Origin: Pseudogymnoascus verrucosus
Taxonomy: Eukaryota
Assembly: GCA_001662655.1 (NCBI GenBank)
Contig: KV460208.1
Length of the DNA stretch: 64,000 nt
Direction: 5' to 3' (one strand)
Shown here: piece by piece, positions 1 to 64,000 of the stretch
Numbering within the stretch: the first letter of the stretch is position 1
How the letters are laid out: each line of letters opens with the position of its first letter
Position numbers and translations under genes: made by a program
Notes under the pieces: generated by a model
Databases searched by the model: none
What the model saw: only the letters and a program-made list of their open reading frames with translations
What the model was told of the DNA's origin: nothing

Positions 1-555
1 ACCGAGGACGGCGACGCCGCCCCCGTCAACGCCGACGGCCGCACCCCCGAGGAGGAGGAGCAGGACAACAACGTGTCCTACGCCGACTACCTCATCGCTC
101 AAGCCGAGAAGCTCTCCCTCTCCGCCTCCGCCACCCGCAAGGCCAACGAGGGCACCAAGGCGGACAAGAAGTGGGCCAGCGCCAGCGAGCTCAAGAAGGA
201 GGAGGAGGAGGCCTTCATCGCCGCCGCCGCCACCAAGGCCAAGCGCGCCCGCGAGCGCAAGCAGAAGGAGGTCGTTGAGATTGACCAGCGCTTCGTCGAG
301 CAGCCCAGCCGTGACTCCGGCCGTGGCGGCCGCGGACGCGGTGACGGACCCCGTCGCGGCGGTGATCGCGGCGAGCGCGGCAACTTCCGTGGCGAGCGCG
401 GTGCCTTCCGTGGTCCTCGCGGTGATGGCGCCCCTCGTGGCGGACGTGGTGGTCCCCGTGGTGGTGCCCCGCGCACTGGTGGTGGTGCCCCCAGAGGCGG
501 CGCTGCTCCCATCAACACTGAGGACCAGAAGGCTTTCCCCAGCCTGGGCGCTTAA
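1..555 (+). CDS. 3' part of an Stm1/SERBP1-like ribosome-associated RGG-rich protein (5'-truncated by the window edge)
   Basis: Frame 1 is open from base 1 (TEDGDAAPVNADGRTPEEEEQDNNVSYADYL...). It has an acidic/basic region, the KQKEVVEIDQRF motif, an RGG-rich tail and the C-terminal 'AFPSLGA*' typical of fungal Stm1. Codon usage is very GC3-rich. Confidence 0.8.
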   Translation, partial: TEDGDAAPVNADGRTPEEEEQDNNVSYADYLIAQAEKLSLSASATRKANEGTKADKKWASASELKKEEEEAFIAAAATKAKRARERKQKEVVEIDQRFVEQPSRDSGRGGRGRGDGPRRGGDRGERGNFRGERGAFRGPRGDGAPRGGRGGPRGGAPRTGGGAPRGGAAPINTEDQKAFPSLGA

Positions 556-1355
556 GTGCTGCCTCACTGTTCATCGCAGTTACGCTGCTACTCTTTGCCA
601 TCTTCGATTACTTAACCTCTTTTATGGGAACCTTTTTAATTAATGGATTCTGATCTGGGAGGGGGTGTTCGGGTGGTGTTTTTAGTTAGCAAGCAAGTTG
701 GTTACTCCTCTCGCCAAAATAAATGAGAGGGGACGAATAGGTGGATGGTGGTGCGGGGGGGATGGATAAACTGGAAAATCTTTCTGTGTGTTGTTGTGGT
801 TGTCTTATACTTTTTTTGTTTTGGCGTCCGTTCTCAACTGCGGATTGCTGGAGGAAAAGGGTTTTTATTAAAGAAATTAGGAAAAAATGTGAATTAGTAC
901 TACTACTGCTTAATGCTTTGAACGTGTTGTGTTGAAGAGGATGTGATTTTTGATAGGAATGTTGGCTGGTGGACATATTGTTATCTTATATAATACTACT
1001 TATGTTAAAAGGATTTAAAATTTATAGTATTATTCTTATTACACTCGCAGATAACAAGCAAACGATCGTCGTTGATAAGTCGAGGCCCCCCTGATGTTAT
1101 CTGTCGTAAGCATTTGGCGAATACGCAGCCACAGCTTAGCCGCACATAAGAATTGAGTACGCAGTTACAAGAGAGGTGTCGGTACAGGGCTCAGGTGGAC
1201 TTAAAGGTTAAATTAATCTTCTAGCCTGTGTTGTGTTTCTCAATTCCAAATAATTCCTAAGCAAGTCGTACTGTTCTTCATCCAAATCCAAATCCAACCA
1301 CGTCATCATAACCAAACCTACAATAAAAATCCATCCCACATATTCGGATGGTGAC

Positions 1356-3261
1356 CTAAAATCCCGTCACACAGTACTCCTTGTCATCATTTCGATCCCA
1401 GTTTTGCGGCCTTGTATCCCGTCTCGTGACGATGCCGTTGTATCTCGGCGGTGGGCTGCTAGGGGTATTCTGCTGATATTGATACTGGTATGGCACCACC
1501 TGCTGCTCGAAACGGCCATAGTTGTCTGTAGTATACCGCTCATCGTGCGTCGGATCATGCCTATCCCTTGGATGAAACCGTTCGCCAGACAGTGCGCCGT
1601 CGTAAGAATAGTCCAGTTGCGGATCTTCTTGCCAATCATACACTTCTTCCGGATTCTGCCTCGTGCCATGCGGAGATCGAGGTTCACGAGAGGCGATGTC
1701 GGATGTAGGGTTGTTGACGATCATCAGATATAGCACATCTGAATTCGCCTCAATGCTCTTAATGGACTTCAAAAGGCCCTGGTCCTTCCTATTTGCTGTG
1801 GATGAGCCAGAGCCATTCACGATACCCCGCACACCTGATATAAGTCGAGGGCGCCCACGTCCAAAACTTCCGCCATGGCCGGACCTCTCCGCTAGATTTG
1901 AAACAAGTCCGTGTATAAGATGCCCACGTTCGTTTCCATTATCCTTTGGCCCTCTACGGCCTTCCCTTTGAGCGTTTCGTTCCTCTTTTCTCGATCTTTT
2001 GCTCGTTTCTTTGTCACTCTGTCGGTCGTTTCCAGATATTGTCGATAGTAAGCTGCCGTTATTGTTGGTCGAAGTCGGGTCAGCGAAGCGGTTACCGAAC
2101 TTTGGAGCTGGTCCGGCAAGGGGTGAGCCTGGATTACCTTCCGCCTAATGATATGTTAGACGACCTGCTACTTAGTCCACGGAGTAAACACTTACAAATC
2201 GTGCCCGTGCTCGACGGTCATGGTAGTCAGAGATAAAATCGGTGATCTTGTCAAGGCGATTGGATGGTTGATCAGTGGGAAGAGATCCGGCCTCGAAAAA
2301 AATTAGAGGAGACGCCTCGGGCATTTGGAATCTTTGGGTTCGAATATTTTCTGGATTTTCGAACCTGTTTGCTGCAGTGTCTTGCAATTGCGAAGAAGAA
2401 ATTGAATTAGTATTGACAATCGTGCTGGATTGCTCTGGCTTGTATGTCATAACCATAGCAAACAATCCATGGGGGACGAAGAGCTCTTCGTTCATTCTAT
2501 CCAAGTATGTCTTTGTTCTGATGAAGGAAAATTAAGCCATCAGTATGGGTGTCTAGATCTTTCGAACGCCAAGTAGGCTTACTTATGATTGGTCTGAGAT
2601 TGTTTTGCATATTGTACAGCAATTGGCAGAGCAGTTGAAATGACGATGGGCGCGATTCCTGGAGCAAATCCCACTCCAAGTGCTGCCACGTTGACAGCAT
2701 CCAGGTAAGGAGAAGACTGTTAATCAAATGCTAGTAAGCGTTGATCGATTATGGAACGAAATTCGCCACCGGGCATGAAATGAGATTAACAGACCTGACT
2801 CTCTCTGTTAAATGACTCAATGAACGACAGAAATGTTTCTTGATCAATGCCGCAACCTTCGAGGGCGGGAGCATACGCCCTGGACCAACCACGACTTTTA
2901 TTTTCTGGCCTGCGCTGAGGGATAATAACGGGATATGAGAGACCTCCTTGAGTTAAAAGCTGCTCCGAGCAAAATTGTTGCTCGTCGTAAATTTCGTTGC
3001 CTGTCTCATTGAACTCTGTTCGTGCATAGTTCTCGTCACTAAAGTGCGCAAGTTGAGACTGCTGAAACCCATCCAGGCTTCTCGAATGGTAGTTCGCTCC
3101 TTCTTATTTCAGTATTTGGAGATTTGAAGTTGTCCTGTGGCAGAGAACCTACTTTCGTATCTTGAAGAGTCGTAGACCCTGGGGGATTGTGAACTCTGGG
3201 CCGAAGCAGCTTCCATGGCAAGGCCAATGCCTGATGATAGAAGACCTCTCAGTTTCCCCAT
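1356..3261 (-). CDS. Conserved fungal hypothetical protein (BuaE-like family, often loosely annotated as 'FAD binding domain protein'), multi-exon
   Basis: Reconstructed ATG at 3261 (MGKLRGLLSSGIGLAMEA). GT-AG introns join family motifs PVIIPQRRPENKSRGWSRAYAPALEGCGIDQETFLSFIESFN, LDRMNEELFVPHGLFAMVMTYKP, DYHDRRARARF, FGNRFADPTSTNNNGSLLS and DVLYLMIVN. The joins checked by eye are in frame. Confidence 0.7.
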
Positions 3262-3765
3262 GGCTTCTGATACAGGCAGAGTCTTTTTGATGAGGAAAGA
3301 TATAGGTTGGCGTATCCAAAAATAGGACGTAAATTAAAATAGTAGATAGGTAAAATGTGTGAATATAAGAAACACCCGAGGAAGCACCTACAGCAATACC
3401 CACCGCTTTATAGAATGGAATTGTGTACTGTCGCGAATATTTGCATTTGCTAAGCCTTTACGAACACCAGTTCCGAATGGGGACATTAAGACGTAGCAAT
3501 GCCACAAAAATGATTACTCAAGAGCATCATAGCAGAAGCCCAAAATGGAAACAAAGTTCGTTGAGGTAGCTCCGAGGTCTTGGCTTCTAGATTCCTCTCC
3601 AGCTTGGCACCTGAAGGTACGCTATTGCCCACACGCAAAACAAGAAAAGATGGGAGTCATCAGAGGAAATACGCAATAGAGCCGGTAGGAAGAACTCTAT
3701 TGCCTGGACTTTGTTTGGTATGTCCCACGACTCCGTCTTAGGCATGAGGCATTCGTTCTGGACTA

Positions 3766-3858
3766 CGAGCCTCTAGCCTTAAATGGCATAACGGCATGGA
3801 TGCAAGGCGCTAGCGTAGCCACGTCGCACACTGCGAGCCTCTAGCCTTAAATGGCATA
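3766..3858. repeat. Perfect 25-bp direct repeat CGAGCCTCTAGCCTTAAATGGCATA
   Basis: Copies at 3766-3790 and 3834-3858, with a degenerate partial copy near 3873-3888. Confidence 0.9.
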
Positions 3859-4507
3859 GCGCAGGGTTACTACTCGCTAGCCTAAATGTTTTAGCGCCTT
3901 CCTTCAATATTGCCTAGTATCTTCCAGCGTTTTCATCCACCCCTCGAAGCTACAACTGACTGATGACAAACCGCGCCCCTTAACGGGTCGCTGAGTCCGA
4001 AATAATACACCATATCGTTAATGAAATTGTTTTCAGGCTCTGAGCTCAATCATATGTCCTAATGAGCTCCACAGATCTGTTTAAATCCCTGGTGTGTGAT
4101 TTTGCAATGTACACATTTGAAGGTATTCGCAACTGTTGTAATGGCTAGGTTTAACGACGTGGTCCTGTTGTAAGACTTCTAGTTATTATCTAGTTATTTT
4201 CTAGTCCGGCTTCAATTTCGTCAGAGTAGAGCAAATAAAACCAGGCTAAACCCTTTAAAGGCCTCCCGGAATCATTTTGATGTTTGAAAGTACCAAGTTG
4301 TAATATCAGAGTTAAATAAAATTTATATGACATTGAAATCTATAAGCGTATATTAAGTTTATACCTTAATGCTAATCCCGTCCAAAGCGCCATGAACCTA
4401 AAGGAAATCAACCCTGTCTAGCTAAGTCTACAGCTAACATTTATTTTGTGGCGAGGAGTAACAATTTCCTCATCTTCCGCAGAAGCACAACCTCCATAGT
4501 ATCCCTC

Positions 4508-5436
4508 TCATTTCGAGATAGTGAGCCCAACAATAGTATACATTACCACCACGACAAACTCCTCAACGAGAGCCATACAGAGCTCAACGACAGTATTTCC
4601 CCCAACTGCAGAGAAAGACTTGAACGTCGTAAAGACAGACAGAATACTCCAAAGTAGCCTCACTGCTATGAAAGGGAGCGCAACAGCAACAGCAATGTAG
4701 ACACGGCGCTCCCCAGCTGGTGCTCTATGCACATCCCGAGCGGTGATGAGGGTCAAGAACACCAGAAGCAAGTAGACAATAATAAATATCGCAATGCCGA
4801 TCTTGAAGTATTTGGGACCGTCGCTGCGGCTTGACGGGTCAGATGAGGCCTCGTCTGTGCCGCCGACGATACAGAGGATAAGAGCGATTGTTGTGGGCAA
4901 TTGTGCGATTTGAATGATACGGCTTCGGCGGGAAATGGCGGTAGCGCGTTTGGTAATGATACCGCTCCTGTGACGGTGTGTCAGTTCAAGCGTGGGCTAA
5001 CAGTGGAGGAGCAACATACACTTTTCCAATAGCACCAACACTGGCCAGACTGTTCATGTACCCTGATGACGAATTGGACGGTATGGTGAGGGAGACTTCA
5101 TCGGTTCTAAAGTCGGAGTCAGCGTATATTCGTCGCTCAAGGTTCCGTCGTAACTCACATTCTCTTCAGGAGACCCAGTGTGGCCATAAGTAACGGACTG
5201 AGACCAACGGATTGGAGAATAGCCGACCACTCCTGATCCGTCTCATTGTTGGGGTTCGCCTCACTTGCGATTCTGAAGCCGGCACCTGCGCATCGGACGC
5301 CGCAGAATATCACCAGGTAGATCCATCCAAGCTGTCTGCGGAAGCCATGGCGGAAAACGACAAAGGCGGCGAGGAAGAATATAGGGACATAGACGCAGAG
5401 TTCTATGATGGCGATGACTTTTTGACTCGGGCCCAT
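4508..5436 (-). CDS. Multi-pass integral membrane protein (DUF7702/RTA1-like 7-TM fungal family), 3 exons
   Basis: MGPSQKVIAIIELCVYVPIFFLAAFVVFRHGFRRQLGWIYLVIFCGVR...LQSVGLSPLLMATLGLLKR, followed by exons with hydrophobic helices and the 'ALPFIAVRLLWSIL...MALVEEFVVV' motif. ATG at 5436. Confidence 0.75.
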
Positions 5437-6341
5437 CTTGATTGATAAACGATGTACAGCTGGGGGATTGAGGAAATGAGAATGAAATGTGGGAGGAGCG
5501 ATGATATAACGATGTCGATGAAGCGATGAATATGATTCTGAATGATAGAAGGAATTAAAAGAGAGTCTGTTCACTTAATCTTATACTCCTATCTCGTGGG
5601 CGGTTACCCTAACAATACTGAAGACATTTGTACCTCGAAATGTTGCGAATTATCGATTTTCGACGTAGCATTACGAACACCTTTGCGAGGCATGGTCCCC
5701 AAGTAGCAAGCGGGATCGTAGTGCTCACCTTGCGACAGCCCCCTCTCGCGACTGTAGGGTCGTTTTAGGCAACCTGCATCGTGGACCCCAACAAGCATGC
5801 TGGTACCGCATCTGGTTGATTTGCTGCGGACAGCGGAGTTGCGGGTACGCAGTTGAGTGGCTGGGCTGAGAGAGCTAAGAAACTACGCGGCAGGAAGGCG
5901 TAAGCCTGCAGATAAAATGGGCTATAAAGTCATATATTGAGTTCTGCATGGATAATCTAAAGAAAAGGCGTCAGTGTGTGTAGACCACGCTACGAGCTTC
6001 CTTCCAGAAGAGCACTAGTGGCCCGACCGTCACAACCCAAAAGCTTGATCATCCTTGGCACTAGGGTCAAACGGGTCCGCCCCTAATTGTTAATACTATT
6101 TTTGCCACCTCCACGTTCCAGCTTATCTACTCCGTTACTGATAGATGGACCTTATAGTCACCATTAGCCCTACTCTACCACTAGTTTCACTACCGCTGGC
6201 GGGTAAGACTTAGCGTTTTCGTCTTTGTTGCGTCATCCCTTTTGACTGACAACGACGAGGCTTATATCATCCACTTGGCAGCTCCAGACTTCCGATTTCT
6301 ACGCATGCTACGACAGCCTAACCTCGGAACACTTCTATAGT

Positions 6342-8198
6342 ATGAGTTTCGCTGTGAAGCAAAGTAAAGGATGCGCACCGTGTCGAGCAAAGAGGACCAA
6401 GGTCAGTAGCTTAGTCTCAACCTCCGCTTCCCTAGAGAGAGCTCTTGGAAGTCGAGACGGACGCTAACTTTGAGTACTACAGTGTGATCAAGCAAGGCCA
6501 TCCTGCAGTCAATGTATCCGGGCTAGACGCAGCTGCCATGGATATAAGGATCTGTCAGAACATCGATTCGTTGATCAGACCCAGAAATTCGTTCGCCAAG
6601 GTCGTGCTAAATCGTCACCAACCCCAACTAGTTATGGCTTCATTTCTAGCGAGACTTCATCCCGTCGTTCATGTCCTGAGTCTGCCAGTTATGGCTTCGC
6701 TTTCAGTCAGAGTTCATCTCGCCATTCAAGTCCTGAGTCTGAGGTCTTAGCTGAAATAATATCCCCAGCTTTGCGCGATTCCCTAGATTTCCAGGCCACG
6801 TGCTATTTCTTGAGAAACTATTCCTGGGAAGGAGGTCAATCTGCCAAGGGCTTTTTCGATTACATCCCAGACGTTATAAACTGCCAAGGGACCGTGGGAA
6901 CTGCTTTGACCGACGTGGTTATATCCCTTGGCATGGTTGGTATATCACATACCAAAAGCAACAATTCGAGTGTTATGTATGCAGCCAAAGTAAAGTATAA
7001 CCGTGCAGTAAGCGCTACGAACAGGGCATTATGCACTCAAGATGCCAAAGCCGATCAAACACTCATTACAGTGATGTTATTAGGATTATTTGAAGTAAGT
7101 GTTGTGACGCGCTCTAAATCACATCTAACATAATATGGTAGACAAATACATGCAATACTCCAAGGTCAATGAAATCTTGGACCCAGCACATTAATGGCGC
7201 CGCACAGATCTTGTATCTTCGCGGTAAAGAACAACTTCAAACAGAAACAGGCCGCCAAATATTCCGCTACTTGCGGACCCAAATTGTAAGCGCCTCTTTC
7301 TGCGGAGCTTCAGCACCTAGTATTAACATTCGCAAAGATAATCAACTCTATGCAAAGGCGTGCAGCAATTCCCGAAACCATCACCTCCTGGTCACTCTTA
7401 TCCCTCCCTTATGAAAGCGGCGAAGACCTTACTGCAAGCAAACTCTCCTTTCTGGTCATCGAATTCTGCAACCTACGCTCCCTCATGACTTCAATGCATG
7501 ACTTCACTAACTCTGCTGCCATTGTATCCGCCGCGTTGATGATCGAAGCTTCTCTTGCTGCCTGGGCGGCGGAAAGTCCATACCGCTACAACATCGTACC
7601 TCTCATGGCCCGCTCCGATGCCGTATTCGCGGATTATTATCACACATACTCCAGCATTTTGACTGCCACCTCTTGGAATAGCTACCGCAGCGTCCGCATT
7701 TTATTGAATGAACTTCTCATCGTCCAGTTGAGCCATCTATGCCACTCCGAATTCCAGTACGAAGATGAGGATGAGGAATTCCCGAATTTAGCCGAGGACA
7801 GCCAATTCTTATTGCAACAGCAGTACCAATCCCAGATATCCCACAGCCGCACTGTCATTGTCCAACTTACACAGGATATATGCGCGACCGTGCCCTACTA
7901 CCTCTGCGACGCGCCTTCTGGGAGCTATCTACTCACCGAATATCCACAATCAGAGCATGTACCCCGTGCCGCCTGCGGCAATTTGCTACTCTGGCCACTA
8001 TTTACAGCCGCGTGCACGAATATGGTGTCGAATGTGATGAGGGCATGGGTAGTACAGCGGCTGGAAAAGATTGCGAATGTTATGGGCATCCAGCAGGCGA
8101 GGGCGTTGGCGATTTTACTAGGTTTGAGAAAAGATCCGCCAACGTGGCATGACACGGAGCTAACGATACAAGAAAATGGGACGACTGACGAGTGGTAA
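6342..8198 (+). CDS. Zn(II)2Cys6 transcription factor with Fungal_trans_2 (DUF3468)-type C-terminal domain
   Basis: MSFAVKQSKGCAPCRAKRTK/intron/CDQARPSCSQCIRARRSCHGY gives an intact C6 cluster. Downstream motifs are DQTLITVMLLGLFE, WTQHINGAAQILYLRG, WNSYRSVRI, DICATVPY and GNLLLWPL. Confidence 0.9.
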
Positions 8199-8262
8199 TC
8201 GTTGTATATTATAAGATATTAGATTTTAAGACTTGGAAATATAGACAGGTTAAATGACAGCT

Positions 8263-8850
8263 ATGTAATCGTAGGTGGAAGCGAACTTCGTCTGCGAGAT
8301 CTCTCAATTTGTACTGGTGCCAGTTCACCGCTACCCCTCACCAAAACCTACAACATTCCCGTATATAGTATTTTATATAGTAACTTAATGGAATCAATTT
8401 AATGGAAGGGACTCCTCTATCAAACGCCTGTTAGTGGCTAGCAGACAATCCAACTGAGTCTGTAGCTGTTGCCTCTCGGATTTTCCATGTTCTAAGATCA
8501 ACTCTACAGTCAAGCATGCAGCAACTCTACCAGCCCCAGAAGCCCTGTAGAGGTCAGAATAAGCTGCTTAATACAGCACAAATAGAAGCTCTAAAACAGT
8601 GGATAATACTACAATATGAGCTAGGCCTAGGAGCTACCTGGCAAATGACCTTTACAGCTATATGCCACCTACGGAAGCTACTGCCACCACCCTCACAAAA
8701 GCTGGCTTAGTAAGCTTATTAGGAATGAGCTTCGAGAGTTCCATTTTATTACAACTAAGCCAATTGCTCAGCAGTGTGTAAGGGCTTAAGATGAGAGTAC
8801 TATTCAAGAGTGGTTTAAGAAATACTACAAGTTTATACTACAGCACTATC
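8263..8850 (+). mobile_element. Degenerate, truncated pogo/Fot1-like (Tc1-mariner superfamily) DNA transposon remnant
   Basis: From 8402: MEGTPLSNAC*WLADNPTESVAVASRIFHVLRSTLQ...GQNKLLNTAQIEALKQWI...PPPSQ, then a frameshift (~8700) to SWLSKLIRNELREFHFITTKPIAQQCVRA*DESTIQEWFKKY. This resembles the HTH-psq plus CENP-B-type HTH of fungal pogo transposases. Stops are TAG 8432 and TAA 8787. ATGTAATC at 8263 may be a mutated ACGTAATC-type TIR start. No DDE domain is present. Confidence 0.75.
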
Positions 8851-9673
8851 ATCAGAAGCACCTCCAAACCAAGCTTTCCTGCCTCTATTCATGCACAAGA
8901 AATTATAGTTCCTTAAGAAATCTCTATAATGCAATGCAACCCATAATGCATGTATGTGTACGTGTATCCCGTATGCTCGCTCCCCCTCCTCCCCCTCCTC
9001 CCCCTCTACCCCACCTCACCATCTGCAGTAACAAAAACCGCCCACTATTTGTTCAATCTAATCCCTTTTATGCCAACGCAGAAAAATGTGTGCACACCGT
9101 CCGTCTGACCACAAACGCCACCAAATATCAAGAAAAAATCTCACAGTATGCGAAGTTGAAAAACAAAAAACCAAAAGCCAAAATGGTAGGTAAGCCGATT
9201 CATATACCAGCCAACAAGCACCCTTGATTCTCTTCTCTTTCTCAGCTTTGAGATTCCATCCAAATAATCTTTGCACATGCCTCCATCTGCCCACTATCCA
9301 TCCCCCCACACAAACCAGAACACCCCCCCTCTAACCCCCCCCTTTAAAAAATCACAAAAAATGCGAGCAAGAGCCGCCGCGCCCACACCCATCAACGTAC
9401 AACCCACATCCTCAAATCCCTCGACACCGCCAACGCAGCCGTCACCATCACCACAAGCCCTAGCACGACTTCGAGCGGTAGAAACGCTAGCACGCCCAGG
9501 AGCACGAACCCGAACTGGCGGAGGCGCTTTATGCGATTATCGCGCCCCGTGCCGTCCATCTGGTCCCTCTCCGGCGCACCCCATCGCTCGCGCGTCCGCG
9601 TTCGAGATTTCTCATCGCCGCCACCGCTCTCATCTTCCGAACTCGACGGTGTGGTTGGAGTAGTAGTTGGTGG

Positions 9674-11763
9674 CTATCCGAAATGGAAGTGCTGTCCACC
9701 ACCACCACCGCCTGGGAATCCACCGCCAGGGAACCCACCGCCCCTTCCGCCGCCGCCGAATCCGCCGCCACCACCGCCGTTCATCATCTGAAACAGGATC
9801 TCTGGGTCGATACCGCCCATTCCGCCGCCGCCGCCGAAACCTCCACCCCCGAAGCCGCCGCCGCCAAACATGTCAGCAGGGTCCATGAGGTCCTCGCCGC
9901 TGTCGTACTTAGCGCGCTTCTGCGGGTCGCTGAGCGTCTCGTACGCCTCGCCGATATCCTTGAAGCGGTCCTCGGCGTCCTTGTCATCGGGGTTCTTGTC
10001 GGGATGATGCACGATAGCGAGTTTGCGGTACGCCTTCTTGATCTCCGTCTCATTGGCCTCCTTCTCGATCCCAAGGATCTTGTAGTAATCCTTGCGCTTG
10101 CTCTTCTTGAGCTCCAGCTCCGCCTTCCTGATCTCCTTGGGCAGCGTGGCGTCAGAGGGGTCGGATTCCGCGAGCGCTTTCAGCTCACGCACCGCTTCTT
10201 CCCAGTTGCCCGATTGGCCGAGCGCGGTGGCCTTCGTCTTGCGCGCCTTAGTGTAGGAGGGGTCGAGGCGCAGCGCAGACTCGCAGTCCGTGATGGCGCC
10301 CTCGTAGTCCTTCAGCTTGATGCGGCACAGCGCGCTGTTCTGGAGGAGCTTGGAGTTTGTGCCCTTGTTGAGCGGGTCCACCTCTAGCGCCTCGGTGTAC
10401 TTGTCCAGCGCCGTCTGCCACTTCCCGAGCTTGTAGTCTGAGTTTCCGTCCGACTTCATGCGGTCCAGCTTCTGCACCATGCGCAGGTACTTGACGGCGT
10501 CGCGGTAGTCGGGGTCGCAGTTCAGGGCTTGACGGAAGTGCTGGATGGCCTTCTCGTTGTCGCCTTGTGCGTATAGAGCCCTTCCTCGCAGCACCAATGC
10601 TTCGGGGTCGGATTTGTTGCTCCTCAGCAGCGACATGGCGACGTTCTGGGCGTCTCCGAGAGCATTGACATTGCCCATCTTGAGGTACGCCTCTCCGCGC
10701 ATCAGCTGCCATTTTCTGGGCTTCTGCGCACCGACACCGAGGAATTTCTCTGCCTGGTCGAGGGCGTGCAGGGCCATTGAGCCGGTTGTGCCGTGCTTCA
10801 GCGCATCTTCTGCTACCGAGATGTGCTGCTTCATGGTCTTGGCTGGTGCTACATCCTTTGCTGATGGAGCGGGCTGGATCTGGTCGTAAGTGCTTAATGC
10901 CTCCTCCGGCCTGCCTAGGTTTGTGTAAATGCGTGCCAACCTCAGTAGGATCTTAGGGCTGTTCGGCTCGAGCTCGTTGGCGCGTAGGGCGTCTTCGAGG
11001 GCCTTGTCGTAGTTTGCATTGGAGATATAGGCTGCGGCACGGTTGTTCAAGTATGTTGCGGATGAGGGCATTGCCTCGACGGCTACAATATTGTTAATAT
11101 GATATTCCCAGTGTGCGTGCGTCGGGTAATAGTACCTTTGGTATACTCGTCAATTGCCTTCCTGTACTCCTTAGCCTTATAATGCTTGTTTCCAGCATTC
11201 TTGAAAGCCTCCGCCTCCTCCGGCGTGGGGGGAGCAGCTGCAACCGGGCTCGTAGGAGGGCTTTTATGCGGTGGAGGCGTGGGCGCCCCGCTATCCACGT
11301 CCATGCTGTCCTTGTTCGCTGTGCCGTTCGTGCCATTCGGTGTAGTAGAATTGAAGGCCCCGGGGATTTTTTCTGCGGGTGGTGACGATGGCTGTGCGTG
11401 CACGTCAGTGTCGACCTCCATCGGGTCTGAACGCATTTGTTCGGCCATGTTGGACAGTGCGGACAGTCGTCGCAGGTCTGGCGGAAGGTTCAGCGGATGT
11501 GTATTTGCGTCGAAGGTATGGGCTCTCGAGACTGGGGTGGGGCCTCGTGAGCCGCTGTTGTGGGAAGTTGTATGACTGTGTCGGCGTTCGTCCCTCGAAT
11601 CACGACGATTGGATCTCGAGGATGAGCTAGAGGACTTCTTTGGAGAAGGACTCTGGCGAGGACTACTGTCGTCGCGAGGAGTGCGGTCGTGGGTGTTGTC
11701 GTCGTCGTCTGGTGGTGGGGTGGTCTTCTTTGATTTTTTGGATAACTTGGGGAAGAAGTTCAT
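9674..11763 (-). CDS. TPR-repeat DnaJ co-chaperone (DNAJC7/Tpr2 orthologue), 2 exons
   Basis: Multiple TPR motifs ([26 protein letters not shown]), J domain KDYYKILG...HHPDKN, and a G/F-rich tail. Intron 11135-11083 (GT...AG). Confidence 0.95.
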
Positions 11764-13406
11764 TGAGAGGATTACTGAAAGATTTCGGGTGAGGCAAAGA
11801 TAAGGTAAGGGTAAGGCTCTAGCAGCAGGATTGTCTGGCTCTGCTTGGTTCTCTGGGAATGGAACTATTCGTTAGGGCCGCTCCCGCAATTTTTTTTTGG
11901 TTGGGTGTGGGGTGGTACTGTACAGAAAGGAAGACGGTAGAATCGACGGGTTCAGCGGGAGAGTGCAGAGTCCGTCCAGTGATGCGTCCAGTGAGTGCGT
12001 CCAGTGGAGTTCCAGCGTTGTAGATGGGATGTTGGATGTTGAAATAAGGAGCAAATTGAACCCAGGAGCAACAGAACAACAGCACCAAAAAGACGGTGCA
12101 CTGAACCACAGCAGTACAGTACAGTCGAATGAATTAAAACAGAATATATTCTTGACGTCCTGGGGTATAATTTTCGGGAGAAAAAAGATGGCCTCGTCGA
12201 GCTGTCCAAGCCGTGTCCAAGCGTTGTCCGACTTTCGTCCCTGTGGGGGTTTTGGAGAGAGAGCTTCTTTCACCTTCCAACAGTTACCATTCGAAATACC
12301 ACTGATCACCGGCGGCAATTGCTACAAATATCTCCCGTCTTGGTGTAAAATGGTGGCGAAGATGAGAAAACCCGGATAGTATATGAAGCTTCAATGCAAT
12401 CAAGACCAGCTCCCAGCTTCTGAAGGGCTTACTGCGCGTCCACACGTGGAATGTCGAGCTGGTTTCGTCGTGGGTGGTGATCGACGTGGGGTGTCTCTCT
12501 GTGGCTTCAACGGATACCAGGAGTAACTCAACACAGAAAGGGTAGATGACGACAGCGACGAGGTCAGCAATGGCGGGGGTAGAGATATATACAAGAAAGA
12601 CCAAAGCAATGGGCAATATCTATAATCTACTACTACTACTCTATGACCCCCCGCGACGACGACAACAACAACACCAACAGGCGCGCGCGACCGCCGATAC
12701 ACGCAACCACAGCCCACCATCCATCCACTCGCTCCCACGCCACCACCACAGAGATGCCCTCGTAGTTCTGCACCCCCAATTTTCTCAAAATACGCCCGCG
12801 ACAACGCTATCTATCACAGCCATTCATTCGTGCAGATCCCCTCATCACCAGTTGCCAGATAATTATCCTGTGATCCTATGGTAGCACTATCCCGTGCATA
12901 AGCTGCCCTTTTCCCCGCTTCCTTCCTTGGGGATTGGAGGACTCGTATTGATTGATATTCCAGCTTGGATAACCGGACTCGGACAGGATGATGGGATTTG
13001 CTTATTATTAATCCTTAAATTTCAAATGCAACGTGTGTGGCTTACTGACATTATTGTGCAATGCTTCACTGCATGGCATATTTATTACAGCCACTCCACA
13101 GCCTTACGCCCCTATGCATCCCAATCTTCAGCCTTGCTCCCCCTTGTGCCTACCTATGCCGCCCGACACTCTAAAGAGAGACTACCTTGGCTGAGCAGGC
13201 CAAGTTACTATAATAGCCTGTCCCATCATTTTCACAGCCAAATCGCAAACTCCAGAATCAGTATGAATCTAATTAGCATTTATAGATTATCCAAGTCATA
13301 ACAGTCGTAACCCCTCTACGACGTTTCAAACGCCCCCAAAATGCAACTCCAGCAATGTTGAACGCCCCTTTCAAACACCAAAACCACCCCAAATGCACCC
13401 CCCCTT

Positions 13407-16400
13407 CTACTCGAAATAAACAGGAACACCATACACCACCACCGCCGCAGCAGTAAGGTATTTAAAATGACACGCCTTCTTCCCCTCCGCCACCGCCTTC
13501 ACCAAGCTCACCCTCTCCCTCTCCACCACCACAGGCTCCGCCTTCTTCCTCCCCCTCCCCGGCGTCTTCGGCACCTTCTCCACCACCGCCGCCGGCGCAC
13601 TCCCCTCATGCAATCCCCAGGACTCAAACGTGCTCTTTGCAAACCGATCAATATCCTTATCCGTCACATCCCACAGCGTGCCCACCACCGCCGGCGCACC
13701 AGCAATCATATAGCTCATCGGCGGACCGTAGGGCATGAACTCACCCACATCGACGAGGGTAGCGCTGCTACAGCCCATCAAGAACGTCGTCGCGCACGTC
13801 TCGAGCTTCTTGATCGTCTTGGAGCGGATGTACTGCGCGCCGCTGCCGTGGCCAAAGTATAGGTACAGGTCGTCGTTGGCGAGCATGTTTTTGAGTTCCG
13901 TCTCCGTGGGCTCGCGCTCGACGACGCTGCTCCAGTCGTCGAGTTTTTGAAGACCCTTTTCGAAGGTTGCTTGCGTGGTTTTGAGATCTTGGCCGGGGTT
14001 GAGCACGTAGCTGCCTTTGCTCCTGTTGATGTATGTGCCTTCTGGCTGACCCTCCGCAGCGACTTTCTTTTGCTGGCTTAGGATTCGGTCGCGAAGGCAG
14101 CCCATGGATGGGAGTCTTGATACGGCCTGGCCTTCCATGCATGGAAGAGACTCCCAGGGGAGAGAATGCAGAGACTTGTCGAGGATCAGTACCGTGTGGT
14201 TTTGTTCGGTTGAGACGCCAGCGCTAGCTACGGCTTGATGGTAGCAGCGGAGCGCATCGAGCGTATCGAGAACCATGGAGTCGAAGTCTATTTCGTCGTA
14301 TGCATTGCGCTCGCCGTGAAATTGCAGAATGTCCACGACGAAGTAAAGGAGGTCGGTCAATGGCTCGTCTAGATCACTGTCCTCCGAGAATGGATCCCCG
14401 AGGCCGATGAAGAGCTCAAGAATCCGTGGGTCCAAAGTGACACCAGGGCTTGTCGCCTTCTTTCTCTTATTCGTTCGCTGTCGTGATGGAAGGTACTTGT
14501 CCAGGGTATTTTGGAAGGATTTCTGGAATCGTGCCAGCAAGTCGGGTTGTCTTGTATGCTGAGAGAAAATCCCCTTAAATCCACCCAGCCAAACCTTCTC
14601 AACGTTATCAAGGAGTTCCTTGAGCCTCACGTTTAGCTCATCGCGCTCCGCCCACCACGCAATCTTTCCTTCCCGACTCGAGACATCACGACCTCCGTGA
14701 GCACTGGCATTAGCGAGGTCGATGATTTCATGGAGTTCTGCCTTGCCTTGGTCAAAACCGAAAACTTCCTCATCCGCGTCCCGTGAACTATTACGCTCCA
14801 GAGGTACTCGCAGGATGAAAGGAGAGTGCCCGGCCTCGAACTTAGCTAACACAAGCTCATCCCGACTTTCACTAAGCATGACTGATACCACTTTCCAGGC
14901 GGCTGGGATGATGTCGATATATTCTTTTTGAAATCGAGCTTGCTGCATTGCTAGCCGGCCGCTACTGTCATTCTGGTGGGCGTGGTTTTTGATAACTGGC
15001 CATCGGAGATCGCCCTCTTTGGTTGTTTCCGCGTCCACGTCCGACATAACGGCATCTCGCTCCCGTTGAACCGCAATTGCCTTTGCTAACTCTGTGTATT
15101 GTCAGCTCCATCCCTCAATCTTTAGTACTGTAATAATTACGACTTACCTAATGCCGATGCGACAGCGCCCGGCTGGAAAGCCTTGAGTTTGAGCCCGTGG
15201 TAAGTTGAGAGAAGCAGACTCGTTGTATTCAGGAAAGATGCGATTTGAGTTAGTACCCGGGTCGACGAAATTTGCGACGCGGTAGAATAAGCTTCTACCA
15301 GATGATCATGGGCTTGTTTTAGAGGATCCACCCAAGACATAGCCGACCCGCGGGGCAGCGAAGCATTGCGAGGTGAGTTGTGAGTTTTCTTTGGAGGCGT
15401 GGTGCGGACTGCGGATACCCTCTCCAAAGACGCCGTCTTTGCGCCCACAACGGCCGGAAAGGAGATTGTTGAGTCCTGAAGCACGGAATAAACGGAGTCG
15501 GCTGGCAGCAATGCCGAGCTCTGCCGGAACAAACACTCAGCTTGGGCAACATGTGTCTCAATAGCATCGAGAGAGCTGAGGCTGTATTCCGCAGCTTCCT
15601 CCAAAACCATTGACGAGTCCTCGAAACGGTTCCACCGGGCAAATGACCTGGCCTTTTGACGCAAAATAGCTCCCTTGAGAGACACCAAGCCGACACACTG
15701 CTCTGCAATAGAGATTGGCGAAGTTGCTGGTTGTTTTGAGACGGCTTCCCTTTTCCTCGCTGGCGCCTTTGCAACAGTTTTGCGTTGTGGTCTCCCCCTT
15801 TTCTTGGTATCATCAATTGCCAATCTCGATATCTCAGCCTGTAATATAACTGTAACATCAAAGACTCGGTCCAGGTCGCTGATGTAGGTTGAATTGGTCA
15901 GCGAATTGAGTGTACGTTCCGCCTCACCATAGGCAGCCAGTTCAGCAGTCTTGTCGCCATGTGCGCTGTGGAGGCTTCCGAGGTTGCCACTTAGAACCAC
16001 CAAAGTCTGTGCCTCCTTTTGTACCGAAGCCAGGTCCTTAGCTTTCGTAAGAAACTCAGTCGCCTTTTCAGTATTCCCTGCTTTCAACCAAGCGCCGCCT
16101 ATCAATGCCAGAGCCTCCACTATGTAGTTCGTCGAATCAATGCTTACTGCAATTTTGTGGGCTTGCTCGGCGTAATAAATGGTGTCCTGAAACATGCCGT
16201 GGTGGGTATACACCTGTGATAAATGTACGAAGCATCGAAACATTGGTCGCGCCAGCATCCATGCCGAAGGCCCAATATCAGTGTTTTGTACTTGAGGTGA
16301 TCCAGGAGAGGTTGTCGATAAGTTCAGATTGGAGCTTTCTTCCACCAGCTTTTCCATCGCAGCATCATCAGACGATTGGTTCTTCTTGACTCGCGACAGC

Positions 16401-19400
16401 TGGTTCCTCTCTGCTCTCTTCCACGCCCTGGCTATTATTCTTAACCTTCGCTTCGCATGGATTAAAGCCTCTTGTGGTTTGCCTTGCTGGAGAGCAAGAT
16501 CTGAATAAACGATGGAAGCATCCGCTATAATGCGGTCATTCCCATCCCTGTCCGAATAACTTATTGCATTGCTACCATTCGTAGTCTCGTTTTCGTGCTC
16601 CGCAGCTTGATGGGCGCGAGATAGTGTTTCGTCACATTTTTCGAGGTTTCCCACCCTGAGCAAGTAATCGGCGTAACCAACCAGGCGCCGTATCGATGCA
16701 CTCGGGGTTACTCCATGAGAAGAGGCAAAGCACTGAGCCTTGTCTAACGCAAGTCCGGCCTTCCCAGAGTATCCAAGTTCCAAATATTGGCTAGCCAAAA
16801 AACAGTAATCAAGAACGACATCATCCGGGTTTGATCCGCGCGGTATTTCGTCGATGTTGGTAATCATTCGAAGAACAGCCACCCTCGTTTTCCCGTATCC
16901 CTTCATATCTAAGAAATCGGCAACAGATTGTAAATGACCCTGCAGGATGTCCACATTATCAATGTTCTGGGATAATGCTTCTTGGTCTTTGCATTTGTCG
17001 ATAATACTGGACCAGGTTGCCAGATGTGGCTCGATGAGGTCTATTCTTGGATGATCATCCATGAGCTCCAACGTGCTTGTCAATAAAGACCGAATATGCA
17101 TCGTATATTGGTTGAGGCCGGAATCACTGCTGCTAGCAACAACTGAATCAACGCTTGCCAAAGTTGTCGTACTGCGCGCTTCCTCGATAATATCACGGCG
17201 CTGGTCGGGATTCGTTTGCGCAAAATTGCACAGAACCCGGAGTCGTCTGATAGGAAACGTTCTGGCATCATATATGGTGGTGAGCTCCTTGTACACGGCT
17301 TTCTGGAGTTCGGGTGAGGCTTCGGGTTGTCGAGACAGAATATCTTGGATGTGTTCAAAAACCACCCCTTTTTCCTCTGAGGTCCAAGGCTCGTCGTTAG
17401 GCGAGAGGTCTTGAAGCGTGCTAGACGCATTTTTCTTGAGCTTCAGTAAAAGGGTAAACGCCCGGGCAAGCAGCAAGGTATTTTCAGTTTGGTCCCATGC
17501 AGCCCGTATGGGAACGGTTGAGGCAGCGGATGCTACAAGAGCCAAAGCACCGTCGGCGATGATTTCGTCTCGAAGAAGCAGAATAATGTCTCTGGCTTCA
17601 TCTAAACGTCCAGCGAATCGAAGTAAGTCCCCCATACGTTCAAGTTTTGCGGTAAATGCGGCTGATTTTCTCTCCGCTACGGGCCTCGAGCGGATCGAAT
17701 CAATAGATCGACGTAGGGGCCGCAAATGCTGGACATCTTTAGGGCTGGAGGCATCTCGGCGCATATCAAGATGCTGCGAATAATATAAATTCGAAATCCG
17801 GCCGAAGTATGAAGTACGAGCTGAATCCGAATCGTTATTGTTGTCTGGCATGGAGATATCGGCGGCCTCTAGTAGTGCTATGCAGTCCTGAAGAAGAGAG
17901 TCCATAATCTCCCAAGTTAATCGGCCTTGGGTTCGAAGAACTTTGGCCAGATATAGCGCAGAATCCACAGTGCTAGGGACGCTTCTAGCAAGGTGGTGGC
18001 GTCGCTGTTCGAAACGTACTATGACTTTTGTTGATGCTTCATTGCCTGGCGCTTTGCCCAGATATCTGAGTGAAAACCGGGGGCATTGGAGAACTAGGGA
18101 CTCGCATAATTGTCGTGCACCTTCATTTATTGGTGCAGGCGCATCATCACTTGCTCCCGGTTTTTTTGACACCAGCATTATTGCAGCTCTTCTTGCTCTG
18201 GAAACCTCGGTCAGTAATTCGTCGAGTTCTGCACCATCTCCCTTTATAGACGACTCTAGGCCCTGAACTACTGTCATAAGCAGCTCTTCTATGATAGGGT
18301 CGTGCGAATCGGTCCGTAGCTTCAAAGCTACCAGTTTCGCCGCGATAGCGCACTTTTGAGCTTCGGATGAATTCTCGCAGCCTTGAAGCTTTTCAACCCA
18401 TCCTATGGCTTCACCGTCGCATCCGGAATCTTGTGCCAGCGAGGCTAGAAGCTTATGGATCACATATAGCGACGAGCCAGTTGCAACCTTCAGGCCTTTC
18501 TTTTGGGCAGACGTAAAATCCACAAGAGCATTGTATGATTGCAGGGCACATTCGTATGCAGACGCTGCTAGGCCTCGGCTTCGTCGGGTAAAGGCTGCCA
18601 TGCATCGAGAATATGGCTCGAAAATGTCATTGTCCATATCACCCTTATGGCCGGCGATTGCCCACCATGTGTATCGGGTGGAAAATGCAATTGTTTGGAG
18701 TTGAAGTGCTGCATCTGGGCCGACGTGCAATTTTGGTGAAACGGCGGCCGTATCTTCAGAGGATGAGATTGACGGGCTTAGAGAAAGTATAATCTGGGCC
18801 AATGACTCCAGCTGCCGTGCCGATTTTGTCGCAAGAGAAGATGAAATCTTGGAAGTTTGAACCAGAAGTTGAGTCGGCGAGCAGTGATATTCAGGTTGTA
18901 GCTTGGGTATGGAAGCTATAATTGCTGACGGTTTCTTTGATGTCGTAAGTAGTTTGAGCGCTTGAAGCTGGGTTGTAAAGGCGATGCTTAACAAAGGTCC
19001 TTCGGTAGGCACTATTTCGAATTCGAGTAGCTCGTCAAATCTAAGCGGTGACAAGCTTGGAACCGGAGGAGATATATCTTTGGCTGTCTCTTTCTTCGCG
19101 CGGGGCTTCTCGGATGACTTGAATGCAGTATCCAACCGCCTTTTCAAGATCCGTAGCTCCTTCAACGCAAGGTCGTCCAATCCCAGCAATATTAATTTTC
19201 CCACCAACGCAGACATCCCATTTTCTATTTGCATAGGAGGCAAGTCGATAGTTGGTGTTTTCGAAGATTGTAGCATCCGCAGGCATGCGAATGCAATGCG
19301 CGAGCATTCGGCGACGGCTCTCGGACCAGAACCATTCGATGATGTAGATGTCGAGGATGAGGATGGAGAGCGCATCAGGCGGTTTGCGACATTCGGAGAA

Positions 19401-19879
19401 CTGGCAACTCTATTCAATGACCGCGGGTGGAGCGGTGATTGAGGAAGAGAGTTGGACCTTCGTAGAGCTTTGCGAACAGGCGTCTCGAGGTCTCCACGCG
19501 ATTGTGGCTGCTTTCGTACTTGGTTTGAGGGCGTTGCAGCAGCGCTGAGTGTCTTGAGAGTTATATTAATAACTCCGGTGGCTAGGATTGCCTTTTCTTT
19601 TGCAGATAATTCGTCTGCTTCATGGCTATCGGTCTTTTGGGTTGCTGCTAATGTTTTCTTGGTTGCCGGTCTTGTCGTCCTCCCTGGCTTTACCTGAGCA
19701 GTCTGGGTAGCCGCCCTTTTTCGCCCGACTCCTGCAGCAGGAATTGCATCTTTTTGGCCATTTGACGCGGTTTTCGGAGCCAAAAGGTCGCTGAGGGTAG
19801 ATACCGTCGCCGGGGTGCTTGTTGATGTCGAGCTAAGTGCGCTTTTGACCAATTCGAGTTTGTCGTGTAAGGAGGTCAT
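13407..19879 (-). CDS. ESP1: Separase (peptidase C50; Esp1/BimB/Cut1 orthologue), 2 exons
   Basis: About 2100 aa. C-terminal catalytic motifs LYFGHGSG (His), LMGCSS (Cys), PWESLPC and GTLWDVTDKDID. Intron 15147-15092 with GTAAGT donor and GCTGAC branch point. Confidence 0.95.
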
Positions 19880-20236
19880 TCTGGAAGCTGAAAAGGTGCA
19901 TCTAGTATTATCCAAGTCTAATCATTACAAAAACCTCCATGAGGGTATGTAACCACAGCAAGCCGCAAAATTCAACATGATATATTGATCAATTCGATGT
20001 GGATCGGAGAGTCGGTCATGGAGTCGTGACTTTGACGAGCTGCAGGGTCGTTACCACAGCAACGTTGGCGGTGGGGTTGGCAGAATATCATGTATTTGAA
20101 AGGAACGGAGGAAAATCTGAGTCGTACCCTTATGGAAATACCAAACTGAACAGGGACAGCATCCATACCCGAGCTTACCGTTCCTATGTCCACCCAACTT
20201 ATTTCGTATTTACGATAAGATAATATTTAGATCATT

Positions 20237-20851
20237 ATGATCGAAAAAACTGTGGTTCGAAGACTATTTCTCGCTGGTCGAGCTCCTCTTCAAAGCACTG
20301 TTTTCGCAACTGCTGCACGTTATGGCCGACCGCAACCATTGCAACGATATTATTCATCGTTGCCAAGTGTTACCCAGGTCTCTTTCTGGGAGTCTATGAT
20401 CCCAAAGCCTCTGCGCCGAAGCAACAGGCTCAAAACCAAGAAGCCGAAGTCGGCCGAGTGGAACCCAGCGACATTCTTCATTGCCATTCTATTGCTCATC
20501 GGGTCTATGTCCATTCAAATGATAGCACTACGAAATGAGTTCGCAACGTTTATAAGACGAGCCGACGCCAAAATCGACTTACTTCGGGAAGTTATTGAGA
20601 AGGTTCAAAGCGGCGAAGAGGTTGATGTGGAAGGGCTTCTTGGCGCTGGAAATCTCGAGAAGGAACAAGAATGGGAAGAAGTCTTGAAAGAGATCGAGAA
20701 GGAAGATGAACAGTGGACGGAAGCACGCAGAACGAAGCCAAGACGACGTTCACCACAGGCAGTCGAGAGTGCCAAAATAGAGACCGCCGGCGCTTCCGAT
20801 GACACTCCGAGGCCAAAGCAAACATCCAATGCACCGCGTGGATTCTACTGA
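20237..20851 (+). CDS. Conserved fungal single-TM protein, likely mitochondrial (DUF5321-like)
   Basis: Arg/Ser-rich presequence-like N-terminus, SFWESMIPKPLR, WNPATFFIAILLLIGSMSIQMIALR, and LLREVIEKVQSGEEVDVE...EQEWEEV motifs. Single exon. Confidence 0.75.
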   Translation: MIEKTVVRRLFLAGRAPLQSTVFATAARYGRPQPLQRYYSSLPSVTQVSFWESMIPKPLRRSNRLKTKKPKSAEWNPATFFIAILLLIGSMSIQMIALRNEFATFIRRADAKIDLLREVIEKVQSGEEVDVEGLLGAGNLEKEQEWEEVLKEIEKEDEQWTEARRTKPRRRSPQAVESAKIETAGASDDTPRPKQTSNAPRGFY

Positions 20852-20963
20852 GGAATCTTGAGGCCAGGGCTCATCATCCGGTTCAATCTACTACGACCTA
20901 CACAACACAACTAAGTTGAAGGCAAATATCCAAGGTAAGAACTTTCATATTATTTCCCAATTC

Positions 20964-21056
20964 TTGAGATGACGAAAAATTCCGGATGTAAACCATTACT
21001 ATACTCCGAGAGCGCAAAACCCATGTGGAGATTTCCGTTGCCTTCCTTCTGATCAA
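20964..21056 (+). ncRNA. Box C/D snoRNA, snR52-like (predicted guide for 18S Am420, yeast numbering), copy 1, intron-encoded
   Basis: Terminal stem TTGA/TCAA, box C ATGACGA (20969-20975), box D CTGA (21049-21052). The guide GTTGCCTTCCTT pairs with 18S AAGGAAGGCAGC. It lies in a GTAAGA (20935)...TGCTAAC...CAG (21124) intron. Confidence 0.85.
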
Positions 21057-21214
21057 ACCTACCAACGTCTTATGTGTTACGGTACTTCTGATGGGAAAGA
21101 TGCATTGCTAACAACATATAACAGAGACCACGTTTCCACTACCTCAACACGGCCAATTGAAACCAATTGAAAGCAAATATCTATGGTAAGAATTTTCATA
21201 TTATCCCCTATTAC

Positions 21215-21306
21215 TTGAGATGACGAAAAATTCCGGATGTAAACCATTACTATCTCCGAGAGCGCAAAACCCATGTGGAGATTTCCGTTGCCTTCCTTCT
21301 GATCAA
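21215..21306 (+). ncRNA. Box C/D snoRNA, snR52-like, copy 2, intron-encoded
   Basis: Nearly identical to copy 1 (one 1-nt indel). Box C 21220-21226, box D 21299-21302. It lies in a GTAAGA (21186)...TACTGAC...CAG (21374) intron. Confidence 0.85.
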
Positions 21307-21431
21307 ACCTACCTATGTCTTATGTGTTATAAGCCTTTTATTGTGAAAGATTTGTTACTGACAAGACATAACAGGGAACATTGTCTCTACCGACGGTAGC
21401 ATGTGTAAATATATGCTACATGTTGATATTA

Positions 21432-22655
21432 CTATGAAAGCATGTCCTTGAAGGGACTGTTATTTCTTGTCAAAACTTTCGCCGCAGCCTGGGATGGCCT
21501 ATCCGATGTGCCCGCTCCAAGTACATGGAGGTGATCAACAAGGCTCGGAAGTAGCTTGTCCGAAGACATTTCAGCTCTTACGCCCAACTCTCCCCTCTGG
21601 CCTGCATCTAAATTCTCAAAGAAGAGCTCTTCTCCCCGTACGCCACCAAGGTTGATGATTGCAATGGGCATGCCTTGGTCTTTAGCCCGCCTGGCTAACC
21701 GCCAAGCTGAATATGTCGCCAGAGACGTCCCAATAACTAGAAGTCGTCCCGCAGAGTCAATTGCATGCTCTGCAGCCTCTTTCACAGGGGATGCTATGCT
21801 CTCGCCGAACATTACAACAGCTGGCTTTAATATGCCAGCGGTACTAGAAGGCTCGAAGGCGCCATCCTTGTCCACCTTGACGGTGGATTTAGTGCCCGCT
21901 GGAGTAATTGGCGGGGTAGCTAGGCATGTCGGACATGCTGGGTATCTAAAAGTAGTATATGGTGCCCCTGGGAGATCCACATCTCCATCCGGGTTTAGCT
22001 TCATGCCTTTAGCCCGGCGACTCTCTGGGTCTTCGGAATCGAGCGCCCCAGATGCGAGAGCTTCTTCAAGCAGCTCTGCCCATGCTGGATTGAGACGCGC
22101 CAGTTCTTTCTGGAATATATCGCGAGGTAGCTCGTTGTGGCAAGATATACATCTTAGGGACCTTAGATAGCCATGGAGCTCCAGAGCTGGGAGCTCCGGA
22201 TGAGCAAGTAGATGAAATGAATCAACGTTCTGAGTCACCACGCTCTTGATAAATCCCATATGTCCTAAATCCCTAATTGCGCGATGCGTTGCATTTGGTT
22301 CCGCTCTGTCCAAGTTTGGCCAACCTAGAAAGCTACGTGCCCAGTATCTCTTCCGTGCTTCGTGATTTTGCACAAATTCATGGTAGTAAATCGGCCTATA
22401 CGTCTTGTTCACCCTATATGTGCCATTGGTTCCCCTGTAATCCGCCAGACCTGACGCAACAGATATTCCCGCGCCAGTCAATATAACAGTCGAATTGGGG
22501 CTTGTCGATCTTTCGTCTAGAGTGGGTGCTGGGGACGCATTCAAAAAGTTTGACAGTGCTGCAACAGCTCCAACTGCGGTATTGGCGTTGCGGGGTAGGA
22601 TCCTGGGAGGAGGGAGGGGTCCCGTGTAGGGTATCCTCATAAGTGGCTTGCGCAT
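21432..22655 (-). CDS. NAD-dependent sirtuin, class II (SIRT4-like)
   Basis: GAGISVASGLADYRG, RKRYWARSFLGW, TQNVDSFH, ELHG, Zn-binding CISC...CPTC, PDGDV, KPAVVMFGE and GTSL motifs. Single exon. Confidence 0.92.
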   Translation of the reverse strand: MRKPLMRIPYTGPLPPPRILPRNANTAVGAVAALSNFLNASPAPTLDERSTSPNSTVILTGAGISVASGLADYRGTNGTYRVNKTYRPIYYHEFVQNHEARKRYWARSFLGWPNLDRAEPNATHRAIRDLGHMGFIKSVVTQNVDSFHLLAHPELPALELHGYLRSLRCISCHNELPRDIFQKELARLNPAWAELLEEALASGALDSEDPESRRAKGMKLNPDGDVDLPGAPYTTFRYPACPTCLATPPITPAGTKSTVKVDKDGAFEPSSTAGILKPAVVMFGESIASPVKEAAEHAIDSAGRLLVIGTSLATYSAWRLARRAKDQGMPIAIINLGGVRGEELFFENLDAGQRGELGVRAEMSSDKLLPSLVDHLHVLGAGTSDRPSQAAAKVLTRNNSPFKDMLS

Positions 22656-23249
22656 CTGATGACCATCAATGCCACTTTACACTGGCAGCCACAGCGTTTC
22701 AGTAGACGTGGCCGGTATGTTATGCGGTTGGGATGATCCGTAAAGCTTCAAATCCATGTTGAAGCTTGGTAGTTTACGGTCCGCGTCATTCCGAGCCACC
22801 AATGACCCAGTAAATACTCGCGTCGGCCAAAATGCCGAGGAAGGACCGTGCATGATGGCCAGAACAGTATACAAGCCCTGTTGTTCCTGGGCTTGTTCAT
22901 AGGAACAATTAATAAAAAATATAGTCTCAGTAACTCAGAGGCTATTAGAGCTTTGCAGCAAGGCGGTTATCTAAAAATTAATCCAAAGGGAAAATCTCCA
23001 TGATCTTCAATTACACTTTTTCAATTCCCTTTAGACTTTTTGCCGCGCCGATTAGCATCAAAACAGTCAGCCTCATTATTAGTGGGGCCTTTGCACCAAA
23101 AACCAGGAAACCTTACGACAGTCGGGATACTGAAATAGTATTCCTAGAATAATCAACTCCGAACTGGCCGCGCAATGTCGTTGCGTAGTCTTTTCATATG
23201 CGCCGTTACAGATATATTCCTCCGCGTTGATAGCCTGAAGGCTTGAGGA

Positions 23250-24730
23250 ATGTCGTTGCTACGCTGTGGCCAGTTTCGAGTACTGCACTGCCCACTCGGC
23301 ACTCCAGCCTTAGCACGGCTGAACGCAACCCCTGGCGCTTTCCAGTCGAGGACAGATCCGCGACTTTCATACAGGCAAAGTTGGTCGCGTGTGATCAGAA
23401 CAGCAACTGCCACCCCTCTACATAAACACAATCCTTTACTATCATCGACACACATTCGCTCACCAAACTCTCATTCGATAATTGATAACAGACCGACATA
23501 CCAAGCCGTAATGGCGACAGAACAAACACAGAAGCGCGGGCACGTGGGCCACCACCACCATCATCACGACAATACCTACCTCGTCTCGTCGAATAAGAAC
23601 GATGCTGGAGTACGGATCACAAGGATTGGATTATGGTCGAACTTGGGCATGGCCATTGGCAAGGGCATCGGTGGATACCTCTTCAATTCGCAAGCAATGG
23701 TTGCAGATGCATGGCATTCTGTGACAGATCTGGGCAGTGATATTCTCACTTTGGCAACCGTATCATGGAGTCTGAAGCCACCGACCACACTGTTCCCAAC
23801 TGGATTTGGCAAAGTTGAGAGCTTGGGAAGCTTGGGTGTTAGTGGAATGCTACTCGGTGGCGGCTTGTTCATGTGCTATAGCAGCTCACTGATCCTGTAC
23901 GCCCATTTTATGTCTGATCCACATGCGGCAGCGGAGCTACTCGCCCATGCGCATTCACACGGACATAGCCATGGTGGCCATGGCCATGGCCATGATGCTA
24001 TTACACCCAGTTTGCACGCGGCGTGGCTGGCTGCTGGAACCATTGCGATCAAGGAGTGGTTGTATCAAGCTAGTGAGTTATCATTAAACTTCCAATTTCT
24101 ACTCCAGCACACATAGCTAACCTTCACCTCCTAGCCATGAAAGTAGCACGCGAACGCAAATCCTCCGTCCTGGCTTCGAATGCTGTCCACCACCGCGTGG
24201 ACTCTCTTACTGGTATCGTCACACTCTTCGCCATCCTCGGCGCCAACTTCCTCAACAACGCGGCCTGGTTAGATCCCGTCGGTGGCCTTCTCATCTCGTT
24301 CCTCATCATCCATGCCGGCTTTGGGAACTTTGTTTCTGCACTATACGAACTCGCCGATAAGGGTATTGATGAGGAAATCCAGGCATCAGTAAGGAAAGCT
24401 GCACTCAAGAGTATTGCCGCATTTCCAGACGGACTCGAGATTGAGCTCCGTGATGTTCAGGGTGTCAAGTCCGGCCAGAACTTCCTCGTAGACCTAGAGC
24501 TCGCAGTGCCAAACGACTGGACAGTGCAGCAAACAAGGACAATTGAAGACGCAATCCGCACGACGGTGGGCTCCAAGGTCCGTGGCGTCCGAAGATTGAA
24601 GATGCGCTTCATTTCAAATGAAGCCGATAAGACAACCCTGTTCGATGAATTCATCCCGGGAGATGTCAGCCCAAGAGAGTCGCCGGAGCCAGAAAACCAT
24701 AACCACGATGACGACAAGAAGTCGCAGTAG
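23250..24730 (+). CDS. Mitochondrial cation diffusion facilitator metal transporter (MMT1/MMT2-like), 2 exons
   Basis: Presequence-like N-terminus, His-rich stretches, SQAMVADAWHSVTD, FPTGFGKVESLG, IKEWLY, SNAVHHRVDSLT and WLDPVGG motifs. Intron ~24073-24135. Start codon uncertain. Confidence 0.9.
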
Positions 24731-25694
24731 GTCGAGGGAATACCAGTACCTGTAGTTGCATGGCGTTTCGGGTGCAAGTCTGTTTTCACTTCACACAAAG
24801 GGTAGTGCATGAGGTTGGATGATGAAATCTGCAGCAGATTATCTCGTGATAAAGTCATGGTATATCTCAGACAGCAATTTTCAGATAAACAAAATATAAA
24901 TAACCAATTTTATCAAGGATTAAGAATGTTCCCTCGTTTTGTGTGATTCTACAAGTGGTGGTTCACGTGGGACTCGTTCGTGTCTTCTCTTTGTAAGATG
25001 TTACATGAGCCTCCTTCGTCATTTCCTCTCTCTCATCGTGCCTTCTTCGCGCCTTCCATGAAGGAGAAGCCGACTAATTCGCTCCTTCCCATCATACCCG
25101 AGCCTCCTTCGTGCCTTCCTCCATGCCATGCTATCCACCCATTGTGCCTTCCATCCAGGAGAAGGCTGACAAATCCGCCCTTTCCTATGTTGGAATATAG
25201 GAATATAGGAAGGAGCAGGTTTGTCAGCTTCCCCCTCGTCCTTTCCTTTCATGAGAGAGTTGACTACTTCGCTCCTTCCTATCTTAACAATATTTTTATT
25301 TCTCTATTTCTCCAATGCACTTGCCTCTCCAACAGACTAGGAAACCGGGGATTATGTGTCGCCAAACCTGGGTGTTTTTAATAGTTCGATGCTCGACGGC
25401 ACTTCACTCATTTGATATACCACGCTCGTCATTATTGGGTACTAGTATCATTACTTCTTGGATATTTTTAGCTGTTAATCATTTGGGTGGGAGACTGATA
25501 CGAACCTGTTGCGGAATCCGTTGTTCATTCATCTCTGTAACCCCCTTTTTTTGCTGGTCCTCAGCCGCTGCATACTACTATTTTAAGAGAAAGGCTTTTG
25601 ATTTCTGAAAGTACCCTACAGACCTCAGCTTCCCTCCTCTAACATATGAACTCTCGCGGTCCATGCAGCCAACCAAGCATCTCAGACCCCCACC

Positions 25695-26866
25695 ATGCCC
25701 CCTCCCCCAAGCTTCCTCTGCACCTTCTGCTGGCTTCCCCAATACCCCCCCATTCACCCCAAAACCCTCGGCACCGAATCTCGCATCTGCTGCCCTCCCT
25801 GCTATGAGCACATCTTGGATCTGGCGATATGCTGGGTTTGCGGTGAGGTGATAGTTAGGACCGAAGAGGCGGTTAGTCTGGGATGGTGCTTTCGGCATCG
25901 CCACTGCTTTGGGCGTTTAATTTGTGGGGAGAAGTTGGCAGTTGGGGATGGGAAGTTGGAGTTGGATGTCGTGCCGGTTTGTGGGGATTGCGAGGAGGGG
26001 AATGAGGGAGTTGGGAGAGAGATTGATAGGAGGGATGGGGGGCTGGGGAAGGCAAGGCGGGAGCGTCTCATAGAGCCAAAGCATGGCTCTGTTTCAAACG
26101 AGACGCTCTCTGGAGTAGCTCAGACACAGGTGGAAGTTGAGGCAGAGTCTCGCGCAAAAACTGGTGCAGCGGCAGAATCAATCAGCTATAACGGGGAACA
26201 TGAATCTCCAGCTTTGCCGCCACCAGTTTATATCACAATCACAGATCCCATAAACGGACCATCTTTTAAGCCAGGCCCCACGAAACCGATCCCACGATGG
26301 ATGAAACAGCTGCCCAATGGAAGGGAGCGCGAGCAAGTTCATCTTCCGGCAACTACATCATCCGCCGCCGCAGAATCCAAGGTTGATATAGTACCCATTG
26401 AAAATGCCAGAGACTTGCTCGTTCCATCTCTGCAACTGTCAGCACCCGAAGAGCAAAGGCTACCGTCAAAAATAACACATGCCTTCACTGCAGCTACCGT
26501 TGTCCCAGAGGCTATTCTCGCATATAATGACCGCCGCATGACAATGAGCACTCCGCCAAAGATGCATCACCAGCGTCCGGAATATGGCGCAAGACCCGGC
26601 ACGCCGCTCTACACTGGTGGAGAAATGGGCGTGGAGTACTTGAGGAGGTGTCACCTGCGAGCCATGGAGAAAGCGAAAGGGTGATGACGGGCAACATTGC
26701 CCTGGAGAGAGTCAGAGAACTTGGGTCTGTGAAGCAGATTGTGAGCCGCGTGAAAAGCATCCAGATGGAAGTGGTGAGCGAAGAGGGGGGTGAAGGCGAT
26801 GAGCAACGGTGGGGGGGGAAGGAGATGCTGAGGAAAGAACTCAACGGGTTATTTAAACAAAGATAG
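25695..26866 (+). CDS. LIM-type zinc-binding protein, possibly degenerate or frameshifted
   Basis: CTFC, CCPPC and CWVCGE...SLGWCFRHRHCFGRLICG...CGDC. The ORF stops at 26684, but an overlapping frame continues to ...LRKELNGLFKQR at 26866. Confidence 0.55.
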
Positions 26867-27147
26867 AGCCGGGCTCGATGGGGATTGACCAAAGGCTTTT
26901 CTAGACTGAACAATAGCATCGATTCATTGATTCATTGGAGATAACAGGCGCCCACTAATTAAACGATTGGTAGCAACAAAAACAGCAAGTCCTTTTCACC
27001 CCCATCTAGAGCAATCGCCGAGAGATAGAATCTCAAAAACTATAAGCATCCGAATTCCAGCGTCGCTTTTTAAAATCTTCGATCTAGTCTACTACCGTTC
27101 TACCCCGCTCTTTCGTATCAACACGCCACGCTCCTTTTTTCATCCCT

Positions 27148-28508
27148 TCAAGCCGACTCCTTCAACACCTTCTCGAGCTCCTTTGCGACGGCATCTCCGA
27201 CCTCGGTGGTGCTGTTCGAGCCACCAATGTCCTTCGTGCGGACGCCGGCGTCGATGGTGCGGCGGACGGCCTCCTCGATGGCGCGCGCCTCGGCGGGGAG
27301 GTTGAGGGAGTAGAGGAGCATGAGGGCGACGGAGAGGATCGTGCCGATTGGGTTTACGATGCCCTTTCCAGAGATGTCGGGTGCGGACCCTGGGGGTGGA
27401 TGTTAGTTCCTACTTCTCGGGGTCCACGATAAAACAAAATGGGGTGCAGGGGTGCATACCGTGAATAGGCTCGTAGATACCATTGCAGCGCGAGCCATCT
27501 GGGATACCGCTCAACGACGCAGAAGGGAGAAGACCGATGGAACCGGGAATAACGGACGCCTCGTCGGAGATGATGTCACCGAAGAGGTTGCTGGTGACGA
27601 CGATACCGTTGAGCGCGCGCGGGTTCTTAACCATCAACATAGCTGCCGAGTCGATGAGGTGGTGTCCGAGCTTGAGCTGCGGGAACTCCTTCTCCATCAC
27701 CTCCGTCACAACCTTACGCCACAACCGCGACGAGGCGAGAACATTCGCCTTGTCGAGCGACCACACCGGCAAGGGGGGGTTGGACTGCATAGCCAAGTGT
27801 CCCGCGAGGCGGGTAACACGCTCAACCTCCGCGCGAGAGTAGAGTTCAGTATCCCACGCAACTCCATCACCAGTATCCTCCTTCCTCTCCCCAAAGTAGA
27901 GACCACCCGTCAGCTCACGGATGATGTTGAAGTCGGTGCCACGGCAGACCTCAGCCTTGAGAGGGGAGATCTCGACGAGCGAGTCGGAGGCGAAGTTGCA
28001 GGGGCGAAGGTTGCCGTAGGTTTGCATCTCCTTGCGGAGTTGGAGGATACCTTGCTCGGGGCGGACGGTTCCGGTGCCCCATTTGGGACCGCCGATGGCG
28101 CCGAGGAGGACGGCGTCGGCGGCTTTGGCGGCGGAGAGGGCTTCGGCTGTGAGGGCGGTGCCGTGGGCGTCGATGGAGCACTAGGGGAGGGGGTTAGTGG
28201 GTGTCTGAAAGGGAGTGTGGTGGGGAAGGGGGTGGGATTCTTACGCCGCCGAGGAGGTGCTCCTGGAAGTTGAAGTGGCCGACGCTTGGGCGAACTGCCT
28301 CAACTACCTTGAGGATCTGTGGGGATTCAGTTAGAATGTATTCGTGTGAGATTGAGCTTCGTCGGTGTTCACCTTAATTCCTTCGGCGACAACCTATAAA
28401 TATCAGCATTACACCTCACAAGCGGGGTCATGCCCTGTCGGCCTGCCGAAAACTCACATCTGGACCACAGTGGTCACCTCCGAAAACGACGATATTGTGC
28501 GTAGCCAT
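27148..28508 (-). CDS. LEU2: 3-isopropylmalate dehydrogenase (leucine biosynthesis), multi-exon
   Basis: [16 protein letters not shown] start, [62 protein letters not shown] and NPIGTILS. Several short GT-AG introns. Stop TGA at 27150-27148. Confidence 0.97.
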
Positions 28509-28656
28509 TGTGATTATAGGGAGACTGTGGGAGAGAAAAACGAAAGTGCTGGAGCTGTTGAACGGGGATGCGGGCGTGGTTTTGTTAAGGAGGGGTCATA
28601 ATTCACATATCCGAAATCCCACGCGCTTTCGCTGCTGTGCTTCGCTTCCCCGCGCT

Positions 28657-28685
28657 CCGGTGTCGGATCGGGGAAAGCTTGACTC
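28657..28685. promoter_or_regulatory. Leu3/LeuB-type site CCG-N4-CGG plus adjacent Gcn4/CpcA core TGACTC upstream of LEU2
   Basis: CCGGTGTCGG at 28657-28666 and TGACTC at 28680-28685, about 150-180 bp upstream of the LEU2 ATG. Confidence 0.65.
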
Positions 28686-31111
28686 GGCACTAGTGGCTGA
28701 GATGGCTTAGTGCCATCTCGGGACGGGAAGGCTCGGTACATAAGCTCCGAAGAACGGTCATTTGGGTCACGTGCAAGGAATATTTGGGAGGGAGGATATG
28801 TTGTGGTCTTTAAATAGACAATATATGGTTATATGGTATTGATAATGGCCTGTTGTGATATTGAACTGTTGGAACCCCCCTTACTTTTTTGTTCTATTGC
28901 ACGGGAGGCAAGGTGACATTTTGGAAATGTGACCGTCATAAATATTTTGCCCGTTGCCGTAATAAAAAGCCGAATTTTGTGAATTGTCCGGCGAATAGAC
29001 CGTTTTGGGCCCATCTGGGCAGTCCCAACAATCATCTGATGTTTAAACACCCCAGGTGTCTGTGCAGTACGAAAGGAGGAACAATGAATCCTCTTTGAGA
29101 CTCTGGAGAAATCGAGGCAAAACGGCGAAACAGCAACTTGCAACGTCGTCTGGACTTTTCTGTGCCGTGGATGATCCCGCCGGTGATCCATAGAGGTCTA
29201 ACTAAGAGTCTTAGTTACTGGAACTGGTTACTTTACTCCACAAAGTTCGTGACCCGCAACGCAAAATCTTTACTCGGAGAGGGGTTACAGTCCCAGTAGG
29301 AGGTTTTAGGTATGAGGTTTTACACAGTAGTAACTCATTGTGGAAAAGAGACGATTCCCTCTTGAGGATACTGTGCAGTACTTTCCCCAAGTCATATGTT
29401 CCATGACCCCAATCCAGCTCCATCTTGCATCCTTGGTGGAGTTCATCTTACCAGACGTGCAGCACACCATGTGGGCCTAACGACGCAGGTACGAGAAAAT
29501 CAACGAGCAGCCTGAGACTTGCAACGGCAACGGCGGCTCTGAATAAGAAACAGTTCGGTGTTCGGTCTAATACTGGCACTGCGTATGGTACATAATTGTA
29601 TTATTGCGACAAGAGCAGGGCAAGACATTTAAACTGACGGCTGTCTTACAGATTATATAGTATTTGTCGATTGTTTAACTAGCAAAAAGCGACCACAGCA
29701 TCGCAGGTGACAAGAGAGTTGACAATGCAGCGGTACGACATTTCGGCACAGCAGATCAGCGCTCTGTTATGCGTCGTCAGACTGGACTCCAGTCCCAATC
29801 CCAGTCCTAGTCACTGGAGGCAATTAGTCGGGGAAGCCGTCCCCACCCCATCTTATGCATGTCAAGAGTGATCGTGTAGGGCTGTTGCATCATCACTAAC
29901 CAACGAGGTAGATGAGGCGCAGGATCAACAGCGAACGGCGACGATCAACCTTTTCTATTTCGATGCTCCACGCCCTCATACGACTCGTTCTCGAACTGGT
30001 TTTCTGGTTAGAGCAACAGCGTCGTAGTTTCGGAGTTAAATGGAAGATAAAAATACGGATGGGCATAAAAGTGGGAAGCTACCGTCTAGCCCATGCTATG
30101 CAGCTCAACCAGACCGTACCACTTTTGCCCAGTTAGTCGCTCCGGCTAGGCTGGTGGCTTGGCTAGAGCGATGACTTGGTCCTATCAACCCAGTCTGTCA
30201 TCGCTCGCCAATCCCAAGATAATCATCATTTCAGGCACACAACCACACTTTGGCCTGGCCTGTCCTGGCTTGTCCTGTCTTATCTATAGGACCTGTCCGT
30301 TATACACCCTATACCCTATATTCAACCTGCTAACCCTCGGGCCCGACCACAACTCCCCAGATGTTCTCCTGGCATCGAGGCTTGCTAGTTTTATCGCCGG
30401 CTTCCTGAACTTCCTGACCTTCCTGACCTTTCTAATCTCCCAAGTGACGCATGTCTCTAACCGCACGGCAAACCGATAATAATCTAGGAACTTACGGAGT
30501 AGCGTGCCCACTTGCTTCCACAACTCCGTGCACCCCAGCAGGCATCCGCTCCACTTTCTCCATCGGCCAAGGATTACGGACTTATTGTACACATGAGCTT
30601 ACTTGCAGCTGCTGAGCACCTCGACGCCATTTGTTGGATATCTTCAGCCCGGACGTCCTCTTCCTGTGCCTGCCTTGAATTGTTCATTTGTGTCGAGGAG
30701 TATCACCGCAATTGAACGAGCTTTGGTCATCGAGGAGACTCTGTTGCTGCTGAGTATCTGGGTGCATAATTTGTATGGCTTATAGTTCCAATCCCACCTC
30801 TGTCCCTACTCGTGCCTAGGCTAACCATGAGACTATCCACAGCACGGCACTTTCTCCAATTCTCTCCGTCCCACTCCCAGCCGGCGATGCTGCCTACGAA
30901 CCGAGTTGCCATATAAAACCGAACCTCTCTTGCTGTATCAACAGTCAAGTTGCTGCCACAGCTCACACTGCTCGACCTCTTTATATACTTGGTCCTCGAG
31001 GCATAATTCTGGGCAGTGTGAAGCGTTGTCAGGGCGGGGTGCACTGTGTATGTGGAGACAAGAAGAGGTTTAGCCTGTACCGCTCTATATGGTCAGCAGT
31101 AGACCACTGCT

Positions 31112-33352
31112 ATGAATTGGGAACCACAAACACAGAGGTTGGTGGCTCTGACGCTCATGGGACCCCGAGAGAGTACTTGATTGCTAACCAAGAATAGCTT
31201 TGGCGACCCGAATGCCCAGACCCCGACCCCTCAACAGACCCCGACTTCAGCTGCCTTTCGAGAGAGTGCTTTGGGAACACCGCAGGGAAATATAAACGCA
31301 TTCGACACCCAGTCTGGTTGGACACCAACATTTGCCGAAGACTATACTGTCTTCAATGCAACTCCTGGCCGCCTCACAAATACACAAAGCACATTTGAGC
31401 CTTTTTCACCTGGTAACCTCAGACTGGGGTCCTCAGCTCACGAGGGAGGGTTTGAGAATTCAGACACGAAGACGCCAAACAGACCAAACCAGCGTCTCCG
31501 CGAACCACTTAGTGGTCAGACGGCAACGCCACCGCGGTCTACTGTCAAAGACTTGAAGAAGGAGAGACGTAGGATAGAGGAGTTAAATATGCAACATGAT
31601 GAAGGGTCCTTTCTTCAATCGGGGATTATGGGCCAGGATGACTTTCTCGACTTTACTCAATCCTCAGGGGATATGTTTTCTTATCCCATGACTGCCCCTG
31701 TACCAGTTCCTGCGTACCTGAACGACGACAAGTCGTTCTGGGACCCTGATAGTAGCATGGCAGATGTCTCTATGGACTTTATGGCCGAAGAGTCTTCATT
31801 CTATGGAACATCGCAACGAGTAGGCTCTACAGAAGACTGGTCTCAAAGTCATCAAGCGTCCCAAGACTCCCTGGGCACTGCTCCTCTTCAACAACACGGA
31901 TCACAACCACTTAGGCGGCACCGGCCATTAATGGCCAAACCCCCCGCCCCAAGCAGCGCAGCCCAGAGCTTGTCTAATACTGCCTTCGATTTCAGCATAT
32001 CGTCCATGCCACAAGACCCCTTTGGGGGCGATGCTTCCAGTGGTGTTAATCCAGGTCTTATTTTCAGCTATCCAGAAGTAACATCACCACTTCACATCGA
32101 CCAGAGCAATAGCAGACCTGTCCCTCAACGGTCACGGTCGGCTGCCGGACTGACTATGCAAGAACCATATGAACACCAGTACCGAGCGTCTCTACGAGAA
32201 AAACCAGAACCACGGAGATCGCGATCTTTGAAGGAAAACATACCAGATCTGTCACATGGCGTGGCTCGCTTTGGCTCTCCTGTAGAAGGAAACCGCCCCG
32301 GTCCTCGTCGCTCTTCTAGTGATAGTCGTCCGAAGAAGCGTGTGACTTCTCACGAGAACCAGCCACCACCGAATTTTGCAGGAAAGGGTGTGTATAGTTC
32401 TGGCAGACAGTCACCCACAAAACAAGCCAGCCGAATGAACCTTGCATCTATACCGGAAGCAGCTGGGCTCAACCCGCGGACTGCTGTGACTTTCAGTATT
32501 GACGCAAATGGCCGAGCACGGACCGAAACAACTATAGTGGTAGATGATAGCAGGTCTTCTCGAAGAATAAATTCACGGGCCTCGAGTGATGGCTGGGAGT
32601 CCCCTCAATCCGGCTCATCAACAGATGAAGATCCCATCATGATACCGAGCAGGAACGCCTCTTTCAGCATTCCTAACAAGCGGAGTATGCCCAAGATGGC
32701 CCACTTCGACACATCGAGACAGAGTCGGTCGCGAAAGTCAGGATCTGCCAATTCGTCCTCGCATGGAGACCCGGATAGTGACTCCGAGACGGTAATAGAC
32801 GGCGGGAAATCTGGAGATGCCGCCAGTGCTCTCCGAAAAGCCATGGGAAGCCGCCGGAGAAGCGTTAGCAACATGGCAGGCACACAACTACATGCAGCAT
32901 CCCGCGCCTCGACACGTCAGGTTTTGGGTTCACAAGGCCAGTATCAGCGCCAATCATATGCTTACCAGCCATCGTCATCGAATGCTTCACCAACAACCAT
33001 CAGTGATCCAGATGGAGAGACCCCTTCCACAGACCTCGGAAGTACCGGGAGCGATACCACTAGATGTGTGTGCAGCAGTCGCGATGGCGATGAATATATG
33101 ATCCAATGGTAAGGTGCTAATCTGACATAACCCAAACTGCGTAACTAACTCCTCCGCAGCGAGTCTTGCGAGAAATGGCTCCACTGCAACTGTGTCAATG
33201 TTCACCCACAGCGCCTCCCCAAGGTCTATATTTGTGCTTTCTGTGTGCAGACTCCCAACATGCGTGGTCCCCGTGTTCAAGGCGCCGTTAGGGCTAGTAC
33301 TAAGTCGGCTGCCTCGCCGCTTGCGCATAAATCGTTTGAATCTTGGCGGTGA
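31112..33352 (+). CDS. PHD-finger protein with long low-complexity N-terminal region, 3 exons
   Basis: MNWEPQTQS/FGDPNAQTPTPQQTPTS start. C-terminal TRCVC...MIQ/CESCEKWLHCNCV...VYICAFC (C4HC3) followed by SPLAHKSF. Introns ~31138-31197 and ~33109-33159. Confidence 0.85.
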
Positions 33353-33829
33353 TTTCGATCTTCTCTATTGCGAGCGAAGTAGCATGCAAAGCATATGTGT
33401 GTGCTAAGATGTATTTCTTTTGTCAGCGTACGATACCCTTCCCACGACTTTATTTATTATTCTTGTAGAAAGCATAGCAAAGCATTGTTTATTTTAGCAT
33501 CATGGCTGGAACGAAGAATTTATACGAGTATTTAGGCGGCTTTTTGGACTTTTTGGAGGAGAGAATGAATATAGCGAGATATCATGAGGAAGGACAATGT
33601 CATCTACATCTAGGAATAGGATAGACATATGAAATATATAAATAAGACTAGATTTATACCAGGGTTCGAGTTATTACGCTATTGCTTTGAGTGTTTCAAT
33701 AGGACGGCCTTCCAACGTCATAAAGAAAGCAAAATACACATCATTTTGCGGACGAAGATAATCTGAATCTGACGGAAAATAATATTTAATCCTGAACTTG
33801 CCGGTGGTATATGCCCCTCTCAATTTAGT

Positions 33830-35518
33830 CTACTCCCATTCAAGAAGAATAGTATCCCACATAGCACCCTTCCACTTCTCAGTAGTCGTAGTGGTAAACT
33901 TGATCGAGTTGGAACATTTCTTGGGCGTGCCCGGCTTAATAGTATACTCCAGAAAACGCCAAACCCCTGCCACAGTAGAAGAGCGATATAGGGCACTATC
34001 GGATGCCATGCTCCGGATATGCCCAATCACAACACCATTAGCCATGATATCCATATAGCATCTAGCAGCATAGGCCGCAAGGGATACAGTGAGGCGAGCA
34101 CTGGCACCCACCACCGGTTCGTTATTCAGTTTAAAGTTGATAGCCCACGCCCCGTTGTTGCTAAGGACATAGTGCCAGTATTCTGCCTTAGAGCTGCCGA
34201 TGGTGTACGTTAAATCCGCAGGTGCATCATCGGTGAGGGCATGGCCGTACGGACCACAACCACCAGCGAACTCGCAGGGCAGACGATCGAGGGTTCCAAT
34301 CTGCCATATCTTTGTACGATTCTGGACCTCCCACGTGTAAGTTCCAAGGTCTATTTTGTCTTTCTTGGTAATCGCAATATCGAAATGGGTGAAGTTGGTA
34401 GTGATATCACCCAGAGACGATCCCTCGCCTGGCCAGGCGAATAGCCCGTATTCACCTGTTCGTACGTTGTCGAAAGTGAAATACCCCTTCGAGTCGGTGG
34501 TGGTGCGGTAGTGGTACCCTGCGTACTGGTTGAGAGTGAATTCATCATCATTGTTATCCCCTAGAAACACACTGAGTGTGTCACCAGCGCGACTATCAGA
34601 GGTGATAATTCGACCGGTGACAGACCCAGCACGGCTCTGATACTCCGCAGAGATATCAGCATTGGGAAACGCGTACGGCCACGCGGAAATCTCCTTCTCA
34701 GTTCTGGACTCCGCATCGGACAGGCTTCCGTCGTTGAGATACCAGAGCCATGGTTCTGTCAACACCTAACTGGTAATGACCACCGCCGATCATGTTCAGC
34801 AGCGCAGTATCGCCAGTCTGGGCTTCCATGTGGACAGTTAGTTCCTGCTTTAGTTGGTCGCCATTGAGGTATTCCTGGGAAGGTTGGATGAACCAGCACC
34901 CGACGTCGTCGCCGTAGACGCCCCAGAGCTTTGCTTCGGGGATGTTTATATGGGTTGCCCAGTCATACTTGCTTACGTATGTCCCGTCCGAGAACTGAAC
35001 GGTTGAGTCCTGGACTTCGGTGCCGGAGTAATAGAGGTCCCAGGTGGGAAGTTTGCCGTCCTTACGGTAGGTATGCCCACTGTGAAAGTCTCGTTGCTGA
35101 GCCGGTGGATGACGCGCAAATCGTTCATGCCTCAAGGGAGGCCCACGTTGCTCCAGTACTGGTATGCGCCGGCGAAGCCACGGTGAATGACCCAATGGAA
35201 GCGGGCAATGTCGTTGGTAAACTGGACATCTATCCAGTCGTTTCCAGCGTCTACAATCTCTGGGGCGAGCCAAGGGAATCCGTTGTTGTTTACGTAGGAG
35301 AGATAGAAGCCGGTGGCATCGTCGACTATGTCTTTGCCGTTATAATAAATTGGGCGGGCATAACTTCCTGACAATGTGGCGTCCCAGACTGAGTTGCCGA
35401 TGATACAGGTTTTGTCGTTGACGATTTTGTGGAATGGAGCATCCGAGCCAGTTGGGAGATCGATTGAAAAAACCGGCACGGCACCCAAGAGGGCAATCAG
35501 CATGGAAGAAGCTCTCAT
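33830..35518 (-). pseudogene. Polysaccharide lyase family 4 (rhamnogalacturonan endolyase) pseudogene
   Basis: Signal peptide MRASSMLIALLGAVPVFS and PL4 motifs (FHWVIHRGFAGAYQY, VQDST...DGTYVSKYDWA, EYLNGDQLKQELTVH, PWLWYLNDGS, WPYAF, IWQIG, WDTILLEW). It has an in-frame TGA at 35134-35132, a frameshift near 35085, and a frameshift/deletion near 34765. Confidence 0.85.
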
Positions 35519-35743
35519 GGTTGTTGGATTTCCTCAGTCTGTTGAGAGCAGGAGTTGTGCTGCTGAGGGACTTAATAGCAGCCCTTGATACCCGTTCTTA
35601 TACTCCATCTTTGTCACCCACGCCAGTTCTCACTTTTCATGTCTTACGATCATCGTTTTGCAAAAAAGCGCCTTTGCCGATGCTGTTCCCCCATATTCTT
35701 CGACCTGCGACATACTTTACATGGAATCAACGGCGCGACCATC

Positions 35744-35791
35744 TTCCCCGCAAAATTACCCCTGGGGACCGCGTGCTATTCCCCGCAAAAT
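35744..35791. promoter_or_regulatory. Paired CreA/Mig1-type sites (SYGGRG) as a 13-bp direct repeat TTCCCCGCAAAAT
   Basis: Copies at 35744-35756 and 35779-35791, 230-270 bp upstream of the PL4 ATG. Confidence 0.55.
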
Positions 35792-36584
35792 GGTCCCTTA
35801 GACCGGCATGTTTGCAATGCCATATGACTGCCGCTCTGGAAATCGGAGAATTTGTAGAGACGGCCGAAGATATACCGACTGCATTGTTGACCAGAAGGAG
35901 GCACGTGCTCTTAATGGGCCTATATGGAGAAATAGATTCAATTAACCGTCGGGAAATAGGCAACCCTGGTATTCTCGAGTGTTCACAAGCTAGGGCGAGA
36001 TATGGTTAGTTGAAAGTCGAGGGTTTGTATCATATGACTGGATCAGTGGGAAAAGATATGGAGAGAGGGAATGGATGGACTTGCGATTGTGTCGAGGAGA
36101 GCTCACTCCAAGGAGTTTACTTCTAGTCAACTAAGGGGTTACTTGTCACATACGACCATAGACTCACGAGAATTGGGCATCCCGTCCGCTATGCCATACA
36201 CAAGCTTGTAATTCATGGCTTAATACTCTCAACCATGCCAGTAGGCACAGCTTAGAATCTAAATCCCTTGGTGCCTCGAGGGTAAAATTCCAGCCTCTTG
36301 CGAGATGGTTTTGGTCACGTGGCGGCAGCGATCCGATTGGAGGCCAGTACTGCAAGACGGTCCCACATTCTTCCCCATTCCCCGCAACCGTACTCCCTGT
36401 TGTTGCACAAACTGTAACAACAGGGAGTACGGTCCCCGACTTCAAATATTGTGGGGAAGCTTTCGCCTTCTGACCGTTTGATCTGTTTTGAGTATTTGCC
36501 AATAGTACCATAGACGATACAGGATGAACTCGGCTATTAGCCTTTACAGATTATTCCCAAGGACAGCGTTTAATAAAACCAATA

Positions 36585-39500
36585 ATGCCAGTATCGCTGA
36601 GGACAACGGTGTTGAGAAGTACTGCTGGTTCCTCACTTGACAGCCAAACCAACGGAGATGGACGGGGGCGTGCCGGCGGGAATCGAACTAAAGAAAAGAG
36701 GTGCCAATACTGCAGAAGATCCTTCAAGAAGACAGAGCATCTTTTACGACATGAGCGAAGCCATACGAAGGAGAAGCCATTTCGTTGCGAATTGTGCAGT
36801 AAGGGCTACAGCAGACAGTACTCCCTCCACCAAGATCTGTACGGTGGCACCTGGCTAATTATCGTAGTGACACCTTACTTCGACATTCCAAAACCCACGG
36901 CCTTGAGATTTCACATCCCCAAGCAGGCATTACTCTATCGCAGATGAATCACAGTAACCGAGTATCTTCTAAGGACCCAGACAGCGGCCAGGGCGCAGCA
37001 CACTACGCGACCGAACGGCTGCAGTCTAACCTTGACCCACAGCTTGATAGTATTCATGGTAGCCAGTTTGAAATGCCAGATGCAGTATACCCATCTGCTA
37101 TTTCAGGCAACACCATACATACCTTGAGCACAGAAACCCCAATAGGGGTAGACGGCCAAGCACAGTTTACAGGAGAGCCATTCTCTACACTGGCAGGAGG
37201 CCTAGACGAAGTTTCGCCATTAGCTGCAAATAACCTCTGGGGTTCATCACTTATGTCTATAGGCCCAGCTTGGCTCACAGACTATGACTTCGATCTCGAA
37301 GCATTAAACACGTCTGTCTCGGCTGCTGTGGAAACTGCTGAGCCATTGTTTCAGTCTCACATGAACCGAAATTTGGCGCAACAAATGCCACCTTCTGAAA
37401 TCACTCATGATAGTGAAGTCCGTAGGAGCATGAGGTTAGCTAACGACAACATTCATCGGGGATGGTTCTCTCATATTGATCGGCTCAACGACGAGGACGA
37501 TAATAGCGGGTTAACCACAGGACAACTGACACCTGCTATTACTGGGGATCAATATGATATAGGTGATAGCTTTCATCACAGGGTCTACCAACGTCTTAAG
37601 GCACGGTCCATTGAGGAGCCTCTGCCATCCACCCAGTTTCTAGTAAGCTCTACTTGCTATGCTAACGAATTAGAGGGAGGAAATTGACACTAAATACAGA
37701 ACCTATCCGTTCAGATTTACTTTACTAAATTTAATACCATTTTCCCTCTTATTCACGGTCAGACATTCCGCCCGACGCCAAAGAATTCTCTACTTGTGCT
37801 GTCAATCACATCCATAGGTAGCCTGATTCTCGGATCAAAAGCAGCAGCGGCTCAAGGAATTAGAATATTTGAAAGACTCAACAAGGCTATTTTGGGATCC
37901 GTGCGTATATGCGAGCTTACAGAATAACAAGCGTGATGCTAATCGTACCTTGCAGTGGGAAAAAATAATATCTTCCGACTCAACTGAAGCCGTATGCATG
38001 GTACAAGCAGCCATAGTTGGGCAGACATTCGCACTATTATCTGGGGTATGCTTGACCTCTTTGACCCTGAGCCGTTTCTGACAACAGATTCTCCTACAGA
38101 TTCCACAGCATCTTGCTATTGTTGAGGCCCTTCACGGCTCAGTTATTACTGTACGTCTATTATTCACTTTCATAGATTTGAACGCTAACTATGCTATTAT
38201 TAGTGGGCGCGAAGATGCCACATGTTCAACTATAGAATAAACCAACCCCAGGTCGAAAATCTTAGTGGCGCATCTTTAGATGAAGCATGGAAAGCTTGGG
38301 CTAGATCGGAGGAGATTGTAAGGTATGTAGGGGCCACGAACCCGTTATGACTCCCTTCATATTCTAACGACTCTCAGAGCAGTCCTAGGGTTATATATAC
38401 ATGATGCTAAGCTAGCTTGCATGTTTCATCATGAACCACTTCTTCGTCACAACTCAATCATGATGTCAGTGGCTGCTGACGACGACCTCTTTAATGCGCC
38501 AAGCGCAACCATTTGGAAGCGAAAGATGCTTCAGTCCGCATCCCGGTTAGCAGTACGCGATTGCCTACATATGAATCTCGACCACCATGGGACTCAACCA
38601 GTGCCACAAGAGCTGAGCTGGAAAAACAGCCACTTTACAGCATATGTAATACTTTATGGCATCTCTGCAACAATCAACGAGCAGCAACAGATGAATCAAC
38701 TACATCCTGATTCTGCCAATTTTACCAAATGCTTTGATGCCCTCATATGCTGGTATCAAACTTTTGCACAAGATGCCCACCTTTCCGAATCCAAAGAAGT
38801 CTCACGTCCAGACACACTCTGCCTTATGATACTTTGGCACAGTGTATTTATGTGTCTACTAACTAACTTTGACCTTCTCGAACGGGCCATTGGCCGCAAC
38901 GGCGCTGATAGCGCTACTTTGGATACAGACATGGCATATGCTACCAAGTGGGCAACATCTAGGGAGGCTCAACGTTGCATGCTCCACGTACACGCGCTGC
39001 TGAACTCTCTTGGTGCCATGCGGCTTGACGCAGAGGCTGCAATCCACGTCCCGCACTGCCTGTTTCTAGCAGGAATAGTCAGTTATTGCTTCACGCGCTT
39101 CCGTCGGCCCAATCCTGCGCTGCAATCCCCAGCTCACACACGTTTGTCTCGTCCTGAAACTCGTAGCCCTGCGTTACAGCCAGTTGTTGAGTTTCCTGAG
39201 TTCGAAGTACGAGGAGTGCCAATACCGCAGCATATCTTCGGCCCTCCTTCTGTCAACTCGAACGATCATGCCTCGCCCTTGACACCTGATGGTACGAGCA
39301 ATTCTTTCAACATTCAAGGAGATCAGACAACGCGATTCAGGGCCACATCAGGTGCAGGTGCAGCTATGATGTGTACCTTAATTGACATGCTCCAAAGAGT
39401 CGGCCATTGGGGTATTGCACGAACATACGCTGCGACGTTATCGACACTCGTGTGTGTAGACAGCGATGAGGACTGGAAGTTTATCTTGAGTGGTTACTAA
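36585..39500 (+). CDS. Two-finger C2H2 transcription factor with fungal-specific TF (Fungal_trans) domain, multi-exon
   Basis: CQYCRRSFKKTEHLLRHERSHTKEKPFRCELCSKGYSR(H)/DTLLRHSKTH, then LPSTQFL, YFTKFNTIFPLIHGQTF, WKAWARSEEI, LYIHDAKLA and FHHEPLLRH, over about 7 introns. Confidence 0.9.
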
Positions 39501-41197
39501 CAAGGAGGTTTCCACTAGCAAACACCATATATAATGTATAGAAGTAGGCCGGTAACTGAGCTTAAGAGGGAAAAGTGTCCACAGAAAGAGAACAATATAC
39601 CTCAACCATGAAACCTGTGGTATCTAAGGGGTAGTCGAAGATCCGTGGCTCTAGAATGTCTCCCATATTCTAAACTTAGGCATCTGTAGCGCCTCATTTG
39701 GTTGTGCTAGATATTTGTGTTGCTCTGTTCTAGCTTTGAGTCGGTTTCAGTAGACAGCCATGTAGTTGATTATGGGGGACTTACCCTTTTAAATCTGCTT
39801 AACTCTATACCACATACGAACTGCTGAGTAACTTATCTCGAGCTCCCTCCGCCATGTACAAGTATGATTTCGCACCATATTGTCTGAACCACGTTGCATG
39901 CTCGGTCCCTCTCAGACCGTCCCCCAAGAACTTCTGTATCTCGGTGGAGTCTGTCAGTTAATATGGCATATGCGAAAGCCGGGTTAGCTCGATCAGTTTG
40001 CTCTCGCTGATACTGTCCTGTGATTTCTAGTCGCTCTTGGCCACGGCTTCACTCGCCGGAAGCGAATATCTTTCTCACCTTTATTAGTGGGAAAGCCTTT
40101 GAGAGACGGATGAGCGTCTCCTGCCGGCAAGTCATCTTTGCTTAAGTGACGGCAGTGAGAAAGTGAGTTGGGGGGATAAAAGAGCGTAGAAGCTGGCTGC
40201 TTCTTGAAGACTTTCTGTGGCTGTGGCAATATGATATAGTAGAGCGTATTTAGCAATTATTATTATTCAAGAACGAGTAAAGTAGATTGAATCAGTATCT
40301 AAAACACTCGGGGTGCATCTAGATAGATAGGACCAGGAGTTCGCAGACCAGGAAGAGCTCAGCTCATCTACAGGGTTGGGTGACATATGGAATTAGTCTA
40401 GAGCTCAGCAGAATATGGTGGACAACGGGGGACCATGGGACTAGACCGTGGGACTGCGGGGAAGTGGGAAAACGAGGGACAATTGTTTAATGACGAAGGC
40501 TAGTCTAGATATGGGTTTACCCCTCACGAGATACTTCCTGGGAACAAATTTTAGCCATTGTGTTCCATCCATGAGTAGCTTATCTACGCAGAGAGTTCTG
40601 AGGTATTACGGAGAGGGTCATATTGCGTAGCATCCTGAGTAAGCCCAGTTACCTTGATTTTTTACGCTGTACAGATATATTTTTTGGACAAGGAAGTGTG
40701 GAACGAGGAACGAATGAAGTATGTGGGACAACGAATAGGTCCCACAAACTAGGTGCGGGTGCGACGTGCGTTCCCTTGGATGGAACCTACCACGGGACGG
40801 ACGACCATCTCTGGCAAGGTCAGATTAAATTCGTTTACTAGCTGCATCTCCCTCTGGTATGTGTTTCTCGGCGTTGCAGTGTCGACCTAGAGTCTCCTTG
40901 AGTCAGGCCAAATCGTGTTGCGCCACCCGCAGGACGGAAGAGGATGGTTTTCCTCTGTCCTATGAGCCCGATAAAAGTATGTCACTGAGGCCCTCCTATA
41001 TGCTATACGAAAAGATGTTAAAAGCAAGGATTCCCAGTCCATAGGTCTTATGTTTCGTGCAAGGCTAGTATCCGAACAAAAATCACCATCTTCCCACGTG
41101 CCACTCTCATATCTCTATAGCAAAGACACACACCTTTCTATTCTATTCTCCCTTCTCCGTTCTCATACCTTTATCATCATTATTATACTTTACAAAT

Positions 41198-43053
41198 ATG
41201 AGTTCAGATGAGTTCCTGGAAATACTGCCGGGGACAGAGGTGATGAAAGATCACGATGGCATCCATTTCATTCATGACCGGAACTCCACACAAGGCCTTA
41301 TTTTGCTTCCAACTCCGTCCGAGCATGCCCATGACCCGCTGGTAAACTTAAAATAATTCCGTAGCTAACCTAGGCAACTTCGCTAACTTCCAAAAGAACT
41401 GGAGCAGACTCTGGAAATTGGGTGCAATCGCCAATCAAGGAATATTTGTGATTATCAGCGTCGTGACGAATCTCTCGATTGCCCCTTTAACGCCAATCTA
41501 TATGAGCGAGTGGAACAAGTCAGTGTCACAGGTAGCGCTTCTGGTACGTTTGACATTTCTCCTCAATATTTATATTCACAGCTAACCTGGGTTTTTCAGA
41601 CTGGAGCATGTATCATCGCCCTTGGATATGCAAATTTCATCATTGTCCCTGCCTCAGATATCTTTGGGCGTCGAATAACTACCCTTAGTTGCGGCATTAT
41701 ATGCATTGCAGCTAACATATGGTCGGCAACCGCAACATCATATCAGTCATTTCTTGGTGCTCGTATACTTGGTGGACTTGGTGCGGCTGCTAATGAGAGC
41801 ATTATGACTATGGTCGTGGCAGATATTTTTTTCCTCCATGAACGTGGTTCATACATTGGACTATACTTGTAAGCAACTTACATCGACTGAAATAATCGAT
41901 TACTAACGCGCTAAAGTTGGTGCTATTTCATGGGGCTCTTTGTTGGACCGATCATTTCCGGCAATATTGCTGCTCACGTCTCCTGGAGATGGTTCTTCTG
42001 GGCTTGTACAATAGCTCAATTTCTCAATGTCATTGTTATGGCGGCGCTCTTTCCGGAATCACGCCGGCCACATGAGATGCAGATTTTGCAGATAGCTCCC
42101 GCCCAGTCTTCGGAAGGGTTAACTGAGGAAGAGAAGGGACTATCAAGTCAGGTTGAAGCTACTAATGAGACCATCCTAGCGGACAAATACCTCGGCCGCG
42201 GAAAGCCCAACAGGAGTCAATTCAGCCCTTTCCAACCTATTGATCATCAGGCGGCAAAAGCTATATTTCGACATATCGTAACGCCTGTTCAGATTTTCTT
42301 CTTTCCTATTGTCCTGTGGGCAGCAATGTCCATGGGCGCAGCCGCCAATGCGTTGCTCGCAGTTAACCTAACACAATCGCAAGGTCTTTCAGCGCCTCCG
42401 TACAACTGGTCTCCGGGGAGTGTAGGATTCGCCAACTTTGCACTTGTCGGCGGAGGTGTTATAGGTCTGGCCATTGCTGGTCCATGGTCGGACTTAGTAA
42501 TCATGCGGGCAACGAAGAAGAACAACGGAATTAGAGAACCAGAAATGAGACTGGCAGCGTTGTATCCGTTTATTGCAGCAGCGCTAGTCGGCTTGGTTGT
42601 GAGTTTACCTAGATCTACCTATAACCTGTATACTACTTACTGTACTAGATTATTGGAGTTGGATACGATCGACATTGGCCCTGGCAAGTTATTGTGGTGC
42701 TAGGTTTTGGTCTCGTTGGCGTCCAAGTTGTCAGCATCCCGACGATTGCAATTACTTATGCAATTGATTGCTATAAACCTATCGCTGGCCAGATCATGGC
42801 TATATCGACCGTCTGTAAGAATACTTTTGGGGTAAGACATCTGACTTCCTGTGATGAAGTATTGTCTAACATAACACAGTTCGGAATGACCTATTACTAC
42901 AACGACTGGGTAGTAACTTCTGGATTCACACCGCCACTCATGATGATTATGGCCTTGACCGTAGGGTTCTCACTTGTTGGAACTATTCTATTTCCATATT
43001 TTGGCAAGAGTCTGCGCAGGTGGACTCGAGCTTCGAAGGTCCACAGCTTTTAA
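41198..43053 (+). CDS. MFS transporter (DHA1/HOL1-like), multi-exon
   Basis: LPGTEVM, PTPSEHAHDPL/NWS, FGRR, DIFFLHERG, SWRWFFW, NNGIREPEMRL and YAIDCYKP motifs, with many hydrophobic segments. Confidence 0.92.
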
Positions 43054-43154
43054 ACATAGTCAAGCTGTATAATTGTAATTTTGGTTCCTTCTTAATGCGA
43101 CTTAGATCATAGTGTCGTGCAACCAATGTTACGATGCTACGATGTAGATGCTGT

Positions 43155-43262
43155 GTCCCACCACCCTAGCGTCCCACCATCCTAGCCTCCTCCCATCCAA
43201 CTGTCCCACCATCCTAGCGTCCCACCATCCCACCATCCATCTCACTGCCCCACCATCCCATC
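43155..43262. repeat. Minisatellite of GTCCCACCATCCTAGC-like units upstream of the dioxygenase
   Basis: GTCCCAC at 43155, 43171, 43203 and 43219 (16-bp period), plus degenerate CCCACCATCC copies. Confidence 0.9.
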
Positions 43263-43490
43263 CGGGTGACATATCCGGTATTTGCGGGGGAGCTCCACAA
43301 CGATAGAGGGGAATAGGATAAGTCGTTCGATTGCCAAAGTTTGTCGCCGTCCAGTGCAGTTGATAATCAAATTATATATCGACTATCCCTAACTGTCGTT
43401 GCGAAAGTTCAAATCGCATCATCTACAACGGTCTCCTGCCTACTTAGAGTTCTAACAGATTACCTGACGCGAATAGTAGAAGACCGCAAA

Positions 43491-44609
43491 ATGGCCGCCG
43501 AGAAAGCCTTCACGGGAAATATGAAGGACCTAACAAGCGAGAACATCACTGAAAATGTGCAAATTATCAACTCACAATGCGACGACCGCAGGTTGAAATT
43601 CCTAATCAATCGCTTGGTCCTACATATCCATGACCTTGTTCGCGAGACACGGCTAAGCACCAAGGAGTGGATGGCAGCGATCCATTTTCTGACGGAGGTC
43701 GGCCAAATTTGCTCGGATGCGCGACAGGTAGGCGAAAGCATTAAACCTTCTTCAGTCGTTATGTGAGCAATGCTGACTTACGACATAGGAATTCGTGCTT
43801 CTCTCTGACATTCTCGGCCTGTCATTATTAGTCGATTCTGTTGACCACCCTTGCCCGCCGGGCGCCACTGATCCAACTGTGTTAGGCCCATTCCATACAG
43901 AGGAAGCACACGAGATTGGCCACGGCGAAGGCCTCAGCCATGATCCAGATGGAGAGCCATGTCTTTGCATCTGTACCGTGAAGGACCTTGACGGCAAACC
44001 TATCGAGGATGCGAAAGTCGACATCTGGGAGACAGATTCCAAGGGCTTCTACGACGTGCAATATGCAAATCGTGATGGGCCAGATGGACGCGCGGTTCTG
44101 AGGAGCGACGCAGAGGGAGTGTTCTGGTACAAGGCGATTGTGCCGGTGCCGTATCCTATTCCGCATGATGGCCCAGTCGGAAAGCTGCTGGGAAGGTTGA
44201 AGAGACATCCGTACAGGCCAAGTCATATGCATTTTATGTTTGAAAAGGACGGATTCGATCCCTTAGTTACGTAAGTCTATATTGCTGATACTTTCTCCTC
44301 TCTCCCTTCACTTAACAGAAAAGCTGACTGATCAGCGCCCTCTATCTTAAAAACGACCCATATATCGACTCGGACGCTGTTTTTGGCGTCAAGGAATCGC
44401 TGGTTATCGAACTAGAAGAGGTTACGGACGAGAAGATGGAAGAGCAGTATGGAGTCAAGATTGGCACCAAACTCCTCAGGTATAACTTTGTGCTGGTTAC
44501 GAATGAGGTGGCTATGGAGCTAAGGTTAGAGAAGGCCGAAGATGCGATGAAGGCACAAGCTATTGATGTCTTGTTCATCGACGGCCTGCCCGTACCTGCT
44601 TTAGATTAG
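43491..44609 (+). CDS. Intradiol ring-cleavage dioxygenase, hydroxyquinol 1,2-dioxygenase type, 3 exons
   Basis: ITENVQIINS...LHIHDLVRETRLSTKEW, RQ/EFVLLSDILGLS and TVLGPFH. Fe ligands in FYDVQY, PYPIPHDGPVG and RPSHMHF, plus DAVFGVKESL. Stop TAG 44607-44609. Confidence 0.93.
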
Positions 44610-45345
44610 GGGAAAGGGGATTTATAAAAGAATTGACACAGTTGCATATGCAGTATTGCAATATTATATTTATTATTTAACTCAGTAACTTAAATTTTAA
44701 ATATAAAAGATAGAAAAATATACCCCTAGGTGACGCGCGTTCCATCGACACAGTGGTACACATTCCGATTTTATATTGCGACCTCTGGTTGAAATGCGGA
44801 CAAGTTTCTTTCATTCTATATGTATATCTGTAGCCTTTTTTATTTATTTCGGGATAGAGTGCTATGGTGTGACACCACTAATTTGTCACTTTTTCTATAG
44901 TGTTGGTTGTTGGAGCTAGGTTTGGTTGTGCATACGGACTTTGGATCATACTATCAAAACGTTACTTACATCCTTCACCTTTCTTCCGTTCCTTTCTGTT
45001 GCAGCCGCTTTCCAGCACGCACATGCCGACACGCGATCTAGGGTGACAGGTTAGTTGATACTTTACATCTGGGGTATAGAACCTTCATGACCTTATTGCT
45101 TTTCAAAATGGTAACTCGAGTTCTGAATTTGCAGTTTTCATCATTGCATTTCAACATTATGTGATTGCTAGCAATCTTTATCATGATTTCTGATACGTAT
45201 TGATTATATTGTAGCCAACATCTAAGCTCTCGAGGTACCGATAGTGTAAAAAAACTTCAAAATGGAGGGGTGGAAATGTGTGTAACATTTTTGTCATTTA
45301 TTAATAATTTTTGTGTAAGTTCAGTCATTTTCGCACTCACACCCC

Positions 45346-47563
45346 TTAAATGCTACCATATATACAATTCGGAACAAGATCCAACGCTTCCCGCAACTCC
45401 CCCACATTTTGGCATGATGCAAACACCATCCGATCCCATCTGACAATCACATATACCACACTCGCGCCAAGATCCTTCTTGATGCGATGTGGGTCGTAGT
45501 ACAGCGGTGCTGGCCTAGTCAAGTTTGTAGCGAGGGCGGCATCCGTGATCCCAGCCGCCGTATACTCTTCTGCGTCAAGGATGCGCACGCATGGCGTACT
45601 TCTGTTTAGTACCTTAAGATCCGGTGAATCTACCGGCACGCTCCCAAACTGGTTGTCGACCACGTACGTGGTTTCTGCGGTGTTCAGAATAGTGCCATTT
45701 TCAATCTGACGCGAGACGCTTTTGATGTTGCCCACTGCGAGAGGAAGCTGGTCAGGTGAATCGAGTAGAGCCACTATTTGGAAACAGCCTTTCTTTTCAG
45801 ATCTGAATATGGCGTCATCGGTAAACATTGGAGTGGACGGCGCGGGCCCGTCAATTGGGGCACAGAAAACTTGAGGGAACGACTTCCCACCACCGAACTG
45901 AGGCAGGAACGGCATGCCTGCAGCCCATTCGTACTTCGTCATGCCTTGGGCTCTTGGACCTTGCTCTAAGGACCTCTTCCACGAAGGCACGAGCTGGACG
46001 GCCCACAGATACAAATTTCGGAAGAGTGCTTTGATGCGGGATGGCTCGTTGCAGTAGTTTCCGTTCGCAATAGTTGCAGCCAAGGATCGCTCGAGTTGCT
46101 GCTTGCGCTCCAAGTACCAGCCTCGGAAGAGGAAATCATAGTCTTTGCAGGATGGGCTGGTAGCGACACGGAGTCGCCAAGCAAGGGATATGGCATCTCG
46201 AAATCCGGATGCGATGCCTTGTCCTCCAACTGTAGCGGTTAGAAGATAATTCGACCATGGATCATAATATTATTGCTTACAAGGTGGGAAGACGTGAGCC
46301 GCGTCACCGCAAAGAACTACACGTCCTAAAGACCAACGATTGCAGCTTCTTGCGGAGAACGTAAACGGGCGAGACCTAATGTATTCTATACAATCTTCTG
46401 GCCAAGACACATCTTTGGAAAGGCTGTTCTATAATCAGCATAGAGAAAGGTAAAATGTTGGTTACGGGCCTGCATACCCATATTTCTTGCCTGGATGCCG
46501 TAGGTAGGGTAGGATTATCTTCTTCGTCTCGTCTTGTGTTGACATCTGGTTGCCATCCTCTCCATCTTTTACGACAAATTCGAAGCGCCAAAGACGATCT
46601 TCCGCTAGTCCAAAACGACCACAAACCGCGGGCCTCGCAGGATCGCAAATAAAATTAAAATATGGAGGGAAAAATAAGTCGTATACCTGTTCCGGCGCGT
46701 AGCCTAGTTCCCAAAGAGGGAATTCCGGATGGGATTTAAGAGTTGGAAGAGTCAGGCGCCAATTCAGAGCAACCCATTCTGCCTCATAGCGGAAGCTTTC
46801 ACATATCAGCTAAAATAAAATAAAAACAACCGTAGACACTTACCCGTCACTTCTCTCCATGACAACACCGCGAGGTTCGAGATACTTCTTTCTCGTGTAG
46901 CCTGTCTTTCCGTCTGCACCAACAAAAAACTTTGCGCTGACCTTTTGCGTTTGGCCGTTGCCATCCGTGTATTCGACGTGGACGAGATTCTCGTCTTCTG
47001 CAATAGCAGTGATTGTCGAATTTGGTCGAAAATCGCAGAACGTCGTGTTCATGGCGAGCCTCAAATGCTTCTCCAAGATTGGTTGTTTGTGAGACATGAA
47101 TCCAACATGGCCGGTGCCCCCTGTAATCTGTCCCGATGGTCAGAACAACCTGACGAAAATGTTCGGGTAGGAGTGTCTCACAGAATTCTCATTGAACTGC
47201 AGGAATGGCTTGCACGTGAGACCGTTTCCTCCATTAATAAACCGAAATAATCCGAGAGCTTTAAATTGGGTTAGCGCTGCAAACCAGAAAACGCATCGTT
47301 CTATAGTCCGCATCGTGCTTTAGAGCCAACCTACATTGACCGACTTCTCGGAATAGCTCCTCATACTTTCCTACGCCCTGAACGCATCGAATGCCATCCT
47401 CATCCAGAACAATGCCCCTAGGATCCGACGTGATAGCAGACTCTTTCTCTAAGATAAGATGCTTCACACCCAGCCGTCCCAAATTAGCTGAGAGCAGTGC
47501 ACCTGTTGGACCACATCCGCAAATGATCACCTCGAACTCTTCAGTGGCTGTGAAGGAGGGCAT
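45346..47563 (-). CDS. FAD-dependent aromatic monooxygenase (group A; MhpA/3-hydroxyphenylpropionate hydroxylase-like), multi-exon
   Basis: GCGPTG Rossmann motif, DPRGIVLDEDGIR, VGADG, WRFEF and LCGDAAHVFPP/FGGQGIASGFRDA. The exon joins checked are in frame. Confidence 0.92.
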
Positions 47564-48531
47564 GTTCAGGGATCGTACTGATGGGATTGACAGGTTCTAC
47601 AAGACTGTCAACTGGCGTGTTGGTAGCGCAGGCCAGATGAAGAGGAGAGAAGACCGTCAATGTTCTTGTATAATTATTCAAGATAAGGGGATAAAATGAA
47701 TAGAACACCTCGAGGGCACGAATAACGGCCCCAAACTTTCTATAAGAATGATATCGGAAATAGAAACGTACGACCCGAGTCTGATAGCCTAACGAGGCCA
47801 TCTTTGACTTTCAGATGCAGGTCGAGCGGCGGGGACGATATCGCGTAGAGGAGGGTCCCACGACATAGCAAACACCAGACATTAGATACCGCATAGGAGG
47901 GGCAAGTGCGGGGAATAAAATTATTAACAAGCGGGTGGTTTCGAGGGTGATAGACTTTGTAAAAGCGTCTCCACCATCATCGGTTACTTTTTGCAAAATG
48001 TAACTGCAGCGAGGGCCACAAGAGGGGCGCTTGTTAGATGGGAGAGCGAATTAAGGAGATGTACACAGTAGTGGGCCCATGATTCCGCGCCATTCTCAAA
48101 CCTAAGAGTGCGTTATCCCGCCGTCCCACCAAGCTGTTATCTCCACATCCCCAACGTCCCGCGACTTCCCACCCGGTCCCGCAGTCCCAGCAAGTCTTCC
48201 GTACACTTGTATTACGGAACCTGACTCCAAGTTTCATGTGGCACCCTTTGGCTCAGACTCAAACTTTTACTCGAGATATTTAGCCCCGTACTTTCTTTTA
48301 TCTTCGCCTTCTAAGAAAGGGCTTTTGATGGTAGGGATAGACTCTTCTGTCGCTAGCACGAGTGGGAGCCGTAAATAGTCATTAACGAAAAATGAAATAT
48401 TCTTGTTCGTCCTGCAACGATGAGCATCACAGTCTTCATTCGGGTCTAAAATAGGGGCATTTATCTATTGTACCTATTGTACTTGCTGGACGGTTATAGC
48501 AGGATGAAAGAAAGATTAAATACCACACTGG

Positions 48532-49614
48532 TCACAAATTGGCTTTGGCAGGCTCACCAGCCCATGCCCTGCGTATTAGCTCCCTAATACCCTCCCTTTC
48601 AACCTTCCTCGGGTTCCAGTACGGATTAGAAACGGCGATATCGGCCGCCTTGTCTACGTCCTCTTCGTTCATCCCGAATTCCTTCAATCCACGCTTAACC
48701 TGCAGACTATCGAGTAAAGCATTCAGGCCCTTTATCGCATCTCCGTCACTATCTGGTAGTGCCCCAGCTAACTGATTCATGACTCCTTGGATTTCTGGGG
48801 CGTTGTATGCCAACGCGTGCGGCAGTACTATTGTGTGTGTCTCCGCGTGTGGAAGATTGAACGAGCCACCAAGAGTATGACAGAGCTTGTGATGGAGACT
48901 CATGCCAACAGAGCCAAGACAGAGACCGCAGAGCCAGGCGCCATATAGTGCCTTTGTTCTTGATTCAGTGTCGTTTGGTGTCCGTATAATTCGAGGGAGC
49001 GAGCAGGCAAGCGCTTTTGTGCCCTCGAGAGCAAGCAGGGTTATAATCGGGTTGCCGTTTTGGGCATACAGAGCCTCCACCGCGTGAGCAATAGCGTTGA
49101 CACCGCTGGTAGCCGACATAGAAGCTGGGAGCGACATTGTGAGGTCAACGTCATAAATTACAGTCTTGGGAAGGATTTTTTGATCGCTTTTTGTCTTCTT
49201 GACTCCGTCAGCAGTTTCGCCAAGGATTGGCGTCATTTCCGAGCCTGCATATGTCGTTGGAATACAGATGTGAGGCAACCCAGTTCGGAAGCTTATTGCC
49301 TTTCCGAGGCCAATCGTGCTGCCGCCACCAATGGAGATGATACTATCAGCGGAAACTGATTTTGCATATTCAACTGCTTTTTCTGTGACGTTCGTAGGCG
49401 TGTGCATCGTCGCCTCTGTGAATATTCCCGCGATGTTGCCCTTTAGAATTTTCTTCAGCATCTCGGCCTGTGAGGCTTGTTGAGCTGTTGAGAGGAGAAG
49501 AGGCGCTTTGAGGGATTGCCGCGAGATTTCGGCGGGGAGTTCTTGGATGGTCCCTTTGCCAAATATGACATGAGCTGGCGAGGCATTGTATATGAAGTTA
49601 TTAGAGAGGTCCAT
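48532..49614 (-). CDS. Maleylacetate reductase (iron-containing ADH family)
   Basis: HVIFGKG, ATMHTP, GGGSTIGLGKAI, IPTTYAGSEMT, SGVNAIAHAVEALY, HHKLCHTLGGSFNLPHAETH and NPYWNPR. Intronless. Confidence 0.93.
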   Translation of the reverse strand: MDLSNNFIYNASPAHVIFGKGTIQELPAEISRQSLKAPLLLSTAQQASQAEMLKKILKGNIAGIFTEATMHTPTNVTEKAVEYAKSVSADSIISIGGGSTIGLGKAISFRTGLPHICIPTTYAGSEMTPILGETADGVKKTKSDQKILPKTVIYDVDLTMSLPASMSATSGVNAIAHAVEALYAQNGNPIITLLALEGTKALACSLPRIIRTPNDTESRTKALYGAWLCGLCLGSVGMSLHHKLCHTLGGSFNLPHAETHTIVLPHALAYNAPEIQGVMNQLAGALPDSDGDAIKGLNALLDSLQVKRGLKEFGMNEEDVDKAADIAVSNPYWNPRKVEREGIRELIRRAWAGEPAKANL

Positions 49615-50145
49615 TTTTGTTGCTGCTGCTCGTCCTGCTATGTTGGTTGGTAGATATCTTGAAAGCATAGCAACACAATGGTTGAAGACAGAAGCCTACG
49701 AAATATTTCCATAGCCCTGTCCCTCGGGTATAATAGGGCCCTTAGGATTGTAAAGGGGCTATGTCATTATCCGAAAGGTGAGATGGCCTGCCTTCCGGAG
49801 AGGGGAAAAGGGAGGGGTCACACAAAGCCAGGCAATGCCTACTGTGGTGGATTCGTGGCAAAGCCCGTGTCGGCTATCACGTGATACAAGGATGGGACCA
49901 TCACCACAGATCCCACCCTTCTATCACTAACTACCTGTTCCGCTGTTGATAAACTTTTTCTTGCCATCTAACGCGCCATCTCCCGTTTGCATCCATCTCC
50001 CGTTTGCATTGTCCAGGGGGGTACTGTGGTGCTCCTAATGACGTGAAAACAATCGCTACTAGATCTCGCAAAATATCCAGATCTAGTTAGCACCGCGAGG
50101 TTGGACAGGGTTGAAGGAGCTAGACGGCATCTTCGGGATCGTTGG

Positions 50146-50272
50146 CGAGCCTCGTCCAGCCTACCTCGTTGCGGCAAGATACACGAGACGAGCCTCTCGC
50201 ACTCACCTCGTTATAGTAAGATACACGAGACGAGCCTCTCCTGGCCACCTCGTTGTGGTAAGATACACGAGA
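50146..50272. repeat. Three 42-bp tandem units, each with an internal inverted repeat CTCGT-N13-ACGAG, directly upstream of a TATA box
   Basis: Units start ACCTCGTT at 50163, 50205 and 50247, with consensus ACCTCGTTRYRGYAAGATACACGAGA(CGAGCCTCTC). TATATAAAAG follows at ~50304. Confidence 0.9.
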
Positions 50273-50500
50273 TGTAGGTCCACGATAGACATGGAATTCT
50301 GTGTATATAAAAGAGAGCAAGTCGCCGTCGAGATAATGTTTATTCAGCACCTTCAGCGACGACAGCGAACTAACAACATAAGCCAACGTCTATTATCAGA
50401 ACTCCTACACCGAACTAGAAATAGACTAGGAAACACAAGCCTTCAACCTTTTTTAAGTCTTTTTTATCACACCTTAGACATCTCTCGACTTGCTTTCAAA

Positions 50501-51049
50501 ATGTCTTCTAACACCCCCACCACCGCCGCTGCCGCTACCACGGCCATGCCCTCAGCAGACTCAAATCCGCGGGTTGTCGTGACGGCGCACGCAGCAGACG
50601 GCACATCTATTTTCGGGGCGGATAGCGAGGTGCCGCTGTTCTATCCCTTCGGGCCCGCAATCTCGTCGTTCGCCGTTTTCGACATCCGCGGAACGGTGCC
50701 AGTCAATAACCAGGAGGCTACGGGGGAGTACGCGTCAACGATACCACGGTGCCCGCCTGGCGGCGTCATATTCTGCATCACTAACATCCCTGGCAATTTC
50801 ACAGTGCCGATGCACCGGACGCTGAGCATCGACTATGCCGTAGTCCTTACCGGTGAAATTGTTATTAAGCTCGACAACGGCGATGAGAAGACAGTCCGCA
50901 CCGGCGAGTACATCATCCAGGGCGGCGCCAACCACCAGTGGATCAACCGCACCGGCGAGACCTGCCGCATCGTGGTCGTCATGGTTAGTGCCGAGAAAGT
51001 CAAGTTGGCGGATGGGACGGAGCTAGAGCAGACGGTCTTGAAGAGATAA
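50501..51049 (+). CDS. Cupin-domain protein (cupin_2; VirC/SrdD-like family)
   Basis: PRVVVTAH...G.S, PMHRTLSIDYAVVLTGEI and GEYIIQGGANHQWINR. ATG at 50501 in TTCAAAATG context, downstream of the TATA box. Confidence 0.88.
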   Translation: MSSNTPTTAAAATTAMPSADSNPRVVVTAHAADGTSIFGADSEVPLFYPFGPAISSFAVFDIRGTVPVNNQEATGEYASTIPRCPPGGVIFCITNIPGNFTVPMHRTLSIDYAVVLTGEIVIKLDNGDEKTVRTGEYIIQGGANHQWINRTGETCRIVVVMVSAEKVKLADGTELEQTVLKR

Positions 51050-51139
51050 TAGGGCGGTGGACGCAGATTTCTGGATATATTTTTGAGCCTATCTTCAAAT
51101 TTTCAAATTGTTCAAATAGAGTGGGGGCGGTAAACAGGG

Positions 51140-52847
51140 TTATATGATGCTCTTGTCGCCTAGTGTAGCTTTCATCCCAGAGTAATCTCGAATCCGTTCA
51201 AATACTCCCCACGCACGTTCCTTTTGCTCTGGTGTTGTCACACATGTTCGGCCTTTAACCGTATGTATCGGCCAGAGAAGTAGATACCCGCCGATTCCGC
51301 GGCAGCGAGGCGGGCCATCCTTGACGTTATGTGCTTGACCCATGTGATTAACATCTCCGAAAGTCTGGGGAACGGTTGATAGAATTTCGTCTGCAAGCCA
51401 CTGAATCGTTGAGGTACACTCAGCGATCGTATTAGCCAGCGCCTTTTCTTCCACATCATCTAGGTTCGGGGTCTCTAGCGCGGCCTTTGAGCATTTTAGA
51501 AGCTGCCCTAGGAAGATTATGCGCGCTGTTCTGTGGTAGTTCCATTCGTAGGCCATCCAGATATCAGGATGTAGTTGGAGCGTGTCCGTTATACCGCGCG
51601 CTGCTGGTTCTAGATCCGGCCTCTCGGACACTGCCAGAATCTGAAACGACCACTCTGATGTCTTCCGCCAGCTGACTGCCGTTTGATCAAGTGAGTACAG
51701 TTCCATGATCATGTCGACGATAGTGGACACCGGCAGGCCTCTAGCATTAATAAGGTCTAAGAGCATTCGTGCGCGCTTGCACGTGTCGTTGATTTGGTCC
51801 ATGTTCTTCTCTAGACATACATAAGGTTCATTATCATTAAGCTGATCGAGCCAGTTTGTCGTCCCTAGAACTGGAGGCATGTTATAGGACAGCTGCTGTT
51901 TTTGCTTCACGTATGTTAGCGTAGAAAAAGAAAGGGGCGTTTGGTTGCTTACGATTCTGTGTTGGGCAAGTCGGAAAAGACTCCAGCCTCGTGAGTTGTA
52001 AACCATGTCTGGGCCTCGCAAACGGAGGATCTGCGCCATTCCTTGAGCATGTGATCCTTTAGAGGCTAATCCAGGTGTGTATAGAGTCTATGTATATGAG
52101 TGGCTGACGATTTCACGATCAATCTTGTGGACTTACCTCAAAGATGTCAAGAATAACTACGGTCATTAGATCATAATCATCTGGGACTTTTCCAGGTGTA
52201 GCAGCAAGCGAGTCTCCAAGGGCAGAAAGCGCCATGCCATAGCACTGTAATGCCTTCCTCACAAGTACGTTACTGTCCTGATCTTTCGAAATATCGGCAT
52301 ATGCAGCCGCCCGTATTGCCCATCGTAGAGCGTATCGGCCATTGATGTTGACCTCTTGGAACATGCACGGCAAATGCTCAAGGAACCCAGGAGAAGATGT
52401 CTGATTGCATGGGTAAATGACGTACTTGTCCATGAAATTATCAACGGCTTGGTCTTCCACACGAGCCCGCATCCCAGAAGATAGTCCTTTAAGCCAGGGA
52501 TGAGGGTTCTTGAGGTTGATGCTAGCGGCCTCTCCAGGAGCCAGCGCCGAAGGATCTCCATTCTGGTCGGACACGGAAGACCACCGAGAATCTCCGCCGA
52601 CTGATCTGCTGCGCTTCTTCACAGGTGGTTGGGAAGAGGCCTGCGAGCTAGGTGATAACAGCAATTGTGACGCTCGTGCATGCTCAATCACTTTGTCAGT
52701 CTCGTGCCTGAAGATGATGGAAGCCTCGTCTCGATACCCCTCACAGACTTCATTGCGATTGACACATCGCCGGCATGAGGGCCGGCCCTCGTCGCAGCGA
52801 ACGCGACGTTGCTTGCAGCGGAGACATCCGCGACTCAGACGTCCCAT
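51140..52847 (-). CDS. Zn(II)2Cys6 transcription factor with Fungal_trans_2 (DUF3468)-type domain, 3 exons
   Basis: MGRLSRGCLRCKQRRVRCDEGRPSCRRCVNRNEVCEGY, DYDLMTVVILDIFE, HAQGMAQILRLRG, WNYHRTARI and GGYLLLWP. Confidence 0.92.
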
Positions 52848-53374
52848 CGGAATCAAGTTGGCTCATGTGCCAAGGATTCTAGTTCTATGACAGTTCCTTC
52901 ATTCGAAGTTGAAGGGCCTTTGGTGTGGGTGGGATAAGGTGTGGTTCACTAGGCGTGCGTCTTAGCGTAACGTTAGGTTGTTATATTTAGAGTTTACAGG
53001 TACCTTAGCGGTGTTGGATAAATGAAGGGTTATATTAGTCGTTTTAATAGAGGTTTTCTGGTGTTTTTGGTACCTTGAAATCAATGAACCTCCATCTGAT
53101 GATCCTCCACCCAATGATTCTCCAATAATCACTCACTCGATGACCACTAATCCATTTATGGTGAGTAAATCACGCCTCACAACATCATCGGCCACAGTTA
53201 GCAACCACAACTACAAGTTAAACCATAGTGAGGAAACATATGGATATACTAATGCTCGTAGAAGGCGTACTTGGAAATATATTATTATAAAGCTAGCGCC
53301 ATTCCTGGTCGTGAAGTTGAGAGCGAGCTAATCGTCGTCGTAGTTAGTGCACATACAGTTCTATATACCAGAGT

Positions 53375-55402
53375 TTATACTTCCTTATAGTATAAATTCT
53401 TGATCTTAGACCCAATGCCCCGTTTATAAGCTTCGCTCTCCTCATTTTTATCAGTGGAAGGCGCTGGCGCTGGCACCTCCAATAGCTCTCCATCCAATCC
53501 TGTATTTGTGACCGCGTTCTGTTGTTTGCCAAGGTAGTAATCTGGTGAAGCAATTCATTGATATTAGCTAGCGGCCAGACAAAATTTAAGAAATAAGAGG
53601 CAGAGAGGAGCTGTGGTATACTCACTTGGCATTAAGCAAGAAAAGATGACGGGAATGACGCTCAGCACGCAGACCGTAGTGAGGATGAGGCCATTGGTAC
53701 GTGTGTATGCGGCCACCGCACCCTGACGAACCGGATCCTCCCAGCCATACTCTGTTCGTAGCACAGAGATGGAGCCATAGATCTTCCTCAGTGTCGAGTC
53801 TGGCGTCCCTACTGGACACTCCTCGCGCATGTACCTGAGCATGTGCTTTGTCCATATTGTCGTTGAAATAGTATATCCGACTGAGTTGCCAATAGTGGCG
53901 CACAATGACGCGATGGCGATAGCACTTGCTAAATCTTTATGTGGCACTGAGGCCTGCGCACCGAGACGAGCACCAAAGACGCTCACGGAGCCTATGCCGA
54001 GCAGGATTTGTGATATAGCTAAGGCAGCTGTTGACTGTGTGCTGCGCATGTTTGAGCCCATGCTGATGGAATATCCGATCAATTTGATCACCCCTCCGAA
54101 TACCATCATTGTCTTGTAACGGTGGGTGAGACGCTGGATGACCCCAGCAATGGGCCCCACGAAGGAAATCGTCAGGGTTGTGATACCTAGGAAGATTGTC
54201 CATGCATAATTAGACCACTCTTTAATGATATACAGATACGACGAGAGATAGTTCTCATTACAACCTGATGCCATCAGGTTGAAGACGTCGACTATGACAG
54301 CGTACATGAAGGCCTTGTTGTGTAGAATGGCTCTTGTCATGACTGGCTTGGGTGCAATGTAGACTTCGAAGAGACTAAAGAGTATGAGGATTACAAAACC
54401 ACAGATAATCATAGCAATCATACTTGCATTTTCCCAACCTCCGTTGGCTGACTGCGCAAGATTGAGAGGGAGAAGGATTAGGGACCAGGAAAAACCAAGT
54501 AGGATGATTCCTGCTAGGTCAATGTCGATAATACCCTGCCAGGCAACGTGGAGATATGTTGCAGGACCTTTAAGATTACCGCAACTTTTTTCCGTGGCCA
54601 TAGGGTTGGCCATGCTGACCATCCCAAGCTTGTATGCTTTTCTCTGCATCCCATATAGCGTCCAAATAGCGGGAATCATTAGGACTGGCATCATGATAGC
54701 AAACATGCCTAAGCCCCACCTCCACTTTTCGGGGATGAACGCATCAGAGATGAAGCCGTTTATGAATGTGGTAATAATAAAAGGAGCAAGCAATAGGCCA
54801 TTCCAAAACACTCTCCACTGCAGGGACGTCAGATCCGCTACAATGACGTTACCTAGGAAATCCAATCCTGATTTACCGAAGGCCGTGAAGCAGATGCCTA
54901 TAGTGTAGGCGGCGATGTTGTCACACGTGGCTGCCACGACAAAACCGATGACATAGAACACCAAAACCACAACATAGGTAGTCGGCCGCGATGTGATATC
55001 TGCAAGTTTGCCAATGAATGGCTTCGAAACCCCACGGATGATAACACTGGCAGTGTTGACAGCGCCGAGCTCTGCGTGGTGGCCAAATGAGGAGGATGCA
55101 ATCGCATTGAACTGCGTTGTGATACCGAAGTCGAGAGCATAGCCAAACTTAGTCAACCCAATTGAGACTACCAGTGTGATGAGTAGTAGTTTTCCCGATC
55201 TGCTCTCTGATAGGACTTTGTTGAATGCTTCGACTTTCCTAACACCTGGATCTGCTAGTATGGTTCCATCCGTGGCGTACAGTTGCTCACTGCTCCCATT
55301 GCTACCATCGCGAATTTCCTCTTGTTTTTCAGTGATGTGACAATCCCTACTAGCTGGTCTGCCGTGCTCTGTCGTCCCCGGCTCAATGGCCTCCTTCAAC
55401 AT
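53375..55402 (-). CDS. ARN/SIT-family (siderophore-iron transporter-like) 14-TM MFS transporter, 2 exons
   Basis: GVRKVEAF, KPFIGKLADITSRP, VADLTSLQWR, WRWGLGMFAI, DIDLAG and QASVPHKDLA. Last exon NYYLGKQQNAV...KEV*. Confidence 0.88.
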
Positions 55403-55960
55403 CTTGCTCGTACGCTCGAACGGCTAGTGGCCAGGAAGTCGATATTGATGATCAGGGTATCGAAATCTCCCAAAACCTGAAGTAAGGGTGGTGTGATGCG
55501 GCACTGGAGCTCAAATCGAATAGTGGTGTGAACATGCGGAAAATCTTGCCCACTATGCAGGAAATAGCTTAGTCATATTATTTCTTGGCTGATAGAATTT
55601 TAGGTTCTCCTGCACAAGAAATAGACTCTTGCTGCCTTGGAATCAAGTCTAAAGGCAATTCAGACTTAAAAGGCACAATGATGGGGTGTATATGTGACAG
55701 GCGGGGTTGTGCTAGTGTCCGAACCGAATGGACATTAACTACCCCTGAAACCATGAGGATGGAGAGACAAGGAGAATTCTAACTTCAAGCAAGACATGAT
55801 TTTGTTAAGTTGGAAGATTTAGTTTTAAATTGACAGTTATGGGTCCGAAGACTCTATTTCTAAATCACTGTTCCGTTGTGCCGATCCAAAAACCGTGAAG
55901 CCATCCAACAGCCCATGGCCAAAATTAATAGCAACGACACAAACCAAATTTCCACCACAA

Positions 55961-57160
55961 TCACTGGAAGCCCAATTTCTTCTCATACTTCTTCCACTTG
56001 TTCCCAATTGGCTGAATAAAGGTCGAGCTCCGCGAGCCTTGACCCATCTCCGTCACCCCAGAAGTGAGATAAAGAGGCGTCAACTCCCCATCATCACTAA
56101 AGAAAATCTTCGGTCTCTCTCGACGTCGCAGGGTCCGAACGGATCCATCTGTAAAGGTAATCGTTGAGTTATACGCTTCCTGTTGCTTGAAATGCCACGG
56201 CCCTGTTAATTCCCTTGCATAGACATGTGCCCCGACCCTTGGCCACTGCTGCCCGTTATGTTCCACGAGGTCAATCATCCAGTGATCAAGTGCATGCCAG
56301 TTTCCGCGCTTATCACGCCAGAGAAACGTGTCCTCGGTCCAAGTTGGGCTCCATTCGGTCGTGTTCCACGTTTGAGTGTGGATCAGCTTGTATTCACCAT
56401 CCCATTTGTCAGATTTGAAAATTGCGTTATCTTCAACTCCCAGGGCAATCTCTCTGGTAGGGTTTTTGCGTGTCCAGAGTGGCCAAGGCGCTGGGTTTGT
56501 TGACTGTGGTTCGAGGGAATTCAGAATCATTTTGTGAGGGGTCCAAGGTCCTTTGATGCTGTGTGCGCTTGAGACGGAGATATTATTCGGCCATTGTTTG
56601 TACGTAAGACTTTGGCATTTCTCGGCTTTCGGGGCGTCAACACCAATGGTGTATAGGAGATATTTCTGATCCGTGGGACTCCAAATGACGGACGGGTTAT
56701 GGCGGAAGCTTTTGGTAACCTCATCTGCATAGTGATATGGCCCCTGCGGCCCGGTCCTAGATTCCGCACGCATAATATAAGAACTCGGTCTCCAGCCAGT
56801 CAATCCACACCCATCGGCGAATTGCGAGGCGACGAGATGGAACAGTTTGTGGTCCTGTGGATCCTGTAAGATCTGCCCACCCCAGGATGAATTTCCGTAC
56901 GGACCAAAGTGAAGGGGGTCGACGGCGTCGGTTTGGTTGTAGCCGTTTATTGGGGTGGCAGGGGCAAGATCCAACCTGCCACAGTCATCACCAAACCAGC
57001 CCGGATCGCATTTGCAGGCCCCAGGCTTGGGCTTGCTTGCAAAGCTCTTTGTCGGCTTCCGGCTACAGACGCCATTTAAACTGCAGTCTTCGTCGGTTTC
57101 GCAGGCTTGGGTGGCTCCGATGACGGCAAGGCCGGCTGCTAAGATATTGGCGATTCGCAT
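55961..57160 (-). CDS. Secreted protein with N-terminal EGF-like module and GH43-clan-like five-bladed beta-propeller
   Basis: Signal peptide MRIANILAAGLAVIGATQA, CETDEDCSLNGVC...CKCDPGWFGDDC, SSWGG, HNP, GPW, NPAP, WTEDTFLWRDKRGNWHAL and RRERPK motifs. Intronless. Confidence 0.75.
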   Translation of the reverse strand: MRIANILAAGLAVIGATQACETDEDCSLNGVCSRKPTKSFASKPKPGACKCDPGWFGDDCGRLDLAPATPINGYNQTDAVDPLHFGPYGNSSWGGQILQDPQDHKLFHLVASQFADGCGLTGWRPSSYIMRAESRTGPQGPYHYADEVTKSFRHNPSVIWSPTDQKYLLYTIGVDAPKAEKCQSLTYKQWPNNISVSSAHSIKGPWTPHKMILNSLEPQSTNPAPWPLWTRKNPTREIALGVEDNAIFKSDKWDGEYKLIHTQTWNTTEWSPTWTEDTFLWRDKRGNWHALDHWMIDLVEHNGQQWPRVGAHVYARELTGPWHFKQQEAYNSTITFTDGSVRTLRRRERPKIFFSDDGELTPLYLTSGVTEMGQGSRSSTFIQPIGNKWKKYEKKLGFQ

Positions 57161-57608
57161 GGCGTTAGGTGAGAGGTCACGAATAGAATGGTGGCTGTGA
57201 AGACGCAGGTATTCTCTGTCAATTCGGATATTTATTGGGGTCCCTCATACTATCTTTATATAATTCGCATCTGAGAGCATACTGGAAAATGGGAGTCCAG
57301 CTCGGTTTAAACCAACACCGAGCTGCAATTATTTAGCTATAGTGGCCGTCTTGACTCTTGGCCATGTTGGCTGAATTTGACCCCAAATATGCCATTGAGT
57401 GCGGGGCCCCGTGGGGGATGCCTAGATGTGAGTTCCAAGGCTCCATGAGTACAGCATGAGTGGCATGTCTATTGGCCATTCGGGAGTGAAAGCTTCTGCG
57501 GAGAAGTGAACTGCTCCAGCACTAGAGTACGCAGTGCCCCTAAATAGATTAGTTCTCATCCGGTCATTTAAGAAGTTACGAAATGTCGTCACTAGTCGGA
57601 AAGATTGG

Positions 57609-57634
57609 TCGGGTAATTAGATCGGGTTATTAGA
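57609..57634. promoter_or_regulatory. Tandem CGG-containing element matching the XlnR/AraR-type consensus CGGNTAAW
   Basis: TCGGGTAATTAGA followed by TCGGGTTATTAGA (13-bp period) in the divergent promoter between the GH43-like gene and the AraR-like TF. CGGGTAAT is at 57610-57617. Confidence 0.45.
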
Positions 57635-57814
57635 TTTGGGCGTTAATCGTCGGCAAGCTCCAATGGAGGTCATGGCACAAATTAGCTGGAGTACCCTGAC
57701 ACAAATATCCCACGAATCTAGTCTAATTCATGTCACCTAAGGTAGCTTTCATATAACTGTGGTTATGATGAAGCCAATAGGGAAGTTTACAAGAAAAGCA
57801 GAATACATAAAATA

Positions 57815-57845
57815 TACCCCGCAATATAAAGCACTTACCCCGCAA
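57815..57845. promoter_or_regulatory. Paired CreA/Mig1-type sites TACCCCGCAA
   Basis: Identical 10-mers at 57815-57824 and 57836-57845 with AT-rich flanks, about 180-200 bp upstream of the TF ATG. Confidence 0.55.
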
Positions 57846-58020
57846 AGTCAAAGCAATGTAAGGCACCACGCCAAGATCCATCAGGTCCCACTCTGGAATT
57901 ACCTGCCAAACTAAAAAGTAACCCGCTTGGAGACATCACTTCGTCCCAGAATTCGCGTTCTTCCCGACGTATGATTCGGTTTGGCTTTTCTGAGGATTAC
58001 CTCCTCATACTGAAATAATC

Positions 58021-60410
58021 ATGGATATGAGGAATTCAGCCTTTCCTTCCCCTGGCCAAAGTCATCACCGCACAAATCGACCCCGGGTTCCTCGTGCTTG
58101 CGACCGATGCAATGTGTCTCGCACTCGATGTGATGGCGACATGCCCTGGTACGGTTGACTTCACCCCTTTGTCTGCCTTTTGAATCCTTGTCAGTGACTC
58201 ATTGGTCTTTGCACGAGTAGTGGGCGTTGCGACGGTGAGAAATCATCATAACATCCTACCGGAATTTGAAGTTCAACTGATCTTTAGCCCTCCATCACCC
58301 GTGTCGATACAACCGTAAGGTGAAAAAACGTGGACGCAAAACCAATCGAGACAGGAAATACCACGCCTCGCAAGGGTCCGGACAAGAATGCAGAGGAAGC
58401 CTTTCCGCATCAGAAACAGAACCCGTTGTATCTGCTGATATAGAATTACTTTCTTCGGCGTCGTCATCTAACGGAGACACGGAGCCAACGCAATCGCATG
58501 CAACATTTGGAGCCCCCCAGGAGATAGACAATGTCCACGGGGCACTCTCACTCTCGAATAAACCGCCCGAGCTATATCCCGCCAGTGACCAGGGCAATGA
58601 CAGTGCCATCGGACAGTCGCAGCCTTTGCACGACCCATCATGGAAAGACTTCATGTCGCCTGTCACCTTCAATGCCTCAACCAGCGCAACTACAAGTCAT
58701 TTTAGCTCCAGGGGAAGCTTACGTGGCGATACCGAATGCCGCTATCCGTGTCTTTCTGCTCTGATCCCGTTTCTTAAGGGATTTTTAACGGCAGCCGAAA
58801 CCTGCGACCTTCTGGACACTTACTTCGCTGACTACGGAAACCCCTCGCGCCTTCACTGCCCCTACGTTCTTACTACCGTTATACGAAAGAAATCACTGCT
58901 ACGTGCGTCAAAACCGCGAAATACATCCCCTGCTCTTCTGGCAACTATGCTCTGGGCCGCTGCTCAAACCGCCGACTGTCAGATTTACCATAAGCCTGGA
59001 TCCCGCGAGAGGATAGCCAACCGCCTCTATTCCCTTGCGCTATCATACTTGAAACGGCGCGACATGGATAGCTGGCACCGTGTCCATGGTACGTCCACAT
59101 TCCATCGTACTGTCTGGTTTAACACAGTGCATTGCTGATTAACGTGAAGGTGGGTGGCAGTTAGAAGAAGATAGTATCTTTGACCTTGACGGAAACGAAT
59201 GGAACAAGCCGCGAAGAACGTTCGAAGCAGGGCCTAGACCAACAGTTGACGATATAGTGACCTTCGCACTTCTCGCGATTGTCACCTCTGGTGGAGAGTT
59301 CAAGGCCGACTGTCTCAAATGGTGGAATAAGACGGTTAGCCTAGTTAGGCACCTTGGGTACAACTCTGAATTAGGAATCGCCGGGGATGCTCAATTACAC
59401 GATGATTCTCTCGCTATGATCGAAAATCAGGAGGAACGGCGAAGAGGTTTCTGGCTCATCTATATCCTAGATAGACACCTTGCTCTATCATATAACCGGC
59501 CACTACACCTTCCAGATAGCGAATGCCACGTTCTGCAGCCTCTACCAGATGATATATGGCAGAATGACGATACATTCCTACTAGATGCAATTCCGCACCG
59601 CACTTTTGGACCACCTATCACGATATCTGGGACCGGTTTGTTCGACTACTTTCTTCCACTCATGGCCATTCTAGGCGATATTATCGATTTGCGATACCGG
59701 CGTCACCACCCGCGCATTGAAATAGATGTTTCCGCCACGCAGAACTGCATCGAGAAGACCCTGGCGAAATGCGAACAGAGCATCATAGAATTTTCTAATG
59801 CGAACCCCAGCACCCCTGGCACACCTACCCAAGCATCCCTTGCCAAAAAGGCGAGGCTGGTTATTCCTTACGCTATATATATTATTAAAGTTCTATATAT
59901 TTTGCTCCATGGGGAGTGGGATGCAATCTCAATGCTAGAGAATGACGGGGACTGGATTAGCTCGTTCAATTTTTCACAGTGTGCATCGAATTCAATTGCA
60001 GCAGCCCAGTCCATCACAGACATTCTAGCAGTCGATCCGGATCTTACATATATGCCGTACTTATTCGGGATATATCTTTTTCATGGGAGCTTTGTGATTC
60101 TCTTATTCGCAGAACGAATGCCGCAAATCGGGCCCAACGCCTCGGTGGAGCGGGCCTGTGAATTAATTATTCGAGCTCATGAAGTCTCCATCGTGACTCT
60201 GAGTACTGAGTTTCAGGTTAGTGGTATTTTTTCTCCATCTTGGATACTGATGTGTTAATATTACCTTAGAAAGCCTTTCGCAAAGCCTTCCGCTCAATTT
60301 TATATAGTGTTCGACAGCCGGGTGCGGTTGAGCCAGAGTTTCGGGCTCTGTGCAAGGAAGTTTTATCCAGATATAGATGGACAATGGGACAAAAAGGGCT
60401 TTGTCTTTAG
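58021..60410 (+). CDS. XlnR/AraR-family Zn(II)2Cys6 transcription factor (AraR-like C-terminus), multi-exon
   Basis: RVPRACDRCNVSRTRCDGDMPC/GRCD/ALHHPCRYNRKVKKRGRK, CRYPCL, SGGEFKADCLKWW, EERRRGFWLIYILDRHLALSYNRPL, LHGEWDAISM, DPDLTYMPYLFGIYL, GPNASVERACELIIRAHEVSIVTLSTEFQ/KAFRKAFRS and terminal YRWTMGQKGLCL*. Confidence 0.88.
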
Positions 60411-61163
60411 TGTCATGAATTGTAAAATAATACACGTACTTATCCGACTAGGGAATTGAATGGGATTGCGGTCCTCTTTTTTTTAATTGTGTAGACGTCA
60501 CCTTCTCATTGATCCTTCCAAACCAGGCGGCGCTAGCATCGAGCAGAAGTGGTAAAGCGAATGAGCCGAACTTCTCTATTTGTCCGCTCAAATAGACCGA
60601 ATTCTACATGCTATTCTACTACGACTTGCGGCCAAGTTGGAAATCGACCGTACCAATAGGATAATTTGTTAGAGGCCAAGGCCCCTGACATCTCCATGCT
60701 CATGGAGATGTGAAAACCTCAGCTACAGAGCCCACCCTGCAGCACAGCCTATATACAATTTGACTGGCGAACAATATTATTTTCTTATGGGTAAGAAAAT
60801 GAGGCCTTGATTCCGACTGAACAGTGATTAGGATTCTGCGGATACGTAGTTGCTTGCATTTATCACTTCAAAAATCAATATCACGTGCTTATGACGTAGA
60901 CAGCCAACGAGGCTGAGTTCAGAAAGCTGATAGCTCAATCGTGGCTTCTCTGTCTTGGGTAACATACATGTTTCAACATCCATATATTCCATCTGAACAC
61001 TTTTGTCAGAATTATTGAAGTCATACTCAAGTTATAGACACGCCTTCATACTCATTGCGCAAAGACAGATAAGCAGCAGAAATCCCGAGCTTCATCATCT
61101 CACCACGACCGATACAACGCGTCAATAACTCTACGAAGCGCCCGCCACCCACGACTCTACAGG

Positions 61164-62021
61164 ATGTCTGGAATCCCAGTATACACGCAGAGCCCGATTA
61201 CGGCAGCAAAGGCAAATGCACCTACACCCCAGACTGCCGGCCCAGAAACCTCTACCAAAGCCTCAGCACCATCTAATAACCCCGCCACAACCACAGCCGT
61301 CCCCACTACAACATCTCCATACGCCCCCCAAACCGGGCAGCCTGCTGTTCCGGCTCCCACAGGCTCGTTAGGTCCCCCAACTGGACCAGCAAATAATTAC
61401 GCGCCCTCGCCCATCACTCCATCTAAGACAGCCGACCAAGGCCCACCCCCGCCGCAGCCAGGAGCTGTACCAACGCCGCCGGGACGAGTGAAGAGCCCGC
61501 TTCCGCCACCACCAAAGGTGGGAGAGAAGTACACACCGCCCGAGCCGGCATCCCAAACTACGAGCCCGCCCTACCCTCCTCAGATGGGATTTGCGCCGCC
61601 GGCGAATCAGTACCAGCCTACGGCGACGGCGTCGCGGCCGACGGGGAACTACCCCACCATGTTGCCGGTGCAGGGCCAGGGGGTTGGCGGCGGTCAAGCG
61701 GAGAGGAGGAGCTTTGAGCATCCGCCTGGTAAGTACTCGTGAATTCTTGGGTTTGGAGGAATAAATGCTGACACTTTTGTAGGATACCAACAGAATCCAT
61801 ACGGAGGAGGTATGTCAGGAGACCAGTATGGTGGTGCGCCCCAACCAAGCCATGGCGCACAGAGTGGACAGAGTGGGCAATGGCATCGTGCAGGGGATAT
61901 GGATGATAATGCCGGGGAAGAGAGTATCTGGGAAACGGCGAAGAAATGGGCTACTACCGCGGGGGGGAAGCTGGCAGAGACGGAAGCAGAGATTTGGAAG
62001 AGAGTTAATGGAGAGAAGTGA
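61164..62021 (+). CDS. Conserved Pro/Thr-rich hypothetical protein, 2 exons
   Basis: MSGIPVYTQSPITAAK..., PPPPQPGAVP, PPPPKVGE, FEHPP/GYQQNPY and SIWETAKKW...KLAETEAEIWKRVNGEK. Intron ~61729-61782. Confidence 0.8.
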
Positions 62022-64000
62022 GGGGTAGTATGACTGGCTCGGAGTCGCCGGTAAGGGCGGGGATGAATGGGATGAGATGGGATGGGATTCTGGTGTCATT
62101 GTGGAGGGGGGAAAGTCTGTTTTAGCACGTGGGGTTTATCCAGAAGTCCAGGAAAGGCATGTGCGATGGGAGGGAGCCTTAGGATGCGAGGAAGCATGTT
62201 TCCTCGGACCGCAGGCGCTCATTCATGCGCACATCGACGCCAAAAGCGGTCTTGACGGACACGAATCAGGCATGGGCCAAAGAACCGCAGAGAACCGCCG
62301 GGAGGCAACAGAATCGTTACTAGGCAACGCGATGGGAACGAATGCGTAGGCGTCGTACTCACCCACGCTACTAGCTTGTGCAAAGTTATCTGTACTATAC
62401 CTTACGTACCTGCGTTTACTTGCCCTGTCCTTGAACAACATCGATGATATAAATGGATCGTCATATTAAACATGCTCTCGCGATTCATGCGTCCCTATAC
62501 CCGCGGGGGTCTGCGATTTGTACTTTCATGCGTTTTTCAGCCGCCAGGCCGTTTTGGGGATGGGAAACATTGGGAGCCAATGAGCGATTGCGCTGTGGGC
62601 TGACGGTATTGTTGGTTCTGGGAGAGGGCCTGGATCCTTGGGGAAGGCCGGATGGAAGAAGTGTGTTGCGATTGGGTTCCTGTTCCTGAGGGTGCCTGGG
62701 GTGTGCCTGGATTGCGTACCTGAGGAGTCAGACGGTATTGTGCTCGAGTATGTGTATGTGGCACGCCAGCCCACAGGAACAATGTGTGTCCAGGACATGC
62801 CAAGCGGCAGGAACAATGTGCGTCCATCTGCTCACCTGACATGTTCTGTGTTGTTGCAATGAAGTCCATCAGCCTTGTAATCAGGTGAACGATGATCGGC
62901 TCGGGAAGAGTCTATCCAGCAACTGGCATCATGTCAGCCTGGAGTTTTATAATAGCACCATAACTGGCATAGGCCTGTCATCCGGGGGCTCCGGCGTCTT
63001 GGCTCCCAGGGAGATCTTACATACCCACCTCCATACGTAGGGCGCAGCGAGAGCAAGGACCACACAGGGCGCGGACGCCTAGAAGCATTTTGGTGGGTGA
63101 TATGGAACGAAGTTATGGTTTCTAATACCGAGGCTCTGCCGAAAGGTTTGATCTAAGAAAATGGCACACTGGTGATGGTGCGGCGGTGCGCTGGCGGGCG
63201 TCGCCAATGGTGGTCTGTTGACAGGGTCGTTGGCGGGGGACAGGGGCGGGATGAGGCAGTGGGAGGTTTCAGATAGTGCGATTCTGAAACATCAGGCTAG
63301 CGACTGGGTGTGCAACCACGATTTACCAAAGTATGGATGAGTGTTTTTTCTGCACCTTTTAGAATGCAATTGGGGCCAGATCCTTCTGGACGGACCATCC
63401 ACGGCACGGCAGATGGCTGTTAATCATTGTCCTGTGCGCTCTTGTCGATTCCTGGGCGAAATCGTTCATCTCGTTTTGCAGTGATCGTCCGACCAAGCTA
63501 TATGCATGGAATGGAAGCATTTAAAGATCGTATAAACCAAGCGGAACCCCACAGACAATGTTGCGATGTTCTCTACTCGGATCACCCTCTGGAGTTGTCG
63601 TGGGAGTGGCTGACGCGCCACGGGGTAGTGTTGTGGTGCCTTCAGTTGAACCTCAAACGACAGGAGGAGCCACACGGCTACGGTGCCGCATTTGGGGGAA
63701 TGATGGTCTGAATCACCTCTCGTTACCATGGCGAACAATTGGACCTTGTTACGGTCGTATGACAAGCGATAGTGTTTTATGTTACGTCTACTGGAGGCCC
63801 ACGAGGAAATATCAGGAACGAGCCGTCCCATTGACGTCCACGACACTCAATCGTCGTCGAAAGGTGGTGAAGACGCGTCCATTTGAAATGATAAGATGCA
63901 TATTAATACTATACCCAAGACCAATGAATACTCAGCCTGTCAACTTACGTGTTGTTGGTGGTCCAGGACGGTAGATGTTGTCCTCGTCGCCTAAACGAGT

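Follow-up and report, generated by a model that had tools for sequence, protein, structure and literature searches.

The snR52/Z13 family of box C/D snoRNAs has been described in several fungi, and much about it is known already: its family identity, its 18S target, its expression from introns, the arrangement of one snoRNA per intron and the existence of snoRNA paralogues in fungi (PMC2780460 and PMC5824354, in their accessible parts). Nc CD42 of Neurospora crassa is an intron-encoded box C/D RNA of ~92 nt with a single 12-bp D guide to the equivalent of A420, listed as target 18S-Am417 (12/0, D), and it shares the element CGGAUGUAAAA with the RNAs described here (Liu et al. 2009, PMC2780460, accessible part). 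Unlike our pair, Nc CD42 is listed there as a single gene, the snoRNAs of N. crassa being mostly singletons, and it has CUGA as box D' and UGAUGA as box C where the pair has CCGA and ATGACGA. In the case of Aspergillus fumigatus, Afu-200 is a 91-nt C/D snoRNA in sense orientation within intron 3 of the protein-coding gene Afu1g12390, with Am415 in the 18S as its predicted target (Joechl et al. 2008, PMC2377427, accessible part). It differs from our pair in that it occupies an intron of a coding region, is present in single copy and has a second target, Gm1422, listed in the same part of that paper. The SNR52 of Saccharomyces cerevisiae belongs to the same Rfam family and has the same 18S target. 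In yeast, however, SNR52 is an independent polymerase III gene, as opposed to the RNAs described here, which lie in spliced polymerase II introns. Yeast snR52 also guides Um2921 of the 25S rRNA (PMC11121408, accessible part), in contrast to our pair, which is without an A-loop guide.

Two kinds of host gene are also useful for comparison. The same snoRNA is found, one per intron, in the gene for Scd6/LSM14 (Sum2), whose product binds RNA and whose snoRNA-bearing intron splits the coding region; the introns described here are duplicated and belong to an unrelated gene, DUF5321, where they follow the stop codon. Hosts of the UHG/GAS5 type, known from mammals and represented in N. crassa by clusters I-V, likewise hold one snoRNA per intron with short non-coding exons in between (PMC2780460, accessible part), but they have no conserved long ORF and carry different snoRNAs, whereas our locus has a 204-aa ORF upstream and copies of one family. 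What may be new is an snR52 host other than the LSM14 intron, namely two introns in the 3' UTR of DUF5321, combined with the duplication. No description of an snR52 pair in DUF5321 3' UTR introns was found in the literature searched; supplement S9 of PMC5824354, on the snR52/snR56 clan, lay outside that search and may cover the paralogues and hosts of the family.

The locus lies in a 64-kb stretch of Pseudogymnoascus DNA, called the window here (Table 1). Its best explanation, to which we assign a probability of roughly 80%, is a pair of functional snR52/Z13 paralogues, each in its own spliceosomal intron of the DUF5321 3' UTR.

Table 1. Coordinates of the snR52/Z13 pair, its introns and the neighbouring genes, as positions of the window.
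Feature	Position	Strand	Evidence and remarks
DUF5321 protein gene	20237..20851	+	single-exon ORF, 204 aa; Pfam PF17254, E 3.1e-62; probable host gene
DUF5321 stop codon	20849-20851	+	
3' UTR segment, 83 nt, from stop codon to first donor	20852..20934	+	unbroken cover by spliced contigs X1 record 3 and X4 record 20
Intron 1, 190 nt, GTAAGA...CTAAC...CAG	20935..21124	+	spliced contigs; alternative acceptor 2 nt downstream, 21126
snR52/Z13 box C/D snoRNA, copy 1	20960..21060	+	Rfam RF00335, 92.5 bits; stem-to-stem core 20964-21056
Copy 1 D guide GTTGCCTTCCTT and box D CTGA	21037..21052	+	12 bp with 18S, fifth pair = A
Internal non-coding exon, 61 nt (59 nt with alternative acceptor)	21125..21185	+	between both joints in X1 record 3; after the joint in X4 record 20
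Intron 2, 189 nt, GTAAGA...CTGAC...CAG	21186..21374	+	X1 record 3 skips 189 nt, GT..AG
snR52/Z13 box C/D snoRNA, copy 2	21211..21310	+	Rfam RF00335, 91.4 bits; stem-to-stem core 21215-21306
Copy 2 D guide and box D	21287..21302	+	same sequence as copy 1
Last host exon, start	21375..21431	+	X1 record 3 runs on from 21374 to 22316; abuts or overlaps SIR2 3' end
Sir2-family gene, convergent, 407-aa ORF	21432..22655	-	Pfam PF02146, E 1.3e-29; downstream neighbour, outside the snoRNA unit

As the original prediction had it, the two snoRNA introns lie between convergent genes, now recognized as DUF5321 and Sir2-family ORFs. The 580-nt gap between them carries a direct repeat with a period of 250/251, its arms (20916-21130 and 21167-21380) being 84-90% identical, which bears out the predicted tandem duplication of ~250 bp with a near-invariant core: from terminal stem to terminal stem, the 93-nt core of copy 1 and the 92-nt core of copy 2 differ solely by one 1-nt indel, at 21002/21252. 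VE04_04206 of Pseudogymnoascus sp. 24MN13 shares 99% identity with the DUF5321 protein from end to end; other database proteins, one of them from another Pseudogymnoascus strain, reach 86-92%. The second acceptor and the Sir2 stop codon are just 57 nt apart, and the convergent transcripts must therefore meet or overlap at their 3' ends. An ORF of 1580 aa precedes the DUF5321 gene on the opposite strand (15137-19879, -).

Both copies match Rfam RF00335 (snoZ13_snr52) over the full model (1-101 of 101; E = 1.5e-17 and 3e-17) and far above its gathering cut-off of 47 bits, and they are the only gathering-level Rfam matches in the 64 kb. The prediction of two snR52-like box C/D snoRNAs is thereby confirmed, as are the elements it assigned to each core. 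A 4-bp terminal stem (TTGA 20964-67 with TCAA 21053-56 in copy 1; TTGA 21215-18 with TCAA 21303-06 in copy 2) encloses box C ATGACGA (20969-75 and 21220-26), the D guide GTTGCCTTCCTT (21037-48 and 21287-98) and box D CTGA (21049-52 and 21299-302). Box C departs once from RUGAUGA (consensus ATGATGA), by a U to C change at position 5, and should still bind the core proteins. Among the matches listed, this variant occurs in 5 of 111 aligned cores, namely both copies of the window and the loci L033, L088 and L113. A conserved element in the D'-C' loop, AGCGCAAAA (21010-21019 and 21260-21269), resembles the sense strand of the 18S just 3' of the target (GCGCGCAAAT) and not its complement.

The target was located on rDNA from contaminant contigs in prokaryote assemblies, belonging to fungi other than this species; the pieces, assigned by Rfam, were a complete 18S (L133, 1133-2939), LSU 1-2329 (L013) and LSU 2362-3401 (L135), with L132-L136 found by pattern searches in the same contaminated assemblies. 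The D guide pairs over 12 bp, one of them G-U, with AAGGAAGGCAGC at positions 420-431 of the L133 18S, which belongs to another fungus, and the fifth pair from box D falls on an adenosine equivalent to yeast A420 in that same 18S. The orthologues Nc CD42 (18S-Am417) and Afu-200 (Am415) are listed with this same site as their target. The extended target motif is present in all three fungal 18S fragments that cover the site. The earlier claim that the guide complements a conserved 18S sequence, and that the D+5 rule points to A420, agrees with this pairing, and the D guide is predicted from the complementarity to direct 2'-O-methylation of the A420-equivalent adenosine. A further 6 bp could form between GGATGT of the snoRNA and ACATCC directly 5' of the 18S target, a possible additional pairing along the lines of van Nues et al. 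2011; with the two partners invariant, covariation offers no test of it, and snR52 has 0 occurrences in the main text of that paper (PMC3116282). A match to the 18S motif in a viral contig was rejected as not being rRNA. Thirteen contigs in bacteria-labelled assemblies that were matched by a fungal primer (L001-L013) are fungal rDNA, as in the case of L132-L136. The LSU fragment L136 carries a group I intron. In L013, the stretch matched to the 18S model is ~440 nt longer than the corresponding part of the model, which points to insertions.

Evidence for splicing comes from contigs of four public runs (X1, X4, X20 and X23) placed on 20100-22700. The runs were labelled as possible RNA by guess; their contigs give neither strand, ends nor abundance, and stretches without cover in X1, X4 and X23 are uninformative. 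A 1363-nt contig of X1 (record 3) covers 20576-20935, 21126-21184 and 21374-22316, while a 423-nt contig of X4 (record 20), a run with another organism label and from another study than X1, covers 20573-20932 and 21125-21186. After shifting, the joints can be placed at 20934|21125 (X1), 20934|21127 (X4) and 21185|21375 (X1), with GT..AG on the + strand only. Intron 1 is seen removed in two runs, X1 and X4, and intron 2 in X1; X20 contigs cross all four splice sites unspliced. Since the contigs are joined exactly at GT..AG, both introns are real, and the exact loss of both, together with cover confined to exonic parts, fits a cDNA origin of these runs. The skip over intron 1 measures 190 nt in X1 and 192 nt in X4, again with GT..AG and with the cut moved by 2. 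At this point there is a tandem acceptor, CAGAG (21122-21126): the X1 contig fits CAG, on the assumption that X1 has the A>G change at 21125 listed for X20, and that of X4 the AG located 2 nt further downstream.

Each predicted canonical intron, holding one snoRNA apiece, is thus supported both by its elements and by assembled contigs from which it has been removed, and the predicted 61-nt non-coding exon between them is found in the X1 contig, with 59 nt when the X4 acceptor is used. Both donors read GTAAGA (20935, 21186), the CAG acceptors end at 21124 and 21374, and the branch sites are CTAAC at 21108-12 in intron 1 and CTGAC at 21358-62 in intron 2. The layout is the same in both copies, with 29 nt from donor to stem and 55 nt from the end of the stem to the branch adenosine. 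In mammalian work, the optimum distance from snoRNA to branch point is ~50 nt, and the spacing of 55 nt fits splicing-coupled assembly. Both copies lie wholly inside spliced introns, in sense orientation to the host, and are intron-encoded snoRNAs. Among the differences listed for the related strains X1 and X20, many are in the flanks and none in the cores. Copy 2 (21216-21317) stands out in run X20, with a summed contig depth of 265 as against ~24 beside it and with one contig in which an unrelated 5' flank is attached to the core at 21216; this probably reflects a further copy elsewhere or cross-placement of the copies. In run X23, a contig of 10,345 nt matches only the 3' half of the core (21261-21304), has other flanks and stands at 3x the depth of other X23 contigs; it is probably the snR52 of another organism in the run.

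Other fungal snR52 loci can show how common this arrangement is. A scan of metagenome contigs with the 21-nt guide-plus-D-box gave at least 114 loci, 80 of them with long flanks, and the snoRNA is present in all 114 of the matches listed. In 78 of these 114 listed loci, the snoRNA is preceded on its own strand by an exon for a Scd6-like Sm domain, with 24-183 nt between the end of the exon and the snoRNA; the count is 56 of 76 for the listed loci with 250 nt or more of upstream sequence. Pfam PF12701 was confirmed in L088 and L025. Among the loci listed, the usual host is thus an intron of Scd6/LSM14 (Sum2), and the arrangement in the window is derived. A second copy nearby was found in 4 of the 114 listed loci (L033, L048, L083 and L127, with L048 and L083 near-identical to each other), and the order DUF5321, two copies, SIR2 in only one, L033. 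The proteins of L033 are 59% (DUF5321) and 69% (SIR2) identical in amino acid sequence to those of the window, its DUF5321 stop codon is in the same position, and its two copies, at 91.7 and 89.3 bits, both pass the Rfam cut-off. Whereas its cores have hardly changed, the intron flanks of L033 can barely be aligned to those of the window; GTAAGT donors, CTAAC branch sites and acceptors are nonetheless kept for both copies. L127 (150-621) is built differently, with two snR52 copies 335 nt apart in consecutive introns either side of the LSM14-domain exon of an Scd6-like gene, and is a second, independent route to doubling of snR52. In L048 (1650-2330) and L083 (180-860), two copies lie 217 nt apart, each between a GT donor and a CTAAC/CTGAC...AG acceptor; neither LSM14 nor DUF5321 and no long ORF was found nearby, and the host looks non-coding.

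The nature of the host can be judged from the same contigs. The original prediction had left a choice between a tiny non-coding transcript and the 3' UTR of the DUF5321-like gene. In two runs, spliced contigs continue from the first donor for ~360 nt in the upstream direction without a break and so reach into the DUF5321 coding region (to 20573/20576). This continuity favours the second option, with the DUF5321 mRNA most likely hosting the pair in its 3' UTR. As the coding region itself is a single ORF without interruption and can be aligned from end to end with homologues of ~200 aa, the snoRNA introns are the only two introns of the gene, both in its 3' UTR. A UHG-like host would have no conserved ORF, whereas here the spliced contigs are continuous with the conserved 204-aa ORF, and both copies are removed with spliced introns, as opposed to transcription from an independent polymerase III gene of the SNR52 type. 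A separate short non-coding transcript of the UHG type, starting between the DUF5321 stop codon and the first donor, is nonetheless worth weighing, as non-coding hosts of a UHG-like type, with a single snoRNA in each intron, are known from N. crassa (PMC2780460, accessible part), the tandem snR52 pair of L048/L083 sits in a region without a long ORF nearby, and contigs cannot tell overlapping transcripts apart, a start within the 83-nt segment giving the same contig path. This reading is unlikely, however: those 83 nt (the first donor had been placed 84 nt past the stop codon in the original prediction) would have to hold both promoter and start site, the spliced contigs of two runs reach well beyond them into the coding region, and DUF5321 is still directly upstream in L033 despite the diverged intergenic sequence. 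The part of the X1 contig that reaches into the Sir2 gene may be a merger of two convergent transcripts. With the DUF5321 3' UTR as the favoured host, the contribution of its two snoRNAs must also be considered. Given the LSM14 host in 78 of the 114 listed loci, the pair could be redundant or decaying duplicates, with the working snR52 encoded by a third copy in an Scd6/LSM14 intron. L088, an LSM14-intron snR52, has the same ATGACGA box C and an exon 96-97% identical to Pseudogymnoascus proteins (90-92% to those of other Leotiomycetes), and in the close relative X20 one contig has another sequence 5' of the core (joined at 21216). We infer three snR52 copies in this fungus, the ancestral one in the LSM14 intron and the DUF5321-linked pair. 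That the pair is redundant or decaying, with the third copy as the working one, is quite improbable, since both cores are intact and one indel apart, both introns are spliced, and in L033 the cores are kept almost unchanged while the flanks have become nearly unalignable, the signature of selection on both copies. As to the age of the pair, identical aligned columns number 44/60 and 68/112 in the flanks of the two window paralogues and 11/100 and 45/125 in those of the L033 paralogues, and the variable stretch is alike within each of these genomes and different between them. This pattern fits an old duplication with gene conversion or, alternatively, independent duplications.

The function of the conserved 5' half of the RNA is a separate matter. 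The element TTCCGGATGTAAA, upstream of D' CCGA, had been proposed as a possible second methylation guide, with the A-loop uridine U2921 of the 25S or some other RNA as its target. The proposal draws on yeast snR52, which guides Um2921 plus an 18S site (PMC11121408, accessible part), and on conservation of the element above 90% over 88 distinct family members among the matches listed; in an alignment of 111 cores (88 distinct), again among the matches listed and with the last 21 nt fixed by the search itself, box C, TTCGGATGTAAA, CCGAGAGCGCAAAA and CCATGTGGA are ~90% conserved. The pairing results speak against it. Candidate duplexes were scanned over the rRNAs, covering the 18S, the 5.8S and LSU model positions 1-2329 and 2362-3401. 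In the A-loop region (L135), the longest contiguous pairing of either copy is 6 nt, with a duplex of -10.7 kcal/mol. Over all of the scanned 18S, 5.8S and LSU, the 5' region forms no duplex better than -18.5 kcal/mol, as against a mean of -19.2 for 30 shuffles, 10 of which reach -20.3 kcal/mol or lower although the coarser step of the shuffle scan favours the real sequence. The other rRNA matches of 9-10 nt are about as many as a rough estimate gives for chance. The 14 nt directly upstream of D', moreover, are the least conserved of all (0.3-0.5), and Nc CD42 is listed with a D target only in the accessible part of its report (PMC2780460). An A-loop guide is not a defining feature of RF00335, Nc CD42 being, in that same part, likewise without one. 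Gm1422, the second target of Afu-200, was tried as a target for the 5' half and rejected, with only -11.1 kcal/mol for the 18S region there; GAGGCAA near Gm1422 partly matches the D guide itself and is therefore no sign of a D' guide. A second guide in the 5' half is accordingly highly improbable, and this part of the original prediction has to be given up for rRNA: a role of the 5' half as a second rRNA guide is not supported by the pairing scan, and the RNA appears to be a single-guide snoRNA. The conserved CGGA could pair with UCCG inside the RNA, as modelled in the Rfam consensus structure.

With two intronic, single-guide snR52/Z13 paralogues in the DUF5321 3' UTR as the preferred reading, a pathway can be proposed. 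RNA polymerase II would transcribe the DUF5321 gene beyond its stop codon, and the introns of 190 and 189 nt would be spliced out. The excised introns would presumably be debranched, and exonucleases would trim them to an RNA of ~93 nt protected by the C/D core proteins. In the resulting snoRNP, the D guide would pair with the 18S and bring about 2'-O-methylation of the A420-equivalent adenosine. This processing route, the accumulation of mature RNA and the methylation itself are all expected from established snoRNA biology, and the 3' UTR junctions may have an effect on the stability of the host mRNA. The exon junctions sit 83 and 144 nt past the DUF5321 stop codon, a position at which the spliced mRNA could be marked for EJC-dependent NMD; by analogy with what has been described for 3' UTR introns in Neurospora, it may be an NMD substrate. 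A more far-reaching scenario, in which the snR52 intron unit moved from the Scd6/LSM14 intron into the DUF5321 3' UTR and was tandemly duplicated there, which gave the gene its only two introns, with every spliced mRNA marked for EJC-dependent NMD, is conceivable but doubtful. If it were true, the locus would trade protein output against snoRNA output, and a protein gene would be in the course of becoming a GAS5-like host.

The known function of the snR52 family is unchanged by this locus; what is unusual is its position, which is lineage-specific. For the genome of a Pseudogymnoascus species, the analysis adds two unannotated but evidently genuine snoRNA genes and two 3' UTR introns. For the family, it documents the move of a snoRNA out of a host intron conserved as widely as that of Scd6/LSM14 and into a new host, with duplication, and both the relocation and the duplication bear on snoRNA mobility and intron gain. 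Should hosting in the 3' UTR trigger mRNA decay, the DUF5321 gene would be a fungal parallel to the snoRNA host genes of mammals.

Follow-up and report, generated by a model that had tools for sequence, protein, structure and literature searches.

The question raised by this locus is whether the short G-rich word GTGGGAC (GTCCCAC on the other strand), recurring in front of neighbouring genes on a 64,000-nucleotide stretch of Pseudogymnoascus verrucosus contig KV460208.1 (the window), is a shared regulatory site, and by which protein it is read. According to the original prediction, the word fits the recognition code of C2H2 fingers encoded in the same cluster, with regulator, site, and targets forming a complete autoregulated regulon. 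We hold it an even call that the GTGGGAC element is the cluster's shared cis-regulatory site and is read by the cluster-encoded regulator.

Gene content and the regulator

Judged by its genes, the window carries a catabolic cluster of the hydroxyquinol branch of aromatic degradation, comprising a regulator, an MFS transporter, a hydroxyquinol-type dioxygenase, a flavin monooxygenase, and a maleylacetate reductase (Table 1). The five best solved relatives of the dioxygenase (8r2v, 8r2x, 8r2w, 1tmx, and 3n9t; E 5e-50 to 3e-38) are hydroxyquinol or chlorohydroxyquinol dioxygenases and PnpC, and catechol dioxygenases rank behind in this solved-structure comparison with E 1e-20 or weaker. The reductase matches solved maleylacetate reductases over its full length (3w5s, E 2e-108; 3hl0, E 7e-108), and many of its homologues carry this name. 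The monooxygenase is a candidate for the upstream aromatic hydroxylase that would supply hydroxyquinol; an orthologue, P0145, is 89% identical to it, and the solved relatives are remote, the best reaching E 5e-17.

Table 1. Coordinates of genes and candidate regulatory elements in the window.
Feature	Position	Strand	Description	Basis or remark
Site upstream of regulator	36360..36366	-	GTGGGAC, 225 bp upstream of regulator ATG	
Regulator gene	36585..39500	+	two N-terminal C2H2 fingers and Fungal_trans (PF04082) helical domain	sequence, domain matches
Regulator intron	36818..36867	+	50 nt, GT..AG	flanking exons match successive stretches of P0005
Dense site cluster	40427..40480	+	about 720-770 bp upstream of MFS ATG	
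Inverted pair	40723..40745		GTGGGAC-N9-GTCCCAC, 459-475 bp upstream of MFS ATG	
MFS transporter gene	41198..43053	+	several exons	MFS_1 and Sugar_tr matches
Minisatellite	43155..43230	-	period 16, 4.8 copies, consensus GTCCCACCATCCTAGC	
Intradiol dioxygenase gene	43491..44609	+	hydroxyquinol 1,2-dioxygenase type	Dioxygenase_N and Dioxygenase_C matches
Flavoprotein aromatic monooxygenase gene	45349..47563	-	FAD_binding_3, several exons	domain match
Site pair	47855..47914		GTGGGAC (47855, -) and TGCGGGGA (47907, +), 292-345 bp upstream of monooxygenase ATG	
Site cluster	48123..48190	-	560-625 bp upstream of monooxygenase ATG	
Maleylacetate reductase gene	48535..49614	-	single exon	Fe-ADH matches
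One-mismatch copies	49892..49916		ATGGGAC (49892) and ATCCCAC (49910), upstream of reductase	not above chance
Neighbouring Zn2Cys6 regulator gene	51143-52862		1.5 kb from reductase	

The first in-frame ATG of the regulator gene is located at 36585. Exon 1 matches zf-C2H2 and zf-H2C2_2, and the C-terminal exon shares 97% identity with Pseudogymnoascus V501_05921. No Fungal_trans match was obtained in the two large exons within the window, because the domain sits in the small exons between them; PF04082 is matched with 27.7 bits (cut-off 23) in the 97%-identical orthologue P0001 and with 53-56 bits in the homologues P0005, P0008, and P0014. In alignment with the Bisporella orthologue P0005, exon 1 spans residues 19-70 and exon 2 picks up at residue 72; the intron interrupts finger 2, with S-R-(H) on one side and D-T-L-L-R-H on the other. 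A CTAAT near the 3' end of this intron is read as a putative branch site. When the reading is carried across the intron and compared with P0005, the finger helices prove to be those originally predicted, K-T-E-H-L-L-R for finger 1 and R-H-D-T-L-L-R for finger 2. A solved-structure search matched the finger region to the Adr1 structure 2adr, and all matches of the finger exon in a representative search were many-finger proteins.

Homologues of the regulator and the monooxygenase adjoin each other in distant Ascomycota. Such neighbours were observed for four out of 24 listed regulator homologues, which were matched against the 120 listed out of 177 monooxygenase homologues found, the neighbourhood being read from locus tags and equal contig sizes and not from DNA: G647_02915 and G647_02914 of Cladophialophora carrionii, MHUMG1_09753 and MHUMG1_09751 of Metarhizium humberi, and pairs sharing a contig of 167664 bases in Tuber borchii and of 31140 bases in Bisporella sp. 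This conserved adjacency to the monooxygenase points to the C2H2 protein as the putative regulator of the pathway.

Distribution of the GTGGGAC word

All GTCCCAC copies ascribed to the cluster promoters were recovered (36360, 40448, 40723, 40739, 43155, 43171, 43203, 43219, 47855, and 48123), as were GTCCCGC at 48156 and 48176. Elsewhere in the window, where about five copies of GTCCCAC had been estimated, exactly five occur, at 3722, 24967, 30868, 56673, and 57885; further GTCCCGC copies are located at 21746, 27799, and, within the coding region of the regulator, 39048. Groups of the element are situated in four out of five intergenic regions, 150-770 bp upstream of start codons, in both orientations and without fixed spacing. 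The dense cluster in front of the MFS gene holds GGGGGAC, ATGGGAC, GTGGGAC (40448), TGCGGGGAA (40455), GTGGGAA, and GAGGGAC, and the distal cluster of the monooxygenase promoter holds GTGGGAC (48123), GCGGGAC (48156 and 48176), GTGGGAA (48166), and CTGGGAC (48184). The four intact sites of the minisatellite precede the dioxygenase ATG by 272-336 bp, and additional GGGAC cores precede the regulator at 35765, 35793, and 36432.

Window-wide, GTCCCAC occurs 15 times versus 7.11 +/- 2.72 in shuffles, none out of 100 of which reached 15. The degenerate form GTCCCRC is not significant on this scale (20 versus 14.06 +/- 3.63; 6 out of 100 shuffles reached 20), and matches with at most one mismatch number 170 versus 157 +/- 12.5 expected. 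For an unbiased k-mer count, all five cluster intergenic regions (5116 bp), set by gene boundaries and not by the motif, served as foreground and the remaining 58884 bp of the window as background. The nested words GGGAC (27 versus 6.65 expected; 507 5-mers tested), GTGGGA (18 versus 3.3), and GTGGGAC (10 versus 0.48) each ranked first among the 5-, 6-, and 7-mers. Dinucleotide shuffles of the promoters gave 10.4 +/- 3.3 GGGAC (maximum 22) versus the 27 observed. The flanks of these 27 cores prefer G at -2 (19 of 27) and T at -1 (13 of 27), resulting in G-T-GGGAC, and C is favoured after GGGA (TGGGAC, 10 versus 2.5; TGGGAT, 3 versus 4.4).

With the minisatellite taken as one event, the enrichment persists: GTGGGAC is found 7 times versus 0.43 expected (p 1e-5), or versus 0.81 (p 3e-3) against a crude non-ORF background, and GGGAC 24 times versus 6.6 (p 9e-7), or versus 6.1 (p 2e-5) against the non-ORF background. 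When five intervals as long as the intergenic regions were placed at random outside the cluster, none of 20000 trials reached 24 (maximum 17), and the densest 500 bp contains 7 copies inside the cluster versus 3 outside.

Taken region by region, the enrichment is significant for the MFS promoter (GGGAC, 10 versus 2.19; p 1e-4) and the monooxygenase promoter (6 versus 1.25; p 2e-3). The regulator promoter shows a modest excess (5 versus 1.53; p 0.02), and there GTGGGAC occurs as a single exact copy (p 0.096). All four copies of the dioxygenase promoter belong to one tandem array. The reductase promoter contains no exact copy, and near-copies in this intergenic region are not above chance (5 versus 2.35 at one mismatch or less; p 0.09). 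Due to the chance level of the reductase copies and the one exact site in front of the regulator, the proposal of a complete autoregulated regulon appears overstated.

Finger code and proposed mode of action

The canonical finger code leads from these helices to G-Y-G-G-R and leaves position 6 open; a lysine at -1 usually pairs with G or T. The proposed match to GYGGGA stands for GYGGR, but the preferred A-C at the end of the word is not predicted. This partial match is not trivial, because GYGGR is present, counting both strands, in no more than 2.3% of all 7-mers, and the flank preference G-T-GGGAC agrees with the G-Y-G subsite predicted for finger 2. The most plausible candidate reader of GTGGGAC, judged from sequence, is the zinc-finger regulator of the cluster. 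Finger 2 (R-1, D+2, T+3, R+6) is predicted to touch G-T-G, finger 1 (K-1, H+3, R+6) G-G-A, and each promoter might be occupied by several regulator molecules. The site in the regulator's own promoter may provide feedback. On the model of S. pombe Zas1, the Fungal_trans helical domain might restrain an activation motif until an aromatic inducer or signal frees it; that the regulator activates rather than represses, and that an inducer is involved, is presumed.

Comparison with known regulators

The fingers of S. cerevisiae Adr1, whose helices presumably resemble those of the cluster regulator, belong to a protein that differs in overall architecture and in its site, TTGGRG. Like the cluster regulator, CreA/Mig1 is a two-finger C2H2 factor with a G-rich hexamer site, SYGGRG. 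A competition with CreA at the element had been suggested, but GTGGGAC is no SYGGRG site, because its position 6 is A.

ChIP-seq and EMSA show that S. pombe Zas1 binds CCCCAY/RTGGGG, usually in at least two copies per promoter; the protein controls condensin and cell-division genes and carries between fingers and helical domain a short acidic/hydrophobic activation motif that is bound by that domain (PMC6028546). Zas1 and the cluster regulator are alike in architecture, with two N-terminal C2H2 fingers and a C-terminal Fungal_trans helical domain, and in a 6-bp G-rich word that usually occurs at least twice near target promoters. They differ in that the Zas1 word ends in GG whereas the cluster word prefers A-C, and in that Zas1, as described there, has no role in a catabolic cluster. 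The same source names Sdd4 (Ypr022c) as the closest budding-yeast relative of Zas1 (PMC6028546); S. cerevisiae Sdd4 binds CCCCAC, a motif described as similar to that of Mig1 (PMC6548505). It differs from the cluster regulator in the last bases of the word and, as far as these sources extend, has no known tie to aromatic catabolism or to a gene cluster.

Across the 16 homologue models whose fingers are intact, from Tuber to Trichoderma, the contact residues do not vary (finger 1, K..E/D.H..R; finger 2, R.D.T/S..R). Since, in addition, Zas1 and Sdd4, both of this architecture, bind RTGGGG and CCCCAC, the specificity is that of the family and not, as originally proposed, the cluster's own, and further members of the family, should this genome encode any, could also recognise the word. 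Within cluster intergenic DNA, GTGGGG, which comes nearest to what the canonical code predicts, is not enriched (2 versus 2.6 expected) and ATGGGG is found 3 times versus 1.4; GTGGGA(C), which has five out of six positions in common with GTGGGG, reaches 14 versus 3.3 after collapsing the array.

A similar logic, a dedicated regulator over a set of aromatic-catabolism genes, is given by the A. niger pathway-specific regulators TanR/TanX, SdrA, WarA/WarB, and FarA/FarB (PMC12388069). In the accessible text of this review, clustering is stated for SdrA only, sdrA adjoining its targets cdcA and padA, and none of these regulators is assigned to the hydroxyquinol branch. SdrA, WarA, and WarB are Zn2Cys6 proteins, and the others count as members of this class too, whereas the cluster regulator is of the C2H2 type.

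Other readers and other origins of the word

It is unlikely, though worth weighing, that the element is a genuine cis-regulatory site with another reader, i.e., another Zas1/Sdd4-like C2H2 protein, a CreA/Mig1-type repressor (at least for TGCGGGGAA, whose GCGGGG is a perfect SYGGRG match), or the Zn2Cys6 regulator encoded 1.5 kb from the reductase gene. The family-wide contact residues and the likeness of the Sdd4 and Mig1 motifs would allow for this, as would a second word, TGCGGGGA(A), located at 35745, 35780, and 36379 in the upstream region of the regulator (35745..36386, minus strand): TGCGGGGA likewise contains a perfect GCGGGG, and all five of its copies in the window lie within three cluster promoters. 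SYGGRG as a class, however, is not enriched in the cluster promoters (16 versus 18.6-20.9 expected), none of the CGG/CCG dyads of the Zn2Cys6 type passed a screen that required five or more copies in three or more promoters, and the conserved adjacency to the monooxygenase favours the C2H2 regulator.

An enrichment devoid of regulatory role, as by-product of minisatellite growth, small tandem duplications, and low-complexity DNA rich in C/G runs, is improbable. Four out of ten exact copies do come from the one 16-bp array, a 13-bp tandem duplication within 40427..40480 is the source of two GGGAC cores, the 13-nt repeat TTCCCCGCAAAAT accounts for two TGCGGGGA copies, and GGGAA and GGGGA are about 2-fold enriched as well. 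Against this origin, the seven exact copies left after collapsing the array are spread over four separate promoters, those at 36360, 40723/40739, 47855, and 48123 lie outside any repeat, and the majority of the remaining GGGNN words show no enrichment (GGGCG, 2 versus 9.1; GGGTC, 5 versus 7.3).

That the clustered G-runs form G-quadruplexes in the promoters and are not protein-binding words is very improbable: two of the seven canonical motifs in the window (loops of at most 7) overlap site clusters (40450-40478 and 48149-48174), but the copies at 36360, 40723/40739, 47855, and 48123 and those of the minisatellite lie outside such motifs, and all GGGNN words together are about 1.2-fold enriched, whereas the preference for G-T-GGGAC is strong and specific to the word.

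Organization of the cluster and its flanks

Five genes were found between 36.5 and 49.6 kb of the window. Together with the features of their promoters and flanks they are listed in the table. Solved relatives of the monooxygenase are distant. Other maleylacetate reductases of Pseudogymnoascus (V501_01280, VE00_09163, and V499_01483) are only 72-74% identical to the one encoded here, which is thus one of at least two paralogues. The left flank is unrelated to aromatic catabolism, and its PL4 polysaccharide lyase gene and the regulator gene appear to have a common divergent promoter. Directly beyond the reductase, genes for a cupin, a Zn2Cys6 regulator, and another MFS transporter occupy 50501-55423. 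The cluster could extend into this group, or the group could form an independent unit with a regulator of its own. No Rfam family was detected in 35000-51000, and a hidden gene in the 1.7-kb spacer between the regulator and MFS genes was ruled out, as no open frame there exceeds 95 aa.

Features of the cluster, its promoters, and its flanks (positions in the window)
Feature	Position	Strand	Remarks
Left flank	9677-35339		TPR/DnaJ protein, separase (Peptidase_C50; adjoined by a 1594-aa open frame), DUF5321, Sir2-family protein, cation-efflux transporter, PL4 polysaccharide lyase
Regulator	36585-39500	plus	two C2H2 fingers and Fungal_trans domain
MFS transporter	41198-43053	plus	
Intradiol dioxygenase	43491-44609	plus	hydroxyquinol 1,2-dioxygenases are the best solved relatives
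FAD_binding_3 monooxygenase	47563-45349	minus	
Maleylacetate reductase	49614-48535	minus	E 2e-108 to 3w5s
Cupin gene		plus	
Zn2Cys6 regulator	51143-52862	minus	
Second MFS transporter	53567-55423	minus	
G-run group	40427-40480		six G-runs in 54 bp
Inverted pair	40723/40739		
Minisatellite	43155-43230		four copies; period 16, 4.8 repeat copies
Site cluster	48123-48190		five copies
G-quadruplex motifs on site clusters	40450-40478, 48149-48174		
Second word TGCGGGGA	35745, 35780, 36379, 40455, 47907		five copies
Palindrome	36387-36433		21-nt arms, 95% complementary, 5-nt loop
Tandem repeat	49976-50009		17 bp x 2, 100% identical
Tandem repeat	50146-50272		42 bp x 3, 80% matches

Enrichment of GTGGGAC in the cluster promoters

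The original prediction had placed a shared GTCCCRC motif upstream of the cluster genes, all of its motif coordinates being correct. Over the whole window, GTCCCAC occurs 15 times compared to 7.1 +/- 2.7 in shuffles (15 or more in 0 of 100), and no significance is reached by the degenerate GTCCCRC (20 compared to 14.1 +/- 3.6, with 20 or more in 6 of 100 shuffles). The signal is local. Every k-mer was counted in the five intergenic regions of the cluster (5116 bp), set by gene boundaries alone, with the rest of the window as background. In this comparison GGGAC ranks first of 507 5-mers (27 vs. 6.65), GTGGGA leads the 6-mers, and GTGGGAC leads the 7-mers (10 vs. 0.48). Shuffles preserving the dinucleotide content of each promoter give 10.4 +/- 3.3 copies of GGGAC, compared to the 27 observed.

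When the 27 promoter copies are aligned on GGGAC, G occupies position -2 in 19 and T position -1 in 13 of them. The base following GGGA is preferentially C (TGGGAC, 10 vs. 2.5; TGGGAT, 3 vs. 4.4), so that the element is given by G-T-GGGAC. Copies are grouped in both orientations, 150-770 bp upstream of the start codons. A fixed dimer spacing was rejected: inverted pairs lie 14, 28, 23, and 16-18 bp apart (start to start), and due to these varying distances there is no constant architecture.

The element may be read by a factor other than the cluster regulator, i.e., by another protein of the family whose fingers are the same or, in case of a GCGGGG-containing word described below, by CreA. However, the CreA-type site SYGGRG is not enriched in the cluster promoters (16 vs. 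about 20), and among Zn2Cys6-type CGG/CCG dyads none passed the enrichment screen of these promoters. Part of the motif count is explained by local duplication, which does not account for the isolated GTGGGAC copies; the sites of the dioxygenase promoter form one tandem array, the minisatellite. With the minisatellite counted once, the enrichment persists for GTGGGAC (7 vs. 0.43, p 1e-5; 7 vs. 0.81, p 3e-3, against a crude non-ORF background) and for GGGAC (24 vs. 6.6 or 6.1). When intervals as long as the five intergenic ones were placed at random outside the cluster, at most 17 copies of GGGAC were obtained in 20000 trials, and never 24.

Considering single promoters, support is given for those of the MFS gene (p 1e-4) and the monooxygenase gene (p 2e-3). 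The regulator promoter shows GGGAC at p 0.02 and just one exact 7-mer (p 0.096). In case of the dioxygenase promoter, the raw p of 0.003 for GGGAC rises to 0.43 upon collapsing of the array, and GTGGGAC has a collapsed p of 0.036. No signal was obtained for the reductase promoter, and the near-copies upstream of this gene, which had been predicted to belong to the set, occur at chance level: with at most one mismatch, the window holds 170 matches compared to 157 +/- 12.5 expected. The possibility that the words are quadruplex-forming G-runs instead of protein-binding sites finds some agreement in 2 of the 7 canonical G-quadruplex motifs of the window, which fall on the densest site clusters, but the coincidence is limited to just those two.

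Fingers of the regulator

The finger helices had been read correctly, finger 1 being C-QY-C-RRSFKKTEHLLRH-ERS-H and finger 2 C-EL-C-SKGYSRHDTLLRH-SKT-H, whose H codon is split by a 50-nt intron (36818-36867). In the alignment of the Bisporella orthologue, exon 1 accounts for the sequence up to residue 70 and exon 2 for that from residue 72. The window is fungal, the largest regulator exon having 97% identity with a hypothetical protein from Pseudogymnoascus sp. VKM F-4519.

The contact positions agree throughout all 16 homologue models whose fingers are intact, namely K-1, E/D+2, H+3, and R+6 in finger 1 and R-1, D+2, T/S+3, and R+6 in finger 2; sources include Bisporella, Cladophialophora, Tuber, Choiromyces, Xylaria, Metarhizium, Dactylonectria, and Trichoderma. 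Applied to these residues, the canonical recognition code gives 5'-G(T/C)G-G(G/A)N-3'. As GYGGR is present in just 2.3% of 7-mers, its fit to the top-ranked word carries weight. Of the proposed match between the site and the cluster's own fingers, the G-Y-G-G-R part is retained, whereas A-C is not predicted by the code, and the code is a property of the family instead of this cluster.

A search of solved structures with the Bisporella orthologue (P0005) returned generic C2H2 matches only (ZNF568, Aart, CTCF, WT1, and ADR1) and no solved finger with these helices. The best 150 matches of the finger exon among representative proteins are all long, with 11-53 matched stretches each. The closest orthologues (P0001, P0002, P0003, and P0006) have public gene models that lack zinc fingers; two named Pseudogymnoascus models start downstream of the finger exon, and the two others have different N termini. 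In several more distant models (P0004, P0016, P0018, and P0022 are named with this group), finger 1 or finger 2 is broken. Due to the missing finger exon, automatic annotation gives only Fungal_trans and hides the DNA-binding class of the regulator.

Relation to known regulators and to the monooxygenase

Zas1 of S. pombe has the same architecture as the cluster regulator. According to PMC6028546, it binds CCCCAY/RTGGGG (ChIP-seq and EMSA), usually with at least two copies per target promoter, acts as a dimer in vitro, and has an activation motif binding its own helical domain. In budding yeast, the closest relative of Zas1 is Sdd4/Ypr022c, which binds CCCCAC according to PMC6548505. Five of six positions are common to the Zas1/Sdd4 words and GTGGGA(C). 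The family word GTGGGG is not enriched in the cluster promoters; thus, should the regulator bind the element, the subsite of its finger 1 would depart from the family word.

Filamentous Ascomycota of four classes (Tuber, Cladophialophora, Metarhizium, and Leotiomycetes) have homologues of the regulator. In distant fungi, these are neighbours of monooxygenase homologues, as read from locus tags and matching contig sizes, not from DNA: in Cladophialophora carrionii the two tags follow one another directly (G647_02915, G647_02914), in Metarhizium humberi they are two apart (MHUMG1_09753, MHUMG1_09751), and contigs of equal length carry both homologues in Tuber borchii (167664 bases) and in Bisporella (31140 bases). 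Of the 24 regulator homologues listed, at least 4 form such a neighbour pair when compared with the 120 listed of 177 monooxygenase homologues; this is a lower bound because of that partial list and because names are given only for cluster representatives. Judged from these tags and contigs, the neighbourhood would represent an independent link of the regulator to the pathway. Synteny via the reductase was uninformative due to its high conservation and its paralogues, the sole named match in the closest strain being the 72% identical V501_01280.

Tentatively, and with rather less than even confidence, we propose that an old C2H2 and helical-domain regulator, travelling with a flavin monooxygenase, acts as the dedicated self-activating switch of this hydroxyquinol-branch cluster and reads a derived G-T-GGGAC instead of GTGGGG. 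A dedicated regulator whose sites recur in the promoters of its own cluster is a familiar arrangement. If the proposal is true, filamentous fungi would have their first described regulator-operator pair of the hydroxyquinol branch. The available part of a 2025 A. niger review (PMC12388069) considers few fungal regulators of aromatic catabolism to be known and names TanR/TanX, SdrA, WarA/WarB, and FarA/FarB, none of them for this branch. No prior description of the regulator or of a GTGGGAC site was found in the open-access literature searched, where seven papers matching the site were unrelated as judged by title and the start of the abstract, and "transcription factor", "zinc", and "C2H2" have no occurrences in PMC7842363. 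A regulator-site pair readable from sequence would offer direct access to the way in which fungi activate the pathway, and owing to the invariant contact residues of distant homologues the prediction would be testable in many genomes. An aromatic-responsive promoter/factor pair could serve biosensors or lignin valorisation.

A second word and other promoter features

A separate G-rich word, TGCGGGGA, mostly TGCGGGGAA(T) and also given as TGCGGGGA(A), has all five copies in cluster promoters and none elsewhere in the window (0.13 expected from shuffles of own composition), and a GTGGGAC copy is often no more than about 50 bp away. The word includes GCGGGG, a perfect SYGGRG and strong CreA/Mig1-type hexamer. 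It also matches G-Y-G-G-G-R and, on this resemblance, could be readable by the regulator's fingers.

One of its copies and a GGGAC core flank a near-perfect palindrome, 152-198 bp upstream of the regulator ATG. As RNA, it folds with -37.9 kcal/mol (z -10; equalled by 0 of 200 shuffles). It is unique in the window and is therefore not a repeated mobile element here. Two tandem repeats are situated in the divergent reductase/cupin promoter. An ATG at 36524 precedes the regulator start; as it is out of frame, the start is placed at 36585. The frame of about 38 codons which it opens (36524-36640) runs beyond the regulator start and, if transcribed, would be an overlapping upstream ORF.
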